Assembly: GCA_003514055.1 (NCBI GenBank)
Contig: DOSG01000008.1
Span: 45,895 to 109,894, forward strand
DNA from: Candidatus Yanofskybacteria bacterium
Lineage (GTDB): Bacteria; Patescibacteriota; Minisyncoccia; 2-02-FULL-40-12; GWA2-44-9
Reading direction: 5' to 3'
Length of the DNA stretch: 64,000 bases
Part shown: positions 1 to 64,000 of the stretch, in pieces
Layout of the letters: the number at the start of each line of letters is the position of its first letter
How positions within the stretch are numbered: the first letter of the stretch is position 1
Made by a program: the position numbers and the translations under genes
Notes under the pieces: model-generated
Told to the model about the DNA's origin: nothing
The model's input: only the letters and a program-made list of their open reading frames with translations
The model's database searches: none

Positions 1-704
1 ATTTCAGCTGTGCGTTTTTTCTGCTCAGCTATTTCTTCTTCTTTTCGCCAAGACTGGACTTCAGGATCTCGCCACTCCCAGATAAGTTCTACAAAATTCA
101 TAAGAAAGTCGAAGGCTATCTGTTCATGATGAGTTCGTTCGCGTTGGCGTGGTAGATTCGGAATTTCGAAATCATCAGCGTAGCGTCTCTGATGGATACT
201 AAAGAAGCCGAGGATGGCATTAAATATTCGCTCCGATTGAATAGTCTTATTCCAAAAACTACCAAAACTATCATCTCGTCGATATTCAATCACTTTTCGA
301 GTTTCTGCGCCTTTAAAAAAATTCTGAACAAGCATCTTGAATGCTTTTTGCGCCACGATTTGTCGAATTTCGCCCTCAGACCTTACTACTTCATTTCCAT
401 TTTTATCGTAGCCTATCCTAAACTTCGGCGGATCTAGCGGAGAATTGGATCTGAGCAAGAAATGGCCGTCAGCAACTAGAAAGTAAAATATCAGGCGATC
501 GATATCGTCGTAATCTGGCTCACCGTATGTTGATGCAGTAAGACTAACTTCAAAACCTTCATGAAGTAGCCCTAGCAATTCACCAAGAGTCTTGGCAGTT
601 TGCCACATCTTCAGCCATTCATGAAAGTTCTTAGTCGGCCTCACTTCTCTTTTTGAAAGATCACCGAGTACGGCTATGTCGTACTTCTGTTGTGGTTCGA
701 ACAC
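1..704 (-). CDS. hypothetical protein, 3'-truncated by window edge; probable GTG start at 704
   Basis: Minus-strand frame open from 704 to position 1 (>=234 codons). It is absent from the ORF track only because it runs off the edge. GGGAGG lies 5 nt upstream of the GTG. No family recognised. Confidence 0.45.
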   Translation of the reverse strand, partial: MFEPQQKYDIAVLGDLSKREVRPTKNFHEWLKMWQTAKTLGELLGLLHEGFEVSLTASTYGEPDYDDIDRLIFYFLVADGHFLLRSNSPLDPPKFRIGYDKNGNEVVRSEGEIRQIVAQKAFKMLVQNFFKGAETRKVIEYRRDDSFGSFWNKTIQSERIFNAILGFFSIHQRRYADDFEIPNLPRQRERTHHEQIAFDFLMNFVELIWEWRDPEVQSWRKEEEIAEQKKRTAE

Positions 705-832
705 CGTAGCCTCCCATGTTATGCCCCGCTCTGTGGCGGAACCGTGGAGCTATCTCCACCGATAATCTACGCCGTCTAGGCGATTTGTCAATAAGCAAAT
801 TGAGGGGAAAATAAAGCCGAGCAATTGCTCGG

Positions 833-1117
833 TCAGTCTATATGCACCTGACTTGGGATGACTTTTGGTTTTTTTCTCCTAATATCAGCCACTCGTAGAC
901 CCAGATCGCAACCGCCTCTTATGGCCACGTAATTTATGAAATCTACTACGACAGCCTCAGCGATTCGATTAGCTCTAGCTCTATTTGCATCAATCCAGTC
1001 GAAGTCAGATTCGGCTAAGCCGTTCTGATAGCTATTCCTGTAGATTGACGGAAGGATCCCTTTTAAATGAGTTCGGGCGTCTTCTTCTAACATGTCATGA
1101 AGCTCTTTTTTCGTCAT
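833..1117 (-). CDS. hypothetical protein (94 aa)
   Basis: ORF track only; no motif recognised; co-directional with the edge gene. Confidence 0.35.
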   Translation of the reverse strand: MTKKELHDMLEEDARTHLKGILPSIYRNSYQNGLAESDFDWIDANRARANRIAEAVVVDFINYVAIRGGCDLGLRVADIRRKKPKVIPSQVHID

Positions 1118-1183
1118 AGCGCCCTCGAGTACTCAGACTAGATTATCACTACAATATTAATAATCAAGCGGGCTTGATCACAA

Positions 1184-1219
1184 TTACAAAGAGCGCCCCG
1201 AGAAGGGCGTTCTTTGTAA
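1184..1219. repeat. GC-rich palindromic mini-element, intergenic copy; also the terminator hairpin 13 nt downstream of ctpA
   Basis: TTACAAAGAGCGCCCC-GAGAA-GGGCGTTCTTTGTAA. Arms match the copies at 6933, 30017 and 52719. Confidence 0.6.
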
Positions 1220-1231
1220 TCTACTGAGTTA

Positions 1232-2506
1232 TTATCTTAACAATTCCAAAGCCTTGTCGAGCTGAGGATCTTTCCCTTTCTCGCCTATAACCAATGCTTC
1301 GAGTTCTTTTGGATCTTCCGGCAACATAACCTTGATATCGGCTTCAATCCCTTTTTCAGAAATCGATATACCATTAGGTGTCAGCCATTTGGCAATCGTA
1401 ACTTTTAACGATGAGCCGTCGGAAAAGTTTTCCAATTCTTGGACAGAACCCTTTCCAAACGACTTTTCGCCTACTAATTTTATTCCTCTATTATCATGCA
1501 GTGCTCCGGCTAAGATTTCTGATGCCGACGCTGATCCGCCATTCATCAATATCACCGTAGGTAATTTGAGCAAGCCGTTACCATTACTCTTGAATTCGTT
1601 TCTCGTACCATCGCCGAACTGCTCCATGACTACAATCTGACCTCTATTTAAGAACCACCCGGCCATATTTATGGCAGAATCCAACAACCCACCCGGATTA
1701 TTTCTCAAATCCAAGATTAGCCTAGTAGCCCCACTCTTTATTATATCTTGTGCTGCCTTGTTGAATTCAGATTCAACATTCTGATTGAAGGAGTATATCT
1801 GCATGTAGGCGATTTTATTACTACCCTCTTCAAAATATTTCAGATCGACTGTCGGAATCTTGATCGTATCTCTCGTTAATTCATAATCTCTTAATTCTCC
1901 ATTGGAAATCGACAATATAACTTTAGTTCCTTTCTTGCCACGAATCAAGTTTACCGCTTCATCCACGGACATTTCTTGGGTGCTTTTACCATTAATCTTA
2001 ACAACTTTATCTCCAGCTTTTATCCCAGCCTTATCGGCGGGAGTGCCTTTTAATGGAGAAACGACGGTTAAAACATTATTCTTTTTACTCAACTCTAGAC
2101 CAACACCGCCGAAAGATCCAGATATTTCTTCCTGGAATTTTTTGCTTTCAACAGGTTCAAAGAACGTAGTATAAGGATCTCCGGCGCTGTTCACCATACC
2201 CGCTATAGCACCGTAAAACATTTTTTCGTTACTAAGTTCACCCTTATCTACGTATTTCTCGTTTAATTTGTCCCACACCTGCCAAAAGAGTTCAAAATCA
2301 ATGTCTTTGTACTTAACCGCATCCTTATTTATCAGCCTAGCTACAACCGGTGAAGGTTCGTATTGGCCAATAAAATAACCGACTGCTAAGCCGATTAATA
2401 AGACGCCAACAAGCACTACTAAGCGCCACTTCGATTTAGTCCTAGATGCTTCTGGTTGTAATATTTGATTTTCTGATTCCATATTTTTTAAAATATTTGA
2501 TAGCAT
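1232..2506 (-). CDS. ctpA: carboxyl-terminal processing protease, S41 family with PDZ domain
   Basis: N-terminal TM; PDZ (GIKAGDKVVKINGKS); S41 catalytic block GGSASASEILAGAL and KGSVQ. Confidence 0.9.
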   Translation of the reverse strand: MLSNILKNMESENQILQPEASRTKSKWRLVVLVGVLLIGLAVGYFIGQYEPSPVVARLINKDAVKYKDIDFELFWQVWDKLNEKYVDKGELSNEKMFYGAIAGMVNSAGDPYTTFFEPVESKKFQEEISGSFGGVGLELSKKNNVLTVVSPLKGTPADKAGIKAGDKVVKINGKSTQEMSVDEAVNLIRGKKGTKVILSISNGELRDYELTRDTIKIPTVDLKYFEEGSNKIAYMQIYSFNQNVESEFNKAAQDIIKSGATRLILDLRNNPGGLLDSAINMAGWFLNRGQIVVMEQFGDGTRNEFKSNGNGLLKLPTVILMNGGSASASEILAGALHDNRGIKLVGEKSFGKGSVQELENFSDGSSLKVTIAKWLTPNGISISEKGIEADIKVMLPEDPKELEALVIGEKGKDPQLDKALELLR

Positions 2507-3260
2507 CTTTTATGTGCCATCTGGTTTCTTTTTTGAATAAAGCATCAAAGACATCGAAGCGACTCTTCGAACCTCTACGATGATAGTGATACATTTTAGA
2601 TTTAGGATAATAAATTACTCTGTATCCATTTTCCCAGAAGCGACGCGCCCAGTCAACATCACTCATATAGAGAAATAGATTTTCGTCCATTGAGCCAACT
2701 TTTTTTATAGCTTTTTTACTAACCATGATTGCTGAGCCCATCAACCAATCGGCATCAGTTTCTTTGAACAGATCGTGATCGTGCATTAAGAACTGCTCAA
2801 CTTCTTTTTTAAATAATCCTATTCTGCCGATAAAACTTCGACGATATATGGTAGTTAGTGGCGAATAGAATCTAAAGTATGAATCCTGATGACTGCCGTC
2901 AAAATTTAATAATTCCGGGCCGACTATGCCAATTTTAGGATCATCTTTAATCAATTCATACAAAGTCTCTACTGCACCTTCAAGCGGAATTATATCGGGA
3001 TTGATTACAAATACGTAATCGTTAACGCTGGCCTGAAGGCCAGCGTTAACGCCTTTGGTATAACCGATATTCTGGTCGAATGCCACTAATTTTATATCCT
3101 TAAACTCTTCATTGACGACATTCCGGGTCTCTATACTGCTGGCGATATCGATAACTATGATTTCGTATTTAAAATCTGCGCGAACAATACGTTTAAAAGA
3201 TTTCAAACACAGTCGTAATAGCGCCGGATTCTTATAATTGATGACGAGTATCGAAAGCAT
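2442..3260 (-). CDS. glycosyltransferase family 2
   Basis: N-terminal ILVINYKN...IIVIDIASS GT-A signature; start overlaps the LCP stop (TAATG coupling); its 3' end overlaps the ctpA start by about 40-65 nt. Confidence 0.85.
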   Translation of the reverse strand: MLSILVINYKNPALLRLCLKSFKRIVRADFKYEIIVIDIASSIETRNVVNEEFKDIKLVAFDQNIGYTKGVNAGLQASVNDYVFVINPDIIPLEGAVETLYELIKDDPKIGIVGPELLNFDGSHQDSYFRFYSPLTTIYRRSFIGRIGLFKKEVEQFLMHDHDLFKETDADWLMGSAIMVSKKAIKKVGSMDENLFLYMSDVDWARRFWENGYRVIYYPKSKMYHYHRRGSKSRFDVFDALFKKETRWHIKDAIKYFKKYGIRKSNITTRSI

Positions 3261-4300
3261 TAATTTAAAGTTTCAGCGAAAAACTTTTTAAATAAATCGA
3301 AATTCTCGCCATTTGGAAGTAACACGTAAATTGCATCGATGTATGTTTGATAAAGTAAATTCGCGGTGGAAATTACATATTCTTTGGGCATAGCCTTTTT
3401 CACTTGTTGATACAAGTTTATTAATTCCGACAAATTCCAAATATTCAAATCTGTTTTAATGTCGCTGCGAACGACACTTAGCATGCCAAAAGCTTTAAGA
3501 GGATCTGAGGTCAAATTAGCAGTCATGACTTTGTCTTTAATAGCCATTATAATTTCCTGTTGACGCCTAGACCTATCGAAATCGCTAGTTGAATACCTCG
3601 ATCGAGCGTAATAGAGCGCACCTTCACCATCGAGATGATTGAGCCCAGCCGGCAGATAGAAGCTATTCCCCCACTGGCTCTTCTCTTCAAATGGTTTGTC
3701 TAGGTATACGTCCACCCCATCTAGCTCGTCAACAATTTTCTTGAACGCTGTAAAATCAAAGACTATGGCATTATCTATATATATTCCAGTCATTATCGAA
3801 AATACTCTCTTTGTAAAATCTAGCCCCTCTTTGCGACTAAGTCCATATTCATAAACTTCGTTTATCTTGCCCATCTTGTACTTGTCGATTTTTATGTAAA
3901 GATCTCGTGGGATAGACACCAACGATGACTTTGCGGTGGTCTTGTCGTAACTAAAAAGCAAGATCGTGTCGGTTAACATACCGCCTTGAATCGCGTCCGG
4001 ATCGTCGAGACCACGCATGCCTAATATTAAGATGTCTAAACGATTTGGGTCAGGCTTTGGTGTCGGATCGGTAGATATTGCGGCTACCGGAAATGACAAA
4101 ATGGCCGAGACACGATTCCAGAAAGGAACACTACCATCACTGGTAATGACAATCTCGTTATAAGCTAAGCCCAACATTAAAGCTCCGTAGCTCAAGGCTA
4201 CTATGGCTATAATTGAAACGCCTAGACCAAGTATCTTCTTCTTACTTGGCTGATTATTATGTCCTACGGGGTCTATAAAATTCATTTCTTTATTATTCAT
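3260..4300 (-). CDS. LytR-CpsA-Psr (LCP) family cell-envelope glycopolymer ligase
   Basis: N-terminal TM, then LILGMRG...DTILLFSYD...SIPRDLY LCP-domain motifs. Confidence 0.85.
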   Translation of the reverse strand: MNNKEMNFIDPVGHNNQPSKKKILGLGVSIIAIVALSYGALMLGLAYNEIVITSDGSVPFWNRVSAILSFPVAAISTDPTPKPDPNRLDILILGMRGLDDPDAIQGGMLTDTILLFSYDKTTAKSSLVSIPRDLYIKIDKYKMGKINEVYEYGLSRKEGLDFTKRVFSIMTGIYIDNAIVFDFTAFKKIVDELDGVDVYLDKPFEEKSQWGNSFYLPAGLNHLDGEGALYYARSRYSTSDFDRSRRQQEIIMAIKDKVMTANLTSDPLKAFGMLSVVRSDIKTDLNIWNLSELINLYQQVKKAMPKEYVISTANLLYQTYIDAIYVLLPNGENFDLFKKFFAETLN

Positions 4301-5357
4301 ACCATTCGCGCATTCGAGCTGGCGCGGCTACAGCTCGTCTCATAATGGCATTTCTCTTCTTGAGCATTTTAGGAATATTTTTTAATACCACGCTAACCTC
4401 GCTTAAAACGGCTGGCTCATAGATAAGGAGGTAGGCCAGCATGGTTAATTCTCTTTTCGCTATATAAAAGAAGTCCTTGAGGCAATTTATTATATACTCA
4501 TTCTTGATCATTGTAAACCTAAGATTTTTCCATTCAAGCCGGCGCTTATTGAGCGGTATCTGCTGTCTACTTTTTCTGAATTCGGTGAAACCGCCAGACA
4601 ACGATTTTGTTGTCTGGCGATCATGCCAAGCCAAAACTCGTGGAGCATATATCTGCTTCCAGCCGAATAGGTTCATGCGCCACGCAATATCTAAATCCTC
4701 GGCATACCAAAAAAAATCGTGATCGAATATCTCTCCGGCACCTGACGGATTGATTTTGATTCTTAAACTAGCAAACGCTTCCTTTCTAAAAACAGGCACC
4801 GCACCTTCAACGCCGAATATCTCTTTCTGCGTGTTGTATTGGCCCGTGTCTTTCTCGCCATGGCCGATATTAACTATCCTCCTCGATTTGAATATTTTAA
4901 AACCACATGTGTCTATGACGTCGGTACCCAGCCTAAGATTACGACCTTTCAGCTGGTCCAAATCAAATCGGTAGACTTTGGCCTGAAGTGCACCAATATC
5001 GGCGCTTACTTCCATGACCCCCATCGCTTCAAGTAGAAAATTCTTATCTAATATCACGTCTACGGAAAGCACGACCACATATTTCCCAGCTGATATTTCA
5101 AACAACTTTTCCTGCCCAGCCCACATGCCTATGTTTTGTGAATTTTCAATAACTTGAGAATTCACAAAAGCTAATTCTCCAAGTTCTAATTGCCAGTCTT
5201 TGATTATTTTCTTTGTTCCATCGGTTGAATTATTATCCCAGATATTTAGCTCAATTAGATCATGCGGATAGTTCAAGTTCTTTATCGAATCCAAACAATG
5301 GCGAATATATTTTTCGCCATTAAAAACCACTAGATTTATTGAGATTCTACTTGACAT
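4293..5357 (-). CDS. glycosyltransferase family 2
   Basis: INLVVFNGEKYI...DNNSTDGT GT-A N-terminus; 8-nt overlap with the LCP start. Confidence 0.85.
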   Translation of the reverse strand: MSSRISINLVVFNGEKYIRHCLDSIKNLNYPHDLIELNIWDNNSTDGTKKIIKDWQLELGELAFVNSQVIENSQNIGMWAGQEKLFEISAGKYVVVLSVDVILDKNFLLEAMGVMEVSADIGALQAKVYRFDLDQLKGRNLRLGTDVIDTCGFKIFKSRRIVNIGHGEKDTGQYNTQKEIFGVEGAVPVFRKEAFASLRIKINPSGAGEIFDHDFFWYAEDLDIAWRMNLFGWKQIYAPRVLAWHDRQTTKSLSGGFTEFRKSRQQIPLNKRRLEWKNLRFTMIKNEYIINCLKDFFYIAKRELTMLAYLLIYEPAVLSEVSVVLKNIPKMLKKRNAIMRRAVAAPARMREWYE

Positions 5358-5411
5358 CTTATTCCTAACATTATATCCTTTTTCCAGTCATTTTCCAAGA
5401 GAAGCAGAAAG

Positions 5412-5723
5412 ATGGATGAGCTTACTCCAAGCCAAGAAATTATAAAGAACGATTTAATCGCACATTTCAAAGAAGACGCGACATCGTCACTGAATCAAGT
5501 AGTCAATTTTCTTGGTCAAAAGCAAACTTGGTATTGCATAAATTTCGACCATAGATATCTCAACTTTGCCAAGCAAGACATGATAATGGTGCTAAAATAT
5601 TTGATAGCCCAGAGTATATTGGAAATATCCGATTGGAGGACATCTCCCGATATGAATGCTACATTTGGATTTGTGCTGGAACCAGTTTTTTCTCTTTCCG
5701 AAACATTTCAAGCCCAGGCTTAG
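5412..5723 (+). CDS. hypothetical protein (103 aa)
   Basis: ORF track only; weak RBS; convergent 4-nt overlap with the Wzy-like gene. Confidence 0.3.
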   Translation: MDELTPSQEIIKNDLIAHFKEDATSSLNQVVNFLGQKQTWYCINFDHRYLNFAKQDMIMVLKYLIAQSILEISDWRTSPDMNATFGFVLEPVFSLSETFQAQA

Positions 5724-7285
5724 TCTGGGCCTTTGTTTACCAAAAGAGCGGCAGAAACGGCAAGCATAAGAAAGGCGCGTTCGTCGAATATAGCTACGTC
5801 AGTCATTAAGTAAGCGAAGACCCACGGAATGAATAATAGACTTGCACCATAATAAGTTGCCAGCGTGGTGTCCGCCTTAGAATCGATGAATTTTCTATAG
5901 ATTATTTTGAATAACTCAAACAAGAATGCACATAGCGCAATCAGGGCAAAAACGCCCATCTCCGCGGCTACGTGCAAATAAATATTATGCGCCGAAGATC
6001 CAGCCTTAGACAGTTTAATATCTTGAGACAACACGACTGGATAATTACCAATACCCACTCCCAACAATGGATGGTCCGCTATAGATACTAAACTTTTTTT
6101 CCAGATTTCTATTCTTTGAGCGTTAGAAGTCTCACCAAAATCTATGACTGATCTAATTCGATTACCAAGCATGCTCCAATCCCCTTTTGATAATAAAAAT
6201 TGAGGCGAAGTAAATATCGGATAGGCAACAAAGAACATCATAAAAAACAAAATTATGTAGCTAGAAATGAATTTAAAATAACTCACCTTAGTTTCTTTCT
6301 TAATCGTCATATAGATAATCACGCCGATAGCAAGCGCAACCACTCCCACACTCGCCGCCCAGAAACCTCTGGTGCCAGTTAAAATTACTGCTAGGAATAT
6401 TATCGGCACCCAAACCACGAATAGCTTAGTCCTTGTTTTAATCAAATCTTGGAATTTCGCACCAACATCCATTTTGCGCATAGTCCAAGCAAAAATAGCT
6501 GGCATACCCAGAAGCAGAAATATTGGGAAAGAATGAGAATCTGGAAAAAGAGAAAACATCCTCAACGAAAGTTGCTCTCCGTAGTAAGCGAACCAAGTAT
6601 TACCAACCCTCACGGCAATATCGCACCATTGCTGACCAAACTGATTGCATTGGATGTTCTCACCCCATATGCGCATGAATTGATAAATATCAATAAAGTA
6701 ACTTGAGGCCAATTGTAAAAAACCAATAATCGTAACTAGTAAAACCGGAATCGTTAAGGCTCGAATTAGTCGCTTCGAAAAATCGCTACTTCTCGTGGTT
6801 AGATAGTAAACTGGAAAGCCAACCAAGCTTAAATTAGTAAAATAGATAATTCTTTTGATAGCGGCCGCCTTATCCGAAGCCATGGACACTGAAAGTAACA
6901 TCAGCGCATAAAGTGCAACGAGAGCCATTGCGTACAAAGGGCGCCATTGTACAAAGGCGCCCTTTGTAAAGATTTTCGTGGTTTTAAGCCGGGACAAAAA
7001 CCATTTCACGAATAATATGACTGAGAATATCCTCCAAGAATTAAAGTTATCAAAGCTAGAACTGAATGGAATCGCCAAAAACATCGGGATTGAGGCCGCA
7101 AAAAATATTACTCCATCCTCCAGCGGTGCTAAGATCAAATACAAAGCTAACATGGCCACTAAATATAAAACGAATTCGCGAGGTATAAGACCAGAAATAA
7201 CCAGAAAGAAGCAGATAACCTCAGCCACGTAAACTATTCCGCCAGTTTTTTTATTATTTAACATTCTCAAAAAATGATTTAGCAA
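5720..7285 (-). CDS. O-antigen ligase/Wzy-like polytopic membrane protein
   Basis: More than 10 predicted TM helices; SSAHNIYLHVAAEMG motif typical of the Wzy_C / O-antigen ligase family. Confidence 0.75.
   Translation of the reverse strand: MLNHFLRMLNNKKTGGIVYVAEVICFFLVISGLIPREFVLYLVAMLALYLILAPLEDGVIFFAASIPMFLAIPFSSSFDNFNSWRIFSVILFVKWFLSRLKTTKIFTKGAFVQWRPLYAMALVALYALMLLSVSMASDKAAAIKRIIYFTNLSLVGFPVYYLTTRSSDFSKRLIRALTIPVLLVTIIGFLQLASSYFIDIYQFMRIWGENIQCNQFGQQWCDIAVRVGNTWFAYYGEQLSLRMFSLFPDSHSFPIFLLLGMPAIFAWTMRKMDVGAKFQDLIKTRTKLFVVWVPIIFLAVILTGTRGFWAASVGVVALAIGVIIYMTIKKETKVSYFKFISSYIILFFMMFFVAYPIFTSPQFLLSKGDWSMLGNRIRSVIDFGETSNAQRIEIWKKSLVSIADHPLLGVGIGNYPVVLSQDIKLSKAGSSAHNIYLHVAAEMGVFALIALCAFLFELFKIIYRKFIDSKADTTLATYYGASLLFIPWVFAYLMTDVAIFDERAFLMLAVSAALLVNKGPD
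6933..6969. repeat. GC-rich palindromic mini-element, in frame inside the Wzy-like CDS
   Basis: TACAAAGGGCGCC-ATTGTACAAA-GGCGCCCTTTGTAA. 12-bp perfect stem. Translated in frame as TKGAFVQWRPLY. Confidence 0.6.
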
Positions 7286-8360
7286 AACTGCTCCAGCTAA
7301 GCCTTGGAATTAATTCTTTGTATCTATCCTTACAATATTTTCTTTTTTGCTCGTCTTTGAGTCCCCTATCAATAGCATCGGCAATCTTTTCTGAGGTACC
7401 GTTTGCAGCAAAAAAAGCAGCATCGTTAAAAAGTTCGTGATTCAAGGCGTTGTCCATCACAACTACTGGTACGCCATATGAAGCCGCTTCCACCGGCGGC
7501 AAACCGAACGCCTCTGATTCAGATACATAAACAACCAATTCGGCGCTAGAATACAATCTTGAGATTTCGTCATCAGCTACATAGTCACGATAATTAATTC
7601 TTTCACGGCCAAATCTATTATTCATTTCTTTAACCATGCTCTGAATTATCGGTCTGGGATATTTATCCCGGCCCACCAATATTAATCTCAGATCTGGATA
7701 TTTGGGGGCTATCTGACTAAAAGCTAATATCGTTTCTTTGGCGTGGCGTCTTGCAAACATTTGGCCCACGTATAATATGTACAGGCTATTCGATTTAAAA
7801 TCTTGTGCAACTTCTCTAGCCCGATGGGACCCAAGACGTGAAACAAATATCTTATTTGGTTTTATTTTGTATAGTCTGGCAACCTCATCTTTCGATGCCC
7901 CCGATATGGCCATGATTTTATAAGCGAACTTCGCGGCCCAGTTAGTAAACATCCCATAGGCTAATCTATATTTGAACGGCAACGTACCTTGCTTGTACTC
8001 ATAGTAAACATCGTTGGTCAGTATCACTACGGCTTTCCCTAAGTATAATGGCGGCATCATATAGGCCGGGAAAAACATTCTATCGACGCCGTCGAGCATT
8101 GCCTTAACTGGCATTAAAATGTGATAAAAAATATTAAACGATTTTAGGGACTTCCAGCCGACGATTCTTTTGACGAATATTGGATTCTTCAGAACTTCGT
8201 CGTCGGGGATGAATTGATTGAAATATAGATATAATTTAAATTCTTTATGCCATTCTATATTTTTCTCATATTCTTTAAGTAAATTTAAAACCACGTGGCC
8301 AACGCCCCATCTAGACTTTGCATCCTCTAAATTTTCGCACTCAATCCCTATTTTAAGCAT
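7254..8360 (-). CDS. glycosyltransferase family 1 (GT4)
   Basis: C-terminal EAFGLPPVEAASYGVPVVV GT-B motif. Confidence 0.85.
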   Translation of the reverse strand: MLKIGIECENLEDAKSRWGVGHVVLNLLKEYEKNIEWHKEFKLYLYFNQFIPDDEVLKNPIFVKRIVGWKSLKSFNIFYHILMPVKAMLDGVDRMFFPAYMMPPLYLGKAVVILTNDVYYEYKQGTLPFKYRLAYGMFTNWAAKFAYKIMAISGASKDEVARLYKIKPNKIFVSRLGSHRAREVAQDFKSNSLYILYVGQMFARRHAKETILAFSQIAPKYPDLRLILVGRDKYPRPIIQSMVKEMNNRFGRERINYRDYVADDEISRLYSSAELVVYVSESEAFGLPPVEAASYGVPVVVMDNALNHELFNDAAFFAANGTSEKIADAIDRGLKDEQKRKYCKDRYKELIPRLSWSSFAKSFFENVK

Positions 8361-8372
8361 GTCGTATTATTA

Positions 8373-8400
8373 TTGACACTCGAGGTTATCATCATATACT
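8373..8400 (+). promoter_or_regulatory. candidate sigma70-like promoter (TTGACA-16-TATACT) for the small gene at 8427
   Basis: TTGACA at 8373-8378 and TATACT at 8395-8400; GGAGG SD at 8417-8421. Confidence 0.35.
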
Positions 8401-8426
8401 ACGTGAAGATCTTTGTGGAGGCCATC

Positions 8427-8648
8427 ATGGCTAACAAAGCATTACTGCCGGGAAAAAGATTTGAGCTAAATAACCATTTAGGACAATCCTATCCCTTGCC
8501 ATGCCCAGGATGCAATACCATACTGCAACGCGATAACGTATCATTTGAATCTTGCGTTGAAGAAGGCCTGGTCGAACTTATCAATGGCGTGCTAGTACAG
8601 GAATTACATATTCCAGTCTGTCCATTCAGCTGGGTCGGTAATAACTAG
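8427..8648 (+). CDS. small Cys-containing hypothetical protein (73 aa; the ORF-track start at 8373 is a TTG extension)
   Basis: ATG at 8427 has GGAGG 6 nt upstream; CPGC...C...CPF cysteine pattern. Confidence 0.4.
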   Translation: MANKALLPGKRFELNNHLGQSYPLPCPGCNTILQRDNVSFESCVEEGLVELINGVLVQELHIPVCPFSWVGNN

Positions 8649-8666
8649 GGGCTAAGTAGCCTCTTT

Positions 8667-9608
8667 TTAATTTCCTATTTTGCCCATTTTATCTTTATAA
8701 AAATCGAATACTCCGTTTAGTATTGCCTGCGACCTTTCTTTTTCGATACCAAATATCAATTTGATTATCTGCTTTTTAATAATCCAGATGCTCCAGGGCC
8801 ACAATAATATTTGCACCCACCACGGACCAAATTTACGATTGAAATAAAGAGCGTTACGGTAATGATATCTCAACAGTAACGGAGACCCTAATTTTTTGGT
8901 TGAGGCCGATACCTTATGATTAATAGATACTCCTTCGGCTATGCCGATTGAAAACCCGGCTTGAGCCGCAGTCAATGATAAGTCGGCATCTTCAAAGTAC
9001 AGAAAATAGTCCTCATCCATTAGGCCAATCTTTTCAAACACATCACTAGATATGGCCGCGCCACCACCGATGGCGTAGATATTAGAAACACAATGGCCGC
9101 GTTGAATACAATGGCTGTCTTTTAGGCCGCAAAGACAGCCATTGTATTCAGGCGTATATATGTGTCCGAGGGTAGGCTTTAGCCACTTCACCAAGCCAGC
9201 ATAGGCCGTATGCCCACCCTCATCCAAAGGTATTGAAACTACCCCCCTTTTGAGCCTCAAAACGGCCTTTAGGCGAGCGATAAAGTCCTTTTCAGGTGTT
9301 GTATCGTTATTGATCAAAATCACCCATTTTGACCCTCCGGCCAAGGCCTTTTTTATGCCCACATTACACCCCCCAGAAAAGCCGAGGTTTTGACCATTTT
9401 TAATAACCACCAGGTTCTGCCAACCATGCTTTTTTTGATACTCATTGAGCCTATCTATGTCGGCCACGTTAGAACCATTCTCAACTACAATCAATTCGAA
9501 ATCAGAATCGGTTTGATTCTTAAATATATTTAGAAGATTAATCGTGTCTTCTGCTCCGTTATAATTTACAGTTACTATTGATATCTTCATCTTATCCATT
9601 AATACCAT
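8667..9608 (-). CDS. glycosyltransferase family 2
   Basis: KISIVTVNYNGAEDT...ELIVVENGS GT-A signature. Confidence 0.85.
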   Translation of the reverse strand: MVLMDKMKISIVTVNYNGAEDTINLLNIFKNQTDSDFELIVVENGSNVADIDRLNEYQKKHGWQNLVVIKNGQNLGFSGGCNVGIKKALAGGSKWVILINNDTTPEKDFIARLKAVLRLKRGVVSIPLDEGGHTAYAGLVKWLKPTLGHIYTPEYNGCLCGLKDSHCIQRGHCVSNIYAIGGGAAISSDVFEKIGLMDEDYFLYFEDADLSLTAAQAGFSIGIAEGVSINHKVSASTKKLGSPLLLRYHYRNALYFNRKFGPWWVQILLWPWSIWIIKKQIIKLIFGIEKERSQAILNGVFDFYKDKMGKIGN

Positions 9609-9616
9609 AATACTAC

Positions 9617-9641
9617 AAAAAGCGGCGAAACGCCGCTTTGT
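9617..9641 (-). terminator. rho-independent terminator hairpin
   Basis: AAAA-AGCGGCG-AAA-CGCCGCT-TTG. Lies 10 nt downstream of the 9648 gene stop. Confidence 0.5.
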
Positions 9642-9647
9642 TGATAT

Positions 9648-9968
9648 TTATGCCCGAGAAGTTTCTGCGATATAGCTCTGCTCGAAAGCAAACCACATCT
9701 CTCTCCACTCTCCGTTAAGACGGATCCTAGAAAATACGAGCATATCGGGCGGATCACCACGCCCCTGACAATTAAAATCAGACTTACTGTAAATTTTCTC
9801 ATGTTCCATTTTATAAACAGTACAACCGATTTCATTGCCGTAAAATTGATACCCAAGTTGCTCTGGGTTCTTAGCAATCTGAACGGCCGATATTAGGTCT
9901 TCAGTCATGAGAACTGGATCAGATACTTCTCCATGGCCAGTATCGTGCGTTGCGATGACAATGAACAT
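9648..9968 (-). CDS. hypothetical protein (106 aa)
   Basis: Strong SD (GGGGAGG) 5 nt upstream of the ATG at 9968; no family recognised. Confidence 0.55.
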   Translation of the reverse strand: MFIVIATHDTGHGEVSDPVLMTEDLISAVQIAKNPEQLGYQFYGNEIGCTVYKMEHEKIYSKSDFNCQGRGDPPDMLVFSRIRLNGEWREMWFAFEQSYIAETSRA

Positions 9969-10054
9969 GTAAGCCTCCCCTGCTTAGAAACTGAGCCGAT
10001 AATCTCACAAATCCCGGCATGCGTCAATTAACTCAAGGTGTTTAAAAATAGCGG

Positions 10055-10098
10055 GAGGAACTTTCGAGAGGCTCTCGCAGGAACGAAAGTTTTCCCCC
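10055..10098. repeat. hairpin sharing the GAGAGGCTCTCG core with the 17446 element (partial copy / terminator of the GT4 gene)
   Basis: AACTTTCG-AGAGGCTCTCGCAGGAA-CGAAAGTT followed by TTTCCCCC. Confidence 0.4.
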
Positions 10099-10102
10099 TA
10101 TT

Positions 10103-11167
10103 TTACTCGATTATCTCCAATATAGCATTTCTAAAATTTTCGAGAGAGAATCTCTTGGCTGATTCTTTGATAAGATTTGGGCTATATTTGTGATAATTAT
10201 CATTGAGCCTTCTAATGCCATCTGCCAAAGCTTCTGGTATCGGATCGTCAAAAAATTCTCCAGTAACCCCCTCTTCGATGATCTCCATGGCACCGCCCCT
10301 ACGTAGTGCCACTACTGGCTTGCCATAAGCCATAGCCTCAACCGGAGCAATCCCGAAATCTTCTTCTTGCGGCATAATGAATGCCCGACAATTCTTGTAA
10401 TAGCCAGCCAAAAACTCATCAGAAACGAATCCCAGCAAATCAACATTATCGCCAGCCATCCTTTTTAATCTCCTCTTGGTCGGCCCATCGCCGATTATGA
10501 TCAAGGGTAATTTTAGCTTATTAAAAGTATCAATAACCAAGGCAATATTTTTATAGTCATAAAGCCTCGAAACAATCAGATAATAATTCTCAATAGTCGG
10601 CACAAAATCTGATTCTATGTTGTAGGTATTCACTGGTGGGAATATAATCTTTGAATCTCTGTGGTAGTATTTTTTTATCCTATCTTGAACATTCTTCGAT
10701 ATGGCGATAAATTCATCGACTCTATCCGAGGCCAAGCGATCCCATATTCTTAAATAGTGTCTGGCGACTTTGCTAATTAATCCCGATCTTTCGTAGTCTG
10801 AATTTCTATCCCATAAAAATCTTGTTGGGCTATAGCAATAACAAATATGCCTAGTTTTTGGTTTTAGAACTAATCCCTTTGAGAAAATTACAGATGATGA
10901 GATTACTAGGTCAAATTCAGACAAATCAAATGACTCGATAATGCTAGGCATTATAAATGCTAAATATGGGTAAGCGGTCATCACGAAGGGAAGTCTCTGC
11001 AATCTGCTAGCTACAATTTTAGTATTAGGCAAATATCTACTAGTCAGCTTTTTCTTGTGAAATAAGGTATAAATCGGCGCATTGGGAAATATTTCATGCA
11101 AAGCAATAAGGGTGCGTTCGGCACCCCCCAAATTTAGAACCCAATCATGTACCAGCGCTATTTTCAT
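10103..11167 (-). CDS. glycosyltransferase family 1 (GT4)
   Basis: MKIALVHDW...GGAERT N-terminus and GIAPVEAMAYGKPVV C-terminal motif. Confidence 0.85.
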   Translation of the reverse strand: MKIALVHDWVLNLGGAERTLIALHEIFPNAPIYTLFHKKKLTSRYLPNTKIVASRLQRLPFVMTAYPYLAFIMPSIIESFDLSEFDLVISSSVIFSKGLVLKPKTRHICYCYSPTRFLWDRNSDYERSGLISKVARHYLRIWDRLASDRVDEFIAISKNVQDRIKKYYHRDSKIIFPPVNTYNIESDFVPTIENYYLIVSRLYDYKNIALVIDTFNKLKLPLIIIGDGPTKRRLKRMAGDNVDLLGFVSDEFLAGYYKNCRAFIMPQEEDFGIAPVEAMAYGKPVVALRRGGAMEIIEEGVTGEFFDDPIPEALADGIRRLNDNYHKYSPNLIKESAKRFSLENFRNAILEIIE

Positions 11168-11195
11168 TATATTAACTTATGGATGAGGCAAAGCG

Positions 11196-12197
11196 CTATC
11201 TCTTAGCTATCACATTTCTCTTGTAAACATCCAAATTCTCAAGGACTATACCCGTACCACGGGCGACACAAAATAAAGGATCGTCAGCTATCGACGCCGG
11301 TACGCCTGTAACTCGAGTGATGAGCGTGCTTATATTCTTTAACAAGGCTCCTCCACCGGAGACGATGATCCCCCGATCCATGATATCTGAACATAGCTCT
11401 GGAGGCGTAACTTCTAACACGCTTTTGATAATTTGAATTATTTCACGCAATTGTTCAGACATGGCGTCGGTTATCTCGTTAGAGCTTAACTCCACCGTTT
11501 TAGGATAGCCTGTAGCCAAGTCTCTACCTTTTATGTTTATCTTTTCTTCGACGGCCTGCTTAGCAGCGCTTCCGATGTTTATCTTGATCAACTCGGCTGT
11601 CCTTTCGCCGATAGCCAAGCCGTGCTTTTTCTTGATAAATTCAACAATAGCCGCGTCCAATTTATTGCCAGCCACTCTCACTGAAGAGCAACTCACGATG
11701 CCGCCCAACGAAATAACTGCCAATTCCGTGGTACCACCGCCAATATTTAAAATCATGTTGCCCGAAGGGTTGTTTATAGGGATCTTGGCACCAATCGCGG
11801 CTAGCACTGGTTCTTTGACCAAGTATACGGCCTTCGCACCAGCATTTAGAGCCGATTCGATAACAGCTCTCTTCTCGGTTGAAGTTATGCCAGCCGGTAC
11901 TGATATCAACACTTCTGGCTTAACAAAATTCATAAATCCACCAGCTTTTTTTATGAAATATCTTAGCATCGCCGTAGTAATTCTATAATCGGCGATAGCT
12001 CCGTCGACAAGCGGTTTTGAAACTATAATACTATCCGGCGTTCGGCCGATCATTTCTTTTGCCAAATTCCCCACGGCTATAACCTTATTATCCAAAACCG
12101 AAATCGCCACCACCGACGGTTCATTTATGACGATACCCTTCTTGGGCAAGAAAACTACTGTATTAGTTGTACCCAGGTCTATACCAATCTTTTTCAT
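11196..12197 (-). CDS. mreB: rod-shape determining actin homolog MreB
   Basis: KKIGIDLGTTNTVV phosphate-1 motif; length and overall similarity to MreB. Confidence 0.95.
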   Translation of the reverse strand: MKKIGIDLGTTNTVVFLPKKGIVINEPSVVAISVLDNKVIAVGNLAKEMIGRTPDSIIVSKPLVDGAIADYRITTAMLRYFIKKAGGFMNFVKPEVLISVPAGITSTEKRAVIESALNAGAKAVYLVKEPVLAAIGAKIPINNPSGNMILNIGGGTTELAVISLGGIVSCSSVRVAGNKLDAAIVEFIKKKHGLAIGERTAELIKINIGSAAKQAVEEKINIKGRDLATGYPKTVELSSNEITDAMSEQLREIIQIIKSVLEVTPPELCSDIMDRGIIVSGGGALLKNISTLITRVTGVPASIADDPLFCVARGTGIVLENLDVYKRNVIAKR

Positions 12198-12345
12198 CTT
12201 ATATAAGGAATCTACCCGTAAATCGTGGAATTAGCAATTTTCGAATAATCCGACGTTAATCTGCGGAGGGAGTTAGGAAAAATTGATAATAAGCGATCAT
12301 TTAAGCGCCTAAATTATACTAACTAATTATTCACAATACAAACAT

Positions 12346-12374
12346 TTGACAGATCTTTCTAAAGATTGATAATT
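12346..12374 (+). promoter_or_regulatory. candidate promoter TTGACA-17-ATAATT with an inverted repeat in the spacer
   Basis: TTGACA 12346-12351; ATAATT 12369-12374; the spacer AGATCTTTCTAAAGATTGA is palindromic (possible operator). Confidence 0.35.
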
Positions 12375-12399
12375 ACTACCTTTCTGATAATATGTATTC

Positions 12400-13239
12400 A
12401 TGACTAAGAGGCAAAAAAGATTATTATTCTATTGTGCAGTACTATTCTTCCTTTTCGGTAGCTATGTAGCCATTATGTACGCTCAAGGCTATAAATACGA
12501 TTTTGCAGAAAACAATTTTTTCAAAACTGGGACGTTCCACTTAAAAGTTAACGAAGACGCCGAAGTATTCGTAGATGGAGAATATATGGGCACCACTTCC
12601 TTTCTTGGAACATCGTTCAGTCACGAAAGATTACTACCAGGAACCTACCAGACTAAAGTTCAAAAGAATGATTACTCCACTTGGCAGAAAAACATACAAG
12701 TTGAAGAAGGCTTAGTTACTGAATTTACTTCAATCATGCTTCTACCTCAAGCTGGGGTAGAGAAAGATAAACTTCTAGAGGAGATCAGCCTAATATTAGA
12801 TGGCCCAAGTCCATCACCGACCCCCAGTGGATCAAAGGCTAGCCAGCCTAAGGGCTCACCCAGCCCCTCCCCAATAAAAACCCCGGAACTACCAAGCCTC
12901 CCATTCGTCATACAAAATAGAATACTATACCAGGCTAAGACCGATGACGATCAGATAACATTAGTCCCCGTAGCAGACGAAGCAACTGGATTTAAAATAT
13001 CTCCCGACAAAAATAAAATAGCTTGGTGGAATAAAGGTGAATTGTGGTTATATTGGGTAAACAAAACTAATTATCAGCCCATACACATCAAAGGAGATAT
13101 CGAATTGATCAAGACATTCGACGCGCCCATAAGTAAGCTTGATTGGTTTAGGGATAGTGAGCATATTGTTGTAGAGTCCATTGGGTTTAAGGTCATCGAG
13201 ATTGACTCAAGAGGCGGATTGAATATTATCTCCATCTAA
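12400..13239 (+). CDS. PEGA-domain membrane-anchored protein with a Pro/Ser-rich linker and C-terminal beta-propeller-like region
   Basis: N-terminal TM; FHLKVNEDAEVFVDGEYMGTT resembles a PEGA domain; SPSPTPSGS linker. Confidence 0.55.
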   Translation: MTKRQKRLLFYCAVLFFLFGSYVAIMYAQGYKYDFAENNFFKTGTFHLKVNEDAEVFVDGEYMGTTSFLGTSFSHERLLPGTYQTKVQKNDYSTWQKNIQVEEGLVTEFTSIMLLPQAGVEKDKLLEEISLILDGPSPSPTPSGSKASQPKGSPSPSPIKTPELPSLPFVIQNRILYQAKTDDDQITLVPVADEATGFKISPDKNKIAWWNKGELWLYWVNKTNYQPIHIKGDIELIKTFDAPISKLDWFRDSEHIVVESIGFKVIEIDSRGGLNIISI

Positions 13240-13255
13240 GAGATTTACTAAAGAT

Positions 13256-13284
13256 AAAAAAGCCCCGCGTATGCGGGGTTTTTG
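13256..13284. terminator. bidirectional rho-independent terminator between convergent genes
   Basis: AAAAAAG-CCCCGCGTATGCGGGG-TTTTT. Confidence 0.7.
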
Positions 13285-13287
13285 CGT

Positions 13288-14031
13288 TTAATAGCGCCGT
13301 TCGAGATCGAACCAGAAGTAGAAACCGGAGTCAGGCGGATGGTAGTGGCCTGGGATATTGCAGAAACCTCTGATCCAGACCCAGCATTGACACCATTCAT
13401 CCCATTCCCAGTGTCCTGGAACGTGCATGTATCTATCTCCCCAGAGGTCATGGAATGGCCTCCAGAAGAAGTAGTACTTATTCGCTCCGAACCACCAGCC
13501 GGAGGAATACTCTCCACGCCCGTAATCACCGAACTGCGGATGTGGCAGCGGCGTAGGTCGAGTCCTTGGAATGGCATAGCGCGGAAGATCCCTCAGAGGG
13601 AATCGCTGATGCGTTCCTTGGCCACCACGAGGCAACTCGTTCGAATAGATGCCAGGCGGCCGCATCATCGCGCCCGGCCCGCGACCCATGCCTTGACCTT
13701 GTCCACGGCCTTGCTGGTCACCACGACCCATGCCTTGACCTTGACCACGTTGAGTACCTGGATCTTGCCGTGGCCGACTCCGCTGAGGATCACGGCCCAT
13801 GCCTTGACCCGAGCCTGAAGGTGGCCCCTGCCGTTGTGGCGGTTGCTGTCTTGGTTCGGCCCGAGGCGGTGGAGCCTGACGTGGCGGCGGCTGTTGCCGT
13901 GGCCTTTCTTGAGCTTGCGGGTCTCGAGTTGATCTTGGCTTGGCCTTTTCCCTTTCCTGGCTAGCCAAGAGTGCCGCCGATCCAAAGATCAGCAGCAGTA
14001 GAATCGAAAGAACTGTTCGTTTGCGGCGCAT
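13288..14031 (-). CDS. secreted low-complexity Pro/Gln/Arg/Gly-rich protein with GQGMGRG repeats and a Trp/Phe/Tyr-rich C-terminal domain
   Basis: Signal peptide MRRKRTVLSILLLLIFGSAALLA; GC-rich codons; three alternative-frame ORFs in the track are high-GC artefacts. Confidence 0.55.
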   Translation of the reverse strand: MRRKRTVLSILLLLIFGSAALLASQEREKAKPRSTRDPQAQERPRQQPPPRQAPPPRAEPRQQPPQRQGPPSGSGQGMGRDPQRSRPRQDPGTQRGQGQGMGRGDQQGRGQGQGMGRGPGAMMRPPGIYSNELPRGGQGTHQRFPLRDLPRYAIPRTRPTPLPHPQFGDYGRGEYSSGWWFGANKYYFFWRPFHDLWGDRYMHVPGHWEWDEWCQCWVWIRGFCNIPGHYHPPDSGFYFWFDLERRY

Positions 14032-14105
14032 AAGTCACCTCCATGATGTAGCGCTCGACTCATTAACTTTACGCCATCATTAGATACTGTCAAGCTGGCG
14101 AACTA

Positions 14106-14145
14106 AAATCAAAACCCCTCGTTATTTCGAGGGGTTTTGATTTTA
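14106..14145 (-). terminator. rho-independent terminator of the ribosomal operon (16-bp stem)
   Basis: AAATCAAAACCCCTCG-TTATTT-CGAGGGGTTTTGATTT; 42 nt downstream of the rpsI stop. Confidence 0.75.
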
Positions 14146-14186
14146 TATTAAATAAATTAATCTTTCTGACGCCTTCGTTGTTCAAA

Positions 14187-14786
14187 CTAACGCTTGCTCC
14201 ACTGCGGCGATTTACGAGCCTTCTTCAATCCATACTTTCTTCTTTCCTTGGCCCTTGGATCTCTCTTTAGGAAATTAGCCTTTTTGAGCTTCTTCCTAAA
14301 ATTAGCGTCAAATAAAGTTAGAGCTCTAGCCAATCCGTGTCGAACGGCTCCAGCTTGTCCCGACAATCCGCCACCATTAACCATTACTGTCGCTTTAAAC
14401 CTTCCAATTGATTTCAGTCTCTTTAATGGAGATTCAACGACTAGCTGTAAATTACCATCCAAAAAATATTCTGTGTAATCTTTGCCATTAATTATAATCA
14501 GGGCCTTCTCGTCTTTAATGGTGTCAGTAGATTTTTTAGTATACAGCCTAACTCGTGCTGTGGCATTCTTCCTTCTACCAACCGTCTCATAGTACTTCTC
14601 TTTGCCAGACTTTTGCTCTTCGTCTATCTTTTCATCAACCGCCTTTAATACTTCTTTATCTTCTGGACTATCGAAAACCTCCACCAAAATTTCTGGTCTC
14701 TTAATCTCAATCTTTACGCTTTCAACCTTTTCGGCTGGCTTATCGACTGGTGCGGTCTTTTTAATTGTTTTCTTAGTAGTTGCCAT
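14187..14786 (-). CDS. rpsI: 30S ribosomal protein S9 with a roughly 65-aa Lys/Glu-rich N-terminal extension
   Basis: GRRKNATARVRL...GGGLSGQAGAVRHGLARAL...KYGLKKARKSPQWSKR. Confidence 0.9.
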   Translation of the reverse strand: MATTKKTIKKTAPVDKPAEKVESVKIEIKRPEILVEVFDSPEDKEVLKAVDEKIDEEQKSGKEKYYETVGRRKNATARVRLYTKKSTDTIKDEKALIIINGKDYTEYFLDGNLQLVVESPLKRLKSIGRFKATVMVNGGGLSGQAGAVRHGLARALTLFDANFRKKLKKANFLKRDPRAKERRKYGLKKARKSPQWSKR

Positions 14787-14790
14787 AAAA

Positions 14791-15132
14791 TTACTTGAAC
14801 TTTAGATTTCTAATTATTTTATCTCTTGATTTGTTCTTAGGCAGCATTCTATAAATCGCCATTCTAACAACCTCTTTAGGTTTTGATTTCCAAAGTTCAG
14901 ATAGTTTTTTTTCCTTCATACCGCTGTGATAGCCAGAATAATGATAATAAATCTTCTGATCCATCTTCTGACCTGTAAATTTGATCTTATCGATATTATT
15001 AATAATGACTTCAACCTCTGGCAATTTACTTGGCTCAAACGAAACTAAATGTTTTCCACGTAAAGCCGTGGCAGCTTCAGTCGCTACTCTTCCTAACGCT
15101 CTATTTGTCGCATTGATTTCGTAGGTAGTCAT
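14791..15132 (-). CDS. rplM: 50S ribosomal protein L13 (short form)
   Basis: LGRVATEAATALRGKH...YYHYSGY...RMLPKN. Confidence 0.85.
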   Translation of the reverse strand: MTTYEINATNRALGRVATEAATALRGKHLVSFEPSKLPEVEVIINNIDKIKFTGQKMDQKIYYHYSGYHSGMKEKKLSELWKSKPKEVVRMAIYRMLPKNKSRDKIIRNLKFK

Positions 15133-15134
15133 AT

Positions 15135-15506
15135 TTATTTCGCAGGTTTTTCGGCCTCTTTAAAAGTAAATTCTATAAAAACCATCGAGGCGGCATCGCT
15201 TTTTCTATCGCCTAATTTGGTAATCCTTGTATATCCGCCCTTGTGATCCTTGAATTTAGGAGCAATCTCGGTAAAAAGCTTGAAGATAGCCTTCGCGCCT
15301 AAATCTTTAGCCATTTCCCTCTTAGCAGCTACGCTATTAGACTTAGCCTTAGTAACCAGCTTAGAAACGTACGAAGAGATGGTCTTCGCCTTAGCAACCG
15401 TTGTCTTAATCCGGCCATGATCAATCAAAGCAGTAGCTAGCGCCTTATATAGTGCATGTCTCTGGATTGATTCTCTTCCAAATTTTCGGTGTTTACCTCT
15501 TCGCAT
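15135..15506 (-). CDS. rplQ: 50S ribosomal protein L17
   Basis: MRRGKHRKFGRESIQRHALYKALATALI...GGYTRITKLG. Confidence 0.9.
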   Translation of the reverse strand: MRRGKHRKFGRESIQRHALYKALATALIDHGRIKTTVAKAKTISSYVSKLVTKAKSNSVAAKREMAKDLGAKAIFKLFTEIAPKFKDHKGGYTRITKLGDRKSDAASMVFIEFTFKEAEKPAK

Positions 15507-15509
15507 ATC

Positions 15510-16274
15510 TTATTTTGACTTCTTTTTCTTAGTTGATTTCTTCTCTTCTGATACTTCTATCTTTATCTCTGATATACCTCTAAAGTGATCGTTCAATATA
15601 ACGGCGGCTTTTTGTAGCGCCTCTTCTGGTTCAATTGATCCGTCGGTTTCGATAGTCAAAACAACTTTATTGAAATCGATCCTGTCGCCAACGCGAATAT
15701 TCTCAATTGAAAAATTAACTAACTGAACGGGTGAGAATACGGCATCAACGGCGATTGCTCCAATAGCTAGCTTCTCTTTCTTTCTCTGTTCAACTGGAAC
15801 ATAGCCAACTCCCTTTTCAATATCAAGTTCCATGTTCAGCTCTGCTTTTTTATCAGTCAAAGTTGCTATGTGCTGATCTTCGTTGATAAGCTCTACATCT
15901 GACGTGAGATCTATGTCAGCTCCAGTCACGACTTTATCGCCCTTAACACTCAACGTGACTTTAACCGGACCATCGCCCAATAATTTAAATCTAAGCTTCT
16001 TAACGTTTAGGATGATTTCAATGATATCCTCCTGCATATTTGCTAGAGTTGAGAACTCGTGATCTACGCCCTTAATCTTTATAGCAGTTACGGCGGCACC
16101 CTCGAGAGATGACAAAAGCACCCTCCTCAATGGGTTAGCTATCGTTGCTCCATATCCTGGCATCAACGGTGATATCTCGAAAACGGTCGTATTACCATCC
16201 TTCGAAATTGTCTTAACTTGTTCCGGTAGCGTAAGCATTTGTTTTGTATGAGCATGCAGATTAGTAATCTCCAC
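15510..16274 (-). CDS. rpoA: DNA-directed RNA polymerase alpha subunit, N-terminal domain only; C-terminal domain replaced by a Lys-rich tail
   Basis: Aligns to the RpoA NTD through TIETDGSIEPEEALQKAAVIL, then ends EEKKSTKKKKSK at 254 aa. Confidence 0.85.
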   Translation of the reverse strand: MEITNLHAHTKQMLTLPEQVKTISKDGNTTVFEISPLMPGYGATIANPLRRVLLSSLEGAAVTAIKIKGVDHEFSTLANMQEDIIEIILNVKKLRFKLLGDGPVKVTLSVKGDKVVTGADIDLTSDVELINEDQHIATLTDKKAELNMELDIEKGVGYVPVEQRKKEKLAIGAIAVDAVFSPVQLVNFSIENIRVGDRIDFNKVVLTIETDGSIEPEEALQKAAVILNDHFRGISEIKIEVSEEKKSTKKKKSK

Positions 16275-16297
16275 ATACCCACAAGTTATTTATAAAA

Positions 16298-16930
16298 CTA
16301 TCTTGAATAATATTCGACTACGGCCTGAAGGTCTTCCATCTTTAATCCGCTTTCTTCTAGCGTTGCTTGCCCCTTAACCTTAGCCTCAACTTTCTCTTTA
16401 TTTATTTCTATCCACCCTGGACCCTGATATGCAGGGAACCATACTGGAAGTAAAGTTGTAAAATACTTGGTCTTCTTGCTACCCTCTCTAACCGATATGA
16501 TGTCATTCCTTTTTACCGTATATGAGGGAATATTCACTTTCTTACCATTTACTAAGATATGGCCATGAGATACTAACTGTCTTGCCTGATCTCTTGATTG
16601 AGCAAATCCTGATCTGAAAACCGTATTATCTAGTCTGTTCTCAAGCTTTCCGATGATCTCGGTGTAAGGCTCTTCTCTTGATTCAAGCGCATGCTTAATG
16701 CCATTCTTGAACTGCTTCTCAAGCATTCTGTATGTAGCTCTGACTTTCTGCTTGGCCATCAACTGTTGCCCGAATTCAGATATCTTGTTGTTTCTTCGGG
16801 TGTGCTGACCTGGCGGATATGGTCTTCGAGTTACGGCAGCTTTCGGAGAATACGAACGATCGCCTTTCAAAAAAAGACGCTCGCCAACTCTTCGCTCAAC
16901 TTTTTCTCTTGGTCCTAGATATCGTGCCAT
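16298..16930 (-). CDS. rpsD: 30S ribosomal protein S4
   Basis: MARYLGPREKVERR...S4 domain LDNTVFRSGFAQSRDQARQLVSHGHILVNGKKVNIPSY. Confidence 0.95.
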   Translation of the reverse strand: MARYLGPREKVERRVGERLFLKGDRSYSPKAAVTRRPYPPGQHTRRNNKISEFGQQLMAKQKVRATYRMLEKQFKNGIKHALESREEPYTEIIGKLENRLDNTVFRSGFAQSRDQARQLVSHGHILVNGKKVNIPSYTVKRNDIISVREGSKKTKYFTTLLPVWFPAYQGPGWIEINKEKVEAKVKGQATLEESGLKMEDLQAVVEYYSR

Positions 16931-16960
16931 GATCTTATTTTATAAAATGATAATTAATTG

Positions 16961-17398
16961 CTAGACTCTCCTCGGTTTCTTACTCCTAACGCCATTATGC
17001 GCAACCGGGGTATTGTCCTGGATCGATAAAACATTCAAACCCGTTCCAGCTATGCCTCTGATCGCCGATTCTCGGCCGGGTCCAATTCCCTTAGCGATAA
17101 TCTTGATATTGGTCAGATTAAACTTTTTAGCTTTCTCTACACAATCCTTAGCAACCATATTTGCGGCATAAGGAGTAGACTTCTTGGTACCCTTAAAACC
17201 CAAGCCACCAGCCGATGACCAAGCAATAATATCGCCTTTCTGATCGCTGATAGCAATAGAAGTATTATTATACGAAACGTTAATGTGGGCTATACCATTT
17301 ATAACTTGTTTCTTACTACTTTTCTTAGGAGCTGCGGGAGCGTTGCTTTCTGTTGCTCCAGAAGTCTCGGTTTTTGTGATGATTTTCTTTTTTCCCAT
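16961..17398 (-). CDS. rpsK: 30S ribosomal protein S11
   Basis: GIAHINVSYNNT...KGIGPGRESAIR. Confidence 0.95.
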   Translation of the reverse strand: MGKKKIITKTETSGATESNAPAAPKKSSKKQVINGIAHINVSYNNTSIAISDQKGDIIAWSSAGGLGFKGTKKSTPYAANMVAKDCVEKAKKFNLTNIKIIAKGIGPGRESAIRGIAGTGLNVLSIQDNTPVAHNGVRSKKPRRV

Positions 17399-17445
17399 TT
17401 TATTTAAATTCTCGAATCTACTAAGACGTTAGACTCAGACATAAG

Positions 17446-17526
17446 TTCTGAGAGGCTCTCGGAGCGCGACTGGCGCGAGAGAGAGGGTGATTTCTAGTAA
17501 GAAATAAACCCGTACTCGAAAAACTT
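17446..17526. repeat. conserved structured intergenic element (copy B) in the 152-nt rpsM-rpsK spacer
   Basis: GAGAGGCTCTCG / GCGC-GACTG-GCGC / GAGAGGGTGATTTCT-AGTA-AGAAATA / AACCCGTACTCGAAAAACTT; homologous to 63393-63477. Confidence 0.55.
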
Positions 17527-17550
17527 GTGTCTGGGCCTAACTAATATTCT

Positions 17551-17937
17551 TTATGTCTTCTCGGATGACGGTTTTCTGCCAGAGCCCATGGTTCTTCTTA
17601 CGTTGCCCCTGGTAGTTCTTGAATTTGTCTTAGAACGGCCATGCAGCGGCAACCTGTGCGCGTGTCTGAGTCCTCTCCAGGCCCCAATTTCCTTCAATCT
17701 TTTTATGTTTCCAGTGACTTCTTTTCTTAAGTCTCCTTCTACCTTATAGCTCAATTCAATTATCTTTTGGATTTTATTTAGTTCCTCAGTCGTTAAATCT
17801 TTGGCTAGCTTATTCTCATCGATACCTACGGTTCTTAAAATTATCCTGCTAGTGCTAAAACCTAAACCATAAACATACGGTAATGAGTAAACAATCTTCT
17901 TTTTATCAGGAATGACTATACCTAGAATTCTTGGCAT
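17551..17937 (-). CDS. rpsM: 30S ribosomal protein S13 (start at MPRILGI; the ORF-track start is 5 codons upstream)
   Basis: MPRILGIVIPDKKKIVYSLPYVYGLG...GLRH. Confidence 0.9.
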   Translation of the reverse strand: MPRILGIVIPDKKKIVYSLPYVYGLGFSTSRIILRTVGIDENKLAKDLTTEELNKIQKIIELSYKVEGDLRKEVTGNIKRLKEIGAWRGLRHAHRLPLHGRSKTNSRTTRGNVRRTMGSGRKPSSEKT

Positions 17938-18006
17938 TAAATGAATTATCAATTATCAGTTATCAATTTCCATTTTTATTGGTAATCGTTAACTGGTAAC
18001 TGTTTA

Positions 18007-18120
18007 CTACCCTTGTCTTTGCTTATGCTTGGCTATCTTGCAAATGCAATACAGGCGCCCCTTGCGTCTTACTAATTTGCAGCTAGTACACATTTTTTTC
18101 ACTGACGCTCGTACTTTCAT
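18007..18120 (-). CDS. rpmJ: 50S ribosomal protein L36 (37 aa; below the ORF-track size cut-off)
   Basis: Manual translation gives [37 protein letters not shown], between infA and rpsM as expected. Confidence 0.85.
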
Positions 18121-18131
18121 GGTCTTTATTA

Positions 18132-18344
18132 TTAAAATCTATAGACTATCCTGCCCCTGGCACCGTCTGGGCTCAATTCTAAAGAAACCTTGTCCCCTAT
18201 CATTACTTTAATGTAGTTAAGGCGCATCTTGCCCGCCAAGTATGCCAAAACCTCTTTGCCATCGTCAAGCTTAACTTTGAAGGTAGTACCTGGCAAAGCC
18301 TCTATAACCTGACCGTTTACTCTATTTTTGGGGTTTTCGTTCAA
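18132..18344 (-). CDS. infA: translation initiation factor IF-1
   Basis: S1-like fold sequence [31 protein letters not shown]. Confidence 0.9.
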
Positions 18345-18611
18345 TGATCCTTTGCTAAATAATCTCGAGACAAATTAACCTTACCTACTGGAAAGGCAAT
18401 TAGTCTCAATATTACATTTATAAAATGTCGGATTAGATCCCCATTTAGAAATCATGAGATCTAGCCCTGAGTATTTATTCAGTTGACGAGATTACTTTTA
18501 GCTCATTTATATTAGCAAAGAGGCTAAATAATGTCAAATTCCATATCCACACGCCTTGACTCGTCGGAATTACCAATATATCCTTGGCAAAGCTCTTAAA
18601 CGGAGAAAGTC

Positions 18612-18998
18612 ATGAAAAGACTGAATTTCGTGGATGAGGCCCTTATTCCAATTATTCTCGGTAAAAAACGCATAACCATTAGGAAGTACCGGGAAGGTTC
18701 CCACGACGTTACGTTTGCACAAATACTTCGTGCCGAGTTCCCGTGCGGTTTAGGACTTCTCATTCGGGTCACCAATACGCCCGACAAGACTCCCCTTAAG
18801 ATGCTAAGCCAGGACACACTCGAGCGGGATGGCTATGCAAATCATGAAGAAGCTCTCGCTGATCTTAAAAATTTCTATCCATATCTGACGATGGAGTCCG
18901 ACGTTATCGCGATTTCTTTTGAACCCCTAGGGTATTCCATCTCATTTGAGGATCAACCATTAATTGATGCCAGAGATGTAGCATTTCCCGCCTGGTAG
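18612..18998 (+). CDS. ASCH/PUA-like domain protein (tentative)
   Basis: N-terminal LIPIILGKKRITIRK pattern typical of ASCH domains; GGAG SD upstream. Confidence 0.45.
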   Translation: MKRLNFVDEALIPIILGKKRITIRKYREGSHDVTFAQILRAEFPCGLGLLIRVTNTPDKTPLKMLSQDTLERDGYANHEEALADLKNFYPYLTMESDVIAISFEPLGYSISFEDQPLIDARDVAFPAW

Positions 18999-19003
18999 AA
19001 TAC

Positions 19004-19032
19004 AAATCGGCGCGTATGCGCCGATTTTTTTG
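19004..19032. terminator. bidirectional rho-independent terminator
   Basis: AAATCGGCGC-GTAT-GCGCCGATTT-TTTT between convergent genes. Confidence 0.7.
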
Positions 19033-19052
19033 TTTAAATAACAGTTACAACT

Positions 19053-21149
19053 CTATTCAAATACTACCTCCATCTTAACCTTGGCTTTGTCTTTAGGTAC
19101 AGTTTTCACCCAAAAAGGCGAGAGACTTACTTTGGCTGAATCGATAACCTTATCGGCCTTGAGCTCCTGCAAGTAATCTCTAACTTGTGAATCCTTTTTG
19201 CCCAGCAAATCGACAAGGATCTTATCAGCATCAATCTTCTTATATTGCATGCCACGGACCATAGTCGTAAACGTTAAGGTGCTGGTTGCGTCATCGTAAG
19301 CTATATTAATGTAACTCTTATCAAGTTTATCCGCCTGCACCGTAGAGGTACCGCCCTTCTCTACATATTTAACTGCTAATTCGTCTATATCTTCCTCTCT
19401 GAAGCCAATAGTTTTAATAAGGCCCGTTAGAGTCATAGTAAAGGTATCGGCTGCCTCATCTACCTGAGCCGTAGATTGTGTGTCTTTAATCACGACATTG
19501 GCCGAATTAATAATCTTTAGATTGGCCGATTGAGATTTCAACGCCTCGGCCACGACTCTTTTAAGCTCTTCCATCAAAACATCTTTAGCCGCTTGATAAT
19601 CCTGATCAGTAACCACCTTAGCCTTACCGCTCGTACCACCCTTCATGGGCTGGACTGACTTACCATATACTTTCTTTAATTTCTCTTGGTCATTCTTCTC
19701 CTTGAAAGCTGATACGATGAAATCAGATGCGGCTATGTTGTATTCGATACCCGGCTTATCAGCTATTACTTCAACTTCCATAGTCCCAGAACTAGATTTG
19801 GCAGCCGGAACAGTTATAGACTTAAGAGTCCTAAAAACTAGACCCTCCTTGGTCTCGAACCTGGTAGTAGCTATTAATTGTTGAGTGACGGCCAAATCAT
19901 TATATACCACAATCTTGCCTCTAGCTTTTTGGGCTACATCTTTTTCTCCAGTAGCGGGAAAAGACTTTGAGGCACTCTTCTCAATATTAAATAATTGCCC
20001 AGGTATTTTGTTGGAGTTCGGATCAACAGATGAATATTTATCAGAAGCTGAAATTTTCAACTCTAATTTTAGTGGATCTTTGGCTGGTACGATCTTAATA
20101 TTGGCGGCACCGCTAACAATATATATAGTCACTAAAAGCACTCCCACCGCAAAAACACCAATGCCCACTATTGCTTTTGACATTCTTTTACCAGAAGGGT
20201 TCCTGTGTTTTGTGTACGAGCCAGCAGACTTATTACTAGATCTAAAAATCCCAGACCAGCTAAATTTTGATTCGGGCTTTCTCTTATCCCAAAGGTGCTC
20301 GCTTTCCCAAACTTCCGTTATCTCGTCCACGTTACCGCCTTTCTTACTATCCGATTCTTTTCTTACCTCAAGCTTTATCGGCTTATAACTGCCACTTTTT
20401 ATCTTTAAATTTTTTATATCTGTATCGGATTGAGATATTATGTCATCCAGATTCTTTCTAGCCATAGCTGTGACGACTTTATAATCATGGTCACTTCCAG
20501 AAAAAGATATTTCTTCGGCCTCTTCATCATCGTCAGTCTTTAGATCTTTATCGTCGAATTCCTCTTCCAACTCTTCAAGGTCTTCCTCTTCTTCAATTTC
20601 TTCTTCGACTTCCTTCTCTAGATCATCCTCTTCCAGCGCATCTTCTTCGATGTCAAGCTTTTTGCCTTTTTTCACGCCTTTATCTTCTTCGACATCTACC
20701 AAATCTTCGTCTAAGTCTTCATCTTCTTCGTGTAACCCACGATCACCTAAATTCTCAGAAACGAAATCTTCGTCATGATATACTTCGGGATTTTCTGGAT
20801 CATCATCATTAATAGAGCTATCATCAACCTGATTGACGGCTAGAATCGCCGACGGTTTTTTTGACCCAGATACCGGTGACAGCAAGATATCGAATTTGTA
20901 GCTCTTAGCCATCTCATTCATTTCTGGATTTGAGCTTAATAAAGATATGGATTTACCATTCTCGTTAGCTTCTTGGCTCAAGGTAGCAAAATTCTCTGGC
21001 CTACTGAAGGCTTTGGCCTTTTTTGGAACTATAAAAATAACTTCCTTGGCGGAAGCTTGCTTAAACAAATTTAATATTTCCTCGAACTTATCATCTTTGA
21101 GTACGTTTATAATCTTTGTCGATGACATATTAACTGAATTATACCACAA
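19053..21149 (-). CDS. large hypothetical membrane protein with an acidic (Asp/Glu-rich) cytoplasmic linker, one TM helix and a roughly 350-aa extracytoplasmic domain
   Basis: EEDLEELEEEFDD low-complexity stretch; TM helix AIVGIGVFAVGVLLVTIYIV. Confidence 0.55.
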   Translation of the reverse strand: MWYNSVNMSSTKIINVLKDDKFEEILNLFKQASAKEVIFIVPKKAKAFSRPENFATLSQEANENGKSISLLSSNPEMNEMAKSYKFDILLSPVSGSKKPSAILAVNQVDDSSINDDDPENPEVYHDEDFVSENLGDRGLHEEDEDLDEDLVDVEEDKGVKKGKKLDIEEDALEEDDLEKEVEEEIEEEEDLEELEEEFDDKDLKTDDDEEAEEISFSGSDHDYKVVTAMARKNLDDIISQSDTDIKNLKIKSGSYKPIKLEVRKESDSKKGGNVDEITEVWESEHLWDKRKPESKFSWSGIFRSSNKSAGSYTKHRNPSGKRMSKAIVGIGVFAVGVLLVTIYIVSGAANIKIVPAKDPLKLELKISASDKYSSVDPNSNKIPGQLFNIEKSASKSFPATGEKDVAQKARGKIVVYNDLAVTQQLIATTRFETKEGLVFRTLKSITVPAAKSSSGTMEVEVIADKPGIEYNIAASDFIVSAFKEKNDQEKLKKVYGKSVQPMKGGTSGKAKVVTDQDYQAAKDVLMEELKRVVAEALKSQSANLKIINSANVVIKDTQSTAQVDEAADTFTMTLTGLIKTIGFREEDIDELAVKYVEKGGTSTVQADKLDKSYINIAYDDATSTLTFTTMVRGMQYKKIDADKILVDLLGKKDSQVRDYLQELKADKVIDSAKVSLSPFWVKTVPKDKAKVKMEVVFE

Positions 21150-21191
21150 AATCTGAGAATCAAGGCCAGGATAGTTGATATTTTATCAAAA

Positions 21192-21213
21192 GAAAAAGAC
21201 GCTTTCGCGTCTA
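21192..21213 (-). terminator. terminator hairpin AAAAAGACGC-TTTC-GCGTCTATG
   Basis: Same stem sequence as the hairpin at 23327-23350. Confidence 0.5.
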
Positions 21214-21220
21214 TGTGTGG

Positions 21221-21625
21221 CTATGTCAATCCATTGTCTGAGGCTCCAGCTAGGCAGTCTATCATGCCCATCATAAAATCTGTCCTCTCACTATTCGTTT
21301 CATAAGTAGCCAATATCGTAGATATTGCACTCGAACCAATAGTGTTAATGACGCAAGCACAGTATGCTCCGGCATAATAAGGCTTCCTGTCCATAACTAA
21401 CTTTCTAAGTTTTGCCATAGAATCTGCGACCCATGCTTTTTGCTCAAGAACGATGGCTTTCTGGGTGGCTAATTCTGCTTCATGTCTGCGTACGACTTCT
21501 TCAGCTATTCTTAGGTTCTCCAAGGCGGATTTAACCACCACAGACTCTCCTTGGATATCATCCAAAATTGAGATAGCAAGCCCTTCTCTTAGCGTTTTGC
21601 TTTCAGGCATGGATACTCCATTCAA
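21221..21625 (-). CDS. hypothetical protein (134 aa)
   Basis: ORF track only; no motif recognised. Confidence 0.45.
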   Translation of the reverse strand: MNGVSMPESKTLREGLAISILDDIQGESVVVKSALENLRIAEEVVRRHEAELATQKAIVLEQKAWVADSMAKLRKLVMDRKPYYAGAYCACVINTIGSSAISTILATYETNSERTDFMMGMIDCLAGASDNGLT

Positions 21626-21647
21626 TGAGCTACCGATATAATACAGC

Positions 21648-22658
21648 TTATTTCGTTCGTGTCAATATTGTAAAGGCTTCGGTCGCAGACTTAGTAATCA
21701 TAAGCTCCATACGTAATTCTTTCGCGCCCTCCCAGCCCGAAATATACATTTTAAAGAATTTTTTCATGTTATCGTAATTTCTCTCTTTACCCCAAAACTT
21801 CTCATGCAGCTTCAAATGATATAGTGCCAATTTAATTCTCTTGTTTCGTTCAGAAGAGAAGGGCGCCTTTTCGTCCGACAATGCCGGATCAAAGATGCCC
21901 TTCGGAAAATTGCCTTCACTAAACACCCACGGATTCTGGAAAATTCCTCGCCCGATCATAATTCCATCTACGCCATATCTCTTGGCTTTATCCATCCCTT
22001 CTCCCACACTCAGAACATCACCGTTGCCAATTGCTACAATTCCCGCTTTTTTTATTAACTTAGTCGCTTTGGCAATTTCGTCCCAATGCGCTGGCACCAT
22101 CGACAATTCCTTGCTTGTCCGGCCATGCACCGTAATTGCATCAGGCTTAGCCCTTATTATCTCCGATATCCAATTTTTAGTATCGATTTTATTAAATCCG
22201 ATTCGAGTCTTAACCGAAACTGGTATCCGGCTACTGCCGGAGCCAGCTCCACGCTTAGTCGCGATTATAATCTCTTTGGCCAATTCAGAATTTGAAATCA
22301 GCTTAGCACCTGCGCCCTGCTTCGCCACCTTCTTAACTGGACAGCCCATATTAATATCAATACCATCAAAACCAAGCTTAACTGCCAGCTGAGCACATTT
22401 ATAAAAATTTTCTGGTTTAGTCCCAAAGAACTGAACCACGATTGGCTTTTCTTTCTTTGAGAATTTCAAATGCCTAATGAGCTTTTTATAACCCTTATTC
22501 GAAGACAGGCCATCAACCGAGACAAACTCTGTCCAAAGAACATCCGGCTTGCCACATTTTAAAATCACCTGCCTAAAAACAGGGTCGGTCACATCGGCCA
22601 TCGGCGCCAATGCAAAAAATGGCTTCTTCTTTTTCACTAATTTCTGCCAGAAGTTCAT
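21648..22658 (-). CDS. dus: tRNA-dihydrouridine synthase
   Basis: FALAPMADVTD...GFDGIDINMGCPVKKV...ITVHGRT TIM-barrel flavoenzyme motifs. Confidence 0.9.
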   Translation of the reverse strand: MNFWQKLVKKKKPFFALAPMADVTDPVFRQVILKCGKPDVLWTEFVSVDGLSSNKGYKKLIRHLKFSKKEKPIVVQFFGTKPENFYKCAQLAVKLGFDGIDINMGCPVKKVAKQGAGAKLISNSELAKEIIIATKRGAGSGSSRIPVSVKTRIGFNKIDTKNWISEIIRAKPDAITVHGRTSKELSMVPAHWDEIAKATKLIKKAGIVAIGNGDVLSVGEGMDKAKRYGVDGIMIGRGIFQNPWVFSEGNFPKGIFDPALSDEKAPFSSERNKRIKLALYHLKLHEKFWGKERNYDNMKKFFKMYISGWEGAKELRMELMITKSATEAFTILTRTK

Positions 22659-22716
22659 GTTGACAGATTATACCATCTGTTTTAATATTTGCCCAGCTAC
22701 TTGAAGGGAAATCTAG

Positions 22717-22959
22717 ATGTCATGTAACGTACTTCATAAGATGCAGGTAAAAACAGCCCTCATCGTTTCTTACTCGTTAATGATCATCATGTGTCTTGGA
22801 CTGTCTAGCCTTCTCGTTTGGCAAGTATGCCAAACCGAACTTCCGATTTCCACAAGTATAGGTTTCTCAATTTTTGCCCTGTTATTCCTGGGTCTTAGCA
22901 TCTTAAGCGCCACGTTTATGACTAAGATAATTCGAACGAAATCTATCGATACCGCCTAA
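22717..22959 (+). CDS. small membrane protein
   Basis: Two predicted TM helices; ORF track only. Confidence 0.35.
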   Translation: MSCNVLHKMQVKTALIVSYSLMIIMCLGLSSLLVWQVCQTELPISTSIGFSIFALLFLGLSILSATFMTKIIRTKSIDTA

Positions 22960-22989
22960 CGGCGGTCTTTTCTTACGCCTTGACGGTCT

Positions 22990-23304
22990 ATGTCAAAGCC
23001 TATACAATCCGATCAGCTGTTTTACTCGGAGGCGGACATGCGTTTTGTAGGTCTTAATCTCATGTTGTTCTGGTCTACTGTTCTGATAGTTCTAGCATAT
23101 CCAGTATTTGGCCTATTCGGCTCTATTGGATGGTCCTTGGTATGGTTATTGATGATGTTGTTGTTCGGCAAGCTCACTTCTATCTCGAGCATAAAAGGTA
23201 GTGTCGCAATGTTTGGAATCGCTTGGCTGACTATCGTAATGTTCATTTATAAGCCAGAATATGCGAAGAATTTTGAAGAGTTTTTCAATAAATTATTTCC
23301 ATAG
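22990..23304 (+). CDS. small membrane protein
   Basis: Three predicted TM helices; followed by the terminator GGGCCTAGGCCC-TTTTTTT (23303-23322). Confidence 0.45.
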   Translation: MSKPIQSDQLFYSEADMRFVGLNLMLFWSTVLIVLAYPVFGLFGSIGWSLVWLLMMLLFGKLTSISSIKGSVAMFGIAWLTIVMFIYKPEYAKNFEEFFNKLFP

Positions 23305-23322
23305 GGCCTAGGCCCTTTTTTT
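23303..23322 (+). terminator. rho-independent terminator
   Basis: Palindrome GGGCCTAGGCCC plus a T7 run. Confidence 0.6.
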
Positions 23323-23326
23323 GTTA

Positions 23327-23350
23327 CAAAAAAAGACGCAAATGCGTCTA
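23327..23350 (-). terminator. terminator hairpin AAAAAGACGC-AAAT-GCGTCTATG
   Basis: Downstream of the 23348 gene; duplicate of the 21192 hairpin arms. Confidence 0.5.
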
Positions 23351-23698
23351 TGGAAACATGAATTTCGAGAAGTCGAACAGAAAAGTTCTCAATCGCTGAC
23401 CCCAAGTAGTATCCACCCATATCCAAGCGATACATAAGGCTAGCCAAATAGTGCCGAAAAAATAACTAAGGATAGCTGTGCGTTTATTTACTTTAGCCCA
23501 GAATTCGTCTGCGTTAATCGTCTCATCTCTTCCTTTTATGGCTAGGATCCCGACGGTACCGGTCATCATAAGATAAACAAATGAAACCACAAATGACGCC
23601 ATTGAGAAATCTAACAACGTCCTTGGCCACGAATAGAGCAACATCATCGTGGCCAAAATAACCATCAGTATGGGCAGATAGAGCCTAAGTCTCGACAT
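23348..23698 (-). CDS. small membrane protein (116 aa)
   Basis: Three TM helices. Confidence 0.45.
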   Translation of the reverse strand: MSRLRLYLPILMVILATMMLLYSWPRTLLDFSMASFVVSFVYLMMTGTVGILAIKGRDETINADEFWAKVNKRTAILSYFFGTIWLALCIAWIWVDTTWGQRLRTFLFDFSKFMFP

Positions 23699-23750
23699 GT
23701 TTTTGGCCTCTCAAGAAACTACCAAGACAATAGCACATTTACCTAGATCG

Positions 23751-23787
23751 TCAAATAAAAAGAGCGGGCGCACCCGATGCGCCCGCG
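23751..23787 (-). terminator. rho-independent terminator downstream of alaS
   Basis: GCGGGCGC-ACCCGAT-GCGCCCGC, followed on the minus strand by TCTTTTTATTT. Confidence 0.65.
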
Positions 23788-23808
23788 AGGACATGAAACA
23801 ACTGCGAG

Positions 23809-25509
23809 TTATTGTAATACGATCCTAATACGTCTGATACCAGCCGAAACGGCCTCCTCTTTTGCGATTTTAATGTGGCCTATCTCGCCGGTGCGTCTAA
23901 CATGCGGACCACCGCAAACTTCTTTCGAAAAATAATCACCAGGATCGCCAATCGTATAGACTGTCACCATCTCTGGATATTTAAGCTTAAAAAATGCTAA
24001 CGCCCCAGAATCAATCGCATCCTGATATCTCATATCTTCAAAAGATACAGCCAGGTCATCGGATATAGCTTGATTAATTGTGTCCTCGACTTGCCTTATC
24101 TCTTCGGATGTCATCTTACGATCAAAACTAAAATCAAACCTCAACCTTTCGGCATTAATATCAGAGCCAGATTGATGGACATCATTGCCCAAGACTTTTC
24201 TCAAGGCAGATTGGAGTAAATGCGTGGTAGTATGATATTTGATTTTGATAACTAATTCCTCCTCGTTAGCGGCGGTTAAGTCACCCTTGGCAATGCCGTG
24301 GCCACCAAACTTTTTCTCCGCACCCGCCCGCGATAGTTCCTGATGCTTTTTAAATTCTTCGTCAAAGTTATCGCGATTCAAGCTCTTGGCCTTATCGCCA
24401 CCAACTTCTTTGATAATTTCGTAGGGTAACCCAAAACTTTCATAAAGATGAAAGGCATTAACCGCATTCAAGTCATCAATCTTATCGAGCTCTCTCATGC
24501 CTCGCTCTAAAGTGTTATCGAACTTATCTTTCTCCGTCGAAAATTCACTGATGATCAAGTTAATATCCAATTCCGGATAATAACCGTCGTATATTTCCTG
24601 AACCATTCTAAATAAATTCGAAATTATCTGCTTCTCAATCTTAAACTGAAAAGCATAAACGATTAGACGGCGCATTATTCTTCTTAATACATATCCGGCT
24701 TCTTTATTGGAAGGCCTGAAGCCATCTGACAACATAAACGCTACGGCACGAGCATGATCAGTAACGATTCTTTTCTTTCTTTCTTCCATACTAGGAATCA
24801 ATTCCATGATCGGCCGGAGTAAATCAGTATCAAATATAGTCGAGACGCCTTGGCTTACCATAACGAGCCTTTCTAGGCCCATACCCGTATCGATACCCGG
24901 CGTTTTGAGCGACTCTAGCTTCTTGTCCGCGTACTGATAATATTGATTGAAAACGATATTCCAGACTTCTAGCCCGTTTACATATATTTCCGTGGTTGGG
25001 CCACAAGGCCCTTCGGCGCCAGTCGGTCCCCAGAAATTATCTTTCCTGCCAAATCTCTTAACCACAATGTTTGGATCTAGTTCTTTCCAATATTTTTCAG
25101 ATTCGTCATCAGCCGGTACGCCATCACTACCTTCAAATACAGAGACATAATCGATCTTTAGTCCCATTTCCTTAACGATAAAGTCGTAGCCATATTGAAT
25201 GGCTTCTTTTTTAAAATATCCGCCAAATGAAAAGTTTCCCAGCATCTCAAAAAATGTCAGATGAGATTCATCGCCGACTTCATCGATGTCTGAAGTACGT
25301 ACACATTTTTGAATAGTAACCGTATTTAAAGAACCAAAATCTTTGGTTGCATCGGCCTGACCAGTATAATAATATTTAAATTGCTGCATGCCAGCCGTAG
25401 TAAACAACACCGACGGATCAGTTGGCATAAGTGAGGCCGAGGGCACAAGTTTGTGTCCCCTCTCTTGGAAAAATTTTATAAACTTGTCTCTTATTTCTTT
25501 GTGAGTCAT
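23809..25509 (-). CDS. alaS: alanine--tRNA ligase, short form (catalytic plus editing domains; no C-Ala domain)
   Basis: N-terminal class II core FTTAGMQQFK...; editing-domain HTTTHLL...CGGPH motifs; 566 aa versus about 870 aa in typical bacteria. Confidence 0.85.
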   Translation of the reverse strand: MTHKEIRDKFIKFFQERGHKLVPSASLMPTDPSVLFTTAGMQQFKYYYTGQADATKDFGSLNTVTIQKCVRTSDIDEVGDESHLTFFEMLGNFSFGGYFKKEAIQYGYDFIVKEMGLKIDYVSVFEGSDGVPADDESEKYWKELDPNIVVKRFGRKDNFWGPTGAEGPCGPTTEIYVNGLEVWNIVFNQYYQYADKKLESLKTPGIDTGMGLERLVMVSQGVSTIFDTDLLRPIMELIPSMEERKKRIVTDHARAVAFMLSDGFRPSNKEAGYVLRRIMRRLIVYAFQFKIEKQIISNLFRMVQEIYDGYYPELDINLIISEFSTEKDKFDNTLERGMRELDKIDDLNAVNAFHLYESFGLPYEIIKEVGGDKAKSLNRDNFDEEFKKHQELSRAGAEKKFGGHGIAKGDLTAANEEELVIKIKYHTTTHLLQSALRKVLGNDVHQSGSDINAERLRFDFSFDRKMTSEEIRQVEDTINQAISDDLAVSFEDMRYQDAIDSGALAFFKLKYPEMVTVYTIGDPGDYFSKEVCGGPHVRRTGEIGHIKIAKEEAVSAGIRRIRIVLQ

Positions 25510-25563
25510 GTCTACATTAATTTATCAGTATTAGCCAACCTTAGCAATAAATATGCTCGGGCG

Positions 25564-26850
25564 TTATCTCAAGGAGAACTTCTCAAATATGATATTTGAA
25601 CCTCTTAATCCGGCCGCCTTGAGTCCCGATACTAATGACTCAATCATTGGTATCGGGCCGCAGATATAAACCGTCCTTTCTTTATAGTCTTGAACTAATG
25701 CCTTGATTTTCTCAGGATCAAGTTGCCCCATCTTTTGTGATAAAAATTTAATTAGTCTCAGATTCTTGTATTCTGCAGCCAATAGATCAACCTCTTTCTC
25801 TAATACGATATTGCCTTCCTGGCGATTGCTATATATCAAGGCCACGTCCATATTATCTTTGATCATCTCTTCGGCCACGGCCTTAACCGGAGTAATGCCA
25901 ACTCCACCAGCAATTAAAAGAATCTTGCGATTTCCAGCTCTAGCAGTCGTAAAAACACCATTTGGACCATCAATAATGACTTTAGTACCAACTTTTAGCT
26001 CTCTAATTTTATTTGAATAATCACCTAGATTTTTAACGGTTATTCTTAAAAATTTGTCATTATGAATACTCGAAAACGAATACGGATGAGCTTCATACCA
26101 GAACCCTTCCTGAAGAAATCTGAATATCGCAAACTGTCCACCTTTAAACTCAAATCGCTTGAGATCTTTGCCTTGAATATATATGGAATGGGACTCCTCG
26201 GTATCTTTTTCTACTTTTTGGATTTCAAAACTATGTCTCCAAAAATAATAAATTGGCCTAGCGAATCTATACAAAATCAAATTACCAAAGGCAAATACAT
26301 ATAACACCCACCAAAAAACTACGAATAAACCGTTATCCCTAAAATCTCCGCCGAGTTCTAATTGATGCCCAAAAGCGAGGAGGATAGCTACGTAGAGTAG
26401 TAAATGCAGATAATACCAGATCTCATATTTTAATTTTTCTAACAATATTGGGATTAATATTCCAACAGCAATGATTATAATAGCCGCTATCGTTCCATTT
26501 AAAACGTCATCGCCGCCATTCAATCTAATGAAAGTTGCTACAAATCCAGAATCTCCAGACTTAGCTACGGTCAGCAAGATTGGGTGGGCTAAGAGCATGA
26601 CAAGAGTCCCAACTCCATTCCAATGATGGAAGCGAGCTAGTTTATCCATGCCAAAGATCTTTTCCAGCCAACCAGTTCGGCCAATAAGTACCAGTTGCAA
26701 CAACAACGAATAGACTAGGACTAAACCAGCCAGCCGGCCCATGGCGAGAGAAATATTGGAATCCATTAAAATCCAAGAATTCAGTGACCAGAAATAAACT
26801 ATCAGAACTAAGCCAATTAGTAGCAGCAGATAAGAAAATGTTTTATTCAT
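25564..26850 (-). CDS. ferric-reductase-like transmembrane heme domain fused to an FAD/NAD(P)-binding oxidoreductase domain (NOX/FRE family)
   Basis: Paired His in TM helices (HHWNG...LAHP; YYLHLLL...GHQL); HPYSFSS FAD motif; GGVGITP NAD motif. Confidence 0.75.
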   Translation of the reverse strand: MNKTFSYLLLLIGLVLIVYFWSLNSWILMDSNISLAMGRLAGLVLVYSLLLQLVLIGRTGWLEKIFGMDKLARFHHWNGVGTLVMLLAHPILLTVAKSGDSGFVATFIRLNGGDDVLNGTIAAIIIIAVGILIPILLEKLKYEIWYYLHLLLYVAILLAFGHQLELGGDFRDNGLFVVFWWVLYVFAFGNLILYRFARPIYYFWRHSFEIQKVEKDTEESHSIYIQGKDLKRFEFKGGQFAIFRFLQEGFWYEAHPYSFSSIHNDKFLRITVKNLGDYSNKIRELKVGTKVIIDGPNGVFTTARAGNRKILLIAGGVGITPVKAVAEEMIKDNMDVALIYSNRQEGNIVLEKEVDLLAAEYKNLRLIKFLSQKMGQLDPEKIKALVQDYKERTVYICGPIPMIESLVSGLKAAGLRGSNIIFEKFSLR

Positions 26851-26900
26851 TGCTTCTTGATTATGATGATAATTTATCAGTTATCACTGTTTTTTACAAT

Positions 26901-26927
26901 AAAAAAAGCGACACCTATGGTGTCGCG
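26901..26927 (-). terminator. rho-independent terminator overlapping the stop codon of the 26915 gene
   Basis: AAAAAAA-GCGACACC-TAT-GGTGTCGC. Confidence 0.6.
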
Positions 26928-27259
26928 GATTCAGTAATATCTCCTTCGGATATATCTTGCTCAGGGCTAACCACCGATTGGCCGACTCTCCCCGCCTTTA
27001 TCTTCATCAGAAAATCAATGCGTTCAGTACGCCAAGTATCGGGAAAATGCTTTCTTTCCAAAAACAAAACGTACGCCGTCAAAGAATTCTTCTTATCGGT
27101 CAGAAGTTGAACTTCCCTGGACAATCGTTCGTTGTCCTTAATTATACGCCTGAACTCCCTATAATTTATCCAGAACTTTTTCATCTCTCGAAGCCTCCTC
27201 CGAATAAATAAAAAAGCTCCAAACAGAACTGTTTCAGTTACCACAGTAACCTCCCACAT
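26915..27259 (-). CDS. hypothetical protein (114 aa)
   Basis: ORF track; N-terminal hydrophobic segment. Confidence 0.45.
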   Translation of the reverse strand: MWEVTVVTETVLFGAFLFIRRRLREMKKFWINYREFRRIIKDNERLSREVQLLTDKKNSLTAYVLFLERKHFPDTWRTERIDFLMKIKAGRVGQSVVSPEQDISEGDITESATP

Positions 27260-27307
27260 GAAAGAACCGAAGTGCTTGGTTTATTTTACACGTACAATTA
27301 GATTGTG

Positions 27308-27673
27308 TCAACAAACAAGCCTTGAGAACCCCCACAAATGCCACATTACTACAATTAATGAGATGGCGGTTAATGCCAGAAAAGCCAACCTAGCATGTCT
27401 TGACTCTCCTTTAGTAGGTAATCTCTCTTCGGCCACGCCATATATGAATAAGGCGCCGATGAGAGCAACAAGTTTTAGTAATATCATCGCCGGCAAGACG
27501 CCAATCTTTTGCATTAACAGCTTCAGAAAAGGATTCAATTCTGGGATGCCTATGCTTAAATAGAAAAACGTCCAGGCGAAATCGGCTATATTGGCTAGAA
27601 TGAACAAGATTAAGACTAGCCTTAATTTCATCCAAACCTCCATTGTCAAAGATTGTGTAATAATATTAATCAT
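27308..27673 (-). CDS. small membrane protein
   Basis: Four TM helices. Confidence 0.4.
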   Translation of the reverse strand: MINIITQSLTMEVWMKLRLVLILFILANIADFAWTFFYLSIGIPELNPFLKLLMQKIGVLPAMILLKLVALIGALFIYGVAEERLPTKGESRHARLAFLALTAISLIVVMWHLWGFSRLVC

Positions 27674-27732
27674 ATCGAATCAAGTCAAATAGACGCCGCT
27701 TGCTAGAGAAACAAAAACGGGTAGCTTATCAG

Positions 27733-28053
27733 CTACCCGTGAATCTCTAGCCATAACTTTATTCCGCCAATCACGACCGCACAAGAGAAGTATATAATCC
27801 CAAAGGCAAGTAGCTCTGAGTTAGTCAGATAAGCCAACTCAGAAAAGGTTATCGCCAGACAGATCATGAGTATGCCCAGAATAAAGATAGGTCCCTGTCT
27901 ACCCGCCTTTACTAGTTCATAAATCAAGACTATTGGCGATAGTAGGATTGAGAATACGTTCCACAGCCAACCAGTCAAAAAGAAAGCCACATTCGTCATA
28001 CGTGCCCTATTCTTCTGAGTTATCGTCAGAGGAATATTCTTCGGCAAGTCCAT
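27733..28053 (-). CDS. small membrane protein
   Basis: Three TM helices. Confidence 0.4.
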   Translation of the reverse strand: MDLPKNIPLTITQKNRARMTNVAFFLTGWLWNVFSILLSPIVLIYELVKAGRQGPIFILGILMICLAITFSELAYLTNSELLAFGIIYFSCAVVIGGIKLWLEIHG

Positions 28054-28357
28054 TCTGTATTGCGATTATCAAATTGGTCTTACCCATTTGCTCACAGTAC
28101 TGCTGCGGAGTCAGGCCCCCGAGCAAATCGCTTGGTTCAACCCAAAACTCCCACATATCTCTGGCGGCGATCGAACCAGCCAGAGCGATACGAATTACTT
28201 CCGGTATCGCCGAATTCAGTGGCATGATTTTTGCCATACATACTCCATGTTTGAGAACTGCCAACATTATACAATCGTGCCATTTTTTGTCAAAGACTAC
28301 GCTTGACAGTCGCTGGTTGGACATGCTATAATATATGAATAAGTCTGGTTCGTTCAC
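28007..28357 (-). CDS. hypothetical protein with an acidic C-terminus
   Basis: ORF track; overlaps the downstream gene by 47 nt. Confidence 0.3.
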   Translation of the reverse strand: MNEPDLFIYYSMSNQRLSSVVFDKKWHDCIMLAVLKHGVCMAKIMPLNSAIPEVIRIALAGSIAARDMWEFWVEPSDLLGGLTPQQYCEQMGKTNLIIAIQNGLAEEYSSDDNSEE

Positions 28358-28387
28358 AACCCAAGAAGGCAGCTATGCCACGAGCTT

Positions 28388-28894
28388 ATGCTCAAAAATA
28401 GCAGAGGAAAAATGAAAACTCTTCTGGCGATCATCTTCACGCTCCTCTTCATCGCCTGGGGCGTCGCAATGACCTTCAACTCGATCATGTTCAATCGAGG
28501 GTGTGGAGGCTACCTCAAACGGGCCGCCGACGCCAACACGACCAAGCTGGCGACCGAGAACCTCGAGATCGCGGTCAAGTACGCCAAGGACAATGGGCTG
28601 ACCTCCGGCTACACGTCGATCGTGTATCGGACTCCAGACGAAGACGTGGGCTTCTGGTACGACAACCTCAAGGAGTCACTGAAAGAGCTCCAGTCGACCA
28701 GCCCTGACGCCTCACGACTCGAGAAGACGAACGCTCTCATGAAGCTCAGAGAGACCCTTCTGGATTCCGGTCAGAGCACCAGCGTCACGGCTCCTGCCGG
28801 CATTAGCCGATACCCCCACAACGGCTTCTTGGCTCTGTGGGGATGGCTCTCGTTCATTCTGGCGATCATCTTCTGGCTCGGGGCTACCGTGTAG
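28388..28894 (+). CDS. hypothetical membrane protein encoded by a compositionally foreign GC-rich gene
   Basis: N- and C-terminal TM helices; codons dominated by G/C in third position, unlike its neighbours. Confidence 0.55.
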   Translation: MLKNSRGKMKTLLAIIFTLLFIAWGVAMTFNSIMFNRGCGGYLKRAADANTTKLATENLEIAVKYAKDNGLTSGYTSIVYRTPDEDVGFWYDNLKESLKELQSTSPDASRLEKTNALMKLRETLLDSGQSTSVTAPAGISRYPHNGFLALWGWLSFILAIIFWLGATV

Positions 28895-28912
28895 TAGCTA
28901 CTCGATCACCCT

Positions 28913-28958
28913 CCCTGGCGAAGCAAGCAGACAGCTGCTCTTCGCCAGGGCTTTTTTT
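28913..28958 (+). terminator. rho-independent terminator
   Basis: CCCTGGCGAAG-loop-CTTCGCCAGGG-CTTTTTTT. Confidence 0.7.
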
Positions 28959-31900
28959 ATTCCATCATTTTACGTAGCGCACAATATTCGCAGTCTTTTT
29001 CTTTGCATCCCTTATCCCAAAAATCCAGATTCATTATTTCTTGAGATGTTTTAATGACTAATTCTTTAAGTTCTACGACCTCATCGGACGTGACATAGAA
29101 ACTTTCTTTCTTATATCTCCCCTTCTCGTCCGGCTCTATGAAATCAATGTCACCCGATATCATTTTAAATTTCTTGCCTTCAGCATAATTATTCAATAAC
29201 AAATTGTAGAATACCAGCTGTCTTTTTATATCACCATTAGATGTTTGAGTAGTACCCTCAATTTCGCCACGAGTTTTCTGCCTACCAGTTTTATAATCAA
29301 CCACGTTCACCTCTCCCGAGTCATTCAGTATCTCAATTTTATCTATCTTACCAGTAATCCTAACGTCCGCGGCAACGACTATCCCTGGTATGTTGAATTC
29401 ATTCAAAAGATTAGCCCTCCAGTGACCAACGTAATTATCGTAATAACCAGAAAGCGATTTCTCTCCTTTCTGAAGCACTTCTTCAAAATCACTCTCCTTA
29501 AGGGGTTCTCTCTGTAAATATGTGACAAACTTACTCAATAGCATCTCTTTATTAGCTTCGCCTTCCTTGATTTTATCGAAGAAATCTTTGAGCGCACCGT
29601 GAATAGCTGTGCCATACATTTGATGCTTATCTTTGGCTTTTGGTATGCGTAACAGATTAGTATAGAAATACTGCCACGGACATCTTAGATAGTTGTTTAA
29701 GCCCGTAACTGATAACCCATTCTTAGTGAATAAGTCTTTTATGAATTCTTTGTCTTTTATACTTGTTCCAGATTTCACTTTTGGCGTAAACATAATTGTT
29801 CTGTCTCTTTCAAATCCATCTTCATACTCATCGGCAACGACGGTTTCTATGAGATCGGATTTAATCTCCTGGATAAATTGAGATGGTATCTGCTGCTTAC
29901 CGGAAAGTGCTTCCTGGGCATATGTAATTGTCACCAATTTCTTAGCTCGAGTTATGGCCACATAAAATAATCTCCTCTCGTCATCATTTCCATCATCATC
30001 TGCAAGATCCTTATCCTTACAAAGGGCGCCCCTGAGGGGCGCCCTTTGTAACCCAAGAGAATAGACCGAGGCAGGCAAAGACAACAGGTTAGTTCGCCTC
30101 TTATTACCCCAGTGGCCGTCAAAAGCATTCACTATATATACATATTCGAACTCCTGTCCTTTCGATCTGTGGGCGGTCATGAGTCTTATATTCTTTGTGC
30201 CCGATTGGCCTAAACTCTTTTTAATAAGTAGATTATGTATCTGAAGGGTGTCTATATATTTTATAAAATCGCGTAGATCGTAATCTTTGTGTTTCTCCAA
30301 CAATGACTTGATCTCGTTGAATAATCCATCCAATTTTTGCATCTTCTCAGCTACGTCCTTTTCTTTCATTATGTGAGCTAGAAAGCCAGACTCGTTTATC
30401 ATCAACTCGAAGAATTCCGATAAGCCCTGGTTTTTCTGAATCGTAGCCCACCCCGCTACTTTTTTATAGAAATCATGAATTTTATCGGCTGATTCGAGAT
30501 CAATACGCTCAAGATTCTTCTTATGTTTTACAATATCGTGTACGGGAATCTTTTCTTTGTTTGAATAGTTTATGATTTTGTATACGTCCAGCGGATCAAT
30601 ACCTAGAAAATCAATATGCATAGATTCGAGTATCCTAGCCTGAGATCCGAAATTATCCACCAGGCGCATTATCAGCATAAGCTTCTTAATATCGGGATCA
30701 GACAAAATATCCTGATCAGATTCTATAGCAAAAGGCACGTCAACTCTTTCAAGCATATCCGCAAAAGTAAAAACATCTTTATTGTCACGATACAGGATGG
30801 CAATCTCGGACGGCACAACGCCCTTAGAAATTAAATTCTTTATGCTTTTAGCCACGAAATACGCCTCAACTTTTGGCTTTGAAAAGGATAAAAGCCTTAT
30901 CTTTTCCTCTTCGTATCTCATATTAGCTTGTAGTTGCTTATCTCCGGCCAAGATACTATGGGCCGAATCTAGAATATTTTGAGTTGAGCGATAATTATCT
31001 TCCAAGACAATTAGTCTTGCCTTAGGATACAAATTCTTGAAATATAGAAAATTCTCTATAGATGCACCCTGGAATCTGAATATGGCCTGTTTCTCGTCGC
31101 CAACCACGAATATGTTTGGATTAGGATGGAAATTACAGAGTAGCTCCAGAACCTTATTCTGGGCATTATTTGTATCCTGGTGTTCGTCTACTAGCATGTA
31201 CTGGTGTTGCTCCTGCAATATCAATAAAAGATTCTGATTCTGACTGAGTTCTCGCAGAACCTCCATAATCATATCGCTATAGTCATACATCTTATTCTCA
31301 GCCAACTGCTTCTGATAAAATCCGTAGACCACGGCCAACTCCTTATTTTTTCGAATCTGCTTTTCAATTTTCTGATATTCACCCTTCATCTTACCCTTGT
31401 GTGCACCTTTCTCATGATAAAGATCGTCAATCGATGTAAAGTCTTTCTCCTCTTTCTCTACTAGCAGCTTAAATCCTTCCGGGCTAAGACCTTCGCGCTT
31501 AAGATCGTTTAAAGATTTCAAAATTTCTCGCGTGTAATAAAGCGGATCACCGAATGGCTTGAGATCCTTAAGAGGTAGGCCATCGATGGCTTTTTCGATG
31601 ATATTTATCTGATCAACTTCAGTAATATTCTGCGACCCAATGATTGCCGGAAATTCTTCGGGGTAATTTTTAATCACGTCATTGCAAAAACCATGAAAAG
31701 TACTTATCACCACCGAATATCCTGGAGTGCCAATAATCTCGACTAATCGTCTGCGCATTGAAGATACGCCAGATTCTGTGAATGTAAGCGCTAAAATATT
31801 TTCCGGTTCAGTATCGGTCTTCTTTAGTATATTAGCGATGCGCAAAGTCAAAATCTGGGTCTTGCCAGTTCCGGGTCCAGCCACCACCATCACAGGCCCA

Positions 31901-31983
31901 TCAACCGCATCCACGGCCTCCTTCTGAGCCTTATTGAGTTTTTTATATAGCTCCTCGAACTTCGCCATGATTAGATTATACAT
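28957..31983 (-). CDS. UvrD/PcrA-type SF1 helicase fused to a C-terminal Cas4/AddB-like PD-(D/E)xK nuclease with a four-Cys cluster
   Basis: Walker A MVVAGPGTGKTQ; UvrD motifs through about aa 700; C-terminal YLRCPWQYF ... CKEKDCEYC. Confidence 0.85.
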   Translation of the reverse strand: MYNLIMAKFEELYKKLNKAQKEAVDAVDGPVMVVAGPGTGKTQILTLRIANILKKTDTEPENILALTFTESGVSSMRRRLVEIIGTPGYSVVISTFHGFCNDVIKNYPEEFPAIIGSQNITEVDQINIIEKAIDGLPLKDLKPFGDPLYYTREILKSLNDLKREGLSPEGFKLLVEKEEKDFTSIDDLYHEKGAHKGKMKGEYQKIEKQIRKNKELAVVYGFYQKQLAENKMYDYSDMIMEVLRELSQNQNLLLILQEQHQYMLVDEHQDTNNAQNKVLELLCNFHPNPNIFVVGDEKQAIFRFQGASIENFLYFKNLYPKARLIVLEDNYRSTQNILDSAHSILAGDKQLQANMRYEEEKIRLLSFSKPKVEAYFVAKSIKNLISKGVVPSEIAILYRDNKDVFTFADMLERVDVPFAIESDQDILSDPDIKKLMLIMRLVDNFGSQARILESMHIDFLGIDPLDVYKIINYSNKEKIPVHDIVKHKKNLERIDLESADKIHDFYKKVAGWATIQKNQGLSEFFELMINESGFLAHIMKEKDVAEKMQKLDGLFNEIKSLLEKHKDYDLRDFIKYIDTLQIHNLLIKKSLGQSGTKNIRLMTAHRSKGQEFEYVYIVNAFDGHWGNKRRTNLLSLPASVYSLGLQRAPLRGALCKDKDLADDDGNDDERRLFYVAITRAKKLVTITYAQEALSGKQQIPSQFIQEIKSDLIETVVADEYEDGFERDRTIMFTPKVKSGTSIKDKEFIKDLFTKNGLSVTGLNNYLRCPWQYFYTNLLRIPKAKDKHQMYGTAIHGALKDFFDKIKEGEANKEMLLSKFVTYLQREPLKESDFEEVLQKGEKSLSGYYDNYVGHWRANLLNEFNIPGIVVAADVRITGKIDKIEILNDSGEVNVVDYKTGRQKTRGEIEGTTQTSNGDIKRQLVFYNLLLNNYAEGKKFKMISGDIDFIEPDEKGRYKKESFYVTSDEVVELKELVIKTSQEIMNLDFWDKGCKEKDCEYCALRKMME
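30017..30051. repeat. GC-rich palindromic mini-element, in frame inside the helicase-nuclease CDS
   Basis: TTACAAAGGGCGCCCC-TGA-GGGGCGCCCTTTGTAA. 14-bp perfect stem. Translated as LQRAPLRGALC. Confidence 0.6.
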
Positions 31984-32016
31984 TTTTTAAACAGATCCCC
32001 GTTATATATGGACTTG

Positions 32017-33000
32017 CTATTCGGTCATATTAATAGACGTATCCACTCCGAATTGTTTAAAACTACCTTCCCCAAATGTTCTTTCAATTATTCTTGCTAT
32101 TCTCAATAATCGGCCCGTCATTACAGCTTCTGCAAATAATTTAAACACATCTTCCTCTGAAGAGAATTCATCTGAATTTTTTACATAAATTTCTCTAACC
32201 AGACTACCTAGTTCTTTTCTCTCCTCGCTGTAGGCGTAGCCTTCTCTTAGCTTGATAGATGGGCCATCTTTTGTTTTGAAATCTCTGACCACGGCCAAGT
32301 CGTCTGCCGCAATCTCACGATTCCCATCTTCTGCAGATTTTTTGGCAATTTCTGATCTTTTTAATTCCCTTTCTTCGTATTCTTTTTTAGTAAGAGCCAG
32401 TCTACCGAAGTATCTTTTATCAAATCTTTTCATCAATTCCTCCGTTATCGCTTCGTTTAAATTATGAAAAAATATTTTATTCTTTTTCTCAGAAAAAATT
32501 TCGAAACCAATTCTTCTAGGCCCGAGAATTACCAATTCTCCTCCGTCGTCTTCGTCTTTCTCGAAGCGAAATTTTTTCCCTCTGCTTGCATTCTGGATAG
32601 ATTGGAAGGAATTAAAATGTAATAGCTCATGCACCACGCGTATCGCGGCTTTGAGATCGCTGTAACTTGAATCTACGAAGATAAAAATGGCCTGAGACTC
32701 AGGGCTGTAGAGTCCATTAAATTCTTGGGTCTTGTCGCTGGCACTTTTAGGAAGATTGTGCCTATCAATCACATGGATATTCTTGGCAGGCACATCGATA
32801 GGCTCTCCTCCATATTCGGAGACAAATTCTCTTAGAAAAGAATTAATCTGTCCCAGAGCTTCGATCCATTCGGGACTTTTAGCTACTTCATAAGACTTAG
32901 TTACGTTGCTATTTAATATATCACCGTACAAGTCCTGAAAAACTTCAGCGTCAGTCCTTAGTACTTTAGATATCCCGGATTTTCTTTCAAATTTATTCAT
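32017..33000 (-). CDS. hypothetical protein with an HExxH motif (possible Zn-dependent peptidase; an ImmA/IrrE-like fold not excluded)
   Basis: VVHELLHFNS at aa 124-128; 33-nt gap to the helicase-nuclease gene suggests co-transcription. Confidence 0.5.
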   Translation of the reverse strand: MNKFERKSGISKVLRTDAEVFQDLYGDILNSNVTKSYEVAKSPEWIEALGQINSFLREFVSEYGGEPIDVPAKNIHVIDRHNLPKSASDKTQEFNGLYSPESQAIFIFVDSSYSDLKAAIRVVHELLHFNSFQSIQNASRGKKFRFEKDEDDGGELVILGPRRIGFEIFSEKKNKIFFHNLNEAITEELMKRFDKRYFGRLALTKKEYEERELKRSEIAKKSAEDGNREIAADDLAVVRDFKTKDGPSIKLREGYAYSEERKELGSLVREIYVKNSDEFSSEEDVFKLFAEAVMTGRLLRIARIIERTFGEGSFKQFGVDTSINMTE

Positions 33001-33094
33001 GTCTCTAGCTTAGAATAATTGAAATTTATGAACAAGGGCACTTAGAAGTAAAAACCTGCTTAAAAAATAGTGTCTGGAAATGACGACCTATAAA

Positions 33095-33123
33095 AATCAA
33101 AAGCCGCCTGCAAGGCGGCTAGG
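33095..33123 (-). terminator. terminator hairpin, one of two exact 29-nt copies
   Basis: AATCAAAAGCCGCCTGCAAGGCGGCTAGG, identical to 33808-33836. Confidence 0.6.
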
Positions 33124-33753
33124 CTAGCCTTTACGCCACTCCCAACACAAGAATCGGCTTTTACGCATGCCAACTGGATAGGGATAATATGAGAACTCCA
33201 CGATCAGTGGTCTAATCCAGTGGAATCTCGTCAATTCGAAAGCGCGGTTTCTCAAAATCTCAGGCACCCATTCTGGCCACGGCTGCTGCAACCTTCTTTG
33301 GGCCGTCTTGAGAGTATCGATATCTCCATGCTCTATGTCTCTACCATAGCCAGATCCAGTCAAATATTCTAACTGCATCTCCACATGCTGGAATGCCTGA
33401 GAGATCCTTATCGTCCCCTGATAAATATTATCGGCTCGCGGCAACGTTTCATTGAATAAAGAAAAATAATTAGGGTTAGTTTCTTTAACGAAGCCGACTA
33501 TCGCATCCCAATCTTTCTGCTCTGGCTTAAATGGTCCGCGACCCTTATCATCTGCTCTAAATGTTCGACAGGAGATTAATCCACCACGCTCATCGAAAAA
33601 CTTTCTCAATTGATCGAAATCAATCCCTCCTGGAGGAAAAGCGATGTAATTCGGGATATTCTGACCAAACTCAAAAAGCTGCCACATACGATGATGCTTG
33701 AGAGGATATTCCAATTCTTGTCCAACCGAGACAATGTTAGATAGAGCCGCCAT
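33124..33753 (-). CDS. hypothetical protein (209 aa)
   Basis: ORF track; Trp/aromatic-rich; no family recognised. Confidence 0.5.
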   Translation of the reverse strand: MAALSNIVSVGQELEYPLKHHRMWQLFEFGQNIPNYIAFPPGGIDFDQLRKFFDERGGLISCRTFRADDKGRGPFKPEQKDWDAIVGFVKETNPNYFSLFNETLPRADNIYQGTIRISQAFQHVEMQLEYLTGSGYGRDIEHGDIDTLKTAQRRLQQPWPEWVPEILRNRAFELTRFHWIRPLIVEFSYYPYPVGMRKSRFLCWEWRKG

Positions 33754-33807
33754 AAGTCATCCTTTCAATGAGCACGAAGATAAATTATCACTATAAACAT
33801 TAAAGTC

Positions 33808-33836
33808 AATCAAAAGCCGCCTGCAAGGCGGCTAGG
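33808..33836 (-). terminator. terminator hairpin, second exact 29-nt copy
   Basis: AATCAAAAGCCGCCTGCAAGGCGGCTAGG. Confidence 0.6.
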
Positions 33837-33847
33837 AATGCGAAGTT

Positions 33848-34177
33848 CTAAAAAATATCTTCGCTCGGGGTATTGTTTGAAGCTCTGCCCTTCACGCTGA
33901 CAGTAGTATTCTCCGGATGAGCACATAAAGCATGGAGATCAATAGCTAAGATGTCAAAATAATTTTCACAGGTAGGACATTGAGCACAGCGACAATTAGG
34001 ACATTCGCCGGCCTTGTTGCCTTTCCAGCCAGGTTGATGGCAGAGACAACGACAAGGACTAGCATATTGATTAACGACACCCAGCATACTATTGCCACCA
34101 AGAAGATCTTCAATAATGTCGTGGGCCATATTGATTTCCCTTTTCAAAATACTAGTTCTATTCCAACATATTTCCAT
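33848..34177 (-). CDS. Cys-rich small protein (CxCxC...CxxCxCxxCxxC); the true start is probably at an internal Met
   Basis: Eleven Cys within about 35 residues (CRCLCHQPGWKGNKAGECPNCRCAQCPTC); upstream segment contains a Gly-Gly pair. Confidence 0.45.
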   Translation of the reverse strand: MEICWNRTSILKREINMAHDIIEDLLGGNSMLGVVNQYASPCRCLCHQPGWKGNKAGECPNCRCAQCPTCENYFDILAIDLHALCAHPENTTVSVKGRASNNTPSEDIF

Positions 34178-34190
34178 AGTTTAGTAAATA

Positions 34191-35180
34191 GTGTATACTG
34201 TTTCTACTATGTTAGTCGATGAACTAAAAATACGCGTTAGAGCCGGAAATGGCGGTCATGGCACCGTCGCTTTTAGCAAAATAAAAATGGCCCTTGGGCC
34301 AACCGGAGGTCGTGGCGGCAAAGGTGGCAGTGTTTGGCTAGAAGGAATTGCCGATATCGGTGGCCTAACTAAACTTAAGTTTGCCAAGACTTTTGAAGCC
34401 ATTGATGGCAAGAATGGTGGCCACCATCTAAACGATGGCCCCGACGGAGCAGACATAACCATTAAGGTTCCGGTTGGTACAGTAGCTAAGAATCTAACGA
34501 CCAAGAGAGAGATTGAAGTCACTAAAATCGGCGAAAGAGTTTTAATCGCGCAAGGTGGCCGTGGCGGTAGAGGTAATTTCCATTTTAGATCTTCGACCAA
34601 TACTAGCCCACAGCAATCTCAGCCCGGAACAAAAGGTGAGAAATATAATTTTAGACTAGAATTAAAACTTATTGCCGATGTCGGCCTAGTTGGCATGCCC
34701 AATGTTGGTAAATCATCTCTGATTAATGAACTCACAAAAGCCAAGAGTAAGGTCGCTAATTATCCATTCACAACTCTCGAAGCGCATCTTGGTTCTTATT
34801 ACGGATTGATCTTAGCTGACATTCCTGGAATTATTGAAGGTGCCCATGAAGGCAAGGGTCTTGGCATAAGATTTTTAAAACACGTAGAGAGAACTAAGGT
34901 TCTATTCCACCTCGTCTCAGCCGAGTCAGAGACCCCAGTTACCGATTATGAGGTAATGCGCGCAGAACTTGGAGCCTACAAAGAGGAACTACTAAACAAG
35001 AAGGAATACGTCTTCATCTCAAAATCAGACCTAATCAAACCAATTGAATTAAAAAAGATAATCACAAAGCTCAAAAAATTAAATAAAAATATACTTCCCC
35101 TCTCAATTCACGATTGGGACAGTCTAGAGGCAGTTCGCAAGATCCTCAACGAAATCCAAGCAGAAAAAACAGCCACCTAG
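34191..35180 (+). CDS. obg: GTPase Obg (likely true start is the ATG at 34209)
   Basis: Gly-rich Obg fold GNGGHGTVAF...GGRGGKGG; G1 motif GMPNVGKSS. Confidence 0.9.
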   Translation: MYTVSTMLVDELKIRVRAGNGGHGTVAFSKIKMALGPTGGRGGKGGSVWLEGIADIGGLTKLKFAKTFEAIDGKNGGHHLNDGPDGADITIKVPVGTVAKNLTTKREIEVTKIGERVLIAQGGRGGRGNFHFRSSTNTSPQQSQPGTKGEKYNFRLELKLIADVGLVGMPNVGKSSLINELTKAKSKVANYPFTTLEAHLGSYYGLILADIPGIIEGAHEGKGLGIRFLKHVERTKVLFHLVSAESETPVTDYEVMRAELGAYKEELLNKKEYVFISKSDLIKPIELKKIITKLKKLNKNILPLSIHDWDSLEAVRKILNEIQAEKTAT

Positions 35181-35193
35181 TGGCTGTTTTTTT
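35164..35193 (+). terminator. rho-independent terminator overlapping the obg stop
   Basis: CAGCCA-CCTAG-TGGCTG-TTTTTTT. Confidence 0.65.
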
Positions 35194-36115
35194 ATTTAAT
35201 ATAGAAAGTATAAGTTTTATAGGTTTCGAATTTATTGAAAAATTGAGTCTTAAATCTTAGCGCTTGAGAATCGCTACCCTCAAGATCACAACTCTTGTAT
35301 CCGGCATTTTTTATCCAAACTAAATCTTCATATAAAAGAGCCACTCCCAAATCTTTAATTGAGTAATCGTGAATACCGATACTCGCTGACCATTCGCTCG
35401 GGTTATTCGACGTCTCCCAACCAGCATTAAATCCTACCGGCTTGTTATCGACGATCATAACTCTCGAACTTTTCGTACCGCCAAAATTATTATCTATCAT
35501 GTCATGATAACGCTCAGGGAGAACCGCTATGCCTACTCTGGCACGGCTAGCGAACCATCGATCGACTATGTCGTGCAAATCTTTTTTGGATAACTCGCTC
35601 GTTTCCGAGATTTTGACCGCATGCTCACGATTAAATTTGCTAAGAGCATTTCGTAGTTCTTTAAAATGACTCCCCGGTAATTCTGGATTCCAAGTGGCCA
35701 TATCTACTACCGGCCAAACAATTTCATAGTCTGGTTTAAACTTATCTCTGTAATTTTTGATCGCGAAATCTTGCACGGACTCACGAACATCAAGAAAATA
35801 TATCGTCATACTCTGACCTAAAACATAATCGCACAATTCTTTCAAAATTTTGTCCTGGACATTCGTTGGAGCGATGGGATCGGCTACTATCACGTGCTGA
35901 TTAGTCTTTTTGTTTACATAAAACCAAACGCCTTCGCCGTCTTTCCAGACGACGAAGGCGGGGCTACCATCGTTCGAACAGCTCTTTAACCAATCAAAAT
36001 TGTGATCAGGCGAATATCCAAATTTACTTATCGAAGATTCGATAAGTTCTCTTTCTTCTTCTACGTTATCTATTATCCTCACGTCCCAAGAGTAACAAAA
36101 TATTTTTTTAACCAC
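35192..36115 (-). CDS. hypothetical protein (possible acyltransferase-fold / DUF2156-like; unverified)
   Basis: ORF track; divergent from the ATP-grasp gene across a 109-nt AT-rich spacer. Confidence 0.5.
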   Translation of the reverse strand: MVKKIFCYSWDVRIIDNVEEERELIESSISKFGYSPDHNFDWLKSCSNDGSPAFVVWKDGEGVWFYVNKKTNQHVIVADPIAPTNVQDKILKELCDYVLGQSMTIYFLDVRESVQDFAIKNYRDKFKPDYEIVWPVVDMATWNPELPGSHFKELRNALSKFNREHAVKISETSELSKKDLHDIVDRWFASRARVGIAVLPERYHDMIDNNFGGTKSSRVMIVDNKPVGFNAGWETSNNPSEWSASIGIHDYSIKDLGVALLYEDLVWIKNAGYKSCDLEGSDSQALRFKTQFFNKFETYKTYTFYIK

Positions 36116-36224
36116 AATTTTTCTTGTAATATTTTTTCAAAGGAATAATATTTAATTGTTCAATAATAATTTTCGAAATTAAAAATTTTATTTCAAAAAT
36201 TTTTCTAAATTAGAAACTAAGAAC

Positions 36225-37601
36225 ATGTCCAACGGAGAGGTAAAACAAAATGGATCGAACGGAAATGGAAATGGCAACGGCTCGCCTCGCGGCGAAACAG
36301 TAAACGGGCATCCTGAAAAACCCAAATATAAATTTCTTTTTATAAGCTGGGAAAGCTTGAGTGGAGATTTGGCCTGGCAAATAAAGAAAGAAGGCCATGA
36401 AGTCAAATGCTACATAAAAGATCTCGGCGGAACTAATGTCTACGATGGTATCTTAGAAAAAGTAGACGACTGGAAATCTTTCGTAGATTGGGCTGACGTT
36501 ATTGTCTTTGATGACATCTGGTTTGGCGATCAAGCTGACAAGTTAAGAAAGGCAGGAAAAGCTGTAATCGGTGGCAGCTCCTATACCGATAGATTAGAAG
36601 ACGATCGAGAGTTCGGACAATCAGAGATGAAAAGAATGGGCATGAATATTCTTCCGCATTGGGATTTTAGTGACTACGACGAGGCCCTGAAATTTATTTC
36701 CGAGAACCCAGGCCGCTATGTTTACAAGCCTTCTCTTGACGTCTCTTCCGATTGGAAAGGCCTTCTATTTATAGGCAAAGAAGAAGATGGCAAGGATTTA
36801 CATCAAATTCTATCCAGCAATAAAACCGTACTAGGTAAAAAAATAAAATCTTTTCAGCTACAGAAATATGCTTCTGGAGTCGAGGTCGGTTGTGCTGCGT
36901 TTTTTAATGGTCAAGATTTTATAATGCCCCTAAACATCGCCTTTGAGCACAAAAGACTTTTCCCCGGAGAGATTGGCCCCATGACTGGCGAAATGGGTAC
37001 TTCGATGTTCTGGTGCGGTCCAAATAATTTTTTCCGATCAACTCTTGAAAAAATGCTCGAACCTCTGCGCGCCTCTGGATATGTCGGATACATTGATATT
37101 AATTGCATAGTAAACGCTCGTGGCATTTATCCGCTAGAGTTCACCTGCCGTTTCGGTTACCCTACGATCTCCATTCAGCAAGAAGGGATACTGAACGATT
37201 GGGGAGAATTTTTTCATGCCATTGCCAACCATAAATCCTATGAATTGCGCACAAGAAAAGGATTCCAAGTCGGCGTCGTGGTTGCCACTCCACCATTTCC
37301 GTATGACGATAAGTCCGAGTTGGCGATTTACAACGACACATCTATTCTATTTAAAAAGCCCAATTATGAAGGCGTCCATCTAGGCGATGTAAAAATAGTC
37401 GATGGTGATTGGAAGATAGATGGCACTTGCGGATACGATTTGGTTGTTACGGGATCGGGCACGACGATGGAAGATGCTCGCCGTATGACCTACAACAGGA
37501 TCGACAACATTATGATTCTAAACATGTTCTACCGCACAGACATCGGCGCTACTTGGGCCGAAGATCGAGACAAGATGCACAGCTGGGAATACATTTACTA
37601 A
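36225..37601 (+). CDS. ATP-grasp enzyme of the phosphoribosylamine--glycine ligase (PurD) family, divergent, with an Asn/Gly-rich N-terminal tail
   Basis: PurD-like layout with a GEIGPMTGEMGTS loop resembling the GPNTGGMGAYSP motif; NGNGNGNG low-complexity N-terminus. Confidence 0.55.
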   Translation: MSNGEVKQNGSNGNGNGNGSPRGETVNGHPEKPKYKFLFISWESLSGDLAWQIKKEGHEVKCYIKDLGGTNVYDGILEKVDDWKSFVDWADVIVFDDIWFGDQADKLRKAGKAVIGGSSYTDRLEDDREFGQSEMKRMGMNILPHWDFSDYDEALKFISENPGRYVYKPSLDVSSDWKGLLFIGKEEDGKDLHQILSSNKTVLGKKIKSFQLQKYASGVEVGCAAFFNGQDFIMPLNIAFEHKRLFPGEIGPMTGEMGTSMFWCGPNNFFRSTLEKMLEPLRASGYVGYIDINCIVNARGIYPLEFTCRFGYPTISIQQEGILNDWGEFFHAIANHKSYELRTRKGFQVGVVVATPPFPYDDKSELAIYNDTSILFKKPNYEGVHLGDVKIVDGDWKIDGTCGYDLVVTGSGTTMEDARRMTYNRIDNIMILNMFYRTDIGATWAEDRDKMHSWEYIY

Positions 37602-37604
37602 TAC

Positions 37605-37637
37605 AAAGAAAGCCGCCCAGGAAGGGCGGCTTTCTTA
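37605..37637. terminator. bidirectional terminator
   Basis: GAAAGCCGCCC-AGGAA-GGGCGGCTTTC. Confidence 0.65.
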
Positions 37638-37644
37638 AGGCATG

Positions 37645-38199
37645 CTAAAATAAATATGTCTTCAGAAACACAATCATGCCAACAGCGGTCACCACAATCT
37701 CGCACCAAAAAGTTAAAGTAAATTTATCGTAATAACATCTAATAAATCTAAACCAGTAATTAAAAAATCTATCATTGACTAGCCCCAGTTTTAGATCTGT
37801 ATTCTTAATCGAGTAGTGATCTTTTTTAAATGGCCATAGCCACATAACTCCATATTGTAAGGAATCTAGAATGAAGTGGGAGAACACCCCAGCAAGAAGA
37901 ACGATGCCTAAATATCGTATAAATAGATCTTGGCTAATAAATATTACCAGCCCACACAGAACCAACCAAAGAAGCGGCGCGTGAGAGATGAACATTCTAT
38001 GGTCAACTTCCTCTCTCTTGAACGTCATCTCCCTATTCTTGAAAAATACGTAGAAAGCATCCAGGTCTGGGATCATACCAAAAAAAGTTCCCCAAATGAG
38101 CAACCAATTAAGTTGACTAGCATCAAGCTCCGGCTTAAAGAATTTGATTATTCCGACAGTCATCAAATATCCAGCCGCTAAGTGCCCGGGCATTATCAT
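37645..38199 (-). CDS. membrane-bound metal-dependent hydrolase-like protein (YdjM/DUF457-like, tentative)
   Basis: Four TM helices with conserved His residues (SHAPLLW, SHFILDSL). Confidence 0.45.
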   Translation of the reverse strand: MIMPGHLAAGYLMTVGIIKFFKPELDASQLNWLLIWGTFFGMIPDLDAFYVFFKNREMTFKREEVDHRMFISHAPLLWLVLCGLVIFISQDLFIRYLGIVLLAGVFSHFILDSLQYGVMWLWPFKKDHYSIKNTDLKLGLVNDRFFNYWFRFIRCYYDKFTLTFWCEIVVTAVGMIVFLKTYLF

Positions 38200-38203
38200 A
38201 AAT

Positions 38204-38530
38204 TTATATGGTTCTTAAAAATATTCCTATTCTAGCTATAACAACAAATCCTACTCCCCAAATAAGTGGGAGCCAGTAAGGCACACCGAAAAGATGCGCC
38301 TTAGGCCAAATCTGCTGATAACCTAATGTGCGCATACCTATCTCGATAACTACTCCCAATATAACTCCCACAAAATACAAATAAAACTCTCCAGAGTTAT
38401 ATTTAAATAACCATATGAGAACAACCGAAAATATGGCGAATACGGTAAACTGGATTTCGCTCAGCTTATTAATAGACTCCGCAACGAAAAACAAAACAAA
38501 TATAGCTAGGGGTATTAATATTTCTAACAT
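38204..38530 (-). CDS. small membrane protein
   Basis: Three TM helices. Confidence 0.4.
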   Translation of the reverse strand: MLEILIPLAIFVLFFVAESINKLSEIQFTVFAIFSVVLIWLFKYNSGEFYLYFVGVILGVVIEIGMRTLGYQQIWPKAHLFGVPYWLPLIWGVGFVVIARIGIFLRTI

Positions 38531-38666
38531 CTGGGGGGCGCCTGAAGGGAATCGGCTTCGACTCTCGTCGCCTTCCGACGACTCGGTCTAGCCACCACCT
38601 CGTGATCTCGCTCGCCCATTGCTCGCAAGACAACGCTCCGGCGTTCGATTCCAATTTAAATCATTC

Positions 38667-38740
38667 TGGGCGCCTGAAGGGAATCGAACCCTCGTGACCG
38701 CTTCCACAGAGCGGCGTTCTACCATTGAACTACAGGCGCC
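38667..38740 (-). tRNA. tRNA-His (anticodon GTG) with an encoded G-1
   Basis: Manual cloverleaf: G-1 + GCGCCTG acceptor / D stem GTTC-GAAC / anticodon stem CCGCT-AGCGG with loop CTGTGGA / T stem GAGGG-CCCTT with loop TTCGATT. Confidence 0.85.
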
Positions 38741-38766
38741 ATAACAACCCGAAAATTATACCACGA

Positions 38767-39615
38767 TTACTGCCGATTCGTAAAATCAACCGCGTCAATA
38801 AGCTCATGAAATCCTTTATCTCCAGAGAAAGACGTGCTCGAGTCTATCTTTTTTCTGAGAGCTACAATCGCCTGCTCATGGGTCATATGGCCTCTCCTTC
38901 TAAAAGCATCGTATACATCCAATACGCAAATTAATTTCTCGGGCCTATCGAATGATAAATTTTCGCCAAAATATTTTGTAAATCTTCCGTCGGCGGCGAT
39001 AATACCTTCGGGATTAATACCCTGAATAAAGTGATGACTTGCTGCGGCGACGACTGCTTCTGCCGGAACCCCATCGCCGCTTATTATCTGGAGTGTCCAC
39101 TCGGCATGCATATCCCAGAATTTTCTCATCACCATTTCTGGATCTAATCCCATACTCACGTAGACACCAACTCTCTCTGTATGATCATCTGGAAAATATT
39201 TTTCTAGATATTTTGCCACAGAAAGCTTATCTTCGCCACCACCCCAATCCTTACTGTCGATTGAGTATATAGTCGCGATCATCTTTTGCTGCTCGAAATT
39301 TGCTACCCTTGGTCCAGTTTTACCGACGTCCGAAAAAGTCGTACCGATAATTACTGTTTTTTGCTCTCGTTCGGTCCACCGTTCCTCTGGTCTATTATTC
39401 TCATACCAAGCGAACACAGCCCTGGCTAAGTGAATGGCGTTATGCTCGTCTTCGACGGTTTTAGTTAATTCCGCTAATAAGATCAAGCGACTAACAATAT
39501 CCGGCCTTATCTTCGCTATATCTAGGCCAACCTCTGTAAGTAAAAAACGCATCCTCTCATATCCTTCAGGATTAGTAATAGATTCTTGGTTATTAATAGT
39601 ATTTTGCTCCACCAT
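38767..39615 (-). CDS. hypothetical protein (282 aa), possibly HD-like phosphohydrolase
   Basis: His-rich patches (HNAIH, ASHHF) and a C-terminal DVYDAFRRRGHM segment resembling the HD-domain tail. Confidence 0.45.
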   Translation of the reverse strand: MVEQNTINNQESITNPEGYERMRFLLTEVGLDIAKIRPDIVSRLILLAELTKTVEDEHNAIHLARAVFAWYENNRPEERWTEREQKTVIIGTTFSDVGKTGPRVANFEQQKMIATIYSIDSKDWGGGEDKLSVAKYLEKYFPDDHTERVGVYVSMGLDPEMVMRKFWDMHAEWTLQIISGDGVPAEAVVAAASHHFIQGINPEGIIAADGRFTKYFGENLSFDRPEKLICVLDVYDAFRRRGHMTHEQAIVALRKKIDSSTSFSGDKGFHELIDAVDFTNRQ

Positions 39616-39630
39616 GCTTCCTTATGTAAA

Positions 39631-40122
39631 TTATCGATCTATTTGTGCGAATAATACCACGTAGTTTTTACCATATGCCTTGGCACATTTCGGACAAGTG
39701 GTATACGAGAAATATAAATTCATTATGTCGGAACCCTTAGATTTGATGTAGTCCCTCATCTCCTTGGCCCACTTACCAGCATTTTGATATGGCCCCTCGA
39801 AAACTTTCGTTAGAAATGTTCCTGAAAGCGTAGCCATCTGCGCTCCCGGCACATCTTTAGAAACGTCGACATAAATATCTGCGCCCCAAAGAGATTTCTC
39901 ATCCGTTAACATTAATTGGTGAGACGCCTTAGCGCCCGCCTTTTCAATGAGATCCAAGTTTTTAATAACTCTAGCTCCCATATTAATCGGCATATGTAAA
40001 AAACTAGTAATATGATCTTTCACAAAAAGTTTATCTTTCCAAATTATCTCCTTATTCTGCCAGAGCTCAGGATTAAACGGTTCGCAACATCCAGTCGATT
40101 GTATTGGTTCTTGAGTATCCAT
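39631..40122 (-). CDS. hypothetical protein (163 aa)
   Basis: ORF track; Cys pairs near both termini (GCCEP...TTCPKC). Confidence 0.45.
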   Translation of the reverse strand: MDTQEPIQSTGCCEPFNPELWQNKEIIWKDKLFVKDHITSFLHMPINMGARVIKNLDLIEKAGAKASHQLMLTDEKSLWGADIYVDVSKDVPGAQMATLSGTFLTKVFEGPYQNAGKWAKEMRDYIKSKGSDIMNLYFSYTTCPKCAKAYGKNYVVLFAQIDR

Positions 40123-40262
40123 ATATTTTCATTATATTTGTTGAGTGCGCAGAAACAACTGCCCTGCTCTTCCGTAGCTTTAGCGAAGGAGGGGCATACT
40201 CTTATGATTGAATCATGCCAGTATTTGATGAGAAATCCATTACTTACATTGAGCTAACGTTA

Positions 40263-40901
40263 TTAATTTCTTGATTCTAGGTTTGCAACAATCCAGACTC
40301 CCCATCCTGTCAAAGCAACACTTAATACAGCTAGAATTACAACACTGCTAACCAATAAGGTTGACCCACAAAAATAATCATAATTTGGTAATGCTAATAA
40401 GGAAATTACAATAGTCAATACGGCTAAACTTAGACTTAATCCTAAATTATTAATAATTTTTTTCTTATCCAATACCGACATTTTTAGGACATCCCTCTTC
40501 ATTGATAAATAGCCGTAGATTCTATCTGGGTCGGGTCCATAAAAACTATGCCATTCAGAATGTATAACCTCAAGCATCTCTGCTTTATATTTTTCAAAGA
40601 TCTTGCCTTCTAATCCTAATGTTTCACTTCTAGGATCCAGGCGATCTAGGCATTTCTGAAATAAGCTTAGGTAATCGTTGTTTGTTAATGCATCAATCTG
40701 ATGAATCTCCGTTGCATGAATTTCTTTGTCAAGTTGAGATGTGCCTAGAAGTATGAATCTTCTAATTCTAGGATCTTTTCTTATCTCTGTAATCTTACTG
40801 GATAGCATATTAAGATTAACAGCACCAAATGTTGCTACTAGCGCTATCATAGTAGCTAGGGTCTGAGGTATGGCACTTAATGTATAATACCAATATTCCA
40901 T
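40263..40901 (-). CDS. membrane protein (212 aa)
   Basis: N- and C-terminal TM helices. Confidence 0.45.
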   Translation of the reverse strand: MEYWYYTLSAIPQTLATMIALVATFGAVNLNMLSSKITEIRKDPRIRRFILLGTSQLDKEIHATEIHQIDALTNNDYLSLFQKCLDRLDPRSETLGLEGKIFEKYKAEMLEVIHSEWHSFYGPDPDRIYGYLSMKRDVLKMSVLDKKKIINNLGLSLSLAVLTIVISLLALPNYDYFCGSTLLVSSVVILAVLSVALTGWGVWIVANLESRN

Positions 40902-41102
40902 ATTAGAGATTCTTTATTTGATTCATTATGCTCTATTCCATTGGTTTTTCAAGCCAAAGGAGTCATAATAAAAACAACAATCAGGTTGCCTAAATTCATG
41001 ACCTAATTGTGATGAGATTGCAGATCCGATCAACAAACACAGACTTATCATTTCTATGGTGGCAAACCTCGAACTCAATGAAGAGAATCTAATCATTACA
41101 TG

Positions 41103-41140
41103 GAAAAGGCCGTTCGACTTAATTGCCAAACGGCCTTTTC
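41103..41140. terminator. 12-bp perfect hairpin
   Basis: GAAAAGGCCGTT-loop-AACGGCCTTTTC. Confidence 0.5.
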
Positions 41141-41231
41141 CTTCAAATGGTCGGGCACATTCGCGCTGGTGCGCTCAGTATTTCCTCGCTCACGCTCGGT
41201 CACTGCCTCTTGCCCTCATATACGGTAAATT

Positions 41232-41256
41232 AAAACAGGGTTTTTAACCCTGTTTT
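41232..41256 (-). terminator. terminator immediately downstream of tRNA-Pro
   Basis: AAAACAGGG-TTTTTAA-CCCTGTTTT. Confidence 0.65.
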
Positions 41257-41267
41257 AATTTCCGATG

Positions 41268-41338
41268 TCGGGCTGCCGGGATTTGAACCCGGACTAAAAC
41301 GTCCCAAACGTCTCGTGCTACCGTTACACTACAGCCCG
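41268..41338 (-). tRNA. tRNA-Pro (anticodon TGG)
   Basis: Acceptor CGGGCTG/CAGCCCG; anticodon stem AGACG-CGTTT; loop TTTGGGA; T arm CCGGG-TTCAAAT-CCCGG. Confidence 0.85.
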
Positions 41339-41351
41339 TTATTTCTAAATT

Positions 41352-41380
41352 ATCATATCGAAAAAAACATATTTTATCAA
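41352..41380 (-). promoter_or_regulatory. candidate tRNA-Pro promoter TTGATA-17-TATGAT (minus strand)
   Basis: The -10 ends about 13 nt before the mature 5' end. Confidence 0.4.
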
Positions 41381-41451
41381 ATAATGGCAATTGACAATAA
41401 GGGTAATTGTGGCAGAATGGCAATAAAGATCCTTGAAAAAAGGAGCGCCCC

Positions 41452-42522
41452 ATGGATGCCCAGAACAATGCACGAGTCGAAAGAAATCAAAATGGTGGCC
41501 TAGCTTTAATTCCCATGCCAGGATTTGAGAGCCTAGCCCTAGAGACAAAAACTTTAATTGAGAAGAACTATCCCGATAAAGTTGACATTGCCACGCCGAG
41601 AGTTGATCATCATAAAAGCGGTGAACCGTTTATTGAATTACCAAAAGATCATATTGGCGGACACGATTGTTTCCTACTCACGAGCGGTCCAGGCACAGAA
41701 CTCATGCTGGCTCAAACCCAGATAGCCCTGGCCTACCTCGTAGGCAGAAAAGCTAAACGCATAACCTTAGTATCTGGGTATAGTCCCCTTTCTAGGTCAG
41801 ATAAGGATGACGGACTTAAAGTTTTAGCGCTTAATCGCATTATTATTGATATGTTTTGGGCGGCATCATACCAGAAGCTTGAACGCATGATAGTCGCGAA
41901 TCTACATTCCCCGGGCGGAGTTGCCGCTGGACGACCTGGGCTGATCACCGAAATATCTCTAGCGAGAAGGGTTATTAAAAAAGCTATCAAAGACGCAATC
42001 AAACAATTTCCCGATAGAAATATCTGCCTGCTATTCCCAGACGAGAGTGCTTTAAAGAGAGTCGAACGCGAGATCGTAGAGATAGAGAGGGAAATGTCTC
42101 GGACTTTCCACATCATATGCGGTAGAAAAAGAAGGAAAAGCAGCGATGACATAACGTTAGCTGGATTCTCTGGCGATCTGGATAAACTGGATGGGTCAAT
42201 CGTCATATCCGTAGATGACGAGATAGCAACTGGAAATACAAATATCAAAACCGCCAAGGCCTTCAGAAGCTTTAGCGATATCAAGGCCTTTTGGGCCACA
42301 GTCATTCACTTTATCGGCTGCGGAAATTGCGTTAGTGCTCTCGCAGACGTCAACTGTCCCATAGATAGAATCTACGCCACCGACACGATACCCATAGATA
42401 ATAGATACGAGATTACGCCACTAATCGATAGTGGTCGACTGGTAATTCTCCGATGGGCGCGAGATCTGTTCAAGATTATTCGCTACTCTCATTGGGACAT
42501 GTCCATCAGAGAAATACGTTAA
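41452..42522 (+). CDS. prs: ribose-phosphate pyrophosphokinase (PRPP synthetase)
   Basis: RITLVSGYSPLSRSDK (PRPP-synthase flexible loop) and ISVDDEIATGNT PRPP-binding motif. Confidence 0.8.
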   Translation: MDAQNNARVERNQNGGLALIPMPGFESLALETKTLIEKNYPDKVDIATPRVDHHKSGEPFIELPKDHIGGHDCFLLTSGPGTELMLAQTQIALAYLVGRKAKRITLVSGYSPLSRSDKDDGLKVLALNRIIIDMFWAASYQKLERMIVANLHSPGGVAAGRPGLITEISLARRVIKKAIKDAIKQFPDRNICLLFPDESALKRVEREIVEIEREMSRTFHIICGRKRRKSSDDITLAGFSGDLDKLDGSIVISVDDEIATGNTNIKTAKAFRSFSDIKAFWATVIHFIGCGNCVSALADVNCPIDRIYATDTIPIDNRYEITPLIDSGRLVILRWARDLFKIIRYSHWDMSIREIR

Positions 42523-42527
42523 TTTCC

Positions 42528-42551
42528 AAGCGGCCGGAGGCCGCTTTTTTC
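42528..42551 (+). terminator. rho-independent terminator
   Basis: AAGCGGCC-GGA-GGCCGCTT-TTTT. Confidence 0.7.
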
Positions 42552-42640
42552 TTTACTTTTTGGTATTTTTGATCTATAATTACTAAGGGTTACAGAGCCT
42601 AGGATTGTCCAGGGTTAGAAGTTTGTAGTATAATCCCTGT

Positions 42641-42937
42641 ATGCCCTACAAACATAAAGAGGATTTATACAAGGCTCAAAAACGGCATAGGGTCAAGATA
42701 CGAAAAAATCTATTAGACTTTCTAAAGACGAGAGCCTGCACCGATTGTGGCGAAAAAGATTTTAGAGTATTAGATTTTGATCATATCGATCAGAAGAATA
42801 AGCTCAAATCGATATCAAGAATGCGCTCAGGTCATTATTCCTGGGAATCGTTACAGGTGGAAATACATAAATGCGAAGTAAGGTGTGCAAATTGTCATCG
42901 CAAGAAAACGTATTTACAATTAAAAGGAGGTAAATAA
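42641..42937 (+). CDS. HNH endonuclease (98 aa)
   Basis: CTDCGEKDFRVLDFDHID ... CANCH: two CxxC pairs flanking the H-N-H core. Confidence 0.7.
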   Translation: MPYKHKEDLYKAQKRHRVKIRKNLLDFLKTRACTDCGEKDFRVLDFDHIDQKNKLKSISRMRSGHYSWESLQVEIHKCEVRCANCHRKKTYLQLKGGK

Positions 42938-42941
42938 ATAC

Positions 42942-43016
42942 GCCCCCGTAGCTCAATGGATAGAGCAGAGCTCTTCTAAGGCTTTGATGTGGGTTCGATT
43001 CCTGCCGGGGGTACCA
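42942..43016 (+). tRNA. tRNA-Arg (anticodon TCT) with encoded CCA
   Basis: GCCCCCG acceptor; D arm GCTC-AATGGATA-GAGC; anticodon loop CTTCTAA; T loop TTCGATT; ends ACCA. Confidence 0.85.
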
Positions 43017-43021
43017 ACAAA

Positions 43022-43060
43022 GTATACTAAAACGCGCCTACTTGGCGCGTTTTAGTATAC
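43022..43060. terminator. 17-bp perfect palindrome (terminator) after tRNA-Arg
   Basis: GTATACTAAAACGCGCC-TACTT-GGCGCGTTTTAGTATAC. Confidence 0.65.
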
Positions 43061-43101
43061 TTATACTTTTTCTAAAATTTCGTTAGTACCCATATTCAGC
43101 A

Positions 43102-43129
43102 TTGACAAGTGCCATACAAGTGATATTTT
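43102..43129 (+). promoter_or_regulatory. candidate promoter TTGACA-16-(TG)ATATTTT
   Basis: TTGACA 43102-43107; extended -10 at 43121-43129; GGAGG SD at 43153-43157. Confidence 0.4.
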
Positions 43130-43163
43130 ACTCTCAGTTCGTTCTGGATTACGGAGGTTAATC

Positions 43164-43355
43164 ATGTCAGAGCAGAAGATTAGAAAGAGGAGATGGGCGC
43201 ATTATTCTAATATCTGCAAGTTTTGTAATGGACATAACTTTTTACTAAATACTTCAAGACTGGTGCTAGAGCAATGCCCACATTGTGATGGTACGGGCTA
43301 TGGAGATCAAGAACCGCCAGACGATGGCACTCCAGGCTCCAGCAATGCCGCATAG
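43164..43355 (+). CDS. small zinc-ribbon-like protein (63 aa)
   Basis: CKFC...CPHC pair of CxxC motifs; good promoter, SD and terminator. Confidence 0.55.
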   Translation: MSEQKIRKRRWAHYSNICKFCNGHNFLLNTSRLVLEQCPHCDGTGYGDQEPPDDGTPGSSNAA

Positions 43356-43362
43356 ATCATTC

Positions 43363-43385
43363 GCCGACTGACGTCGGCTTTTTTG
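43363..43385 (+). terminator. rho-independent terminator
   Basis: GCCGAC-TGAC-GTCGGC-TTTTTT. Confidence 0.65.
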
Positions 43386-43396
43386 ATACGCCGAAG

Positions 43397-43424
43397 TTGA
43401 CAAATATCGCCCGCATGGTATTCT
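43397..43424 (+). promoter_or_regulatory. candidate promoter TTGACA-16-TATTCT
   Basis: GAGGAG SD before the ATG at 43452. Confidence 0.4.
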
Positions 43425-43451
43425 AAGTTCACGTTCTTTGAGGAGAGGTCA

Positions 43452-43655
43452 ATGTGCCAAACAATGCCCGACGCTCCCGAGCCATTGGGGAAATTATTTC
43501 TTCAGGCAGCGAGAGACAGGAATATCGCGCTCTTGAATAGTGTTTTTGGTAGATGTCTTATGTGGGGAAAATACATGCGACAACTCCCAATTCAAGATCA
43601 AAAATGGGTTAGCAAGCACGCAGGGAGAACGAGAGAATCTGGAGTCACTGCCTAA
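43452..43655 (+). CDS. small hypothetical protein (67 aa)
   Basis: ORF track plus promoter and SD signals. Confidence 0.45.
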   Translation: MCQTMPDAPEPLGKLFLQAARDRNIALLNSVFGRCLMWGKYMRQLPIQDQKWVSKHAGRTRESGVTA

Positions 43656-43720
43656 ACTAGGCAAACTCTTAGAATGTCTTCTAATCTCAACGTTCTAACT
43701 AGAAGGCGATACATTGCGTT

Positions 43721-43797
43721 GCCCCAGTAGCATGGGGCTTTTTCGTACCTTAAGTCGTCCCAACTTAAAACCCGTCAGCCAATGGCTGACGGGTTTT
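43721..43797. terminator. tandem terminator hairpins (43721-43744 and 43767-43797)
   Basis: GCCCCA-GTAGCA-TGGGGC-TTTTT and AAAACCCGTCAGC-CAATG-GCTGACGGGTTTT. Confidence 0.6.
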
Positions 43798-43815
43798 AAT
43801 ATATGGTAATCATAT

Positions 43816-43944
43816 TTATTCTTGCTTCAGGGCCTCTTCCTTTGCAACCTCTTCCTTCTTACCATCCTCGCATCCACACGTGCAGGTACCATCCTCCTTT
43901 GTGTGCTCATGCATACATTTCAAACATTTTTTTTCGTCTGTCAT
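43816..43944 (-). CDS. unannotated 42-aa Cys-rich ORF (below ORF-track cut-off)
   Basis: Manual translation gives MTDEKKCLKCMHEHTKEDGTCTCGCEDGKKEEVAKEEALKQE; weak RBS. Confidence 0.3.
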   Translation of the reverse strand: MTDEKKCLKCMHEHTKEDGTCTCGCEDGKKEEVAKEEALKQE

Positions 43945-44047
43945 AGGTATATCACTGATATTACTAGTTAATAGTCGACCCCCTCAAGCATGCTCTTTGC
44001 CGAGGATAATGCAAGCATACTTTGAAATCTCAGGCAAAAATGTTCTA

Positions 44048-44076
44048 ATTGACTAATAAAAAGATTGACTGTAATT
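44048..44076 (+). promoter_or_regulatory. candidate promoter TTGACT-17-TAATTA
   Basis: Located upstream of the ATG at 44101. Confidence 0.35.
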
Positions 44077-44100
44077 AAGACGCATCAATCTATTAAAATT

Positions 44101-44604
44101 ATGCCTAAAAAATTAATCATAAAAATGGCTAGAAACGGCAAGGGCATTTTCGCCGCAAAAGCATTCAAGCAAGGAGAAATAATTGAGACTATCAGCGGGA
44201 AACTCGTACATCACGAAAGGGCGAGCAAGCTTTGGGATGAGAATGCCAGAAAAGCCGAAAACTTATTTCGTTATTGTGGGACAAGATACCTAAGCCCAGA
44301 AGGAGAGCTTGGAGATTATTCAAATCATTCATGCAATCCAAATTCAGGAGTTATAAAAAATAAAGGCAAATTATTCTGGATAGCCATAAATGACATTAAA
44401 CGTGGCCAAGAAACACTTATCGATTACTCAACCATAATTGGTGCCGATGACGCCTGGACCATGAAATGTAACTGCGGAGAGAAGGAGTGTCGTAAAATTA
44501 TAAGAAGCATCGACAAACTACCTAAGAAAATCCTCGATAGATACCTAAAACTAGGCATTATCCCAAGATATATCTTAAACACTATGAAAAAAGCACGCCC
44601 CTAA
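44101..44604 (+). CDS. SET-domain protein (putative lysine methyltransferase); the ORF-track start at 44065 is a TTG extension
   Basis: ELGDYSNHSCNPN (NHSCxPN SET motif), ETLIDYS, and a post-SET CNCGEKEC cysteine cluster. Confidence 0.7.
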   Translation: MPKKLIIKMARNGKGIFAAKAFKQGEIIETISGKLVHHERASKLWDENARKAENLFRYCGTRYLSPEGELGDYSNHSCNPNSGVIKNKGKLFWIAINDIKRGQETLIDYSTIIGADDAWTMKCNCGEKECRKIIRSIDKLPKKILDRYLKLGIIPRYILNTMKKARP

Positions 44605-44656
44605 GTGACGTGCCCGTGCTAATAAAAGAACATTATCGATAGCATACGCTTTCGAT

Positions 44657-45940
44657 CTAGCGCGATCCTCCCGAGATGACATATGTGAAATCATCCCCTT
44701 CTCTTCTAACGCCGGCCCTAGCAAAGGGCGTTTCTACGACTCCATCAGGTCCAGCCGATAAACACATTGAATTGTACGGCCACCTGAGCTCATCATCAAA
44801 GAAGAATATACTGTTAACCATGTACCTATTCCCCCAGGGATCTGGGCCGATAGCAGATAGATAAGCTCCTCTCCAGCCCATACCAATCGATGAGCTATAG
44901 CTTAGTCGCATTACATCTGGATATAGATATGCGTTTTCAATTCTGCCTCTCGGCAGATTCTGAACCAAGTGATTTTCCATTATATCAACCACCAGACTAT
45001 TCTCCGATTCATAGGCCCACCCAATCGTCTTGCGCTTCACCAACATCTGTCTCTCAAGCTTACTCTCGACAATAAATGATGACTGACGATCTGAGACGCT
45101 AAATAGCGCCAGATTTCCACAAGCTTCTGGAACTAGAAATATATATCTGGCCTTAGGAGTCTCGACCTGGAACATGAAGGCATTAAGTGACTCTCCGGAC
45201 CACTGAACATTTTTCAGCAGATCGACGGCGCGATCGTTAACTGCTGCCTTTGGACGATACGCCATCCACAGCATTCTTATCCCAGGATTCATTCTACATT
45301 TAACTATGCCACTTTGAGGCAATATTACCTCGCTACAAGACGTCATAGAGCCCTTCACCTCTTTAGCGTTAGAGATCCTACTAATTACAATCTCTGGGGA
45401 ATCAATCTCGGCCTTAACTAATAGCTCGCGGAAATCTGCCGCATGTTTCTCTGCCGCCGATCTCAAATCAATGTCTGATTTGATTTCTGATGTAAATGCG
45501 GTAGCGCCTCCTAAATGCGTCGCATTTATCCAAGTCATATTCGTTGCTACGATTCGTTGAGAGTAGCTGATTGACTCACGAGATGACATTCGCGTGTAGT
45601 TTGCTTCATATGAATATGATCCATAATCAAAGAGCTGAGCACCCAAGCCACGAGTTCTAATGGCGTTACCTTCGCTAACAAGCAGATTCACACGATTGTT
45701 TCTCGAGCATGGGAGACGACCGTCTAATCTAATACATGGACCCGTATCCACCAACATCCTAGACAACGACACTCCAATTGCCTCACAATCTTCTTTAACC
45801 TTTACAAAACGAGCATCTCGGACGAAATCCATGATCGAAGGAGCCAATACACCAGCCAAAAGCATCAATGTAGCCAATATTATGGTCACTTCGACTAGCG
45901 ATAAGCCATGCTTACCATGACGTAAGCGTTTGTATGTCAC
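44657..45940 (-). CDS. large type IV pilin-like protein (prepilin-type N-terminus); true start is GTG at 45940, so the ORF-track 5' extension is spurious
   Basis: GGAGA SD 6 nt before the GTG; leader MTYKRLRHGKHG followed by LSLVEVTIILATLMLLAGVL (class III signal peptide, Glu+5). Confidence 0.65.
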   Translation of the reverse strand: MTYKRLRHGKHGLSLVEVTIILATLMLLAGVLAPSIMDFVRDARFVKVKEDCEAIGVSLSRMLVDTGPCIRLDGRLPCSRNNRVNLLVSEGNAIRTRGLGAQLFDYGSYSYEANYTRMSSRESISYSQRIVATNMTWINATHLGGATAFTSEIKSDIDLRSAAEKHAADFRELLVKAEIDSPEIVISRISNAKEVKGSMTSCSEVILPQSGIVKCRMNPGIRMLWMAYRPKAAVNDRAVDLLKNVQWSGESLNAFMFQVETPKARYIFLVPEACGNLALFSVSDRQSSFIVESKLERQMLVKRKTIGWAYESENSLVVDIMENHLVQNLPRGRIENAYLYPDVMRLSYSSSIGMGWRGAYLSAIGPDPWGNRYMVNSIFFFDDELRWPYNSMCLSAGPDGVVETPFARAGVRREGDDFTYVISGGSR

Positions 45941-46043
45941 AAGGGTCTCCTTTTTTGAACGAACGGAACCTAAGGCTAGTGAACCACTTCGTGATAGCAG
46001 TGTCAATAAAAATAAGAAGGCCCGAGAACGTCTCAAGGCAATC

Positions 46044-46069
46044 AAAAAAGCACGCCCCTTGGGGCGTGC
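46044..46069 (-). terminator. rho-independent terminator
   Basis: AAAAAA-GCACGCCC-CTTG-GGGCGTGC. Confidence 0.6.
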
Positions 46070-47476
46070 CTATGCCGACAGAAGATAGCCGATAACGTCG
46101 GCTACTGTATAAGTATCATCTGGCCCACCCATCAGATGCTCCAAGAAGTTGACGTCATCTCCCAGAGTAGCAATTTCAGGCTCACCAGGGGTGCCTAGAT
46201 CGGCCGTGGCAAGCAAGCCTTGGCAAAGACAAGCCCTGCCTACCGTATCCTCAATCTTCCCGCCTTTGCGGACATACTGATCGACATCTTCAGACGCGCA
46301 AAGATAAATAATCTTTCCATCTTTTTCTACTGGCGTGGCCAAATAACGCAAGGCACAATATCTTGTTCGATTATCATAAACTGCAGAATCAGAAAGAGTT
46401 CCTGGTAATTCGACAACTTTAAATGGGAAGCCCGTTGGAGATACTCTAAAATCAGTTCTAATGCTAAAATTGGTGTCGACTCCAGTAGCTTTCAGGAATC
46501 CTCTTCTTCGAATCTCTCGCCTCAAGCTATCTTTCATACCTGATTGTTGGCTTAGGGCAAATATAGATCCAACTTGTATACCCTTTGCACCAGCCGATAT
46601 CGCCTCGGCTAATCCAGCCGGTGAAGCATATGACCCGCCAATCCAAAATGGTAATCCCAGCTCAACGATTTTCTCAAAATCCACTCTATCTTTTCCGCCA
46701 TACTCTTCGGAGTGCTTTTCTCGCGGCGGAGCATTATGCCCGCCAGCGGTAGGCGTTTCAATAACAAAGCCTTCGATACTCCCCGACGACCTAGTCAACA
46801 TTATCTTAGCCATAAGATTAGAAGAGATAATGGGCAAGAAGACTGGACGCTTTAATGTTCCCAGATCAGCGCCAAAATGCTTCCCGAAGTTGAATAATAT
46901 AGCCTTGTGCCCACCGATAGCATTTGTCACGCTAACCTTATAGATCGCATCCTCGCCGCGAGACAACGCGTCCATGACTCCAGGAATTTGAGTAGGAATC
47001 CCTGCACCCATGGTCACGCAATCAACTCCGGCTATCATAGCACCGGCGAGACTATAAACGTGAGGCATTTGTATTTTCTCAAGATAGTTAATGCTAATCG
47101 GATAATCGTGACCCTCTTTGGCAAGCCAGACAAAAGCGAAACTCGCACACACAAAGAGATTGATAGTTCTCCACGACGGCTTAAAGCTAAGTGGAATTAC
47201 GGTCTTATATTCTGCTCCCTCTGGGATACCACCTTCAACAAAGTAATAATCTACAATATCTTTAACTGCTTCTTGGAATGGAAAGTGGGCCAGAGCCCTT
47301 CGATAGTGCCCGCCAGGATCGCCTTTTTGCAGAATACGAGATAGAATCCTGTCAGCGGCGATACCAGATATAGTGCCAAGGGCCGAGCCCTTAGATACGA
47401 GTGAGACTTCTTTAGCAAGGAAAGGATGGGATATGTAAGCCCCCATGCCTCCTTGAATTATTCGCCAGTCTAGCAT
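46070..47476 (-). CDS. FMN-dependent nitronate monooxygenase / FabK-like TIM-barrel oxidoreductase family protein
   Basis: RIIQGGMGAY N-terminal motif and GGSYASPAGLAEAISAGAKGIQVGSIFA C-terminal motif. Confidence 0.65.
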   Translation of the reverse strand: MLDWRIIQGGMGAYISHPFLAKEVSLVSKGSALGTISGIAADRILSRILQKGDPGGHYRRALAHFPFQEAVKDIVDYYFVEGGIPEGAEYKTVIPLSFKPSWRTINLFVCASFAFVWLAKEGHDYPISINYLEKIQMPHVYSLAGAMIAGVDCVTMGAGIPTQIPGVMDALSRGEDAIYKVSVTNAIGGHKAILFNFGKHFGADLGTLKRPVFLPIISSNLMAKIMLTRSSGSIEGFVIETPTAGGHNAPPREKHSEEYGGKDRVDFEKIVELGLPFWIGGSYASPAGLAEAISAGAKGIQVGSIFALSQQSGMKDSLRREIRRRGFLKATGVDTNFSIRTDFRVSPTGFPFKVVELPGTLSDSAVYDNRTRYCALRYLATPVEKDGKIIYLCASEDVDQYVRKGGKIEDTVGRACLCQGLLATADLGTPGEPEIATLGDDVNFLEHLMGGPDDTYTVADVIGYLLSA

Positions 47477-47529
47477 TCTCGCCTCTTTTCAAAGACCACG
47501 TTAACTCTATTAAATCATTTGCTCGCAAT

Positions 47530-47560
47530 AAAACAACCCCGCCTAGGCGGGGTTGTTTTA
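47530..47560 (-). terminator. terminator downstream of tRNA-Gly
   Basis: AAAACAACCCCGCC-TAG-GGCGGGGTTGTTTT. Confidence 0.7.
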
Positions 47561-47593
47561 TTGGATTGAATGAGTTCATGTCATCACAATTTG

Positions 47594-47665
47594 AGCGGGT
47601 AAGGGGAATCGAACCCCTATTCACAGTTTGGAAAACTGTCGTAATAACCATTATACGATACCCGC
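47594..47665 (-). tRNA. tRNA-Gly (anticodon TCC)
   Basis: GCGGGTA/TACCCGC acceptor; anticodon stem ACAGT-ACTGT with loop TTTCCAA; T arm AGGGG-TTCGATT-CCCCT. Confidence 0.85.
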
Positions 47666-47935
47666 AATATCTTGCAGATTACTTAAATACGTCTACATAA
47701 GAGCTGCGTCTTGATAAAAGCATAGTATCAAAAATATAGTCTATTTTCAACCATTAGCGTCACTATGCATTTGTGAAGAAATACAAAAAAATATAGTTAC
47801 CCTATACTAAGAGCATTACGACCGTTCATCTGGCTACCGAAGACGAAGAAGAATAGATTGCCGGTCAATGATGAGCCTAGACTAGACGACATAGGTTTTC
47901 GTTAAAACATTAGATAACTATTGAAATAGTCCATT

Positions 47936-47965
47936 AGCAAAACCGCCCCAATGGGGCGGTTTTGC
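47936..47965 (-). terminator. terminator downstream of hup
   Basis: GCAAAACCGCCCC-AAT-GGGGCGGTTTTGC. Confidence 0.7.
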
Positions 47966-47996
47966 TAAAAAGTATTTTGGATCCAAAATACCTAGA

Positions 47997-48275
47997 TTAT
48001 AGAATAGCTTCTTTCAAAAGTTTACCCGGTGTAAATCTTGGCTTTTTGGAAGCTTTGATTTGGATTTTCTCTCCTGTTCTCGGGTTGACTCCTTCTCTAG
48101 CTTTTCTATCTGAAACCTTGAAGATACCGAAACCGGTTATGTTGACCTTATCGCCGGTTTTCAATACTTTCGTGATCTCATCTGTAAAAGCATCGATCCA
48201 CTCTAATGACTGCTTCTTAGAAACATTCATTTTCTCAGCTAAATTTTGAGCTAATTGACTCTTTTTGACTGGCAT
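47997..48275 (-). CDS. hup: DNA-binding protein HU
   Basis: GFGIFKVSDRKAREGVNPRTGEKIQI beta-arm motif. Confidence 0.85.
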   Translation of the reverse strand: MPVKKSQLAQNLAEKMNVSKKQSLEWIDAFTDEITKVLKTGDKVNITGFGIFKVSDRKAREGVNPRTGEKIQIKASKKPRFTPGKLLKEAIL

Positions 48276-48364
48276 ACGCACACCCCCTTTCTGTTTTAAT
48301 TATTGTACTTGTATAGTACTCAATCAAAATACTAGCATAAATACTAGATTTTTGGAACAACTGC

Positions 48365-49897
48365 CTATCTCGCGTATTCTACGGCTCTAGTTTCCCTTAT
48401 TACATTAACCCTGATTTCTCCAGGATATTTCATGTCTTCTTCAACTTTTTTAGCAACATCCTTAGCTAGCTTAATAGCTCCTAGGTCATCAATTTTCGTG
48501 GGCATTACGAATATCCTCAATTCCCTACCGGCCTGAACGGCATATGATTTCTCAACGCCCTCAAATGACGTAGCAATTTTTTCTAACTCTTCTAATCTCT
48601 TGAGATATATCTCAACAGTATCTTTTCTGGCCCCAGGTCTGGCGCCAGATATGGCATCAGCAGCTTGAACAATTCTAGACTCAATCGAAGAATATGGATA
48701 TTCCTCATGATGAGCCTCCATGCCTTCGATTACTTTCTTATCTATTCCGAATTTAGCCAAAATCTTTCTTCCAATTTCGACGTGAGTGCCCTGAACCTCG
48801 TGATCAACGGCCTTACCTATGTCATGGAACAATGCCGCCTTCCTGGCAACGCTTACGTCTGCGCCTAATTCTGAGGCTAGCATGGCCGCAATATGGGACA
48901 TCTCGATAGAGTGCAGCAATACGTTTTGACCGAAGCTAGTTCTAAAAGCTAATCTACCTAATAAGTATGTGAGCTTAGGGTCAATTGGGCCGACACCTAC
49001 CTCAAATAGAGCCGCTTCGCCAGCTTCTTTAATTTTGTCATTTATCTCGGCTTTGGCTTTGTCTACCATCTCTTCGATCTTAGCCGGATGTATCCTGCCG
49101 TCAGCAATCAACTTCTCGATGGCTAATCTAGCTACCTGTCTTCGGACCGGATCGAAACCTGAGACAACCAATGCCTCCGGCGTATCGTCAATAATAATAT
49201 CGACGCCAGTCAATCTTTCGATAGTCTTAATGTTTCTGCCTTCTTTGCCTATGATCTTACCCTTGACTTCATCGGAAGGCAGGTTAACTACCGTAGTCGT
49301 AGCATCGGCGATCTGAGATGAGGCATATCTCTGGATAGTCATAATCATTAATTCCCTAGCTCTCTTGTCTACCTCTTCTTTACCCTCAAGCTCAAGCTTT
49401 CTTATCTTAGTATAAAGCTCATCCTTATACTCCTGCTCAATCTTTGCGATTAATTCGATTTTAGCCGCATCACGTGTAAGATCGGTTATCCTTTCCAATT
49501 CTTTCATCTGTCTCTCTTTCCCCTGCTCAAGGTCGGCCTTGATTAGAGTAAGTTCAGCGGCCCTAGATTTAAGGAAATCTCTCTCAGCCAGAAGCTCCTT
49601 GCTTTTTTGGTCCAGTTCGTCTTCCTTTTTAGTAAGAAGATTTTCGATTCTAGTCAGCTGAGCATTCCTGTCTTTCTCCTCTTTTTTGGCATCTTCCAAA
49701 AGCTTAATAGCCTTGTTTTTAGCTTCAAGGAGGATATCTTGAGATTTAGATTTTGCCTCGTTCAGGACTGTGTGGGCCCTAGATTCGGCCGAGCTAATCC
49801 TAGCACTAGCTAAGATCTGACGAAGAACGTAACCAACGATAGTACCTAAGACTAAAGCCAAAAATGCCGCTAAAAGCGGATTCATTCCTAATATCAT
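48365..49897 (-). CDS. rny: ribonuclease Y
   Basis: N-terminal TM plus coiled coil, KH domain (GKIIGKEGRNIK), HD domain (ALFHDIGKAVDHE). Confidence 0.9.
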   Translation of the reverse strand: MILGMNPLLAAFLALVLGTIVGYVLRQILASARISSAESRAHTVLNEAKSKSQDILLEAKNKAIKLLEDAKKEEKDRNAQLTRIENLLTKKEDELDQKSKELLAERDFLKSRAAELTLIKADLEQGKERQMKELERITDLTRDAAKIELIAKIEQEYKDELYTKIRKLELEGKEEVDKRARELMIMTIQRYASSQIADATTTVVNLPSDEVKGKIIGKEGRNIKTIERLTGVDIIIDDTPEALVVSGFDPVRRQVARLAIEKLIADGRIHPAKIEEMVDKAKAEINDKIKEAGEAALFEVGVGPIDPKLTYLLGRLAFRTSFGQNVLLHSIEMSHIAAMLASELGADVSVARKAALFHDIGKAVDHEVQGTHVEIGRKILAKFGIDKKVIEGMEAHHEEYPYSSIESRIVQAADAISGARPGARKDTVEIYLKRLEELEKIATSFEGVEKSYAVQAGRELRIFVMPTKIDDLGAIKLAKDVAKKVEEDMKYPGEIRVNVIRETRAVEYAR

Positions 49898-50093
49898 GCG
49901 ATTGTGAAGTTATGTCTGTGGTCATAATCATCTTTAGATGACGTAAACTTACAGATTCCAAAACTCAAATGTTAAGTAATTACCATATTATTATATCACC
50001 CAAGGCCCAAATTAGCAACAATAGCCCTAAGGTGGCGGCCCAATTACGCTCATCAGAAATGCATTTCATTGATAGTCTGATATAATTAATCTC

Positions 50094-51644
50094 ATGAGAC
50101 CCGTCGTACTGTGCATACTCGATGGCTGGGGATTTTCCAAGCAAAAGCTCGGCAACGCTATTTCGACCGCCGAAACTCCAAACATCGACTTCATAAAAAA
50201 TAACTACCCATCCCTTTTGCTTCAGGCTTCCGGCGTTGCCGTCGGCTTATCTTGGGGTGAATCGGGCAATAGCGAAGTTGGCCACCTGACTATTGGTGCA
50301 GGCAGGATAATCTTTCAATATCTCAGTCGGATAAATAAGGCTATAGAAAATGGCAGTTTTTTTACTAACCCCGAGCTGATGCAAGCCATTGATCATGCGA
50401 AAAACAACCACTCCTCTCTGCACTTGGCTGGGCTATTAACCTCCAATTCGGTGCATGCCTATACCGATCACATTCTAGCTCTCATTGATTTAGCAAAACG
50501 AAACGGCATAAATAATGTTTATCTCCACCTTTACACGGATGGCAAAGACTCTGGCTTAAAAGAAGCTCCATCTATATATAAGAAGATCGATGAGTTTATG
50601 AAAACTTCTGGTGTTGGGAAATTAGCTTCTATGATAGGCAGAGATATAGCTATGGATCGAAATGAGAACTGGGATCTCACTGATCAAACGTATCAACTCA
50701 TGGTTAAGGGCGAGGCCGAATCGGCTACAGACCCATATGAGGCATTGAATAGTCGTTACGAAAAAGGACTAACCGACATAAATATGCCTCCTATGTTATT
50801 CGATGCGGATGGCACGATCAGGGACGGAGATGCTCTAATTTTCTTCAATTTTAGAGAAGATCGCATGAAGCAAATAGCCCAAGCCTTCACTCAAGAGAAG
50901 TTTGATAAATTTGAGACGATTGAGATGCCAAATCTCCTGACTATATGTATGACTCAGTACTTCGAAAATTCTAACCTCCATGTTGCCTTTCCGGCGACAC
51001 AAATTAACAACTGCTTATCCGAAGTAATCAGTACAAATGGACTTAGGCAATTGCACATCGCTGAGACGGAAAAGTACGCTCATGTGACTTTCTTTTTTAA
51101 TGCTCTCAGGCGACAGCCATTTGATGGCGAAACTGATACTTTGATCAAGTCAGACAGAGTGGCCACAGAAGATTCGGCCATGAAGGCTAACGAAATATGT
51201 GAAGCAGTTATTAAAGATCTAGAGAATGATATAAATTCATTCATACTGGTCAATTTTGCTAACGCCGATATGCTGTCTCACATGGGTGAATTCAATCAAG
51301 TTGTTGAGGGCGTAGAAACGCTAGATAGACTACTAGGAAAGCTAAGAGAAGTCGTCTTGGCTAAAAATGGATATTTAATTATCGCATCAGACCATGGCAA
51401 TGCCGAATCATTAACATACAAAGGCACTGGGGATTCCGAAACAAAGCACAACCCGAATCCAATCCCGCTATATTTGATAGCCAGGGAGTACGAGAGAGCT
51501 CGAACCCCAGAGGAAATCATTCGATCAGAGTCTAGTCCAGGTGGCTTTCTTTCGGACATAGCTCCGACCGTGATAGATCTTTTAGGCATTCAAAAGCCGG
51601 TCGAGATGACCGGCGATAGCCTACTAGAAACACTGCTCAATTAA
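50094..51644 (+). CDS. gpmI: 2,3-bisphosphoglycerate-independent phosphoglycerate mutase
   Basis: PVVLCILDGWG N-terminus and a DHGN metal-binding block. Confidence 0.9.
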   Translation: MRPVVLCILDGWGFSKQKLGNAISTAETPNIDFIKNNYPSLLLQASGVAVGLSWGESGNSEVGHLTIGAGRIIFQYLSRINKAIENGSFFTNPELMQAIDHAKNNHSSLHLAGLLTSNSVHAYTDHILALIDLAKRNGINNVYLHLYTDGKDSGLKEAPSIYKKIDEFMKTSGVGKLASMIGRDIAMDRNENWDLTDQTYQLMVKGEAESATDPYEALNSRYEKGLTDINMPPMLFDADGTIRDGDALIFFNFREDRMKQIAQAFTQEKFDKFETIEMPNLLTICMTQYFENSNLHVAFPATQINNCLSEVISTNGLRQLHIAETEKYAHVTFFFNALRRQPFDGETDTLIKSDRVATEDSAMKANEICEAVIKDLENDINSFILVNFANADMLSHMGEFNQVVEGVETLDRLLGKLREVVLAKNGYLIIASDHGNAESLTYKGTGDSETKHNPNPIPLYLIAREYERARTPEEIIRSESSPGGFLSDIAPTVIDLLGIQKPVEMTGDSLLETLLN

Positions 51645-52027
51645 TCTATGCCAGGTGCGTCCTCTTCAACTCTCCTCTCAAGCAAAGATTTCAATTCTAT
51701 CTCCCTTAGCTCATCAATCAGCATCGTTCGCAAATCGCTAATCTTATGGCTATTAGCTATCACCCCTTCCCTAAATAGATCGGCAAAGCAGTTTAGGGCA
51801 ACGGTGTGATCGATAGTCTCTTTTCTATCTAATGGATTCTCGGCTCGATGCAGAAGCGGCCATAGATTATTGACCGGCTCCAAGGAAACAAGGCGACCCT
51901 CTTCGATTAATATCCTAACGGCCCTCAGAAGATTAAGGAGACGAGATCTCCTCATCTTGATCTTTTGCTCATACGCCAAGAAAAAGGCAATCTCTTCGCG
52001 AGCCTTTTTACTTAGGTTGCTCTGCAT
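51641..52027 (-). CDS. hypothetical protein (128 aa)
   Basis: ORF track; convergent 4-nt overlap with gpmI. Confidence 0.4.
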   Translation of the reverse strand: MQSNLSKKAREEIAFFLAYEQKIKMRRSRLLNLLRAVRILIEEGRLVSLEPVNNLWPLLHRAENPLDRKETIDHTVALNCFADLFREGVIANSHKISDLRTMLIDELREIELKSLLERRVEEDAPGID

Positions 52028-52076
52028 GTCCGAGACCCCTTCCGACTAACCACTCAAAGAACGTAAATTTAAAATA

Positions 52077-53171
52077 TCACTTTATTACTCCTCCGCCAAG
52101 AAGAAGTTGTCCCCTGTAAAAAACTGCCGACTGGCCCGAAGTTATAGCTCTAACTGGTTTATCGAATTCTAAATTACCATCATCAGATAAAATGGCTTTT
52201 TCCGATTTAGTTCTGTATCTTATTTTAACGTCAATTCGTGCTGGTAATTTAATTGGACCATTGACCCAGCTGAGATTGCTCACGACCGTCTTCGTTGACT
52301 TGAGATCTTTCTCGCTTCCAACGTAAATAATATTTTTCTCTACGTCTTTTCCGATTACATAAAATGGACCATCTCCAGATTTAATATCTAACCCATGACG
52401 CTGGCCGATAGTATAGTAGAAAACACCATCGTGAGTTCCAATGGCTTGGCCATCTTTTATTATCTCGCCTTTTTTCGATTTTATTCTTTTCAGCAAGAAA
52501 TCTTTCACGTTTAATGGTCCGATGAAACAGACTCCTTGGCTATCCTTCTTCCCCGCATTCGGCAATTTAAATTTTTTGGCTAGTTTCCTTATTTCTGGCT
52601 TAGTATATCCTCCCACCGGGAATAAGCACCTTTCTATCTCTTTTTCTTTCAGAGTCCATAAAAAATAAGACTGGTCCTTGTTCTTATCTTTGCCCTGATA
52701 AAGATAAGAACCGCAAGAAACAAAGGGCGCCTTTTTGGCCCCAAAGGCGCCCTTTGTGATTTTTCTTACATAGTGTCCGGTAGCGATGAAATCCGCGCCC
52801 TCACTCAATGCTCTTTTCAAGAATAAGCCGAATTTAATCTCCTTGTTGCACATTACGTCAGGATTCGGAGTCCGACCAAGCTTATATTCTCTGATCATGT
52901 AATCGGCAACTTGTTTTTTATATTCCTTAGTAAAATCCCAGGTCTTAAATGGTATATTCAGACTAGCCGCGGCCTTCGCGGCTTCTTCGCGTTCTTCTTT
53001 CCATATACAAAAATCACCGACATCGGGTTGCCATTGTTTCATAAAAACTCCGACCACTTTATGGCCTTCTTGCTTGAGCAGTGCCGCAGCCACAGAACTA
53101 TCCACTCCACCGCTCATGGCCACATAAACCAGCTTTTTGTTGTTCTCTGCTAATCTTGACATAATAGTCAA
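52077..53171 (-). CDS. mnmA: tRNA 2-thiouridine(34) synthase MnmA
   Basis: PP-loop VAMSGGVDSSV; KDQSYFL motif. Confidence 0.9.
   Translation of the reverse strand: MTIMSRLAENNKKLVYVAMSGGVDSSVAAALLKQEGHKVVGVFMKQWQPDVGDFCIWKEEREEAAKAAASLNIPFKTWDFTKEYKKQVADYMIREYKLGRTPNPDVMCNKEIKFGLFLKRALSEGADFIATGHYVRKITKGAFGAKKAPFVSCGSYLYQGKDKNKDQSYFLWTLKEKEIERCLFPVGGYTKPEIRKLAKKFKLPNAGKKDSQGVCFIGPLNVKDFLLKRIKSKKGEIIKDGQAIGTHDGVFYYTIGQRHGLDIKSGDGPFYVIGKDVEKNIIYVGSEKDLKSTKTVVSNLSWVNGPIKLPARIDVKIRYRTKSEKAILSDDGNLEFDKPVRAITSGQSAVFYRGQLLLGGGVIK
52719..52757. repeat. GC-rich palindromic mini-element, in frame inside mnmA
   Basis: AACAAAGGGCGCC-TTTTTGGCCCCAAA-GGCGCCCTTTGT, translated as ITKGAFGAKKAPFV. Confidence 0.6.
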
Positions 53172-53185
53172 ATAATTATATTATC

Positions 53186-53545
53186 TTGGCAGCCGTTTTA
53201 CAAGAGGGGTGGGTCATCATGAACTTGCTCGTGGTGGTATTGCTATGCGTCCTTGTTTCATCTTTCTACCTAAATATGGGGTTCGGCATCAGGAAATTTG
53301 GAAGTTTAGTATTTAGAAATTGGCCTTCCGGAGCTTTTTTTGAAGAAGACATGAGATATGCGTGGGCGCTAATGTGGCCCTTCGCCATATTATTCATCGC
53401 CATCATTGCCATAATATACGCATTAGTGTGGATTTTCGCAAAATTGTTTGAAGCCATGCGCTCCATTGCTCTCTTCAGACACGTAATTAATTTCTTTGGA
53501 AGGGCAATAGGATATCTATTCCTCGGTAAAATGTGGAAAAAATAA
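53186..53545 (+). CDS. small membrane protein
   Basis: Three TM helices; followed by the terminator 53549-53576 (GACTCGC-ATAT-GCGAGTC-TTTT). Confidence 0.45.
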   Translation: MAAVLQEGWVIMNLLVVVLLCVLVSSFYLNMGFGIRKFGSLVFRNWPSGAFFEEDMRYAWALMWPFAILFIAIIAIIYALVWIFAKLFEAMRSIALFRHVINFFGRAIGYLFLGKMWKK

Positions 53546-53587
53546 TACGGACTCGCATATGCGAGTCTTTTGTTTTATACTTTCGAG

Positions 53588-53806
53588 ATGAGAATAAACG
53601 TAAAAGCTAAACCGGCCAGTCGCGAAGAAAAGGTTGAGAAAATTGATGAAACCAATTTTATTGTTTCAGTAAAAGAGCCGCCCATTCAGGGCCGAGCCAA
53701 TAAGGCCATAATCGAAACATTGGCGAAATATTTTGATATTTCAGCAATACGTATAAGAATCGTCTTCGGTGCCACCTCTCGCAACAAAATCATTGAGATT
53801 ACTTGA
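53588..53806 (+). CDS. DUF167/YggU family protein (start at MRINVK)
   Basis: VKAKPASREEKV ... GRANKAIIETLAKYF ... IVFGATSRNKII pattern. Confidence 0.55.
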   Translation: MRINVKAKPASREEKVEKIDETNFIVSVKEPPIQGRANKAIIETLAKYFDISAIRIRIVFGATSRNKIIEIT

Positions 53807-54209
53807 TCGGCGTACTATTGAAAACATATTTATCAAAAAATTTCTTTGTTGCCGGCCATAGCCTCATCCTACTCATTTCCTCCTGACTAAAAAATCCAGC
53901 ATCGACAATCTCGCTCTCTTGTATAATAAAAGGCTGGTCATTGTAATCACAAGTCCAGTAGTGTATAAATCTATCCTTCACATCGCCGAAGCCAGACGCG
54001 ACTTCCTTCAAAGGAAACACCTCTATTCCCAACTCTTCTTTTATTTCCCTCTTTAGTGCGGTCGCCTCATCTTCGCCTTCTTCAAGGTGACCTCCGGGTG
54101 GGTAGTAGCAGTCTTTAAAATCCTCGTAAAAGTCAGATCTAACGAGTAGAAATTTTTCGATACCGTCTTCTTTTTTTGATATTAATCCTACTACTGCATG
54201 CTTAATCAT
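53799..54209 (-). CDS. NUDIX hydrolase
   Basis: NUDIX box GGHLEEGEDEATALKREIKEELGIEV. Confidence 0.8.
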   Translation of the reverse strand: MIKHAVVGLISKKEDGIEKFLLVRSDFYEDFKDCYYPPGGHLEEGEDEATALKREIKEELGIEVFPLKEVASGFGDVKDRFIHYWTCDYNDQPFIIQESEIVDAGFFSQEEMSRMRLWPATKKFFDKYVFNSTPIK

Positions 54210-54302
54210 GTTTTTATAAGAGTTGCATTAAGACTTTCATGTACACATTGTAGCGATAAACTTCAATAAAATAAATATATAGGAGGGAGGCCTTGCGCTC
54301 AA

Positions 54303-54959
54303 CTAAAGCACGTATTTCAACATCAGCCAAAAATGGCAAAAACTACCCGCCAAAACAAAGATATGAAATATTTCATGCATTCCAAACCAACGTTTTCGAG
54401 GTATGTATCTTTCTAGACCAAAAAATATCGTGCCGACAGTGTAAAATAGCCCACCAGTAAAAAGCCACACCAATCCCCCATCTGGCAAAGATTTAGAAAG
54501 CGGAGAGATGGCCACGACTGCAACCCAGCCCATTAATATATACAACACCGTAGAAAGCCACGACTTGATCTTTAACTCTAAGAATTTTATTAATATTCCA
54601 GCGATAGCTAGACTCCAAACTATGCCAAATATGCTCCAGCCCCAACCACCCCTCAACACGATAAGGCAAATAGGCGTATAAGTGCCAGCTATAAGTACGT
54701 AGATTAAAGCGTGATCGAATTTTTGAAAAAGTTTTTTTCTGTTATTCTCCGAAGAGATGAAATGATAAAGTGCACTTGCGCCATATAATAGAACTAAGCT
54801 TATACCATAGATTGAGAAGCCGACGACCTTCCAAGCATTACCCTTAATAGCAGCCAAAACTACGAGCAGAATGAGTCCGACCAAGGACAAAATAGTCCCC
54901 AGAAAATGGGACAAACTGCTAAAAGGCTCGTTTTGCTTTAGTTTTTTGAGCTCGTCCAT
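54303..54959 (-). CDS. hemolysin III / PAQR family channel protein
   Basis: Seven TM helices with a C-terminal HEIFHIF motif. Confidence 0.7.
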   Translation of the reverse strand: MDELKKLKQNEPFSSLSHFLGTILSLVGLILLVVLAAIKGNAWKVVGFSIYGISLVLLYGASALYHFISSENNRKKLFQKFDHALIYVLIAGTYTPICLIVLRGGWGWSIFGIVWSLAIAGILIKFLELKIKSWLSTVLYILMGWVAVVAISPLSKSLPDGGLVWLFTGGLFYTVGTIFFGLERYIPRKRWFGMHEIFHIFVLAGSFCHFWLMLKYVL

Positions 54960-54971
54960 AGATACTCAGTA

Positions 54972-56255
54972 CTAATCGTATTTCTGTAAAAAACGAATCT
55001 TGGCTAGGTAGCCCTTTGTTTCTGGGAGTAACTTGCCAAGCCAATCACTGAAACCGCCGGCTATGGCGGCCTTCAACGAGCTATTAACTCGCGCCGGTGA
55101 GCCGTTGTATCCAGCTGCTAGATATTCTTCGAGTTTAGGGTCGTCAACTATTCTACTTCCATGGACTTTCATTAGGCCTGCTAAATTATAATCATACAAA
55201 AGCACAGCTGCCATCATAGAATTCAGATGGTTAGCCGCGCCTTTTTCAAAGTCACTAATTAGTCCGGCTTTGGAATATATTTTTGCTAGCTCTTTATAAG
55301 TTCTCGGCGTAAATTGCACCCAGCCACACGCCGCCGCATAATTACAATTATCAGCGTAAGCCCCAGCTCCATTAGCTCCTATTATAATCTTAACTCTTTC
55401 GGAAGTTTTAGTTGGATCAAGAGTAAATTCTCCTAAATCGCTGTGCTCAGTTATGGGAATTTTGATAAAGTAATCTTTTCTTAAAACCGATACATCGGAT
55501 ACCAAAATCTTGGGATAAGCCCTAGATAATACGCCCTTAGATTTTAACGTAGCATAGGCCTGATCAACCATATCTCTGACGTATTGGTTACCCAAGGCTA
55601 TCATCTCTTGAGTGTGGTAATCCTCACTATACGGAGCATAAGTTACATATTTTATGTTAACCTTATTCTCATATACGAAACTTTTTTTACCATTTTTCAA
55701 AGTCACCGGCTTCTTTATCTTCACATTCTCGGGCTCGGGCCATTTATTGAATAAGACCATGGCATTTGCCGGCTGAGTTACCTTATACTGAGTTGCCCAA
55801 TAATTCCAGCGTATGCCATTGGACCTCTCTACAACCTCTATCTGATAACCAAGTGGAGCAATTAAATCTCCTCCTCTTTTAATTATTTTCACAACCTCCA
55901 ATGCGCCAGAGATTTTATCCATGACTACCAAGGCGATTTCTCTTTCCGGATCTTTTAATGATTTATCAGATATTTTAATCTGACCACCATTGATTGAAAT
56001 TCTTTTCTCTGTGTAGGGAATATCTTTCGTGCCCACCTTGAGCTCAATATCTTTTAGCAACAAACGCGCCTCTGAAATTTTACTAGAAAAATTCCACGTA
56101 GAGGGAGTTGGCGACTGCTCGACGATCATGGTCGGCCCAATCTCTATATTGTTCTTCTTCAACGTTATCTTGGCTGAAACGTAAGTCCAAGTCAAAAACA
56201 GTGATACGACTATTACAATACCAAGTGCCCATTGGACTTTTTTCGTATTTATCAT
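54972..56255 (-). CDS. membrane-anchored lytic transglycosylase (SLT domain)
   Basis: GLMKV and AAGYNGSPARV motifs (GLMQ / AYNAG equivalents). Confidence 0.6.
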   Translation of the reverse strand: MINTKKVQWALGIVIVVSLFLTWTYVSAKITLKKNNIEIGPTMIVEQSPTPSTWNFSSKISEARLLLKDIELKVGTKDIPYTEKRISINGGQIKISDKSLKDPEREIALVVMDKISGALEVVKIIKRGGDLIAPLGYQIEVVERSNGIRWNYWATQYKVTQPANAMVLFNKWPEPENVKIKKPVTLKNGKKSFVYENKVNIKYVTYAPYSEDYHTQEMIALGNQYVRDMVDQAYATLKSKGVLSRAYPKILVSDVSVLRKDYFIKIPITEHSDLGEFTLDPTKTSERVKIIIGANGAGAYADNCNYAAACGWVQFTPRTYKELAKIYSKAGLISDFEKGAANHLNSMMAAVLLYDYNLAGLMKVHGSRIVDDPKLEEYLAAGYNGSPARVNSSLKAAIAGGFSDWLGKLLPETKGYLAKIRFLQKYD

Positions 56256-57571
56256 AGATTTGGCTCTATCTCAGCAGCCTTTCTAATAACCATGCTTGAA
56301 TACGAATAGCAAATTGCCTGAGTACAATTTGGATTGCCACTCACATAAGCCTTTGCTGCTCTTATCTCTCCTGCTTGAGTTTTACTATTGGCGCCGCCTG
56401 CGGCTAACTTGATAGCCGAGGCCATAAATGCATCTTCGATATTCCAAGGATTAGGAGGATTATGGCCCGTTAAAGCGGCTACCTTATCGACATATCCCAG
56501 CCAAGTAGTTGGCAAAAATTGAGCTGGCCCTAGAGCTCCTCCGCAACCATAATTTGGCTCTCTGGATACTTTGACCGTATCCGGATTCATACCTAGGCTA
56601 TTTACTATCTTCATGAAAGCTGCCTTTTCCTGTTCTGCTCGCTGAGGCTTGCCCAAACGCTTATAGCAACCATACATATCGTCAATCCATGTTCCCGTGC
56701 CAACATTTTTACCAAGCCTTGATTCTATCTCTAGAATAGCTATTAGAAAAGCCGGCCTGATACCTGCCGCAATGGCGGCCAATTGTCCAAATTTAATGGC
56801 ATCCTCCACAGAAACACCGTTCTGCTCTAGATAGGTGATCTGTTCTTTAATCATCTGGATATCTTTCTGGGACTTTTTAACCAACTCTTGGAATTTTGAC
56901 TCCTGGCCCTTCGTATCTCGCAATATTTTGTCTTTAGTGCTCTTATTCTGCACCAGATTTTTTTTCTCTAATTCTTGGATTGTCTTAAGCTGAAGCATCT
57001 CATCTTTTTTGTCTTCAAGGTCAATCTTTTTAATTTCCAAGCCAGATTTGATAGATCTTATGCTATCAATCGTATTTTGAAGATTTTCCTGAGTAGTTCT
57101 AACATTATTCAGCTCATTAAAAAAATCTGACAAAGCCCCATTTTTAAGAAGTATTTCGGTTAGAGTTTTCTGATCGTTCTCATAGGCAATCTTTAGATAT
57201 TGAACCAAGGCATTCTTATGTTTGCCTATATCGTCAAGAGCATTAGATATTTGTATCTCAGTATCACCTATCTGTAGGGCGGCCTTATTGATCTGAAGCT
57301 CTATGCTTCGTATTTCTAATTGAATTTGGTTCATCTGGCCATTTAATCTTGAGATCTCGCCCTGCAAGGTAGCTGACTTAGAACGATTTTGATCTATTTG
57401 CTTCTGATATTCATTAATTTGGGCTTGGATTTCGTCTATCTGCTTTTGTTTCAGGTTTATATCGTCTTGTGTGCTGGCGGCAAAAACGCCATTGGCAAAA
57501 AACATGGCAGTAATCGCGATTAAAATGACTAGTCCCAACCTTAACTTGTTGTGATCGCGTAGTCTTATCAT
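56252..57571 (-). CDS. coiled-coil protein with a C-terminal MltB-like (SLT_2) lytic transglycosylase domain
   Basis: About 200 aa of heptad-rich N-terminus; ILEIESRLG and GPAQFLPTTW motifs. Confidence 0.6.
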   Translation of the reverse strand: MIRLRDHNKLRLGLVILIAITAMFFANGVFAASTQDDINLKQKQIDEIQAQINEYQKQIDQNRSKSATLQGEISRLNGQMNQIQLEIRSIELQINKAALQIGDTEIQISNALDDIGKHKNALVQYLKIAYENDQKTLTEILLKNGALSDFFNELNNVRTTQENLQNTIDSIRSIKSGLEIKKIDLEDKKDEMLQLKTIQELEKKNLVQNKSTKDKILRDTKGQESKFQELVKKSQKDIQMIKEQITYLEQNGVSVEDAIKFGQLAAIAAGIRPAFLIAILEIESRLGKNVGTGTWIDDMYGCYKRLGKPQRAEQEKAAFMKIVNSLGMNPDTVKVSREPNYGCGGALGPAQFLPTTWLGYVDKVAALTGHNPPNPWNIEDAFMASAIKLAAGGANSKTQAGEIRAAKAYVSGNPNCTQAICYSYSSMVIRKAAEIEPNL

Positions 57572-57680
57572 CTTAGTCCATTATAGCATAATTTAAACAC
57601 TGCCCATGCCCAACACGCTCAAAACTAATAAGTGGATATTCTGCCTGACTTGAGACGATAAATCCTATATACTAATATTA

Positions 57681-59588
57681 ATGATCAAAAAGATATCATT
57701 ATTTATTCTCGCCTTTACGGTCGGCTTTGGATTATTTACATCTTCAGCTAAAGCAGAAGAATGTCCAGCAAGTGGAAATTATGCAGACAAGCTAAGAGGC
57801 GCCATGGATGCCATTCTAAAAGCAAATCCGAGTCTTGCCAATTCAACCAATACAGAAGAAAATAGTTTCGACTTCATAAGCTTGGTAGCAAAAAAGCCGC
57901 CGACGGGATTCAATGTAACAGATCAGGTCTTAAATGGAAACGGCAATCCTAATAGTGGAGATCTATTAGCAATATGGAAAAAGGGGGATGCTAAGATGGA
58001 GCGCTACGACGTGATAGCGGCCGTTGGTGCGGGAGATAGAACGATAGAATCCGCAGTAACCACTCAATTCGTCGGCTTAATACCTCTTAATTGTACAAGT
58101 AGCGGAGGAGGCAAGGAATGTAGTTGCGGTACCTCCGAACAAAATGCATCCAGACAGTGTGCTGTTGATGTTTATCAGGCTGGCGCTAGAGCAAAAGATC
58201 CAATTGCCATCGGAGCAGAATGCCGCAGTGCCGTCTGGTTCCAAAGAAATACCAATATAGCATTGTCCTGTTCGTCAGACTTTATATTTAGAGGGACACC
58301 CGCAAATCAGTGGAAGACATGGAGCGAAAACCAAATTGAGAAAGTCGTTAGGGCCTGTGATGGAGACAACGTGGCAAACGCCGATAAGATATTAGCAGCC
58401 CTTGAGGTAGTCTGGAGTTCTTGTTTGCCCGATAGAAAAGGAATTAGCTGTGTCTGCCAAACAGCAGAAGATGGAGAAAATAATTCATGCGCGATGTTTA
58501 TGGGAGAGATAGGCCCACCCACGATTACCTCTTTCACTCCGACAAAGGCAACGATCGGTACAGAAGTGTACATCGAAGGCACTCACCTGCCAGACAAGAT
58601 TGAGCTTCAGTCTTCCTCGCAAAAATACACCCTCGCTAGCCACGTTAATTCGACTTTCACGGGAACGACATTTACAGTTGATCCATCAGTAGAAGATGGA
58701 TCATACACTCTTTCAGTAGTTGGAATAAATGGAAGCGCTACAGCCAATCAAAAGCTGGTCATCACAGCTGGCGGCCCAGACTTCGCCGGCCGCACATTGC
58801 CAGCCACTCCGACTGGATATCCAGAAATGGGTGGCCTGTTGGGCATGATATTAACATGGTCTATTAGATTATTAGGCATATCCATATTTATTGTGGTCTT
58901 CTTAGCTGGCGCAGAATGGTTCTTTAATCAAGGCAATCCATCGATGTGGACTGGAGTTAAGACTAAGATACAAAATGCCATCATCGGAGCCATTATGCTT
59001 TTATCAGCCTATCTTATTCTATACACTATCAATCCCGACTTAGTTCAAGGCACATTCGAACTGCCAGGCATAACAGGAGGGAATACGGCACCAACAGCAA
59101 GTCCAAGCACTAGCCCATCGACACCGCCTACACCAACATCGTCCGGAACTCCACCCGAAGCTTGCAAACAAAATGTAGGCGGGACAGCATCTTCTGGCTG
59201 TACTCAAGCAACCTGCGTCGACATATCTAACTACACCCCTACCCATGGCTGCGAAAGTAATGGTGGCAAATGTTACGCATCATCTCAGGCAGCCCAAAAG
59301 ATACAGACTCTCGTTTCACGATTCAATGCCCTGTCAGGTGGTAGTTGTTCTCTACGAATATCTTCGACAATCCAAGGCCCAGGCGGACCGAGTATATCTG
59401 GATGCCACAAGCCAGGATCTGCCAATGCTGGGACATGTGCCGACTTCAACGTATCTCCGCACGGTTCTTGTTATAAATTCTTCTACCAGGCAGCAAAAGA
59501 AGCTAGCGTGGTATCTTTTCTAGATGAATACGTGCCAGCATGTATTCCTGCCAATGCTACCGGAGGGAATATCCACGTAAATTTCTAA
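57681..59588 (+). CDS. large secreted Cys-rich surface protein with an IPT/TIG-like segment, an internal two-helix hydrophobic hairpin, a Pro/Thr/Ser linker and a second Cys-rich domain
   Basis: Signal peptide; about 30 Cys; ITSFTPTKATIGTEVYIEGTHL; helices LLGMILTWSIRLLGISIFIVVFLAG and AIIGAIMLLSAYLILYTI; APTASPSTSPSTPPTPTSSGTPP linker. Confidence 0.55.
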   Translation: MIKKISLFILAFTVGFGLFTSSAKAEECPASGNYADKLRGAMDAILKANPSLANSTNTEENSFDFISLVAKKPPTGFNVTDQVLNGNGNPNSGDLLAIWKKGDAKMERYDVIAAVGAGDRTIESAVTTQFVGLIPLNCTSSGGGKECSCGTSEQNASRQCAVDVYQAGARAKDPIAIGAECRSAVWFQRNTNIALSCSSDFIFRGTPANQWKTWSENQIEKVVRACDGDNVANADKILAALEVVWSSCLPDRKGISCVCQTAEDGENNSCAMFMGEIGPPTITSFTPTKATIGTEVYIEGTHLPDKIELQSSSQKYTLASHVNSTFTGTTFTVDPSVEDGSYTLSVVGINGSATANQKLVITAGGPDFAGRTLPATPTGYPEMGGLLGMILTWSIRLLGISIFIVVFLAGAEWFFNQGNPSMWTGVKTKIQNAIIGAIMLLSAYLILYTINPDLVQGTFELPGITGGNTAPTASPSTSPSTPPTPTSSGTPPEACKQNVGGTASSGCTQATCVDISNYTPTHGCESNGGKCYASSQAAQKIQTLVSRFNALSGGSCSLRISSTIQGPGGPSISGCHKPGSANAGTCADFNVSPHGSCYKFFYQAAKEASVVSFLDEYVPACIPANATGGNIHVNF

Positions 59589-59618
59589 TAGATTACACTT
59601 TTAGAATAATCAGTACCT

Positions 59619-60092
59619 ATGGGATACGCGGCCATTATATTAGTCATAGCCACTATAATATTAGGAACCTACGCTGGTCCTGGCCTTTCCAATACACTTA
59701 AAGATGGATTAATAAGCAATATTGGCGAGGGATTCAAAGATCTGATACCGAAGAGTGAAAATGAGATAATAATAGAAAGTATAAATTCGACCAGCCGAAC
59801 CTTGGAAGATTTCTTTAATAATTCTGCGAATCAAATTCTTTCGGCGAAAGACGTATCAACTGAAGATAAAGAGGCGCTCAAAAAATCCATCCAGGCTTTC
59901 GTCGAATCAAAAGACCTAAATGCGAAGATAGAGACAAAACTCAAAAGCGAAGAAAGCCAAGGATTAGTCAGCAAAATAGTTGATAAAGTAATTGGAATCG
60001 GCACATCGAGTATCAATAACGCGACAACGAACAATAACCCGCCAGAGACTACCTACATACCGCCTCAGTGTAAAATGGTCTGCGATCCATAA
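59619..60092 (+). CDS. small secreted hypothetical protein
   Basis: N-terminal TM/signal; C-terminal CKMVC. Confidence 0.4.
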   Translation: MGYAAIILVIATIILGTYAGPGLSNTLKDGLISNIGEGFKDLIPKSENEIIIESINSTSRTLEDFFNNSANQILSAKDVSTEDKEALKKSIQAFVESKDLNAKIETKLKSEESQGLVSKIVDKVIGIGTSSINNATTNNNPPETTYIPPQCKMVCDP

Positions 60093-60103
60093 ATTGAAAT
60101 AAA

Positions 60104-60147
60104 GCTTGGGCCTTCGCTTCGATCAATTGGCTCGGCACAAACGAAGC
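60104..60147. repeat. direct repeat DR1 flanking the 29-aa-repeat gene
   Basis: GCTTGGGCCTTCGCTTCGATCAATTGGCTCGGCACAAACGAAGC; about 80% identical to 61108-61151. Confidence 0.55.
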
Positions 60148-60180
60148 ATAAGAAAAAGCCGAGCGTTGCTCGGCTATATA

Positions 60181-61065
60181 TTACTGACTCCTCCTCAACA
60201 AGGCCTGCTGAGTCTTGGTCAGGTTCTTCACGTCGTAAAGAGCGTAATTTGAATATTCTGCATTCTTGGCTACTGCCTTAACCAGAACATCTTTCTGAAC
60301 TCTGGTTAGACCCTTCATGTCGCGAAGAGTACGATATGCATATCTTACTTCTTTGGTCACTACTTTAATTAAGACATCTTTCTGAATTCTGGTCAGGCCG
60401 CCTACCTCGTAAAGAACGTCATGCGCATGTTCTGGGTTTTTGGCCAAACCCCTGACTAGAATGCCTTTCTGAGTGTTGGTCAGGTTCTTCACGTCACGAA
60501 GAACGTCAGATGCATATTCTGCACTCTTGGCCACGCCCTCAATCAAGATATCTTTTTGAGTCTCGGGCAGATCGCCTACCTCGCAAAGGACAGAAGACGC
60601 ATCGGTCACGTCTTCAGCTACACGAGGAATACAGATATCCATGAAGGCCGATCTCCAGAGCTCGGGAGCTCTTATGAGAATGTAACTGGCATCGTCTGGC
60701 TGAAGAGATCGTTTGAGCATTTTGCTCCAAGTATCAAAAAGAGTTTCGGGGGATTCAAGATGAATGGCAATTTCAGGTGGGAATTGAGTTTTATCCCAAA
60801 AATCCCTGTTTTCGAATTGAGGCAAACTTTCTGTCACTGGGCCATAGAAAGCATCAATAGCACTGTGCCCCAATATGTCGTTATGCATCGTACCTCGTAG
60901 AGTCTCTCTCCCATGAGGAGAAAATACATCTTTGTCCGTCAGAAAGTAGATATTCCCTTTAATATCCTTCTTCCAAGAGATGAAGTCGCACATGACACGC
61001 TTCCTTTCAAGAGAACTGAGGTGAATATACCACGCCCAAGCGGCATATGTCAAGTAGAGCATCAT
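60181..61065 (-). CDS. protein with 4.5 tandem 29-aa repeats (DVLxDVKxLTxxQKDxLxxxxAKNxEYAx) after a roughly 150-aa N-terminal domain
   Basis: Repeats visible by eye in the ORF translation; no known family assigned. Confidence 0.5.
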   Translation of the reverse strand: MMLYLTYAAWAWYIHLSSLERKRVMCDFISWKKDIKGNIYFLTDKDVFSPHGRETLRGTMHNDILGHSAIDAFYGPVTESLPQFENRDFWDKTQFPPEIAIHLESPETLFDTWSKMLKRSLQPDDASYILIRAPELWRSAFMDICIPRVAEDVTDASSVLCEVGDLPETQKDILIEGVAKSAEYASDVLRDVKNLTNTQKGILVRGLAKNPEHAHDVLYEVGGLTRIQKDVLIKVVTKEVRYAYRTLRDMKGLTRVQKDVLVKAVAKNAEYSNYALYDVKNLTKTQQALLRRSQ

Positions 61066-61107
61066 GTCTCAACGGCTCGAAAAAAACCCATCTAGCAAAA
61101 AGTCTAG

Positions 61108-61151
61108 GCTTGGGCCTTCGCTTCGATCAGTTAGCTCAATTCAAGCGAAGC
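61108..61151. repeat. direct repeat DR2
   Basis: GCTTGGGCCTTCGCTTCGATCAGTTAGCTCAATTCAAGCGAAGC. Confidence 0.55.
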
Positions 61152-61251
61152 TCGGCTAGTTTTCTCATCATTCACAGACAAGTCATGTATTAGAGGGTAG
61201 GTAGATAAAGAATCCAAAAAGATAGGTCGAGGGCGATACAATCACTAAGAA

Positions 61252-61280
61252 AGAAGGCCTCCGCTTTGCGGAGGCCTTCT
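61252..61280 (-). terminator. terminator downstream of the macB-like operon
   Basis: AGAAGGCCTCCGC-TTT-GCGGAGGCCTTCT. Confidence 0.6.
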
Positions 61281-61392
61281 TTAAATAATAGTGCGAGGGT
61301 TACCTGTCTTTTTGGTTGTATTCTTTACTATCTATCCCGAGAATACATGATACAGGCGAGGACACGATGAGAAAACTAGCTGAGCGAAGCGG

Positions 61393-62634
61393 CTATTCAT
61401 ATCTCAACGCCTCAATCGGACTCTTTTGCGCCGCTTTTCGTGCCGGGAATATGCCGAAAATAAATCCTATCGCACTAGAAACGAATACTCCCAAGAACGC
61501 TCCAAGATAAGAAAAAGCAAATGGGAAGTTAGTCGTTGTCAGATGATTGATAGAGAAGGTGGCCGCATAAGCCAACGCTGTCCCTAAAAATATTCCAACC
61601 AATCCCCCGCTGACCGTAAATATGATTGCCTCGACTAAGAATTGAGTAAGAATATCTTTGTTGGTAGCTCCTAGAGCTTTTCTCAGACCTATTTCCCTAG
61701 TTCTTTCGGTAACAGAGACGAACATAATATTCATAATTCCGATACCTCCTACAACCAATGAAATCGCCGCAACAGAGCTCAATAGTATAGTGAGAATGTT
61801 CGTGATTAAGCTTACCGTGTCTACTAAATCGGCCTGGGTCTGTATAAAAAAGTCGTCCTTGTCTGGATCAGTAATATTATGATTCGATCTCAATACGGCC
61901 TTAATATCGCTGACCACATCTGGGATATTCTCAACCGTATCGGCAACTACAACTACGCGGTGATAATATTTTATACCCAAGACATACTGCTGAATAGTAG
62001 AAACTGGGGCCACGACTGCCTCGTCAAAGTTAACAAATACGGCTTGTCCTTTTTCCGCCATAAGACCAACAACTCTAAAATATTTATCTTTTATTTTTAT
62101 CTTCTCACCAATTGGATCAGCAAGGCCAAATAATTTTTCAGCCACCGTCGTCCCAATAACTATTACATCGCTTTTTTGAGCGACATCTTCGTCAGTTATA
62201 TTTGTTCCCCTTGCGATATCAACTTGGAATAAATCGAAAAGCCTCGGATCAGCGCCCAGAACAGTAGCGTTGTAAGTCTCAGAATCATAATTAACGCTCG
62301 CCGGAGTAAAGACCATTCCCGTAATCTTGGCTGCATTCGGGACATTACTCTTCTTGGTTAAATCCTTTAGATCCCTTTCTTTCAGCGAGTCGGCTAGCAA
62401 AGTGCTAGAACCATCAGAGAATCCTTCGGGCTGACGACCAGGTATGATGAAGACATTAGTTGAGCCCAATCCCTGGACCTGATCGACGATAAGTTTTTGA
62501 GCGCTCTGACCTATGGACATAACCAGAATGATAGAAGATATACCGATAACAATCCCGAGAATAGTTAAAGCTGAACGAGTCTTGTTCGTGGATAATCCTG
62601 TTATCGCCATTTGTACGGTATCTCTAATCTTCAT
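61393..62634 (-). CDS. ABC transporter permease, MacB/FtsX family
   Basis: N-terminal TM, large periplasmic domain, C-terminal FtsX-type 3-TM bundle. Confidence 0.85.
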   Translation of the reverse strand: MKIRDTVQMAITGLSTNKTRSALTILGIVIGISSIILVMSIGQSAQKLIVDQVQGLGSTNVFIIPGRQPEGFSDGSSTLLADSLKERDLKDLTKKSNVPNAAKITGMVFTPASVNYDSETYNATVLGADPRLFDLFQVDIARGTNITDEDVAQKSDVIVIGTTVAEKLFGLADPIGEKIKIKDKYFRVVGLMAEKGQAVFVNFDEAVVAPVSTIQQYVLGIKYYHRVVVVADTVENIPDVVSDIKAVLRSNHNITDPDKDDFFIQTQADLVDTVSLITNILTILLSSVAAISLVVGGIGIMNIMFVSVTERTREIGLRKALGATNKDILTQFLVEAIIFTVSGGLVGIFLGTALAYAATFSINHLTTTNFPFAFSYLGAFLGVFVSSAIGFIFGIFPARKAAQKSPIEALRYE

Positions 62635-62639
62635 TCCGA

Positions 62640-63359
62640 TTATTTAAAGAATCCCTGCTTAGCGATTAATCGACGATTCTGAACCTTCTCGTCTCTATCA
62701 ATTAACCCATCTTTGATATGTAATATCCTTTCAGCGCATTCAGCGACATACGATTCGTGAGTTACCAAAATTATTGTATTTCCCTGGGAATGTAAATCTT
62801 GCAAAAATGACATAATAATCTCACCAGACTTAGAATCCAAGCTTCCCGTTGGCTCATCAGCGAAAATAACCTTAGGATTATTAACTAGAGCACGGGCGAT
62901 AGCTACTCTTTGCTTTTGGCCTCCAGATAGCTTCGTAGTCTTGAAATCTACCCTGTCATTTAGGTCCACCAAGCTGACCATGTCTCTCGCTCGCTTGTCT
63001 CTTTCTTCCTCGGATAACCTAGCATAGATTAAGGGCAATTTAACATTTTCCAATACCGTCAATTTGGGTAGAAGATTAAAAGCCTGAAACACGAAGCCCA
63101 TCTCTTTGTTTCTAATATGCGCCAACTGGTCGTCTGAATACTCGGTTATATTGTGCCCATTAAATATATATTCGCCACCTGATGGCCTATCAAGCACTCC
63201 GAGAATTTGAAGAAGAGTAGATTTTCCGGAACCAGATGGACCGATGATGGCGACAAACTCGCCTTCGTTGATAGCCAAATCAACGCCATTCAATCCGGGC
63301 GTTCTTACGTCACCATCCACATATATCTTCTCTAGTGATTTAACTTCAATAAGAGCCAT
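62640..63359 (-). CDS. ABC transporter ATP-binding protein (MacB/LolD-type)
   Basis: Walker [18 protein letters not shown] signature, Walker B IIFADEPT. Confidence 0.9.
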
Positions 63360-63392
63360 AAATAATTATCGAGTTAAGGGCGCAGATGTTAA

Positions 63393-63477
63393 TTTTGAGA
63401 GACCCGCGCAGAGCCGACTGGGCTCGAGCGAGAGGGTGATTTCTCAGCAGAGAAATACAACCCGTGCTCGAAAAGTT
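63393..63477. repeat. conserved structured intergenic element (copy C) in the 145-nt spacer between the adaptor and ATPase genes
   Basis: GAGAGACCCGCGCA / GAGCC-GACTG-GGCTC / GAGCGAGAGGGTGATTTCTC-AGCA-GAGAAATA / CAACCCGTGCTCGAAAAGTT. Confidence 0.55.
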
Positions 63478-63504
63478 AATATCTGCGACCTCTCGACGCA
63501 CCTT

Positions 63505-64000
63505 CTATTGGATTAGAATTTTATCTCCGGCCACGAGGCCACTAACGATCTCCGTTTTTCCGTCTGACCCCTTCAGTCCTGTCGTAATTGGCATTTCATA
63601 TACAACAGCGACGTCATCTCTTGTAGCTACTGATAAATTAGCAAATCTTGTGTTGGAAGCATCGTCTTGATTAGCCACCACGATTTTTACATATTTCTGG
63701 CCATCTCTTTGATAAATAGCTCTGGTCGGAATTACTAGAACCCCGTCTCTCATATCATTGAGTATGTCCATATTAGCAGTTAAGCCCGAACGAATCCTCT
63801 CATCGCTTTCGACAAACTGCAACTTAGTCTCATATGTCGGAACTCCATCAATCATCTTTTCGGCTGGGTATATGCTTGTAACCTTAGCCTCCCAAGAAAA
63901 ATCTTGACCAAAAGCATCTAAGGTCACCTTGGCTGTATTACCTACATTAACCTTAGATATGTCAGCCTCTGGTATATTAGAGGTTATTTCATAATTTGAG
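63505..64000 (-). CDS. HlyD/MacA-family periplasmic adaptor, 5'-truncated by window end
   Basis: C-terminal beta-barrel/MP domain; frame stays open to the window edge. Confidence 0.8.
   Translation of the reverse strand, partial: SNYEITSNIPEADISKVNVGNTAKVTLDAFGQDFSWEAKVTSIYPAEKMIDGVPTYETKLQFVESDERIRSGLTANMDILNDMRDGVLVIPTRAIYQRDGQKYVKIVVANQDDASNTRFANLSVATRDDVAVVYEMPITTGLKGSDGKTEIVSGLVAGDKILIQ

Follow-up and report, generated by a model that had tools for sequence, protein, structure and literature searches.

We asked what the palindrome that directly follows a ctpA-like gene is, where it came from and whether it ends the ctpA transcript, as a first-pass annotation of this DNA had proposed. 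The DNA matches contig DMWZ01000010.1 of MAG GCA_003483035.1, a Parcubacteria/Patescibacteria (CPR) genome, and the MnmA that it encodes is identical to a protein of Candidatus Yanofskybacteria GW2011_GWF1_44. The window, by which we mean the whole 64,000-nt stretch of DNA analysed (G+C 41.6%), reads exactly TTACAAAGAGCGCCCCGAGAAGGGCGTTCTTTGTAA at 1184-1219, in agreement with that annotation's placement of the element between genes and after ctpA. Written as arms and loop, this 36-nt form is TTACAAAGAGCGCCCC-GAGA-AGGGCGTTCTTTGTAA, and one additional A/T pair extends it to an inverted repeat at 1183-1220 (ATTAC...GTAAT; ATTACAAAGAGCGCCCC-GAGA-AGGGCGTTCTTTGTAAT) whose 16-nt arms are 94% complementary. 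At 36-38 nt, with 15 of 16 positions paired, it has the form of the short, stable stem-loop (20-40 nt) of REP elements, and we list it, with no strand assigned, as a REP-type palindrome and a decayed copy of the TTACAAAGGGCGCC family.

The predicted RNA fold of the palindrome reaches -24.1 kcal/mol in the ctpA sense (z = -4.2) and -26.7 kcal/mol on the opposite strand (z = -5.1). Folded alone in the ctpA sense it gives about -21 to -24.5 kcal/mol, and an A.C mismatch lies within the stem of the ctpA-sense RNA. Shuffles of the window produced no match to its sequence. The palindrome is a genuine feature of this DNA and not a product of chance.

The palindrome after ctpA and its copies inside genes

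The gene upstream of the palindrome (1232..2506, minus strand) encodes a 424-aa C-terminal processing protease with PDZ and Peptidase_S41 domains (Pfam), so the name ctpA is fair. Its stop codon lies at 1232-1234, and the palindrome begins 12 nt beyond it, not the 13 nt first given, within a 114-nt spacer between ctpA and a 94-aa ORF (833..1117, minus strand; ORF94). From the end of the palindrome to the ATG of ORF94 there are 66 nt. ORF94 has no Pfam match, is lineage-specific and sits between ctpA and a conserved 350-aa gene. A second small hairpin, UGAUCAAG-CCCG-CUUGAUUA, follows directly 3' of the palindrome on the ctpA sense (1161..1180, minus strand), and the minus strand of 1161-1240, with both hairpins together, folds at -29.1 kcal/mol. 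After ORF94, a consensus terminator scan picked out a terminator-like hairpin (817..832, minus strand; CCGAGCAATTGCTCGG then CTTTATTTTC). In an Rfam scan of the window only four tRNAs reached the gathering score, and the region 1100-1300 returned only hairpin matches far below threshold.

Orthologues of ctpA at 67-71% identity keep the gene order upstream of the gene, and at this distance the spacer is too divergent to align. The comparison of ctpA-downstream regions among relatives, which had been recommended as a check on the palindrome, gave a divided answer: at loci L124-L129 a hairpin does occupy the corresponding position, but these are terminator hairpins of unrelated sequence, and at L123 no hairpin follows ctpA and rplI lies 24 nt past the stop. 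In relatives without ORF94, ctpA directly precedes the orthologue of the conserved gene that here comes after ORF94 (window 1-704; about 350 aa, with 36% identity). Since ORF94 is missing from these relatives and the next gene is conserved, the REP-bearing spacer has been remodelled in this lineage, and ORF94 is a lineage-specific insertion that the REP borders on one side. Only one further assembly, GCA_003509745.1, was found to carry this ctpA; its sequence at the palindrome site is the same, and the strain comparison with it yielded no empty site, that is, no spacer without the palindrome.

The motif ACAAAGRGCGCC, representing ACAAAG(G/A)GCGCC arms, occurs eight times in the 64-kb window, as four palindromes, against an expectation of 0.33; this excess and the matching arms bear out the proposal that the post-ctpA palindrome and palindromes inside genes form one family. 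Besides the copy after ctpA, the family, whose arm is TTACAAAGGGCGCC, has three members within genes, all in frame and on the minus strand. One lies at 6933..6969 (FTKGAFVQWRPLY) in a Wzy_C (O-antigen ligase-like) gene (5720..7285), one at 30017..30051 (LQRAPLRGALCK) in a gene whose product joins a UvrD/PcrA-type helicase and a PD-(D/E)XK nuclease (28957..31983), and one at 52719..52758 (ITKGAFGAKKAPFV) in mnmA (52077..53171). None of the three introduces a stop codon into its reading frame, and each is read in a different phase; in the Wzy_C gene TAC replaces the terminal TAA in precisely the frame that TAA would close. Comparison with homologues places the peptide of the helicase copy within a variable-length linker ahead of the conserved DDERRLFYVA motif. 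At the mnmA site, E. coli MnmA has an 11-residue gap that exactly faces the palindrome peptide, and many Parcubacteria MnmA orthologues lack the insert. By these alignments the genic copies are insertions relative to homologues. No additional copy occurs in another 13 kb of this contig, which leaves four in about 78 kb in total, and the window's remaining 12 intergenic hairpins show no resemblance to the family.

The post-ctpA palindrome is closest to the helicase copy: their arms agree at 15/16 and 13/16 positions, and both have the TTAC/GTAA border and an inner CCCC extension. The two differ at four positions over 2 x 16, not at the two points first reported for the genic copies, and they also have different loops. 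All four differences are GC-to-AT transitions: two form a compensatory pair (G-C to A-T), one yields a G.U or A.C pair and one lies beside the loop. The TTAC...GTAA border, described earlier as common to all copies, is complete in the helicase copy, present on one side only in the Wzy_C copy and absent from the mnmA copy (AAAC...GTGA).

The window also contains other palindromes within ORFs, with mostly perfect 12-20-bp stems of unrelated sequence (3020-3051, 9103-9150, 52680-52711, 4590-4621, 5134-5169, 25625-25657 and 35929-35960), well above chance (for 12-bp stems, about 0.07 would be expected). Judged by eye, the palindrome at 3020-3051 is translated as VNAGLQASVN in an apparently conserved part of a GT2 domain, and at 52680-52711 the codons of the conserved MnmA KDKN motif pair with those of the preceding GSYL.

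Cognate palindromes around RAYT-type transposase genes

A query for the bordered pattern, TTACAAAGRGCGCC-N(0-20)-GGCGYYCTTTGTAA, in 241 M metagenome records returned a single locus, L131 (also represented by L132-L134). There ATTACAAAGGGCGCCTTTGCAAAGGCGCCCTTTGTAAT lies 18 nt past the stop of a gene for a Y1 (HUH) transposase (PF01797, Y1_Tnp), a second copy of the palindrome lies just upstream of the gene start and a third lies in frame within the gene. The copy flanking this gene in L132 has the same ATTAC...GTAAT ends as the palindrome after ctpA. The in-gene copy (L132 222-255, equivalent to L131 1082-1113) is translated as VQRRPLQRAPL and follows the N-terminal block of the protein, ahead of the HUH motif.

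The encoded protein, P0241, scores 40.5 bits against PF01797 (cut-off 23), and its sole NCBIfam match is 'REP-associated tyrosine transposase' (NF047646), at 52.5 bits and so below the cut-off of 80. Its clade carries the motifs PNHFH (an H-F-H triad) and YIHQNP, conserved across 33 homologues in which N85, H86, H88, Y146, H148, N150 and P151 are invariant; the Y1_Tnp fold, the HUH motif and the catalytic Tyr are thus all present in P0241. RAYTs are further recognized by an NP(L/V)(R/K)xG motif beside the Tyr and by a conserved N-terminal Thr (PMC2817692). Compared with the motif as written, P0241 has YIHQNPKVAGLV (NPKVAG), in which K and V are swapped, and the conserved N-terminal block of its clade, YYHIYNRGN, has no Thr. 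When a profile of the 33 homologues was compared with solved structures, E. coli TnpA_REP (4ER8) was the sole significant match, at a weak E = 0.0024, and no IS608 or ISDra2 TnpA chain appeared at E <= 1. This weak profile match places the clade nearer TnpA_REP than IS200/IS605 TnpA. The single-sequence search against solved structures with P0241 gave no match, and a homologue search returned thousands of relatives, many annotated as RayT or as Patescibacteria transposases and the majority located on very short contigs.

Two further, more distant RAYTs, on longer Parcubacteria contigs, are bracketed in the same way by palindromes of changed sequence. P0244 (63% identity) has ACAAAGGGCACC...GGTGCCCTTTGT on both sides. 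Around P0320 (52% identity) the palindrome is ACAAAGACTCCC...GGGAGTCTTTGT, of which a third copy occurs at a distance of 8 kb; the contig of P0320 is 256 kb long and includes a gene for a ctpA homologue (P0088, 68% identical). Across the three systems the foot ACAAAG...CTTTGT is constant and the core changes with the transposase: GGCGCC with P0241, GGCACC/GGTGCC with P0244 and ACTCCC/GGGAGT with P0320. The flanking arrangement was found in related metagenome contigs only, with the same palindrome at L131-L134 and co-varying variants at L135-L138 and L140-L141. In the window itself a tblastn search with the RAYT gave no credible match, and no RAYT lies in 13 kb of extra flank.

A REP-RAYT-REP unit in which REP and RAYT co-evolve is the defining arrangement of these systems (PMC2817692). 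Because a transposase gene here stands between two cognate palindromes that co-evolve with it, the best reading of the window's palindromes, the post-ctpA copy included, is that they are REP elements belonging to a RAYT lineage of Patescibacteria. The earlier view that the element is dispersed and probably mobile gains support from the same contigs. Several observations count against the REP reading: four copies in about 78 kb is sparse where REPs typically number more than 100 in a genome, the palindromes lack the GTAG/CGTC tag, the score of the RAYT-like protein falls below the NCBIfam cut-off, and the RAYT contigs are metagenome fragments that may come from another species.

Three other features of the RAYT loci were seen. 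In L140 the REP-RAYT-REP unit (9921-10680) comes right after a gene for a 2505-aa protein with no Pfam match (2392-9909), and a third REP copy (1965-2008) lies between divergently oriented genes. In L132, downstream of the RAYT/REP unit at about 880-960, GAGGAAAGTCCGAGC looked by eye like RNase P RNA, a reading dropped when Rfam gave no match at the gathering score. Finally, the closest RAYT homologues sit nearly all on contigs 1-3 kb long, which suggests that metagenome assemblies tend to break at REP/RAYT units, leaving too few of them in CPR MAGs.

Probable origin and possible function of the hairpin at the ctpA 3' end

We consider it probable (about 0.6) that 1183-1220 is a REP copy of the Patescibacteria RAYT lineage that serves as a 3'-end hairpin for ctpA, as terminator and/or exonuclease block. 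On this account, a RAYT-type transposase acting in trans would have laid down the copy in single-stranded form, after which it would have gathered the four GC-to-AT transitions that mark it as old. Lying 12 nt from the stop, the palindrome would be transcribed within the ctpA 3' end, where the RNA is predicted to fold into a stem-loop of -21 to -24 kcal/mol with a U-rich 3' flank. This hairpin could then act as an intrinsic terminator, probably partial and bidirectional, and/or block 3' exonucleases, and so separate ctpA from the lineage-specific ORF94.

The sequence around the hairpin is consistent with such a role. A consensus terminator scan flagged it (stem CGCCC/GGGCG; tail CTCTTTGTAA, with five T in eight), and a stem-loop followed by a U-tract after the stop codon is what an intrinsic terminator requires, the tail being weaker than in classic terminators. 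The U-tract, UCUUUGUAAUUGUG, is weak and interrupted, and 6 of 12 positions around the 3' foot are T; in both energy and T-richness the hairpin is nevertheless no outlier from the range spanned by the 12 other hairpins between genes in the window. No stronger hairpin is available between ctpA and the next gene. A similar role is further favoured by the second small hairpin at 1161-1180, by the terminator hairpins of other sequence that follow ctpA in relatives, by the remodelling of the spacer in this lineage and by the usual place of hairpins with the identical core, shortly past an ORF stop in at least 120 unrelated genomes. A consensus scan for a sigma-70-like promoter between the hairpin and ORF94 found none, as would be expected if transcripts read through in part and did not all end there. 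The interrupted U-tract, the A.C mismatch and the missing promoter all count against a strong terminator. A function as terminator or 3'-end stabilizer is plausible from these features, and we infer that a partial terminator or 3'-end stabilizer fits best. Such a role would match the one documented for REPs in E. coli, where REP325 is both a partial terminator and an mRNA stabilizer, and where REPs stabilize upstream mRNA and terminate transcription only partially and in part through Rho (bioRxiv 10.64898/2026.03.23.713779). Most REPs are located directly 3' of coding sequences, and a role at the RNA level has been proposed for them (PMC3733652).

The same features leave room for a REP that does not terminate at all, being either a neutral remnant or a post-transcriptional element that protects the ctpA mRNA 3' end or lowers CtpA by stalling terminating ribosomes. 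With a weak U-tract and no promoter-like site before ORF94, transcription may simply run through, and the E. coli precedent of stabilization with partial termination also speaks for this account. REPs at related loci also occur outside terminator contexts, for example at L140 1965-2008. Liang, Rudd and Deutscher (2015) reportedly found that REPs no more than 15 nt from a stop codon reduce translation through trans-translation, and the 12-nt distance measured here is inside that range. Against a REP devoid of terminator function, the compensatory substitution indicates that the stem has been kept, a weak point given that chance would produce it about one time in ten; moreover, the hairpin equals several other intergenic hairpins of the window in energy and tail, and nothing stronger lies between ctpA and the next gene. 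We regard this alternative as rather unlikely.

Doubt of another kind concerns ancestry. The hairpin could be an ordinary intrinsic terminator that ctpA acquired independently, its likeness to the genic palindromes reflecting convergence on an A-tract, GC-stem and T-tract design. A scan of a genome collection for the bare 12-nt arms, which served as a control only, found at least 120 loci in unrelated phyla, with one hairpin per genome, drawn from Pseudomonas, Streptomyces, Burkholderiales and others and having short loops and different flanks. Among the generic hairpins listed (at least 120), 88% lie within 60 nt past the stop of a long ORF, against 13% of random positions. The core AAAGGGCGCC...GGCGCCCTTT is, on this distribution, evidently a sequence that evolves repeatedly as an intrinsic terminator, and it is therefore by itself uninformative on relatedness and not diagnostic. 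As an observation in its own right, ACAAAGGGCGCC-loop-GGCGCCCTTTGT at L003-L122 is a striking case of a convergent terminator sequence.

Independent origin draws further on the departure of the post-ctpA copy from the family within the core, on its own loop and on the unrelated terminators that occupy the same place after ctpA in relatives. What sets the palindrome apart from the generic hairpins is its border: TT...AA was found in none of the at least 120 listed, whereas the post-ctpA copy shares ATTAC...GTAAT with L132 and TTAC...CCCC with the helicase copy. The other 12 hairpins that the window has between genes, moreover, are unlike the family, and four differences from the helicase copy that are all GC-to-AT transitions are what decay from a shared ancestor would leave. 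We therefore judge an independent terminator improbable.

That the palindromes never moved, having arisen in place by template-switch (snap-back) replication errors or as sites for DNA-binding proteins or restriction-modification, is largely refuted and very remote indeed: other long perfect palindromes of unrelated sequence do occur in ORFs (3020-3051, 9103-9150, 52680-52711), the first seemingly, by eye, in a conserved part of the GT2 domain and not in an insert, and each family arm does contain GGCGCC, but in-place generation cannot yield four palindromes whose 14-16-nt arms agree although their contexts are unrelated, nor can it account for one sequence standing to either side of a transposase gene elsewhere, and no operator-like placement relative to promoters was seen. 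Operator, restriction-modification and template-switch origins were rejected on anatomy alone, and a CRISPR repeat was rejected as there is no array.

Protein inserts and comparison with known systems

If the post-ctpA copy is a REP, it is one of a family whose other members in the window sit inside genes. We propose, tentatively and at somewhat less than even odds, that Patescibacteria have REP/RAYT systems of their own (foot ACAAAG...CTTTGT, no GTAG tag), whose palindromes survive in these gene-dense genomes mostly as in-frame inserts of 11-14 codons in protein loops, the proteins being essential ones such as MnmA, Wzy, a UvrD/PcrA-like helicase and even the RAYT, where they would cause part of the length hot spots of CPR proteins; between genes, as after ctpA, they would supply ready-made 3'-end signals because their sequence is terminator-shaped.

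An mnmA orthologue at L139 (87% identical protein) carries at 1560-1650, the same site as the window's mnmA copy, a REP (TCAAAGGGCGCC...GGCGCCCTTTA) directly followed by a palindrome of a second family (TTACAAAGACTGTCTTTG...AAGACAGTCTTTGTTA), both in frame and together making a 45-aa insert. The mnmA palindrome site is an insertion hot spot, and the double in-frame insert at L139 together with the further in-ORF palindromes of the window underlies our hot-spot reading for CPR proteins. An alignment of Parcubacteria MnmA shows a length hot spot at columns of about 150-185, where ATGHY(V/I)R is followed by anything from 0 to about 45 additional residues. A second one, at columns of about 270-310 after WQP, has low-complexity inserts such as SASNSKSQIRNSKQILNPKSEILN with the look of translated repeats.

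Taken alone, the palindrome after ctpA is routine REP biology, a mobile palindrome in a 3' untranslated region that may end or stabilize a transcript. What stands out is its context, in that REP/RAYT systems seem undescribed for the Candidate Phyla Radiation (our literature search found no paper linking RAYT or REPIN with it) and are here easily recognized and co-varying with the transposase, and it is unusual that most window copies are tolerated inside essential genes. For annotation, hairpins in CPR genes need be neither errors nor terminators; for assembly, RAYT-bearing contigs are nearly all very short; and for protein comparison, some CPR insertion hot spots may be scars of mobile elements. 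The family also offers a natural test of one sequence serving as transposase substrate, peptide insert and terminator.

Among known systems, intrinsic terminators and the SPRITE repeats of Streptococcus pneumoniae share with the post-ctpA hairpin a GC-rich stem with an A-rich 5' and U-rich 3' flank after a stop codon, and SPRITE is likewise a repeat family whose sequence is terminator-shaped (PMC10969869). Unlike a unique intrinsic terminator, the post-ctpA hairpin has a short, interrupted U-tract, terminates only putatively and is one of a family tied to a transposase.

Rickettsia provides the classic example of palindromic elements in frame, and its RPEs resemble the present family as palindromic inserts in unrelated housekeeping genes of a small genome that also occur between genes (PMC10969869). 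RPEs are, however, about 100-150 bp long with a conserved peptide module, whereas the present elements are 35-40 nt (11-14 codons), are read in three phases in three genes and are linked to a RAYT, so that the window palindromes depart from RPEs in both length and translation phase.

The IS200/IS605 family (IS608 and others) also combines a Y1 HUH transposase with subterminal hairpins in single-stranded DNA. In contrast to its distinct left and right ends, one short palindrome brackets the gene here, and among solved structures the clade profile matches TnpA_REP and neither IS608 nor ISDra2 TnpA. The target of IS608 is TTAC, of which the TTAC border is reminiscent, and we note this as a lead only.

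The differences from REP/REPIN and RAYT (TnpA_REP) systems of other bacteria are of sequence, number and host. REP superfamilies have a conserved terminal tetranucleotide, GTAG or CGTC (PMC3733652); the present family has no such tag, its borders being TTAC...GTAA, TAAC...GTTA or CAAC...GTTG and its foot (TT)ACAAAG...CTTTGT(AA), and its palindromes are almost perfectly symmetric, so that no orientation can be assigned to them as it can to REPs. Copies are few (4 in 78 kb), the host belongs to the Patescibacteria (CPR), and the RAYT lineage is distant from E. coli TnpA_REP (profile E = 0.0024). The claim that the element also lands between genes holds for the post-ctpA copy, but its framing is better reversed: a site 3' of a gene is the normal habitat of REPs, and intragenic REPs, notably in repair genes, are a known minority (PMC3733652), so it is the three of four window copies inside ORFs that are exceptional. 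The likenesses reach into the anatomy of the system (PMC2817692, PMC3116915, PMC3733652). In both, a hairpin-forming palindrome of 30-40 nt is dispersed in the genome. REPs lie as a rule just 3' of ORFs, as the post-ctpA copy does, with occasional copies in genes, notably those for DNA repair, and roles as terminator and mRNA stabilizer have been proposed or shown for them. In both, too, a Y1/HUH transposase gene stands between two copies whose core co-varies with the transposase.

Follow-up and report, generated by a model that had tools for sequence, protein, structure and literature searches.

The O-antigen-ligase-like gene of a Candidatus Yanofskybacteria genome (Patescibacteria/CPR; a tiny bacterium from groundwater) contains, in frame, one copy of a small family of short palindromes that occur in several genes of essential type, and the two arms of this palindrome change together among orthologs. 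Other members of the family are inserted in three further genes, and perfect palindromes are in excess in coding regions across the lineage. On balance, we think it likely that the palindrome is a tolerated, probably selfish element resembling the Rickettsia palindromic elements, and that template switching preserves the identity of its arms at the DNA level. All positions are those of the window, the whole 64-kb stretch of DNA that was analysed.

The palindrome and its host gene

The palindrome lies inside a gene on the minus strand:

5720..7285, minus strand: Wzy_C / O-antigen-ligase-like polytopic membrane protein, 521 aa from a TTG start; host of the palindrome
6933..6968, no strand assigned: Wzy palindrome, 36 bases, with arms at 6933-6945 and 6956-6968 and a loop at 6946-6955

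The arms, TACAAAGGGCGCC (6933-6945) and GGCGCCCTTTGTA (6956-6968), pair to form a perfect 13-bp stem around the 10-nt loop ATTGTACAAA. The original prediction had this loop right but counted a stem of 12 bp, and it placed the right end at 6969, a base that falls outside the palindrome. A repeat search describes the same element alternatively as 18+18 nt, 94% complementary, with a spacer of 0 and a single T·T mismatch. Folded as RNA (101 nt), the hairpin has a free energy of -34.1 kcal/mol, with z = -3.96 relative to shuffles. The sequence is identical in an independent JGI contig (L001).

The product of the host ORF matches Wzy_C (PF04932, E 7e-20), and the palindrome encodes residues 106-117 of the protein. 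As had been predicted, the palindrome is read in frame: the minus-strand ORF yields F-TKGAFVQWRPLY across it, and the coding strand of the palindrome, ACAAAGGGCGCCTTTGTACAATGGCGCCCTTTGT, is translated as TKGAFVQWRPL. An AlphaFold2 model of the protein places a coil at residues 101-116 between helices 83-100 and 117-135, with pLDDT <50 at residues 106-114; this topology agrees with the earlier claim that the palindrome occupies a loop of a polytopic membrane protein. By itself, the Wzy copy has a small practical consequence, namely a 12-residue loop segment without evident function.

An imperfect direct repeat overlaps the palindrome:

6925..6957, no strand assigned: imperfect direct repeat, GCCATTGCGTACAAAGG (6925-6941) and GCCATTGTACAAAGG (6943-6957)

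These strings had been read as a near-tandem duplication that signals rearrangement at the insertion site. The strings do exist; TRF scored no tandem repeat at 6880-7010. Clear evidence for rearrangement does not emerge from them, given the periodicity of the underlying unit. The unit of which the palindrome is composed, TACAAAGG-GCG-CCTTTGTA (~17 nt), comes close to being a palindrome in its own right; the palindrome has two dyad centres 8 nt apart and therefore a direct periodicity of ~16-19 nt. On the coding strand, a partial third unit (TACgcAATGGC) lies 3′ of the palindrome, and the direct repeat is a consequence of the nearly palindromic unit plus this partial third one. Because the third unit is confined to the window lineage, some local slippage or duplication is possible, though not proven.

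Sister copies, relatives and other coding palindromes

A search with the 13-mer of the arm, allowing at most one mismatch, returned seven occurrences in the window (0.07 expected), all of them arms of four palindromes. The four loci, with arms ACAAAGGGCGCC...GGCGCCCTTTGT, are the Wzy gene, the MnmA gene, a UvrD/PD-(D/E)XK helicase gene and one intergenic site; together with a variant in a GT2 gene, this gives a copy number of four copies and one variant, which refers to the 64-kb window only. The Wzy palindrome had been taken for one copy of a repeated palindromic element, and sister copies with the same arms, listed here together with the GT2 variant, bear this out:

52720..52757, no strand assigned (gene 52077..53171, minus strand): MnmA sister copy, ACAAAGGGCGCCTTT-ggggccaa-AAAGGCGCCCTTTGT, translated as TKGAFGAKKAPFV
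30017..30051, no strand assigned (gene 28957..31983, minus strand): helicase sister copy, TTACAAAGGGCGCCCCT-c-AGGGGCGCCCTTTGTAA
1183..1220, no strand assigned: intergenic sister copy with degenerate arms, ATTACAAAGAGCGCCC-cgagaa-GGGCGTTCTTTGTAAT
9103..9150, no strand assigned (gene 8667..9608, minus strand): variant palindrome in the GT2 gene, TGAATACAATGGCTGTCTTT-N8-AAAGACAGCCATTGTATTCA, translated as EYNGCLCGLKDSHCIQ

The 5′ arm of the MnmA copy is the same as that of the Wzy copy over 16 nt. This copy is an 11-aa insertion when MnmA is set against the solved structures from E. coli and S. pneumoniae, and likewise when it is set against seven Yanofskybacteria orthologs without the insert, whose empty-site DNA was compared; it is found in both the ENA and NCBI assemblies (L208, L209). 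The helicase copy, which resides in a UvrD/PcrA-like helicase with a PD-(D/E)XK nuclease domain, is translated as (G)LQRAPLRGALC in a different reading frame, and it forms a 12-aa insertion that is missing in 55 of the 58 closest orthologs. Ortholog alignments identify the MnmA and helicase insertion sites as hypervariable insertion hotspots, and comparison of these two sites with empty sites revealed no visible target-site duplication or conserved target. The GT2 variant falls exactly within a 17-aa insertion relative to the L003 ortholog, and it has AAAGACAGCCATTG in common with the Wzy palindrome of L003. The intergenic copy lies just downstream of an S41 peptidase gene (1232..2506, minus strand); read on the minus strand, it resembles a terminator.

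Copies of the family are 34-40 bp long (11-13 aa), and their loops or spacers vary widely in length (0-10 nt). The modules ACAAAG, GCCATTG and CTTTG[CG]GGCC[AT]AAAAG recur across different genes and genomes. The arm 13-mer search returned no solitary arms (half-sites) in the window, and an uptake-sequence-like motif (DUS/USS) is therefore ruled out. There was no Pfam match to a transposase, RAYT or Y1_Tnp in the scanned window ORFs or in the precomputed annotations (64 kb plus flanks). Rfam searches of the whole window at gathering thresholds returned four tRNAs only, with no match at the palindromes.

Related elements also occur in other species, at sites that are not orthologous. In L206, MnmA contains two tandem palindromes, variants A and B; L130 has ACAAAGGGCATCTTTG/CAAAGATGCCCTTTGT within another gene; and L218 has an intergenic perfect palindrome of 40 nt with the same TTACAAAGG...TTTGTACAAA...CCTTTGTAA architecture. 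In metagenome contigs, the stem ACAAAGGGCGCC N0-20 GGCGCCCTTTGT occurs more than 120 times among the matches listed, nearly all of which are from unrelated, mostly high-GC bacteria, at gene ends and with 2-6-nt loops. This stem is a generic terminator-like hairpin, and the metagenome matches are therefore uninformative about the family.

The other coding palindromes of these genomes have sequences unrelated to the family. In 1.15 Mb of ORF from Yanofskybacteria loci, we counted 50 perfect hairpins (stem ≥12, loop ≤12) deep within long ORFs, compared with a mean of 1.15 in 20 codon permutations; ORF-internal perfect palindromes are thus ~40-fold over-represented across these loci. An E. coli control of 200 kb contained no truly genic perfect hairpin. 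The GT2 and GT4 genes of many species have palindromes at orthologous sites with differing letters, and at 3020-3051 the window holds a palindrome formed in situ without any indel, a 15-bp perfect stem in which both arms are rewritten relative to L002 and L003. On the coding strand of imperfect genic hairpins, we counted 20 G·U and 23 A·C mismatches, a weak test in which some chance hairpins are included. A literature search for palindromes in CPR coding regions returned nothing specific.

Covariation at the Wzy site and proposed maintenance of the arms

In each of the five other sequenced orthologs with 64-70% identity, a palindrome occupies the very codons that it occupies in the window, though its letters differ through compensatory changes. 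According to the original prediction, conservation of the segment in orthologs that lack the palindrome elsewhere would have spoken against it; the conservation is partial, with the segment present at ≥64% identity and absent at ≤60%. Judged from the same-codon palindromes in the 64-70% orthologs, the Wzy copy is not a recent insertion into the window genome. We also scanned a genome collection, whose representatives do not include the clade of the window genome, with the Wzy alignment; the 80 Yanofskybacteria/Paceibacterota loci retrieved are all at ≤58% identity and served as negative controls and for the lineage-wide statistics. The variants of L002 and L003 occur at the Wzy site only, within the 13-21 kb available around each ortholog.

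To measure covariation, we compared the six ortholog DNAs at the Wzy site. In the alignment, 95% of the cells are paired; double changes affect 5 of the 17 pairs, one-sided changes number 0, and slid controls also gave 0. Outside the central dinucleotide, none of the 85 cells holds a G·U intermediate. This dinucleotide changes symmetrically (GCGC to GTAC) where hairpin pairing is impossible, and a symmetric change at an unpairable centre points to DNA dyad symmetry. In three orthologs (L135, L138 and L157), the conserved ILFLK coding segment forms one arm of a Wzy palindrome. Covariation alone cannot separate arm conversion from selection for structure, and usefulness could explain equally well why the palindrome persists across ~35% protein divergence.

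In the explanation that we favour, the element is a GC-rich inverted repeat of 34-36 bp, a dimer of a ~17-20-nt unit TACAAAGG-N3-CCTTTGTA. It may have entered the permissive, basic and poorly conserved Wzy loop in the ancestor of a small Yanofskybacteria clade, and it would have been translated ever since. Because the family is present at other sites here and in relatives, we infer that the element is mobile and that copies arise at new places, possibly via copy-and-insert or templated insertion; the survivors would be only stop-free, frame-preserving insertions in tolerant loops. The failure to find a transposase in the 64 kb plus flanks, or a target-site duplication at the helicase and MnmA sites, speaks against this explanation, as does the restriction of the L002 and L003 variants to the Wzy site in the 13-21 kb available. 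Arm identity would be maintained by replication template switching (conversion between quasi-palindrome arms) and not by selection for an mRNA hairpin, and such DNA-level conversion would make substitutions appear as compensated pairs. The host most likely gains nothing from a presumably functionless element, which would persist since it is seldom deleted precisely and arm conversion mends its decay.

The covariation could instead arise from RNA-level selection in the coding region, with arms that co-vary because a functional mRNA hairpin is needed, for example for ribosome pausing during transmembrane helix insertion, for RNase protection or as a conditional intragenic attenuator. The stable fold (z = -3.96), the 95% pairing with strong covariation over six orthologs, the location between two transmembrane helices and the same-site palindromes in GT2 and GT4 genes of many species are all consistent with such a hairpin. 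However, the same arms are inserted in two unrelated soluble proteins, MnmA and the helicase; the symmetry crosses a centre that is unpairable in RNA and that nevertheless co-varies; G·U intermediates are missing from the 85 cells, the central dinucleotide aside; and the coding strand shows G·U and A·C mismatches at equal frequency. In addition, neither the Wzy nor the helicase copy resembles a terminator when read in the sense direction, and orthologs at ≤60% identity manage without the palindrome. We consider an mRNA role unlikely, and the covariation here probably does not mean functional RNA structure. The symmetric centre would also suit a functional DNA site, a dyad bound or recognised by a dimeric protein or structure-specific enzyme (a regulator, a nucleoid/segregation factor, a restriction-modification system or a recombinase), for which coding status would be irrelevant and specificity would drift between species. 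The dyad symmetry is perfect at the DNA level, centre included; each genome has its own letters (GGGCGCC in the window, GGCTGCC in L002, GACGGCC in L212); the same arms are found at four loci; and GGCGCC is over-represented in the window (17 observed versus about 5 expected), in part because of the palindromic elements themselves. Such a site is quite improbable given a density of only four copies in 64 kb, spacers of 0-10 nt that a fixed dimer site would not tolerate, the nonexistence of solitary half-sites, and the unrelated sequences of the other coding palindromes, which suggest a sequence-independent process.

A purely local origin would place an inverted duplication or a template switch inside the Wzy loop itself, and the likeness to the other copies would be convergent, towards a terminator-like sequence of a generic kind. 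Palindromes do form in situ in the window genome, as the 15-bp perfect stem at 3020-3051 illustrates, the ILFLK segment serves as one palindrome arm in L135, L138 and L157, and the ACAAAGGGCGCC/GGCGCCCTTTGT stem is common at gene ends of unrelated bacteria (the >120 metagenome matches listed). Yet local copying cannot give identical 13-17-nt arms at four unlinked loci, and it leaves unexplained the modules common to different genes and genomes (ACAAAG, GCCATTG, CTTTG[CG]GGCC[AT]AAAAG); moreover, in MnmA, the helicase and GT2 the copies truly lengthen the protein. We give this origin little credence. Some amplification methods are known to produce inverted chimeras, and the sequence is metagenome-assembled, but a chimeric inverted join is refuted by the identical sequence in independent JGI, ENA and NCBI assemblies; the reading frame is kept and orthologous palindromes exist in five other species, making an artefact of assembly or amplification almost inconceivable.

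Odd insertions and variable lengths are a known feature of CPR/Patescibacteria proteins, even where the genes are otherwise conserved. With a tolerated palindrome whose arms are repaired by template switching, the Wzy locus would provide a concrete DNA-level source for some of these insertions: short palindromes would insert in frame where a loop tolerates them and, with their arms kept the same, would withstand decay. The ~40-fold excess of intragenic palindromes and the covariation at orthologous sites may reflect a peculiarity of replication or repair in reduced genomes. If so, this bears on protein diversification, on how gene callers and aligners treat such segments, and on whether covariation in coding regions always means functional RNA structure; if the hairpins are functional instead, they represent a new class of intragenic signal. 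More tentatively, a DNA-level drive of unusual strength might operate in Yanofskybacteria and perhaps other CPR, one by which perfect coding palindromes are created, spread and perpetually repaired; dispersed families of mini-palindromes in protein loops would be among its products. It would parallel, in bacteria, the coding palindromes of nematomorph mitochondria, might result from a smaller set of palindrome-suppressing nucleases, and would be a significant source of loop insertions and protein-length variation in such tiny genomes.

Comparison with known palindromic repeats

The Rickettsia palindromic elements (RPEs) are repeated palindromic elements that are found between genes and in frame within conserved protein genes, where they encode a tolerated loop peptide, and they are thought to be selfish. 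They were reportedly described by Ogata et al. in 2000. Discussions of RPEs are found in PMC6649704 and PMC10969869. Like RPEs, the palindrome described here is repeated at unlinked loci, both intergenic and genic, its insertions in conserved genes preserve the frame, the encoded peptide is tolerated in a loop or at the surface, and no transposase lies beside the copies. Unlike RPEs, it is 34-40 bp long rather than ~100-150 bp, and its host belongs to the Patescibacteria. The arms of RPEs decay over time (discussed in PMC6649704), whereas the arms here stay perfect and co-vary. The element works like an RPE and is not a member of the RPE-1 to RPE-8 families, from which it is set apart by its length.

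Nematomorph mitochondrial genes contain perfect coding inverted repeats of up to 284 bp that are actively maintained; these are in strong excess, are gained and lost between species, and show a binary (perfect) identity that suggests active arm conversion (PMC6649704). The Yanofskybacteria palindromes are likewise perfect inverted repeats in translated genes, with both arms coding and in strong excess, and they share the gains and losses between species and the binary identity pattern. In contrast to the nematomorph palindromes, which are organellar and form no dispersed sequence family, they are bacterial, have stems of 12-20 bp and include at least one family present at several loci. The features expected of arm conversion are also found here, specifically perfect or near-perfect translated arms, an excess over a codon-preserving null and paired changes at orthologous sites.

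Template switching of this type is the subject of the Ripley/Lovett quasipalindrome model. In Proteobacteria, the perfect short inverted repeats that template switching maintains occur in excess and are retained at orthologous sites, and correction of imperfect arms to perfect ones leads to multinucleotide ‘compensatory’ changes (Lavi et al. 2018, PMC5941160). The palindromes described here share this over-abundance, conservation at orthologous sites and pattern of compensatory change. The Proteobacteria work concerns mostly short inverted repeats, and it includes neither in-frame insertions of a repeated element in protein loops nor coverage of CPR.

REP and REPIN sequences lie outside genes, have a GTAG or CGTC tag at one end and require a RAYT gene (PMC3116915, PMC3733652). 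The present family resembles them as a set of GC-rich 20-40-bp palindromes that are repeated in the genome and often terminator-like if intergenic. Unlike REPs, three of its four copies are intragenic, and its ends are TTACAAAG...CTTTGTAA in place of the tag. No RAYT gene was seen in the 64-kb window and flanks. A MITE was also considered and rejected: the whole element is an inverted repeat, with no terminal repeats around an internal segment (34-40 bp versus ~100-400 bp), and shows no target-site duplication relative to the empty helicase and MnmA sites.

With their A-tract, GC-rich stem and T-tract, the copies are built like intrinsic terminators, and unrelated bacteria often have this very stem at the ends of genes. 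Unlike a terminator, the Wzy copy lies within an ORF, is translated and has a poor U-tract (UUUGUAC). A terminator scan called neither the Wzy nor the helicase copy, which led us to reject an intragenic terminator. The same scan called the MnmA copy on the antisense strand only and the intergenic copy at 1194-1209; this intergenic copy (1183-1220) and the copy in L218 occupy terminator-type positions.

The palindrome and its host protein

The element occupies positions 6933-6968 of the window, where the arms TACAAAGGGCGCC (6933-6945) and GGCGCCCTTTGTA (6956-6968) pair perfectly around a 10-nt loop, ATTGTACAAA; a repeat finder reports the same site as 18+18 nt with no spacer and 94% complementarity. 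The palindrome is confirmed with the loop originally described, but its stem has 13 bp instead of the 12 first counted, and base 6969 is not part of it; the interpretation placed on the palindrome is partly supported. Independent assemblies from JGI, ENA and NCBI contain the same sequence, which rules out an assembly artefact. The names of homologs, together with an MnmA of 100% identity, identify the organism as Candidatus Yanofskybacteria (Patescibacteria/CPR), and the window has a G+C content of ~41%.

Host gene
5720..7285, minus strand: Wzy_C (PF04932, E 7e-20)

Translation of this ORF reads the element as TKGAFVQWRPLY, which bears out the in-frame reading. An AlphaFold2 model with 36 homologs as input (pTM 0.85) has a helix at residues 83-100, coil at 101-116 and a helix at 117-135, with pLDDT <50 at residues 106-114. 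In this model the palindrome-encoded peptide lies in a short loop joining two membrane helices, in agreement with the loop location in a polytopic membrane protein that was first predicted. Because the loop contains five K/R and no acidic residues, the positive-inside rule places it probably in the cytoplasm.

Two ~17-nt units, each almost palindromic, make up the element as a dimer, TACAAAGG-GCG-CCTTTGTA followed by TACAATGG-CGC-CCTTTGTA. Its dyad centres lie 8 nt apart, so a direct periodicity of ~16-19 nt is inevitable; this explains the near-tandem duplication that the original prediction had read as suggesting local rearrangement, and TRF calls no repeat there. A partial third unit (TACgcAATGGC) follows the element in the window lineage only, and thus some slippage is possible. 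The same architecture forms a perfect 40-nt intergenic palindrome, CTTACAAAGGTGCCCTTTGTACAAAGGGCACCTTTGTAAG, in a related species (locus L218, 2511-2550), where it immediately follows a stop codon and separates convergent genes; a related form lies inside a gene in locus L130.

Age and covariation of the Wzy copy

All five other Wzy orthologs with 64-70% identity carry a palindrome at the same codons, but in different letters.

Wzy palindromes in the window and related loci
Window: ACAAAGGGCGCCTTTGTACAATGGCGCCCTTTGT
L210: ACGAAGGCTGCCATTGCGCAATGGCAGCCTTCGT
L002 and L211: ACAAAGGCTGCC...GGCAGCCTTTGT
L212: ACGAAGACGGCCATTGTGCAATGGCCGTCTTCGT
L003: decaying version, three mismatches

Across the 17 dyad pairs counted in these orthologs, 95% of cells are paired; five pairs show double-sided changes and none a one-sided change, whereas slid partner columns give no double changes. 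The shared position means that this copy is not recent, contrary to the recent insertion first proposed, an idea that does hold for the family. In 80 more distant Wzy orthologs (<=58% identity) the loop lacks any such palindrome and bears no relation in sequence or length.

Three Wzy orthologs (L135, L138 and L157) contain an unrelated palindrome, AATACTATTTTTGAA-N7-TTCAAAAATAGTATT. Its 5′ arm, AATACTATTTTTGAA, encodes the conserved transmembrane segment ILFLK, and its 3′ arm resembles this functional coding sequence copied in inverted orientation. Elsewhere in the protein, at residues ~355-363, the window has AYPIFTSPQ and the JGI ortholog of 98% identity (P0001, locus L001) has AITKHAPIP, after which identity resumes; this looks like a compensated frameshift pair or a sequencing difference.

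A dispersed family and a lineage-wide excess

With one mismatch allowed, the window contains seven matches to the 13-mer arm (0.07 expected), and all seven are arms of four palindromes, which supports reading the Wzy site as a copy of a repeated palindromic element.

Family palindromes
1183-1220: intergenic
6933-6968: Wzy
30017-30051: UvrD/PD-(D/E)XK helicase
52720-52757: MnmA

The copies inside genes are read in two different frames, as TKGAF in Wzy and MnmA and as LQRAPL in the helicase. The consensus ends in TTG TAA, a stop codon in the Wzy frame, where the Wzy copy has TAC instead. Compared with the solved E. coli and S. pneumoniae MnmA structures, window MnmA is longer by 11 residues, TKGAFGAKKAP, which coincide exactly with the palindrome; seven Yanofskybacteria orthologs lack any insert there, and empty-site DNA was compared as well. 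Because other orthologs hold unrelated inserts of 10-45 aa at this point, it is an insertion hotspot. The closest ortholog (locus L206, 82-88% identity) has two tandem palindromes there, AAAGGGCGCCTTT-N8-AAAGGCGCCCTTT and ACAAAGACTGTCTTT-N8-AAAGACAGTCTTTGT. Of the 58 closest helicase orthologs, 55 lack the 36 nt encoding GLQRAPLRGALC and three have other, longer inserts at that point. A variant palindrome in a GT2 glycosyltransferase gene (9103-9150, AAAGACAGCCATTG...) coincides exactly with a 17-aa insertion relative to the L003 ortholog.

Several further features were seen in MnmA. At the hotspot in L206 (1577-1648) the variants GGGCGCC and GACAGTC are arranged head to tail, and the loop GCGGCCAA resembles those of the window MnmA copy (GGGGCCAA) and GT2 copy (GCGGCCTA). 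A second perfect hairpin, GTTCTTATCTTT-N8-AAAGATAAGAAC (52680-52711), lies 8 nt from the family copy and belongs to the conserved segment YLYQGKDKN; it is not an insertion. Ortholog lengths range from 331 to 437 aa owing to three insertion hotspots. Many such inserts are low-complexity peptides (e.g. QFPISNFQF, EIGNWKL) that match two strands of (AATTTTC)/(CAATTTC)-type heptanucleotide repeats, frequent in Yanofskybacteria loci and absent from the window.

In 1.47 Mb of Yanofskybacteria loci (L126-L205, L002, L003, L206 and the window), long ORFs contain 50 perfect hairpins (stem >=12, loop <=12) at a depth of at least 25 codons; permuting the codons of these ORFs twenty times gave a mean of 1.15. 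Applied to 200 kb of E. coli K-12, this procedure returned two matches, both actually intergenic. Many of the 50 have no spacer and reach 40 nt, and several have counterparts at orthologous sites whose letters differ in a compensatory way. The significance of the element comes mainly from this excess and the covariation, less from the single Wzy copy.

GT2 palindromes in the window
5134-5169 (gene 4293..5357, minus strand): 16-bp stem, one mismatch; encodes FVNSQVIENSQN, directly upstream of NIGMW
3020-3051 (gene 2442..3260, minus strand): 15-bp perfect stem CGTTAACGCTGGCCT-ga-AGGCCAGCGTTAACG; encodes GVNAGLQASVN

The site directly before the conserved N-[IL]-G-M-W motif carries palindromes in eight species, the window at 5134-5169 and seven others whose palindromes are perfect and differ in sequence; the site has no palindrome in L002 or L003. 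A GT4 site, 'EHSNILENVGMS', is a second orthologous site with palindromes of different letters.

Origin and maintenance

On the best-supported account, a permissive loop tolerates this mini-palindrome, which is probably selfish and belongs to a small dispersed family. A DNA-level conversion process, template switching from one quasi-palindrome arm to the other, would keep the element's arms identical; such switching has been documented in bacterial inverted repeats (PMC5941160) and put forward for the coding palindromes of nematomorph mitochondria (PMC6649704). From sequence comparisons we infer that the family is mobile, because identical arms occur at unlinked loci, because clean insertions differ in age (helicase copy in this species only, MnmA copy also in the nearest relative, Wzy copy in the whole clade) and because other species carry related elements at sites that are not orthologous. 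Neither the window ORFs scanned nor the precomputed annotations showed a transposase, and no target duplication is visible at the helicase or MnmA site against empty-site DNA.

A selected mRNA hairpin, a DNA recognition site and a purely local origin each explain part of the data. The RNA minimum-energy fold does contain the Wzy hairpin (z = -3.96 versus shuffles); the central dinucleotide also changes symmetrically (GCGC to GTAC), though it is unable to pair in a hairpin. In imperfect genic hairpins, G·U-type mismatches on the coding strand (20) are about as frequent as A·C-type (23), and this weak test therefore gives no sign of mRNA-fold selection. As to local origin, the GT2 palindrome at 3020-3051 looks, from its sequence, to have arisen in place: alignment with orthologs shows no indel, the window lineage has changes in both arms with most residues retained, and L002 and L003 lack the palindrome (3-4 of 16 pairs).

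The element is akin to two known kinds of sequence, in-frame palindromes like the Rickettsia palindromic element and conversion-maintained coding palindromes. Like the Rickettsia element it is a repeated palindrome in frame in loops, but it is only about one-quarter as large and shows no decay of the arms. REP/REPIN identity is ruled out, since the element is intragenic, lacks the GTAG/CGTC tag and no RAYT was seen in the DNA examined; a MITE was likewise rejected. A terminator scan rejected the Wzy copy, but intergenic relatives occupy terminator positions, and terminator-like hairpins with exactly this stem are common in unrelated bacteria. In the literature we found no description of such in-frame coding palindromes for CPR bacteria.

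Elsewhere in the window, sizeable ORFs at 19053..21149 (698 aa), 32017..33000 and 33124..33753 and several small ORFs match no Pfam family at E 0.001 or better. GGCGCC occurs 17 times against ~5 expected, six of them inside palindromes. GC skew is negative almost throughout and the minus strand holds most long ORFs, which suggests a single replichore.

Follow-up and report, generated by a model that had tools for sequence, protein, structure and literature searches.

A Y-Shaped Structured Repeat between Housekeeping Genes of Candidatus Yanofskybacteria

The rpsM-rpsK Spacer

The window analyzed here is a continuous stretch of 64,000 nucleotides from Candidatus Yanofskybacteria, in which the ribosomal protein genes rpsM and rpsK lie on the minus strand and are separated by 152 nt, a length reported in a first-pass annotation of the DNA and confirmed by the ORF coordinates. 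The spacer harbours a structured insertion, here termed the Y element (copy A), in the following arrangement:

16961-17398, minus strand: rpsK (S11), downstream of copy A; Pfam Ribosomal_S11 on the identical protein
17399-17550, no strand: rpsM-rpsK spacer, 152 nt, nearly all of it an insertion relative to the nearest other species
17428-17541, plus strand (model strand): copy A of the Y-shaped element, antisense to rpsM and rpsK
17428-17449, plus strand: 5' arm of stem P1 of copy A, GTTAGACTCAGACATAAGTTCT, pairing with 17520-17541
17450-17519, plus strand: core of copy A, in the order GA, P1', G, P2, A, P3, GTA, 3' side of P1', GA
17452-54 with 17515-17, plus strand: P1', GAG:CTC, then a single G before P2a
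17456-60 with 17479-83, plus strand: P2a, CTCTC:GAGAG, internal loop GGA/GA
17464-67 with 17473-76, plus strand: P2b, GCGC:GCGC, loop GACTG; a single A separates P2 and P3
17485-88 with 17508-11, plus strand: P3a, GGGT:ACCC, read from the sequence
17490-95 with 17500-05, plus strand: P3b, ATTTCT:AGAAAT, loop AGTA; GTA follows P3
17520-17541, plus strand: 3' arm of stem P1 of copy A, AAAACTTGTGTCTGGGCCTAAC, from the fold and the pair table
17551-17937, minus strand: rpsM (S13), an ORF of 128 aa upstream of copy A; Pfam Ribosomal_S13

The motifs quoted from this spacer in the first-pass annotation are all present, on the plus strand between 17450 and 17527. The structured element of about 85 nt described there corresponds to a real structured core, but the outer stem P1 was missed. 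This stem closes the core, and therefore the true element measures 114-126 nt and fills nearly the whole spacer. Also overlooked were the minus-strand orientation of both flanking genes, a third, internally deleted copy in the window and the multi-copy nature of the element in related genomes. The P1 pair table of copy A comprises 18 Watson-Crick, 2 G.U and 2 A.C/C.A pairs. Copy A scores 121 bits (E 3e-30) with a covariance model termed R1 and 110.6 bits with a second model, R2; its RNA fold is predicted at -53.7 kcal/mol (z -5.4), and its DNA fold has a z of -5.7. A terminator-like site was looked for between 17250 and 17700, and a promoter-like site around copy A; neither was found.

The S11 protein of the window is 99% identical to that of RIFOXYD1_FULL_44_17, and its RpoA shares 59-77% identity with GTDB Yanofskybacteria. 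Four contigs of the window's species (including GCA_003483035.1) carry an identical rpsM-rpsK spacer, and a strain with 97% identical S11 (L103; related loci are cited by L numbers) contains the element with one difference, C17448 to T, which turns TTCT into TTTT. In the nearest other species (S11 87% identical; L104 and L105), the spacer amounts to 2 nt (TAA-TC-ATG). It is 9-95 nt long in 10 GTDB relatives (L005-L016), where the element is absent and hairpins are either unrelated or missing.

The location within a ribosomal-protein operon would suit a cis-regulatory leader of rpsK or the alpha operon, i.e., an r-protein autoregulation site or a riboswitch, and three-way junctions commonly bind proteins and ligands. 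This reading is already contradicted, and we regard it as highly improbable: the same spacer lacks the element in the nearest species and in the 10 other relatives, further copies reside in unrelated operons in both orientations, the operon mRNA carries the reverse complement of the better-pairing strand, and Rfam yields no match. The 2-nt spacer of the nearest species and the copies at unrelated loci likewise contradict the tie to the r-protein operon that the first-pass annotation implied. Its view that the element is not a known riboswitch or r-protein leader agrees with the lack of an Rfam match and with the absence of the element from the orthologous spacer of the nearest species.

A Second Copy and a Remnant in the Window

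Two full copies of the Y element (A and B) and one remnant are found in the window. The second copy and the remnant are arranged as follows:

10040-10105 (approximate), plus strand: internally deleted remnant, stem AAAATAGCGGGAGGAACTTTC / GAAAGTTTTCCCCCTATTTT around the first 17 nt of the core only
62640-63359, minus strand: YknY/MacB-type ABC ATPase gene, flanking copy B
63370-63495, plus strand: copy B, between the YknX/MacA-like adaptor gene and the YknY/MacB-type ABC ATPase gene, antisense to both
63375-63396 with 63472-63493, plus strand: P1 of copy B, extended by CGAG/CTCG
63397-63471, plus strand: core of copy B, holding P1', P2 and P3, with GTG after P3b
Within this core, plus strand: P1' GAG:CTC; P2a CCCGC:GCGAG (one C.A), internal loop GCA/GA
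Within this core, plus strand: P2b GAGCC:GGCTC, loop GACTG
Within this core, plus strand: P3a GGGT:ACCC; P3b ATTTCTC:GAGAAAT, loop AGCA
63505-64000, minus strand: YknX/MacA-like adaptor gene, flanking copy B

The presence of a second copy, placed at 63393-63477 by the first-pass annotation, was confirmed; it scores 114.8 bits (E 1.6e-28, R1), and its fold is predicted at -61.3 kcal/mol (z -5.9). Two differences from copy A had been pointed out, a compensatory change of GCGC/GCGC to GAGCC/GGCTC and a lengthening of ATTTCT/AGAAAT to ATTTCTC/GAGAAAT, and both are real. So is a similarity beyond chance, as conserved 14-15-mers occur exactly twice in the window with 0 mismatches. The outer stems of A and B (20-25 bp) differ wholly in sequence, and their pairing register is the same.

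The remnant keeps only the start of the core, GAGAGGCTCTCGCAGGA. The 5' core consensus TTTNGAGAGRCYNNCGSAG fits it without a mismatch (10062-10080), and this consensus has three matches in the window, namely A, B and the remnant, against 0.2 expected. With model R2 the remnant is a weak match (E 0.4). Read on the gene strand, it forms a hairpin followed by a T-run just after a glycosyltransferase gene (10103-11167), and resembles a terminator.

Other repeats are present as well: an unrelated palindrome family is inserted in frame in coding genes of the window, and perfect hairpins are abundant in the genome.

Architecture of the Y Element

The Y element is about 117 nt long and has the shape of a three-way junction, a fold that is predicted to form from a single strand of either RNA or DNA. 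Stem P1 is a nearly perfect closing stem of 17-30 bp, the sequence of which varies from copy to copy. It ends in UUUU/AAAA, followed by a GA/GA step, which is Watson-Crick paired in other copies, and by P1' (GAG:CUC). The conserved core has the consensus (U)UUU-GA-GAG...CUC-GA-AAAA and holds two hairpins. One purine lies between P1' and P2a, and hairpin P2 comprises an RSA/GA internal loop and a GAC(U)G loop. A single A leads over to P3, which harbours a bulged A and an AGYA loop, and GUR closes the junction. The junction strands are thus 1, 1 and 3 nt long. Copies A and B fold far better than dinucleotide shuffles (z -4.2 to -5.9; none of 200 shuffles as good), and folding with DNA parameters returns the same Y from both strands.

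Several more specific structural assignments were considered and discarded. A K-turn reading of the P2 internal loop was dropped, because the bulge is too short. Kissing between the P2 and P3 loops was dismissed, as GAC(U)G and AGYA show no covariation across the copies in alignments read by eye. Compared by eye, junction strands of 1, 1 and 3 nt fit none of the hammerhead, purine or TPP junctions.

Family Size and Covariation

A metagenome pattern scan yielded two further copies, and 5 of its 10 matches were chance hits in coding sequence. Model R1, built from four sequences, then found more divergent copies, and model R2 was run on loci fetched via ProS and ABC-ATPase homologues. Together, these searches returned 21 distinct copies from at least eight contig lineages, with a best E of 1e-32. 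All copies known to date are from Candidatus Yanofskybacteria (Patescibacteria). A strict core pattern gave 0 matches in the GTDB species genomes, where the representative of the source species apparently differs or is absent. Scans of viral contigs returned only chance, G+C-rich matches, none of which passed the covariance model, and what appeared to be a “truncated copy” in L088 is an assembly artefact.

The comparison with Rfam, which had been proposed as a check along with the covariance-model search, matched no family. Across the whole window, Rfam 15 at the gathering threshold returned 4 tRNAs only, and in the spacer, searched at E<=10, the sole matches were two snoRNA-like chance ones outside the element. 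At E<=1 there was nothing on the elements of L092, L094, L112 and L113, which together carry 10 copies representing every subtype. Ribozymes, riboswitches and leaders of known classes are excluded on this basis. No account of such an element in Patescibacteria was found in the literature searched.

Compensatory changes maintain the fold in every helix. In the 21-copy alignment, 92.9% of the pair cells hold standard pairs (64.3% when shuffled), and 40 of the 44 pairs have changed on both sides. A covariation score of 0.723 compares with 0.21, and 0 of 500 shuffles scored as high as the alignment. These figures are somewhat inflated, since the alignment was fitted to the model; the initial nine-copy set agrees with them. 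If the partners are slid by 1-3 columns, pairing falls to 39-46%. All five helices show two-sided changes, and 90-98% of the cells are paired per helix. Variants include CUCUC/GAGAG, UUUAC/GUAAA and CUAUC/GAUAG in P2a, GCGC, GGAC/GUCC and GCCU/AGGC in P2b, GGGU/ACCC, GGCG/CGCC and GGCU/AGCC in P3a, and AUUUCU, AAAUGCC and AAUCUUU in P3b.

In a genome full of perfect hairpins, two ordinary hairpin terminators could come to resemble each other by chance. For copies A and B this notion is already refuted and scarcely credible, given 21 distinct homologues with E values down to 1e-32, the exact 14-15-mers shared by A and B, the strong covariation statistics and the lack of a terminator-like site at copy A.

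Placement between Genes

The Y element is found in intergenic DNA only, where it fills few-nucleotide spacers between co-directional housekeeping genes in either orientation. Apart from the loci in the window, elements occur in the dcw cluster (between ftsI and a Mur ligase gene, and after the Mur ligase gene), in the frr-rseP and proS-mreB spacers, after mreB and between yknX-, yknY- and yknZ-like genes. The adjoining stop or start codons are 0-15 nt away. With respect to the flanking genes, 14 of the 21 distinct copies are recorded as antisense, 7 as sense and 2 as ambiguous. The elements are either single or arranged as head-to-head pairs, and (-)(+) pairs are present in L094, L106, L113, L217 and L220. 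Copies number 1 per 32 kb where they are sparsest and 1 per 3 kb where they are densest, and short contigs end inside or beside an element, which fits an assembly-breaking repeat.

Terminator-like flanks, consisting of an A-tract and a T-tract, are found on copies C, D and M and on the window remnant, so some members may terminate transcription. Copies with a stem flanked in this manner sit where a relative has a normal terminator.

Mobility and Decay

The element moves, as copies have been gained, lost, duplicated, inverted and decayed. The yknX-yknY spacer is empty and 14 nt long in L223, measures 145 nt in the window, and extends to 246 nt (L220) and 301 nt (L217) where it holds a pair. The proS-mreB spacer of L106 has a plain terminator, that of L094 holds element C, and that of L113 carries another element. 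A 255-bp head-to-head pair (J', 28 nt, F') is located at frr-rseP in L108 and, in the opposite orientation, at yknX-yknY in L217. The two 255-bp blocks, on contigs that come from the same sample but may belong to separate genomes, differ by 2 SNPs and a nested 49-nt hairpin, and the shared block extends about 13 and 7 nt past the stem feet. A target-site duplication was looked for in 10 copies and both insertions of the 255-bp pair, and none was visible at ends that are uncertain by a few nucleotides.

The frr-rseP block of L094 is inverted compared to L106 and L113, in spite of flanking genes that share their order and 88% identity. Core-to-core recombination, which would leave mismatched arms, was rejected on geometry as the origin of this inversion. 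Decay is documented by a 37-bp deletion that removes one arm in one strain, by a half copy (K) beside copy G in L092, and by small G+C-rich hairpins nested within two copies. The frr-rseP elements persist across four species (ProS 79-91% identical), in which the flanking spacer DNA is randomised. Neither the 50 ORFs of the window nor the called genes of the related loci contain a transposase, integrase, reverse transcriptase or Y1 domain.

The first-pass annotation had offered a folded RNA or a structured mobile repeat. Both halves of this proposal receive support, and the mobile repeat is the better backed, by near-identical copies at two loci, empty sites, inversions and deletions; the model search it had called for gave the 21 distinct copies with strong covariation described above.

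Reassortment of Stems and Cores

Within P1, conservation is confined to the innermost 7-9 bp, and the outer 12-20 bp are specific to each copy. Copies with 90-97% identical cores are only 31-50% identical in their outer arms. For instance, the cores of A and C are 92% identical and their arms 31%, which is the chance level, and for H and L220a the values are 97% and 50%. Likewise, G and L220c have an unusual core variant in common, and their stems are unrelated. The reverse is seen with the stem CCAAGGAATAAGAC, which belongs to F, F' and L220b and, diverged, to G; the cores of these copies differ by about 20%. The only inner stem ends that recur are UUUUGAGAG/CUCUCAAAA-like.

In copy E, the stem takes in host coding sequence. 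It consists of GCAAAGAGATAACAGAAACAAUUUU and the complement, and its initial 12 nt match the conserved mreB terminus (Ala-Lys-Arg-stop), found as well in relatives without the element; therefore, the far arm holds an inverted copy of host sequence. Over the same mreB stop codon, a hairpin without a core is present in L008. Copy E could be explained by insertion into the loops of hairpins already in place, an idea that is partly supported. As a general account, insertion of the core into the loop of a pre-existing terminator is contradicted for A, where the ancestral spacer comprises 2 nt, and for C, where the terminator stem of the relative is unrelated. Palindrome extension by template switching and core conversion between copies are possible origins of the stem-core combinations.

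The Folding Strand

On the model strand, G.U pairs exceed A.C mismatches by 31:14, and in copies antisense to the surrounding genes by 23:9, counts that are small and not independent. The excess conflicts with gene orientation and is suggestive rather than decisive; it hints that one particular single strand, of RNA or DNA, is selected to fold, rather than simply the operon mRNA. A polymorphism between L107 and L106 is also G-C versus G.U on the model strand.

These observations bear on the proposal that the element is a host-functional structured RNA. The Y-shaped RNA of the model strand would be under selection as a protein-binding site, as operon punctuation or as a small RNA freed by P1 cleavage, and its spread by duplication would be secondary. 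Such a role would account for compensatory change in every helix, for junction and loop nucleotides that do not vary (RSA/GA, A, GUR, GAC(U)G and AGYA), for the 31:14 bias and the L107/L106 polymorphism, for the retention of the frr-rseP elements in four species amid randomised spacer DNA and for the very stable fold (z about -5). On the other hand, elements 0-15 nt from coding sequences leave no room for a promoter, and there is no promoter-like site around copy A; two thirds of the copies are antisense to the sole obvious transcription; close relatives lack an element at many of the sites; some copies bear internal deletions or nested insertions; and, as noted above, the density of copies is uneven. 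Taken together, a host RNA of this kind is the main rival reading, and we consider it doubtful.

Comparison with Known Repeats

The Y element appears to act most like the REP/BIME/REPIN elements and the transcribed miniature repeats (MITEs) of the Correia/ERIC type, yet it departs from REPs, MITEs and attC sites in defining features. REPs, as characterized in PMC3733652, are simple imperfect hairpins of 20-40 nt with a conserved GTAG/CGTC tag. Like the Y element, REP/BIME/REPIN sequences are intergenic, palindromic and multi-copy, reside between co-directional genes and at gene ends, and form pairs that alternate in orientation. They lack a target-site duplication, and none is visible at the Y element. 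REPs are co-transcribed and recognised as folded single strands, two properties that the Y element probably shares. REP/BIME elements act as mRNA stabilisers, terminators or protein-binding sites. The copying of a Y element pair as a unit (the 255-bp block) is reminiscent of REPINs. Unlike a REP, the stem of which is conserved in sequence, the Y element branches at a three-way junction over a length of about 117 nt, its centre is conserved and its stem is particular to each copy, and its stem foot bears no conserved tetranucleotide comparable to the GTAG/CGTC tag. No RAYT (Y1) gene was found in the window or in the fetched loci.

Bacterial MITEs are covered by general reviews (PMC2229807, PMC3184786). 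The transcribed MITEs, such as Neisseria Correia/NEMIS, enterobacterial ERIC and pneumococcal RUP/BOX, are non-autonomous repeats of 100-160 bp that lie in either orientation between genes, as the Y element does; they are co-transcribed and fold into long hairpins, to which the Y element may be likened. For some of them, cleavage by RNase III or an influence on mRNA stability is known. The terminal inverted repeats of MITEs are conserved across copies and accompanied by target duplications, whereas in the Y element the outer 12-20 bp are copy-specific, flanking duplications are not visible, and it is the branched interior that is conserved. No full-length cognate IS sharing the ends of the element was found in the 64-kb window or the fetched loci.

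Integron attC and CTX-phage attP exemplify sites at which a tyrosine recombinase acts on folded single-stranded DNA. The Y element shares several traits with them: structure is conserved over sequence, the size range of about 60-140 nt fits, the sites directly follow stop codons between co-directional genes, and the strand bias of the wobble pairs would suit a fold of one strand. The pattern of conservation is reversed, however, as attC sites keep their outer R/L boxes and vary in the centre, and the Y element keeps its centre and varies at the outer ends. Moreover, no RYYYAAC/GTTRRRY boxes were seen in the alignments by eye, the neighbours are essential housekeeping operons instead of cassettes, both orientations occur within one operon direction, and the window and loci contain no integrase. 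We therefore hold a recombination site of this kind to be very unlikely.

Two further systems offer partial likenesses. The inverted terminal repeat (ITR) of the parvovirus AAV is a hairpin of about 120-145 nt, in which a long stem bears two small hairpins (T/Y); it is recognised by an HUH nuclease and occurs in two orientations. The likeness to the Y element is architectural only, with no homology and no viral context, the viral scans being negative. The Rickettsia palindromic elements (RPE) are, like the Y element, small palindromic repeats spread in a reduced genome, but the Y element is intergenic only.

A Probable Fold-Dependent Mobile Repeat

The Y element is probably a non-autonomous mobile repeat that depends on its fold for movement, is co-transcribed as a long intercistronic hairpin and decays to terminator-like hairpins. 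According to this model, a trans-acting enzyme encoded elsewhere would recognise the single-stranded, folded form by its shape. By analogy with REP-RAYT and IS200/IS605, our guess at a candidate is an HUH/Y1-type transposase, given that a target duplication is not visible, that the mobile unit reaches 7-13 nt past the hairpin foot and that pairs alternate in orientation. After insertion, the element would be transcribed together with the operon; lying between the co-transcribed genes rpsM and rpsK, copy A would have to be part of the mRNA. A perfect duplex of 20-30 bp in an mRNA belongs to the structures that RNase III cuts and that block 3' exonucleases. The long duplex would thus be a putative intercistronic hairpin serving as a site for RNase III or other processing and, where a U-run follows, a putative terminator or 3' stabiliser. 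Loss of the core would leave ordinary terminator-like hairpins.

Four observations sit uneasily with parts of this explanation. No gene for a mobilising enzyme turned up among the 50 ORFs of the window or the called genes of the related loci. Judged from the sequences, copies at the same locus in different species keep the fold by compensatory change next to spacer DNA that is unalignable. This suggests that the structure as such is under selection, for which a purely selfish element would have no need at every site. The G.U excess on the model strand, found even in antisense copies, is not predicted by a hairpin function in the operon mRNA. Finally, the outer arms vary from copy to copy, whereas ordinary MITEs have conserved terminal repeats.

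A further reading is an undescribed mobility or processing system, in which a three-way-junction core would be recognised by its fold and the closing stem rebuilt or exchanged at each site, through insertion into hairpin loops, templated inverted copying of the flank or core conversion; or else the same RNA would have been domesticated as an operon-punctuation signal in compact CPR genomes. It is supported by near-identical cores in unrelated perfect stems and the same stem with different cores, as well as by the mreB-derived stem of copy E and the orientation-independent G.U excess. We rate it as unlikely.

Significance for Patescibacteria

The genomes of CPR/Patescibacteria are tiny and tightly packed, and very few mobile elements or non-coding RNAs have been described in them. 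The Y element constitutes a well-supported structured family that inserts in the few-nucleotide gaps of essential operons for ribosomal proteins, cell division and translation factors without destroying them. It is a previously uncatalogued repeat, for which an alignment and a covariance model are ready for Rfam-style curation, and it explains assembly breaks at such spacers.

The family also poses a mechanistic question, namely which of the strands is read and by what route a conserved branched core ends up in perfect, copy-specific stems. A novel mode of insertion, or a processing signal that has been domesticated, has a modest chance of lying behind the reassortment of stems and cores. As cores decay and the stem stays behind, the element would be a source of new intercistronic hairpins and terminators in these compact genomes.

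Palindromic insertions at the rpsM-rpsK junction and within Y elements

Palindromic sequences of different kinds have landed repeatedly at the rpsM-rpsK junction. In six other Yanofskybacteria loci (L006, L008, L009, L011, L012 and L013; approximately 2180-2330 in each), this spacer measures 70-95 nt and contains unrelated hairpins along with short direct repeats. Y elements, interspersed palindromic repeats with a closing stem P1 and core hairpins P2 and P3, harbour small nested hairpins themselves in three related loci:

L092 9331-9452, Y element with nested hairpin
L220 10719-10856, Y element with nested hairpin
L217 9697-9860, Y element with nested hairpin

Two of these copies are turned into four-way junctions by CCTGCCTGCCGRCAGGCAGG-like G+C-rich hairpins, and in the third P2 is interrupted by an inserted 49-nt hairpin.

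In the frr-rseP spacer, the entire two-element block is flipped in one species (L094 1306-1566 compared with L106 8567-8826 and L113 1-216), while the flanking genes are still collinear at 88% nucleotide identity. An apparently “truncated” Y element in the metagenome contig L088 proved to be false and is due to an assembly artefact: at approximately 4881, 11885 and 12284, contigs that are otherwise 100% identical to it contain a further 97, 112 and 97 bp, respectively, that L088 lacks. Of the three missing stretches, one falls within an open reading frame and another has an unclear coding status.

A second palindromic repeat family

The window also contains a palindromic family, TACAAAGGGCGCC...GGCGCCCTTTGTA, that is unrelated to the Y element:

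1185-1218, palindrome copy
6933-6968, palindrome copy
30018-30050, palindrome copy
52719-52758, palindrome copy

Eight half-sites were observed in the window versus 1.0 expected. Three copies lie in-frame within coding genes, namely those for a Wzy-type ligase, a UvrD/PD-(D/E)XK helicase-nuclease and mnmA, and resemble the Rickettsia RPE, which are in-frame palindromic insertions. Exactly at the palindrome position, the MnmA of the window carries a 15-amino acid insertion, KITKGAFGAKKAPFV, absent from two relatives.

Stretches without long ORFs and probable terminator hairpins

Three long stretches without an ORF of at least 90 amino acids, which are unusual for a genome so compact, yielded no Rfam match at gathering thresholds:

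43017-44064, 1048 nt
47666-48364, 699 nt
53172-53798, 627 nt

Among relatives, a very strong fold (-117 kcal/mol) is predicted for a G+C-rich 265-nt stretch 3' of proS (L112 7085-7350, truncated by the contig end), which matched no Rfam family at E<=1.

Perfect hairpins of 16-20 bp are numerous in the window:

9103-9150, perfect hairpin
14104-14145, perfect hairpin
43020-43062, perfect hairpin
43765-43799, perfect hairpin
47526-47563, perfect hairpin
47934-47968, perfect hairpin

Each is unique in sequence, and most comprise an A-tract, a G+C-rich stem and a T-tract; they are likely bidirectional terminators. Behind a glycosyltransferase gene (10103-11167) lies an internally deleted Y-element copy:

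10040-10105, deleted Y element

This copy now looks like an intrinsic terminator of that gene, pointing to Y elements as a source of new terminator hairpins.

Follow-up and report, generated by a model that had tools for sequence, protein, structure and literature searches.

The window, by which we mean the whole 64-kb stretch of Candidatus Yanofskybacteria DNA that was analysed, contains a short GC-rich gene that converges with and directly abuts a gene for a helicase-nuclease; its place right beside that gene was already given in a preliminary description of the sequence. The features of the locus are as follows.

23809 to 25509: AlaS-like gene, the other border of the slot
25510 to 28956: variable slot between the AlaS-like and helicase-nuclease genes (synteny with the relatives L135 and L145, and Pfam)
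27717 to 28237, minus strand: divergent small transcription unit with a 76-aa ORF (28007 to 28237), a 106-aa membrane ORF (27733 to 28053) and a hairpin terminator (27740 to 27717)
28266 to 28293, minus strand: second perfect sigma-70 consensus promoter (predicted), directed toward the small ORFs on the left; 12 of 12 positions match
28303 to 28332, plus strand: putative sigma-70 consensus promoter of the GC-rich gene (TTGACA, 18-nt spacer, TATAAT, TG before the -10 element); 12 of 12 positions match
28333 to 28411, plus strand: 5' untranslated leader with a GC content of 0.42-0.46 in an 80-bp profile, containing AGAGGA (sequence read directly)
28388 to 28894, plus strand: longest form of the GC-rich ORF, 168 aa from the first ATG
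28412 to 28894, plus strand: compositionally foreign core, the coding sequence of a 160-aa protein with a predicted TM / four-helix-bundle / TM arrangement (GC3 0.80)
28913 to 28958, plus strand: predicted intrinsic terminator from an inverted-repeat and terminator scan, with an 11-bp perfect GC-rich stem (28913-28923 / 28940-28950) followed by a T-run
28957 to 31983, minus strand: backbone neighbour, a UvrD-family helicase fused to a PD-(D/E)XK nuclease (Pfam), convergent with the GC-rich gene

Because the ATG at 28412 is used in the NCBI records of the identical protein and fits the N-termini of the homologs, we take it, rather than the ATG at 28388, as the likely true start. Read from the sequence, AGAGGA (28403-28408) stands just 5' of this codon. 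No overlapping ORF of at least 50 aa was found on the opposite strand of the gene. The two perfect promoters lie back-to-back within 67 bp (28266-28332) upstream of the gene, and they are the only two copies of TTGACA-N16-18-TATAAT in the 64-kb window, for which chance alone predicts 0.11. This segment is thus apparently, as judged from its sequence, a strong bidirectional promoter between the GC-rich gene and the divergent small-ORF unit. At the other end, the perfect 11-bp stem with its T-run agrees with the terminator that the gene had been said to own, and the T-run continues into the stop codon at which the oppositely oriented helicase-nuclease gene ends. A search of positions 27000-29500 returned no Rfam match.

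The AlphaFold2 model of the 160-aa protein (pLDDT 90.7, pTM 0.80) contains helices at residues 2-40, 44-60, 79-95, 102-116 and 137-159, and predicts a hairpin in which two TM helices flank a four-helix bundle. The first and last of these helices support the two-TM topology of the preliminary description, which had seen in the gene a small membrane protein of unknown function; likewise, no model in Pfam, NCBIfam, PHROGs or PADLOC matched the protein. An alignment of 36 family sequences has 25 invariant columns, and the family motifs, which lie between the hydrophobic N- and C-terminal segments, are GYLKRAADANT, TSGYTS, RTPDEDVGFWY, LEKSNxLMKLRETLLD and VTxPxGISxYPxN. The protein is predicted to expose this conserved bundle outside the membrane between the two TM anchors and to act alone. 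A sequence-profile search of the PDB yielded no credible match (best E 0.0018, over a single stretch of 50 residues), a permissive Pfam scan of the 36 members gave nothing consistent, and no paper mentioning the protein accessions was found in the literature. At the nucleotide level, the two TM helices have in common a 23-nt direct repeat of 91% identity (28422-28444 and 28857-28879; TTCTGGCGATCATCTTC..., with LAIIF encoded in both), which may have arisen by chance or may record a duplication within the gene.

Base composition and codon usage

The coding sequence at 28412-28894 and its hairpin terminator together form a sharp composition island of about 540 bp. In the 80-bp profile, the GC-rich stretch runs from the start codon to the end of the terminator, and the 174-bp upstream spacer, with promoter and 5' UTR, has a host-like GC content. 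The 500-bp bin at 28501-29000 reaches a GC content of 0.57 against a window mean of 0.416, so the GC-rich ORF with its terminator indeed stands out from GC-poorer surroundings, as first described. Over the 168-codon ORF, GC1, GC2 and GC3 are 0.485, 0.438 and 0.781, compared with a mean GC3 of 0.42 for the ORFs of the window.

As a null model, we generated 20,000 synonymous versions of the 160-aa protein by drawing codons according to host usage. The GC3 of the actual 160-codon sequence is 0.80, versus an expectation of 0.425 +/- 0.038 (z = 10), and the maximum of the 20,000 draws was 0.585. Because this GC3 is far above what the same amino-acid sequence would give, the skew resides in the codons, as had been proposed from their third positions. 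The value also lies far beyond the distribution in the window (z of about 10), where 36 long reference genes have GC3 z-scores from -4.5 to +2.5, so the comparison of GC3 that had been suggested as a check leaves the idea of a foreign gene standing. The small ORFs adjoining the gene are host-like (z 0.5-2.0), with z = 1.2 and 2.0 for the divergent 76-aa and 106-aa ORFs. The GC1+2 of the GC-rich gene is likewise raised (z = 1.6), and the dinucleotide signature distance (delta*) of the island is 0.204 compared with 0.095 +/- 0.031, ranking first among 231 equal-sized chunks of the window. Ribosomal protein genes of the same window are without GC3 enrichment (S9, 0.384; L13, 0.330); therefore, translational selection in the host does not favour G/C-ending codons.

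Other GC-rich spots are present in the window. A second island at 13288-14031 on the minus strand, directly downstream of the S9 gene, has a GC content of 0.585, rising to 0.66 in 200-bp windows. Its product of 247 aa combines a signal-peptide-like N-terminus, a long low-complexity region rich in Q, P, R and G, and a Trp-rich C-terminal domain; it has no Pfam, NCBIfam or PHROG match and only 6 homologs among 5.8 billion proteins. Here the excess is at codon positions 1 and 2 (GC1/GC2 0.665/0.56; GC3 0.528, z = 2.9) and therefore reflects amino-acid composition, unlike that of the GC-rich gene. Two minor spikes, both of 0.55-0.57 in 200-bp windows, coincide with tRNA-His (38668-38739, within 38501-38750) and with the junction of the minus-strand ORFs 44657..46045 and 46070..47476 (46051-46300).

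The slot beside the helicase-nuclease gene and the distribution of the family

In the window, 3.4 kb separate the AlaS-like gene from the helicase-nuclease gene. This slot holds a ferric-reductase-like gene, ORFs of 114 aa, a DUF5658 protein, 106 aa and 76 aa, and, at the helicase end, the GC-rich gene, and only this last element is compositionally foreign. In the relative L135, the gene order is Obg, helicase, AlaS-like, Dus, a 626-aa gene, IF-1, S13, S11, S4, RpoA, L17, L13 and S9, and the helicase and the AlaS-like gene are only 172 bp apart (13013-13183 of that contig). In L145, the order is Obg, helicase, a 217-aa ORF, a response regulator, a 490-aa ORF, a 67-aa ORF, AlaS-like and Dus, and the slot of about 3.1 kb (10983-14125) carries unrelated cargo with a GC content of 0.51-0.58 against 0.46 for the backbone. 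Comparison with these two relatives thus shows that the space between the helicase and AlaS-like genes is a variable slot whose cargo differs from lineage to lineage. None of the five relatives (L133, L134, L135, L144, L145) has a homolog of the GC-rich gene near the helicase. The search for syntenic orthologs that had been proposed as a check thus found the gene to be non-syntenic in relatives.

These relatives are distant outgroups with helicases 60-66% identical to that of the window, and no true sister species is among them, so the timing is not tightly bracketed and insertion is not strictly polarised against loss in the relatives. The closest helicase homologs among 5.8 billion proteins are 66% identical, which indicates that the lineage is thinly sampled, and a scan of metagenome contigs via the helicase retrieved only relatives of 55-59% identity without synteny. 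Searches of Pfam, PHROGs and PADLOC gave no match for the 76-aa and 106-aa ORFs, and no homologs of them were found beside other members of the family of the GC-rich gene. The ferric-reductase-like gene (25564-26850, minus strand) encodes a NOX/FRE-type protein (Ferric_reduct, FAD_binding_8 and NAD_binding_1) in a streamlined CPR genome; a relative of 28% identity lies in L133, about 5 kb beyond the other side of the helicase and adjoining a cytochrome-b5 gene.

The family of the 160-aa protein is large. We found 877 homologs at E <= 0.01, the top ones 50-70% identical and the named ones mostly hypothetical proteins of Patescibacteria. An exhaustive profile search of 1.84 billion representatives gave about 958 clusters at 50% identity, 413 of them at E <= 1e-30; the best 150 of the 958 clusters are all 107-254 aa long and match over nearly their full length, without domain fusions. 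A scan of one genome per species yielded 159 loci with relatives (44-64% identical). The hosts are mainly CPR bacteria and include Bacteroidota, among them Aquimarina isolates and Saprospiraceae, as well as MAGs labelled Clostridia, Gammaproteobacteria, Ignavibacteria and Acidobacteriota. Members are also carried by 48 IMG/VR viral contigs, some of which are verified phages, such as a contig with anti-repressor, RecT, SbcC-like and endolysin-like genes (L087) and another with DNA polymerase, NAMPT and PRPP synthetase genes (L091). When all ORFs within 6 kb on either side were compared, no conserved neighbour emerged, the commonest co-occurring cluster being present in 6 of 129 loci. The neighbours on viral contigs are mixed accessory genes (DNA methylases, the Tad8 anti-Thoeris protein, HNH, IS605/TnpB, RecA), and on an 831-kb CPR contig (L132) the family gene is a lone plus-strand gene amid minus-strand housekeeping genes.

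On the phage contig L087, the family member is directly downstream of an L-Ala-D-Glu peptidase / endolysin-like gene (9274-10492). A membrane protein of a lysis cassette (holin) was considered and rejected: apart from this contig, only 2 of 82 immediate neighbours on viral contigs have cell-wall-hydrolase-type domains (3D, Glyco_hydro_19). We also rejected a known anti-phage defence protein, as the 160-aa protein has no PADLOC match; the GajB-like PADLOC matches of the neighbouring helicase are due to its generic UvrD fold.

Origin of the gene

We consider it likely that the segment 28412-28958 is a recent horizontal acquisition of a single gene, which entered as a self-contained cassette from a GC-rich donor. 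Such a cassette would consist of a strong sigma-70-type promoter, one coding sequence and an intrinsic terminator, and would have been inserted into the variable slot beside the helicase-nuclease gene of a genome of about 41% GC. Its donor would have had roughly 56-63% GC, and the codons of the gene would not yet have drifted to host usage. Recent acquisition had been put forward in the preliminary description. The codon anomaly and the non-syntenic position in relatives uphold the acquisition itself; its recency, which like its direction we infer, holds only in a relative sense, as the gene is fixed and 100% identical in the population.

Across the family, the GC3 of the gene tracks that of its host (113 loci, r = 0.82). 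The difference between gene and host (dGC3) nevertheless has an SD of 0.123, compared with 0.066 for neighbouring control genes, and its absolute value exceeds 0.15 in 24% of members versus 4% of the controls, with deviations in both directions. The family is patchy in distribution and frequently discordant in composition with its hosts. A calibration on 122 loci (GC3 = 1.67 x host GC - 0.25) places the copy in the window at a residual of +0.35, which only one of the 123 copies exceeds. When inverted, the fits would put the GC content of the donor at about 0.62 from GC3 and about 0.56 from GC1+2. In a clade of eight very AT-rich MAGs labelled Clostridia (L017, L029, L031, L033, L035, L046, L075, L080), the gene, located at about 10001-10470 in most, has a GC3 of 0.26-0.41 against 0.11-0.20 for its neighbours, and the copies are 50-80% identical to one another. 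One recent transfer does not obviously account for this persistent excess.

The preliminary description had implied a donor from a high-GC phylum, which finds no support in the homologs: the closest ones, 61-70% identical, are on short metagenome contigs, in Patescibacteria MAGs and in MAGs labelled Saccharibacteria. The nearest relative (L136) is 70% identical in amino acids and 72% in nucleotides, and it and the next two (L137, L138) have a GC3 of only 0.51-0.55 on contigs of 39-44% GC. Members with high GC3 (L040, L027, L053) are not closer to the copy in the window, and the donor is therefore taken to be unsampled. Nucleotide BLAST against the fetched loci revealed no donor and no near-identical foreign copy; identity reached about 72% at most along the bulk of the gene and 76% in short stretches. 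Since the family is CPR-centred, phage-carried and unusually transfer-prone, we think it most likely that the gene came from another CPR bacterium or from a phage, and not from a member of a high-GC phylum. Horizontal transfer is frequent in Patescibacteria and 83% of it is intra-phylum (PMC12455944), in better agreement with a donor among the CPR or their phages than with one from a high-GC phylum.

Several observations speak against acquisition. No donor and no near-identical foreign copy came to light, and the closest homolog, at 70% protein and 72% DNA identity, has a GC3 of only 0.51. The composition step falls exactly at the start codon behind a host-like promoter, which also fits selection on the coding region alone. 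Finally, the boundaries of the island have no insertion scars: we found no flanking direct repeats, target-site duplication or att-like repeats there, and no mobility gene.

One could instead suppose that the gene is native and old, and that its GC3 is kept high either by gene-specific selection on the coding region (for very high expression or for the structure or stability of its mRNA) or, in a gene that recombines frequently, by GC-biased gene conversion. The perfect consensus promoter and the position of the composition step would agree with this, as would the nearest relatives, which are 0.05-0.10 GC-richer than their flanks, the GC3 excess throughout the divergent Clostridia-labelled clade, and the slightly positive mean dGC3 of the family (+0.037, Wilcoxon p = 0.006), with a systematic excess in very AT-rich hosts (+0.09). 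The excess of the nearest relatives and of the members in AT-rich hosts hints at some bias intrinsic to the gene. However, in hosts with a GC3 of 0.25-0.55, the class of the window, the family mean is about 0, many members deviate downwards, and members in CPR bacteria of about 40% GC (for example L132, L004 and L008) are largely host-like in GC3, whereas the residual of the copy in the window is close to the largest observed. In addition, the ribosomal protein genes of the same genome lack GC3 enrichment, the GC-rich stretch includes the non-coding terminator, GC1+2 is raised as well, and the gene is missing from the syntenic slot of relatives. On balance, we regard a native origin as improbable.

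The gene might also be a genuine phage moron, left over from a prophage or other mobile element that has since decayed around it. Relatives on 48 viral contigs, in accessory regions near methylases, Tad8 anti-Thoeris, HNH and TnpB genes, are compatible with such a history, and a promoter-terminator cassette of foreign composition is typical of morons. Yet the slot contains no phage or mobility gene, the small neighbouring ORFs lack PHROG matches and are host-like in composition, no att-like or flanking repeats were found, and the nearest tRNA is about 10 kb from the gene rather than adjacent. We give this explanation little credence.

An assembly or binning chimera, in which DNA of a GC-richer organism was joined into a Yanofskybacteria contig, is effectively excluded, even though composition changes abruptly at both ends of the island and a short JGI contig (L081; 1,121 bp, 100% identical to 27859-28979 of the window) stops 21 bp after the terminator: this same contig crosses the left junction, the T-run of the terminator shares bases with the stop-codon region of the helicase gene, and the junctions are identical in at least 25 contigs that were read, on contigs of up to 445 kb. 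The junctions are thus real. The identical protein is present in 62 index blocks, and the contigs read came from JGI, ENA, NCBI and Logan assemblies. Its 90%-identity cluster holds it as P0242 (KKR36842.1 and others, for example in Candidatus Yanofskybacteria bacterium GW2011_GWE2_40_11), listed on 28 contigs, and throughout the assemblies of this population the gene is fixed, with 100% identity. Three contigs considered as sister genomes (L141-L143, including GCA_001795915.1 and GCA_001794795.1) were rejected as such, as 12.5 kb of each match the window with 100% identity. All identical assemblies belong to one clonal Candidatus Yanofskybacteria population and are uninformative on sister species.

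Relation to known systems and possible role

Acquisition of the GC-rich gene would be comparable to the transfers described for Patescibacteria (PMC12455944). It also resembles the atypical-GC3 genes and genomic islets of the Lawrence-Ochman type, with which it shares an aberrant GC3 and dinucleotide signature, a location in a variable slot flanked by conserved housekeeping genes, membership of a patchy family and absence from the syntenic position in relatives. It differs from such islets in comprising one gene of about 0.55 kb, without integrase, tRNA or direct repeat and with no donor found. An integrative island, an IS element and a prophage were each rejected as descriptions of the segment, given that no direct repeats flank it, that the small ORFs beside it gave no PHROG match and that the closest tRNA is about 10 kb away.

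Phage morons of the Hendrix type are autonomous transcription units inserted between genes. The GC-rich gene resembles them in having its own predicted sigma-70-type promoter and factor-independent terminator, a composition unlike that of its neighbours, and relatives in phage accessory regions; in contrast to morons, it resides in a bacterial chromosome between housekeeping genes and not in a phage or prophage.

Among membrane-anchored helical bundles, we rejected a 4HB_MCP or histidine-kinase sensor domain (Tar/Tsr, QseE): there is no Pfam match, and the protein ends a few residues past TM2, without a cytoplasmic signalling domain. Matches to 4HB_MCP-type sensors are no better than those to cytochrome b562, CheA-P1 or designed bundles. 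LemA (PF04011; N-terminal TM helix and helical bundle) is similarly a small bacterial membrane-anchored helical-bundle protein of unknown function, but none of the 36 family members matches it in Pfam at E <= 1, and LemA presumably lacks a C-terminal TM helix, unlike the 160-aa protein.

Our best guess, made with low confidence, is that the protein associates with the envelope, where it would bind some widely conserved component in an accessory or 'moron-like' capacity. For such a solo role at the envelope we rely only on the topology of the protein, its occurrence without partner genes, its presence in phages and the architecture of the cassette. A broader reading, which we find doubtful, is that the family represents an undescribed and widely disseminated accessory protein, spreading as an autonomous, strongly promoted single-gene cassette that is of immediate benefit to any envelope. 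This advantage might, for example, consist in superinfection exclusion or in shielding an envelope component that is universally conserved. Identities of 45-70% extend over the records from CPR, Bacteroidota, Clostridia and Gammaproteobacteria and over those from phages. If this broader reading were true, the recurrent compositional discordance of the family would be the footprint of unusually high inter-phylum transfer that includes the CPR.

The acquisition of the GC-rich gene is in itself an ordinary case of horizontal transfer, and nothing in it challenges current understanding. What it offers is a clean and well-bounded example of a streamlined CPR genome gaining a probably foreign, un-ameliorated gene, in a slot to which foreign cargo comes repeatedly. 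The element of wider interest is the protein family, which is highly conserved, solitary, without models, borne by phages and cells, and host-switching, and which it would be reasonable to study experimentally as a candidate accessory factor of the envelope.
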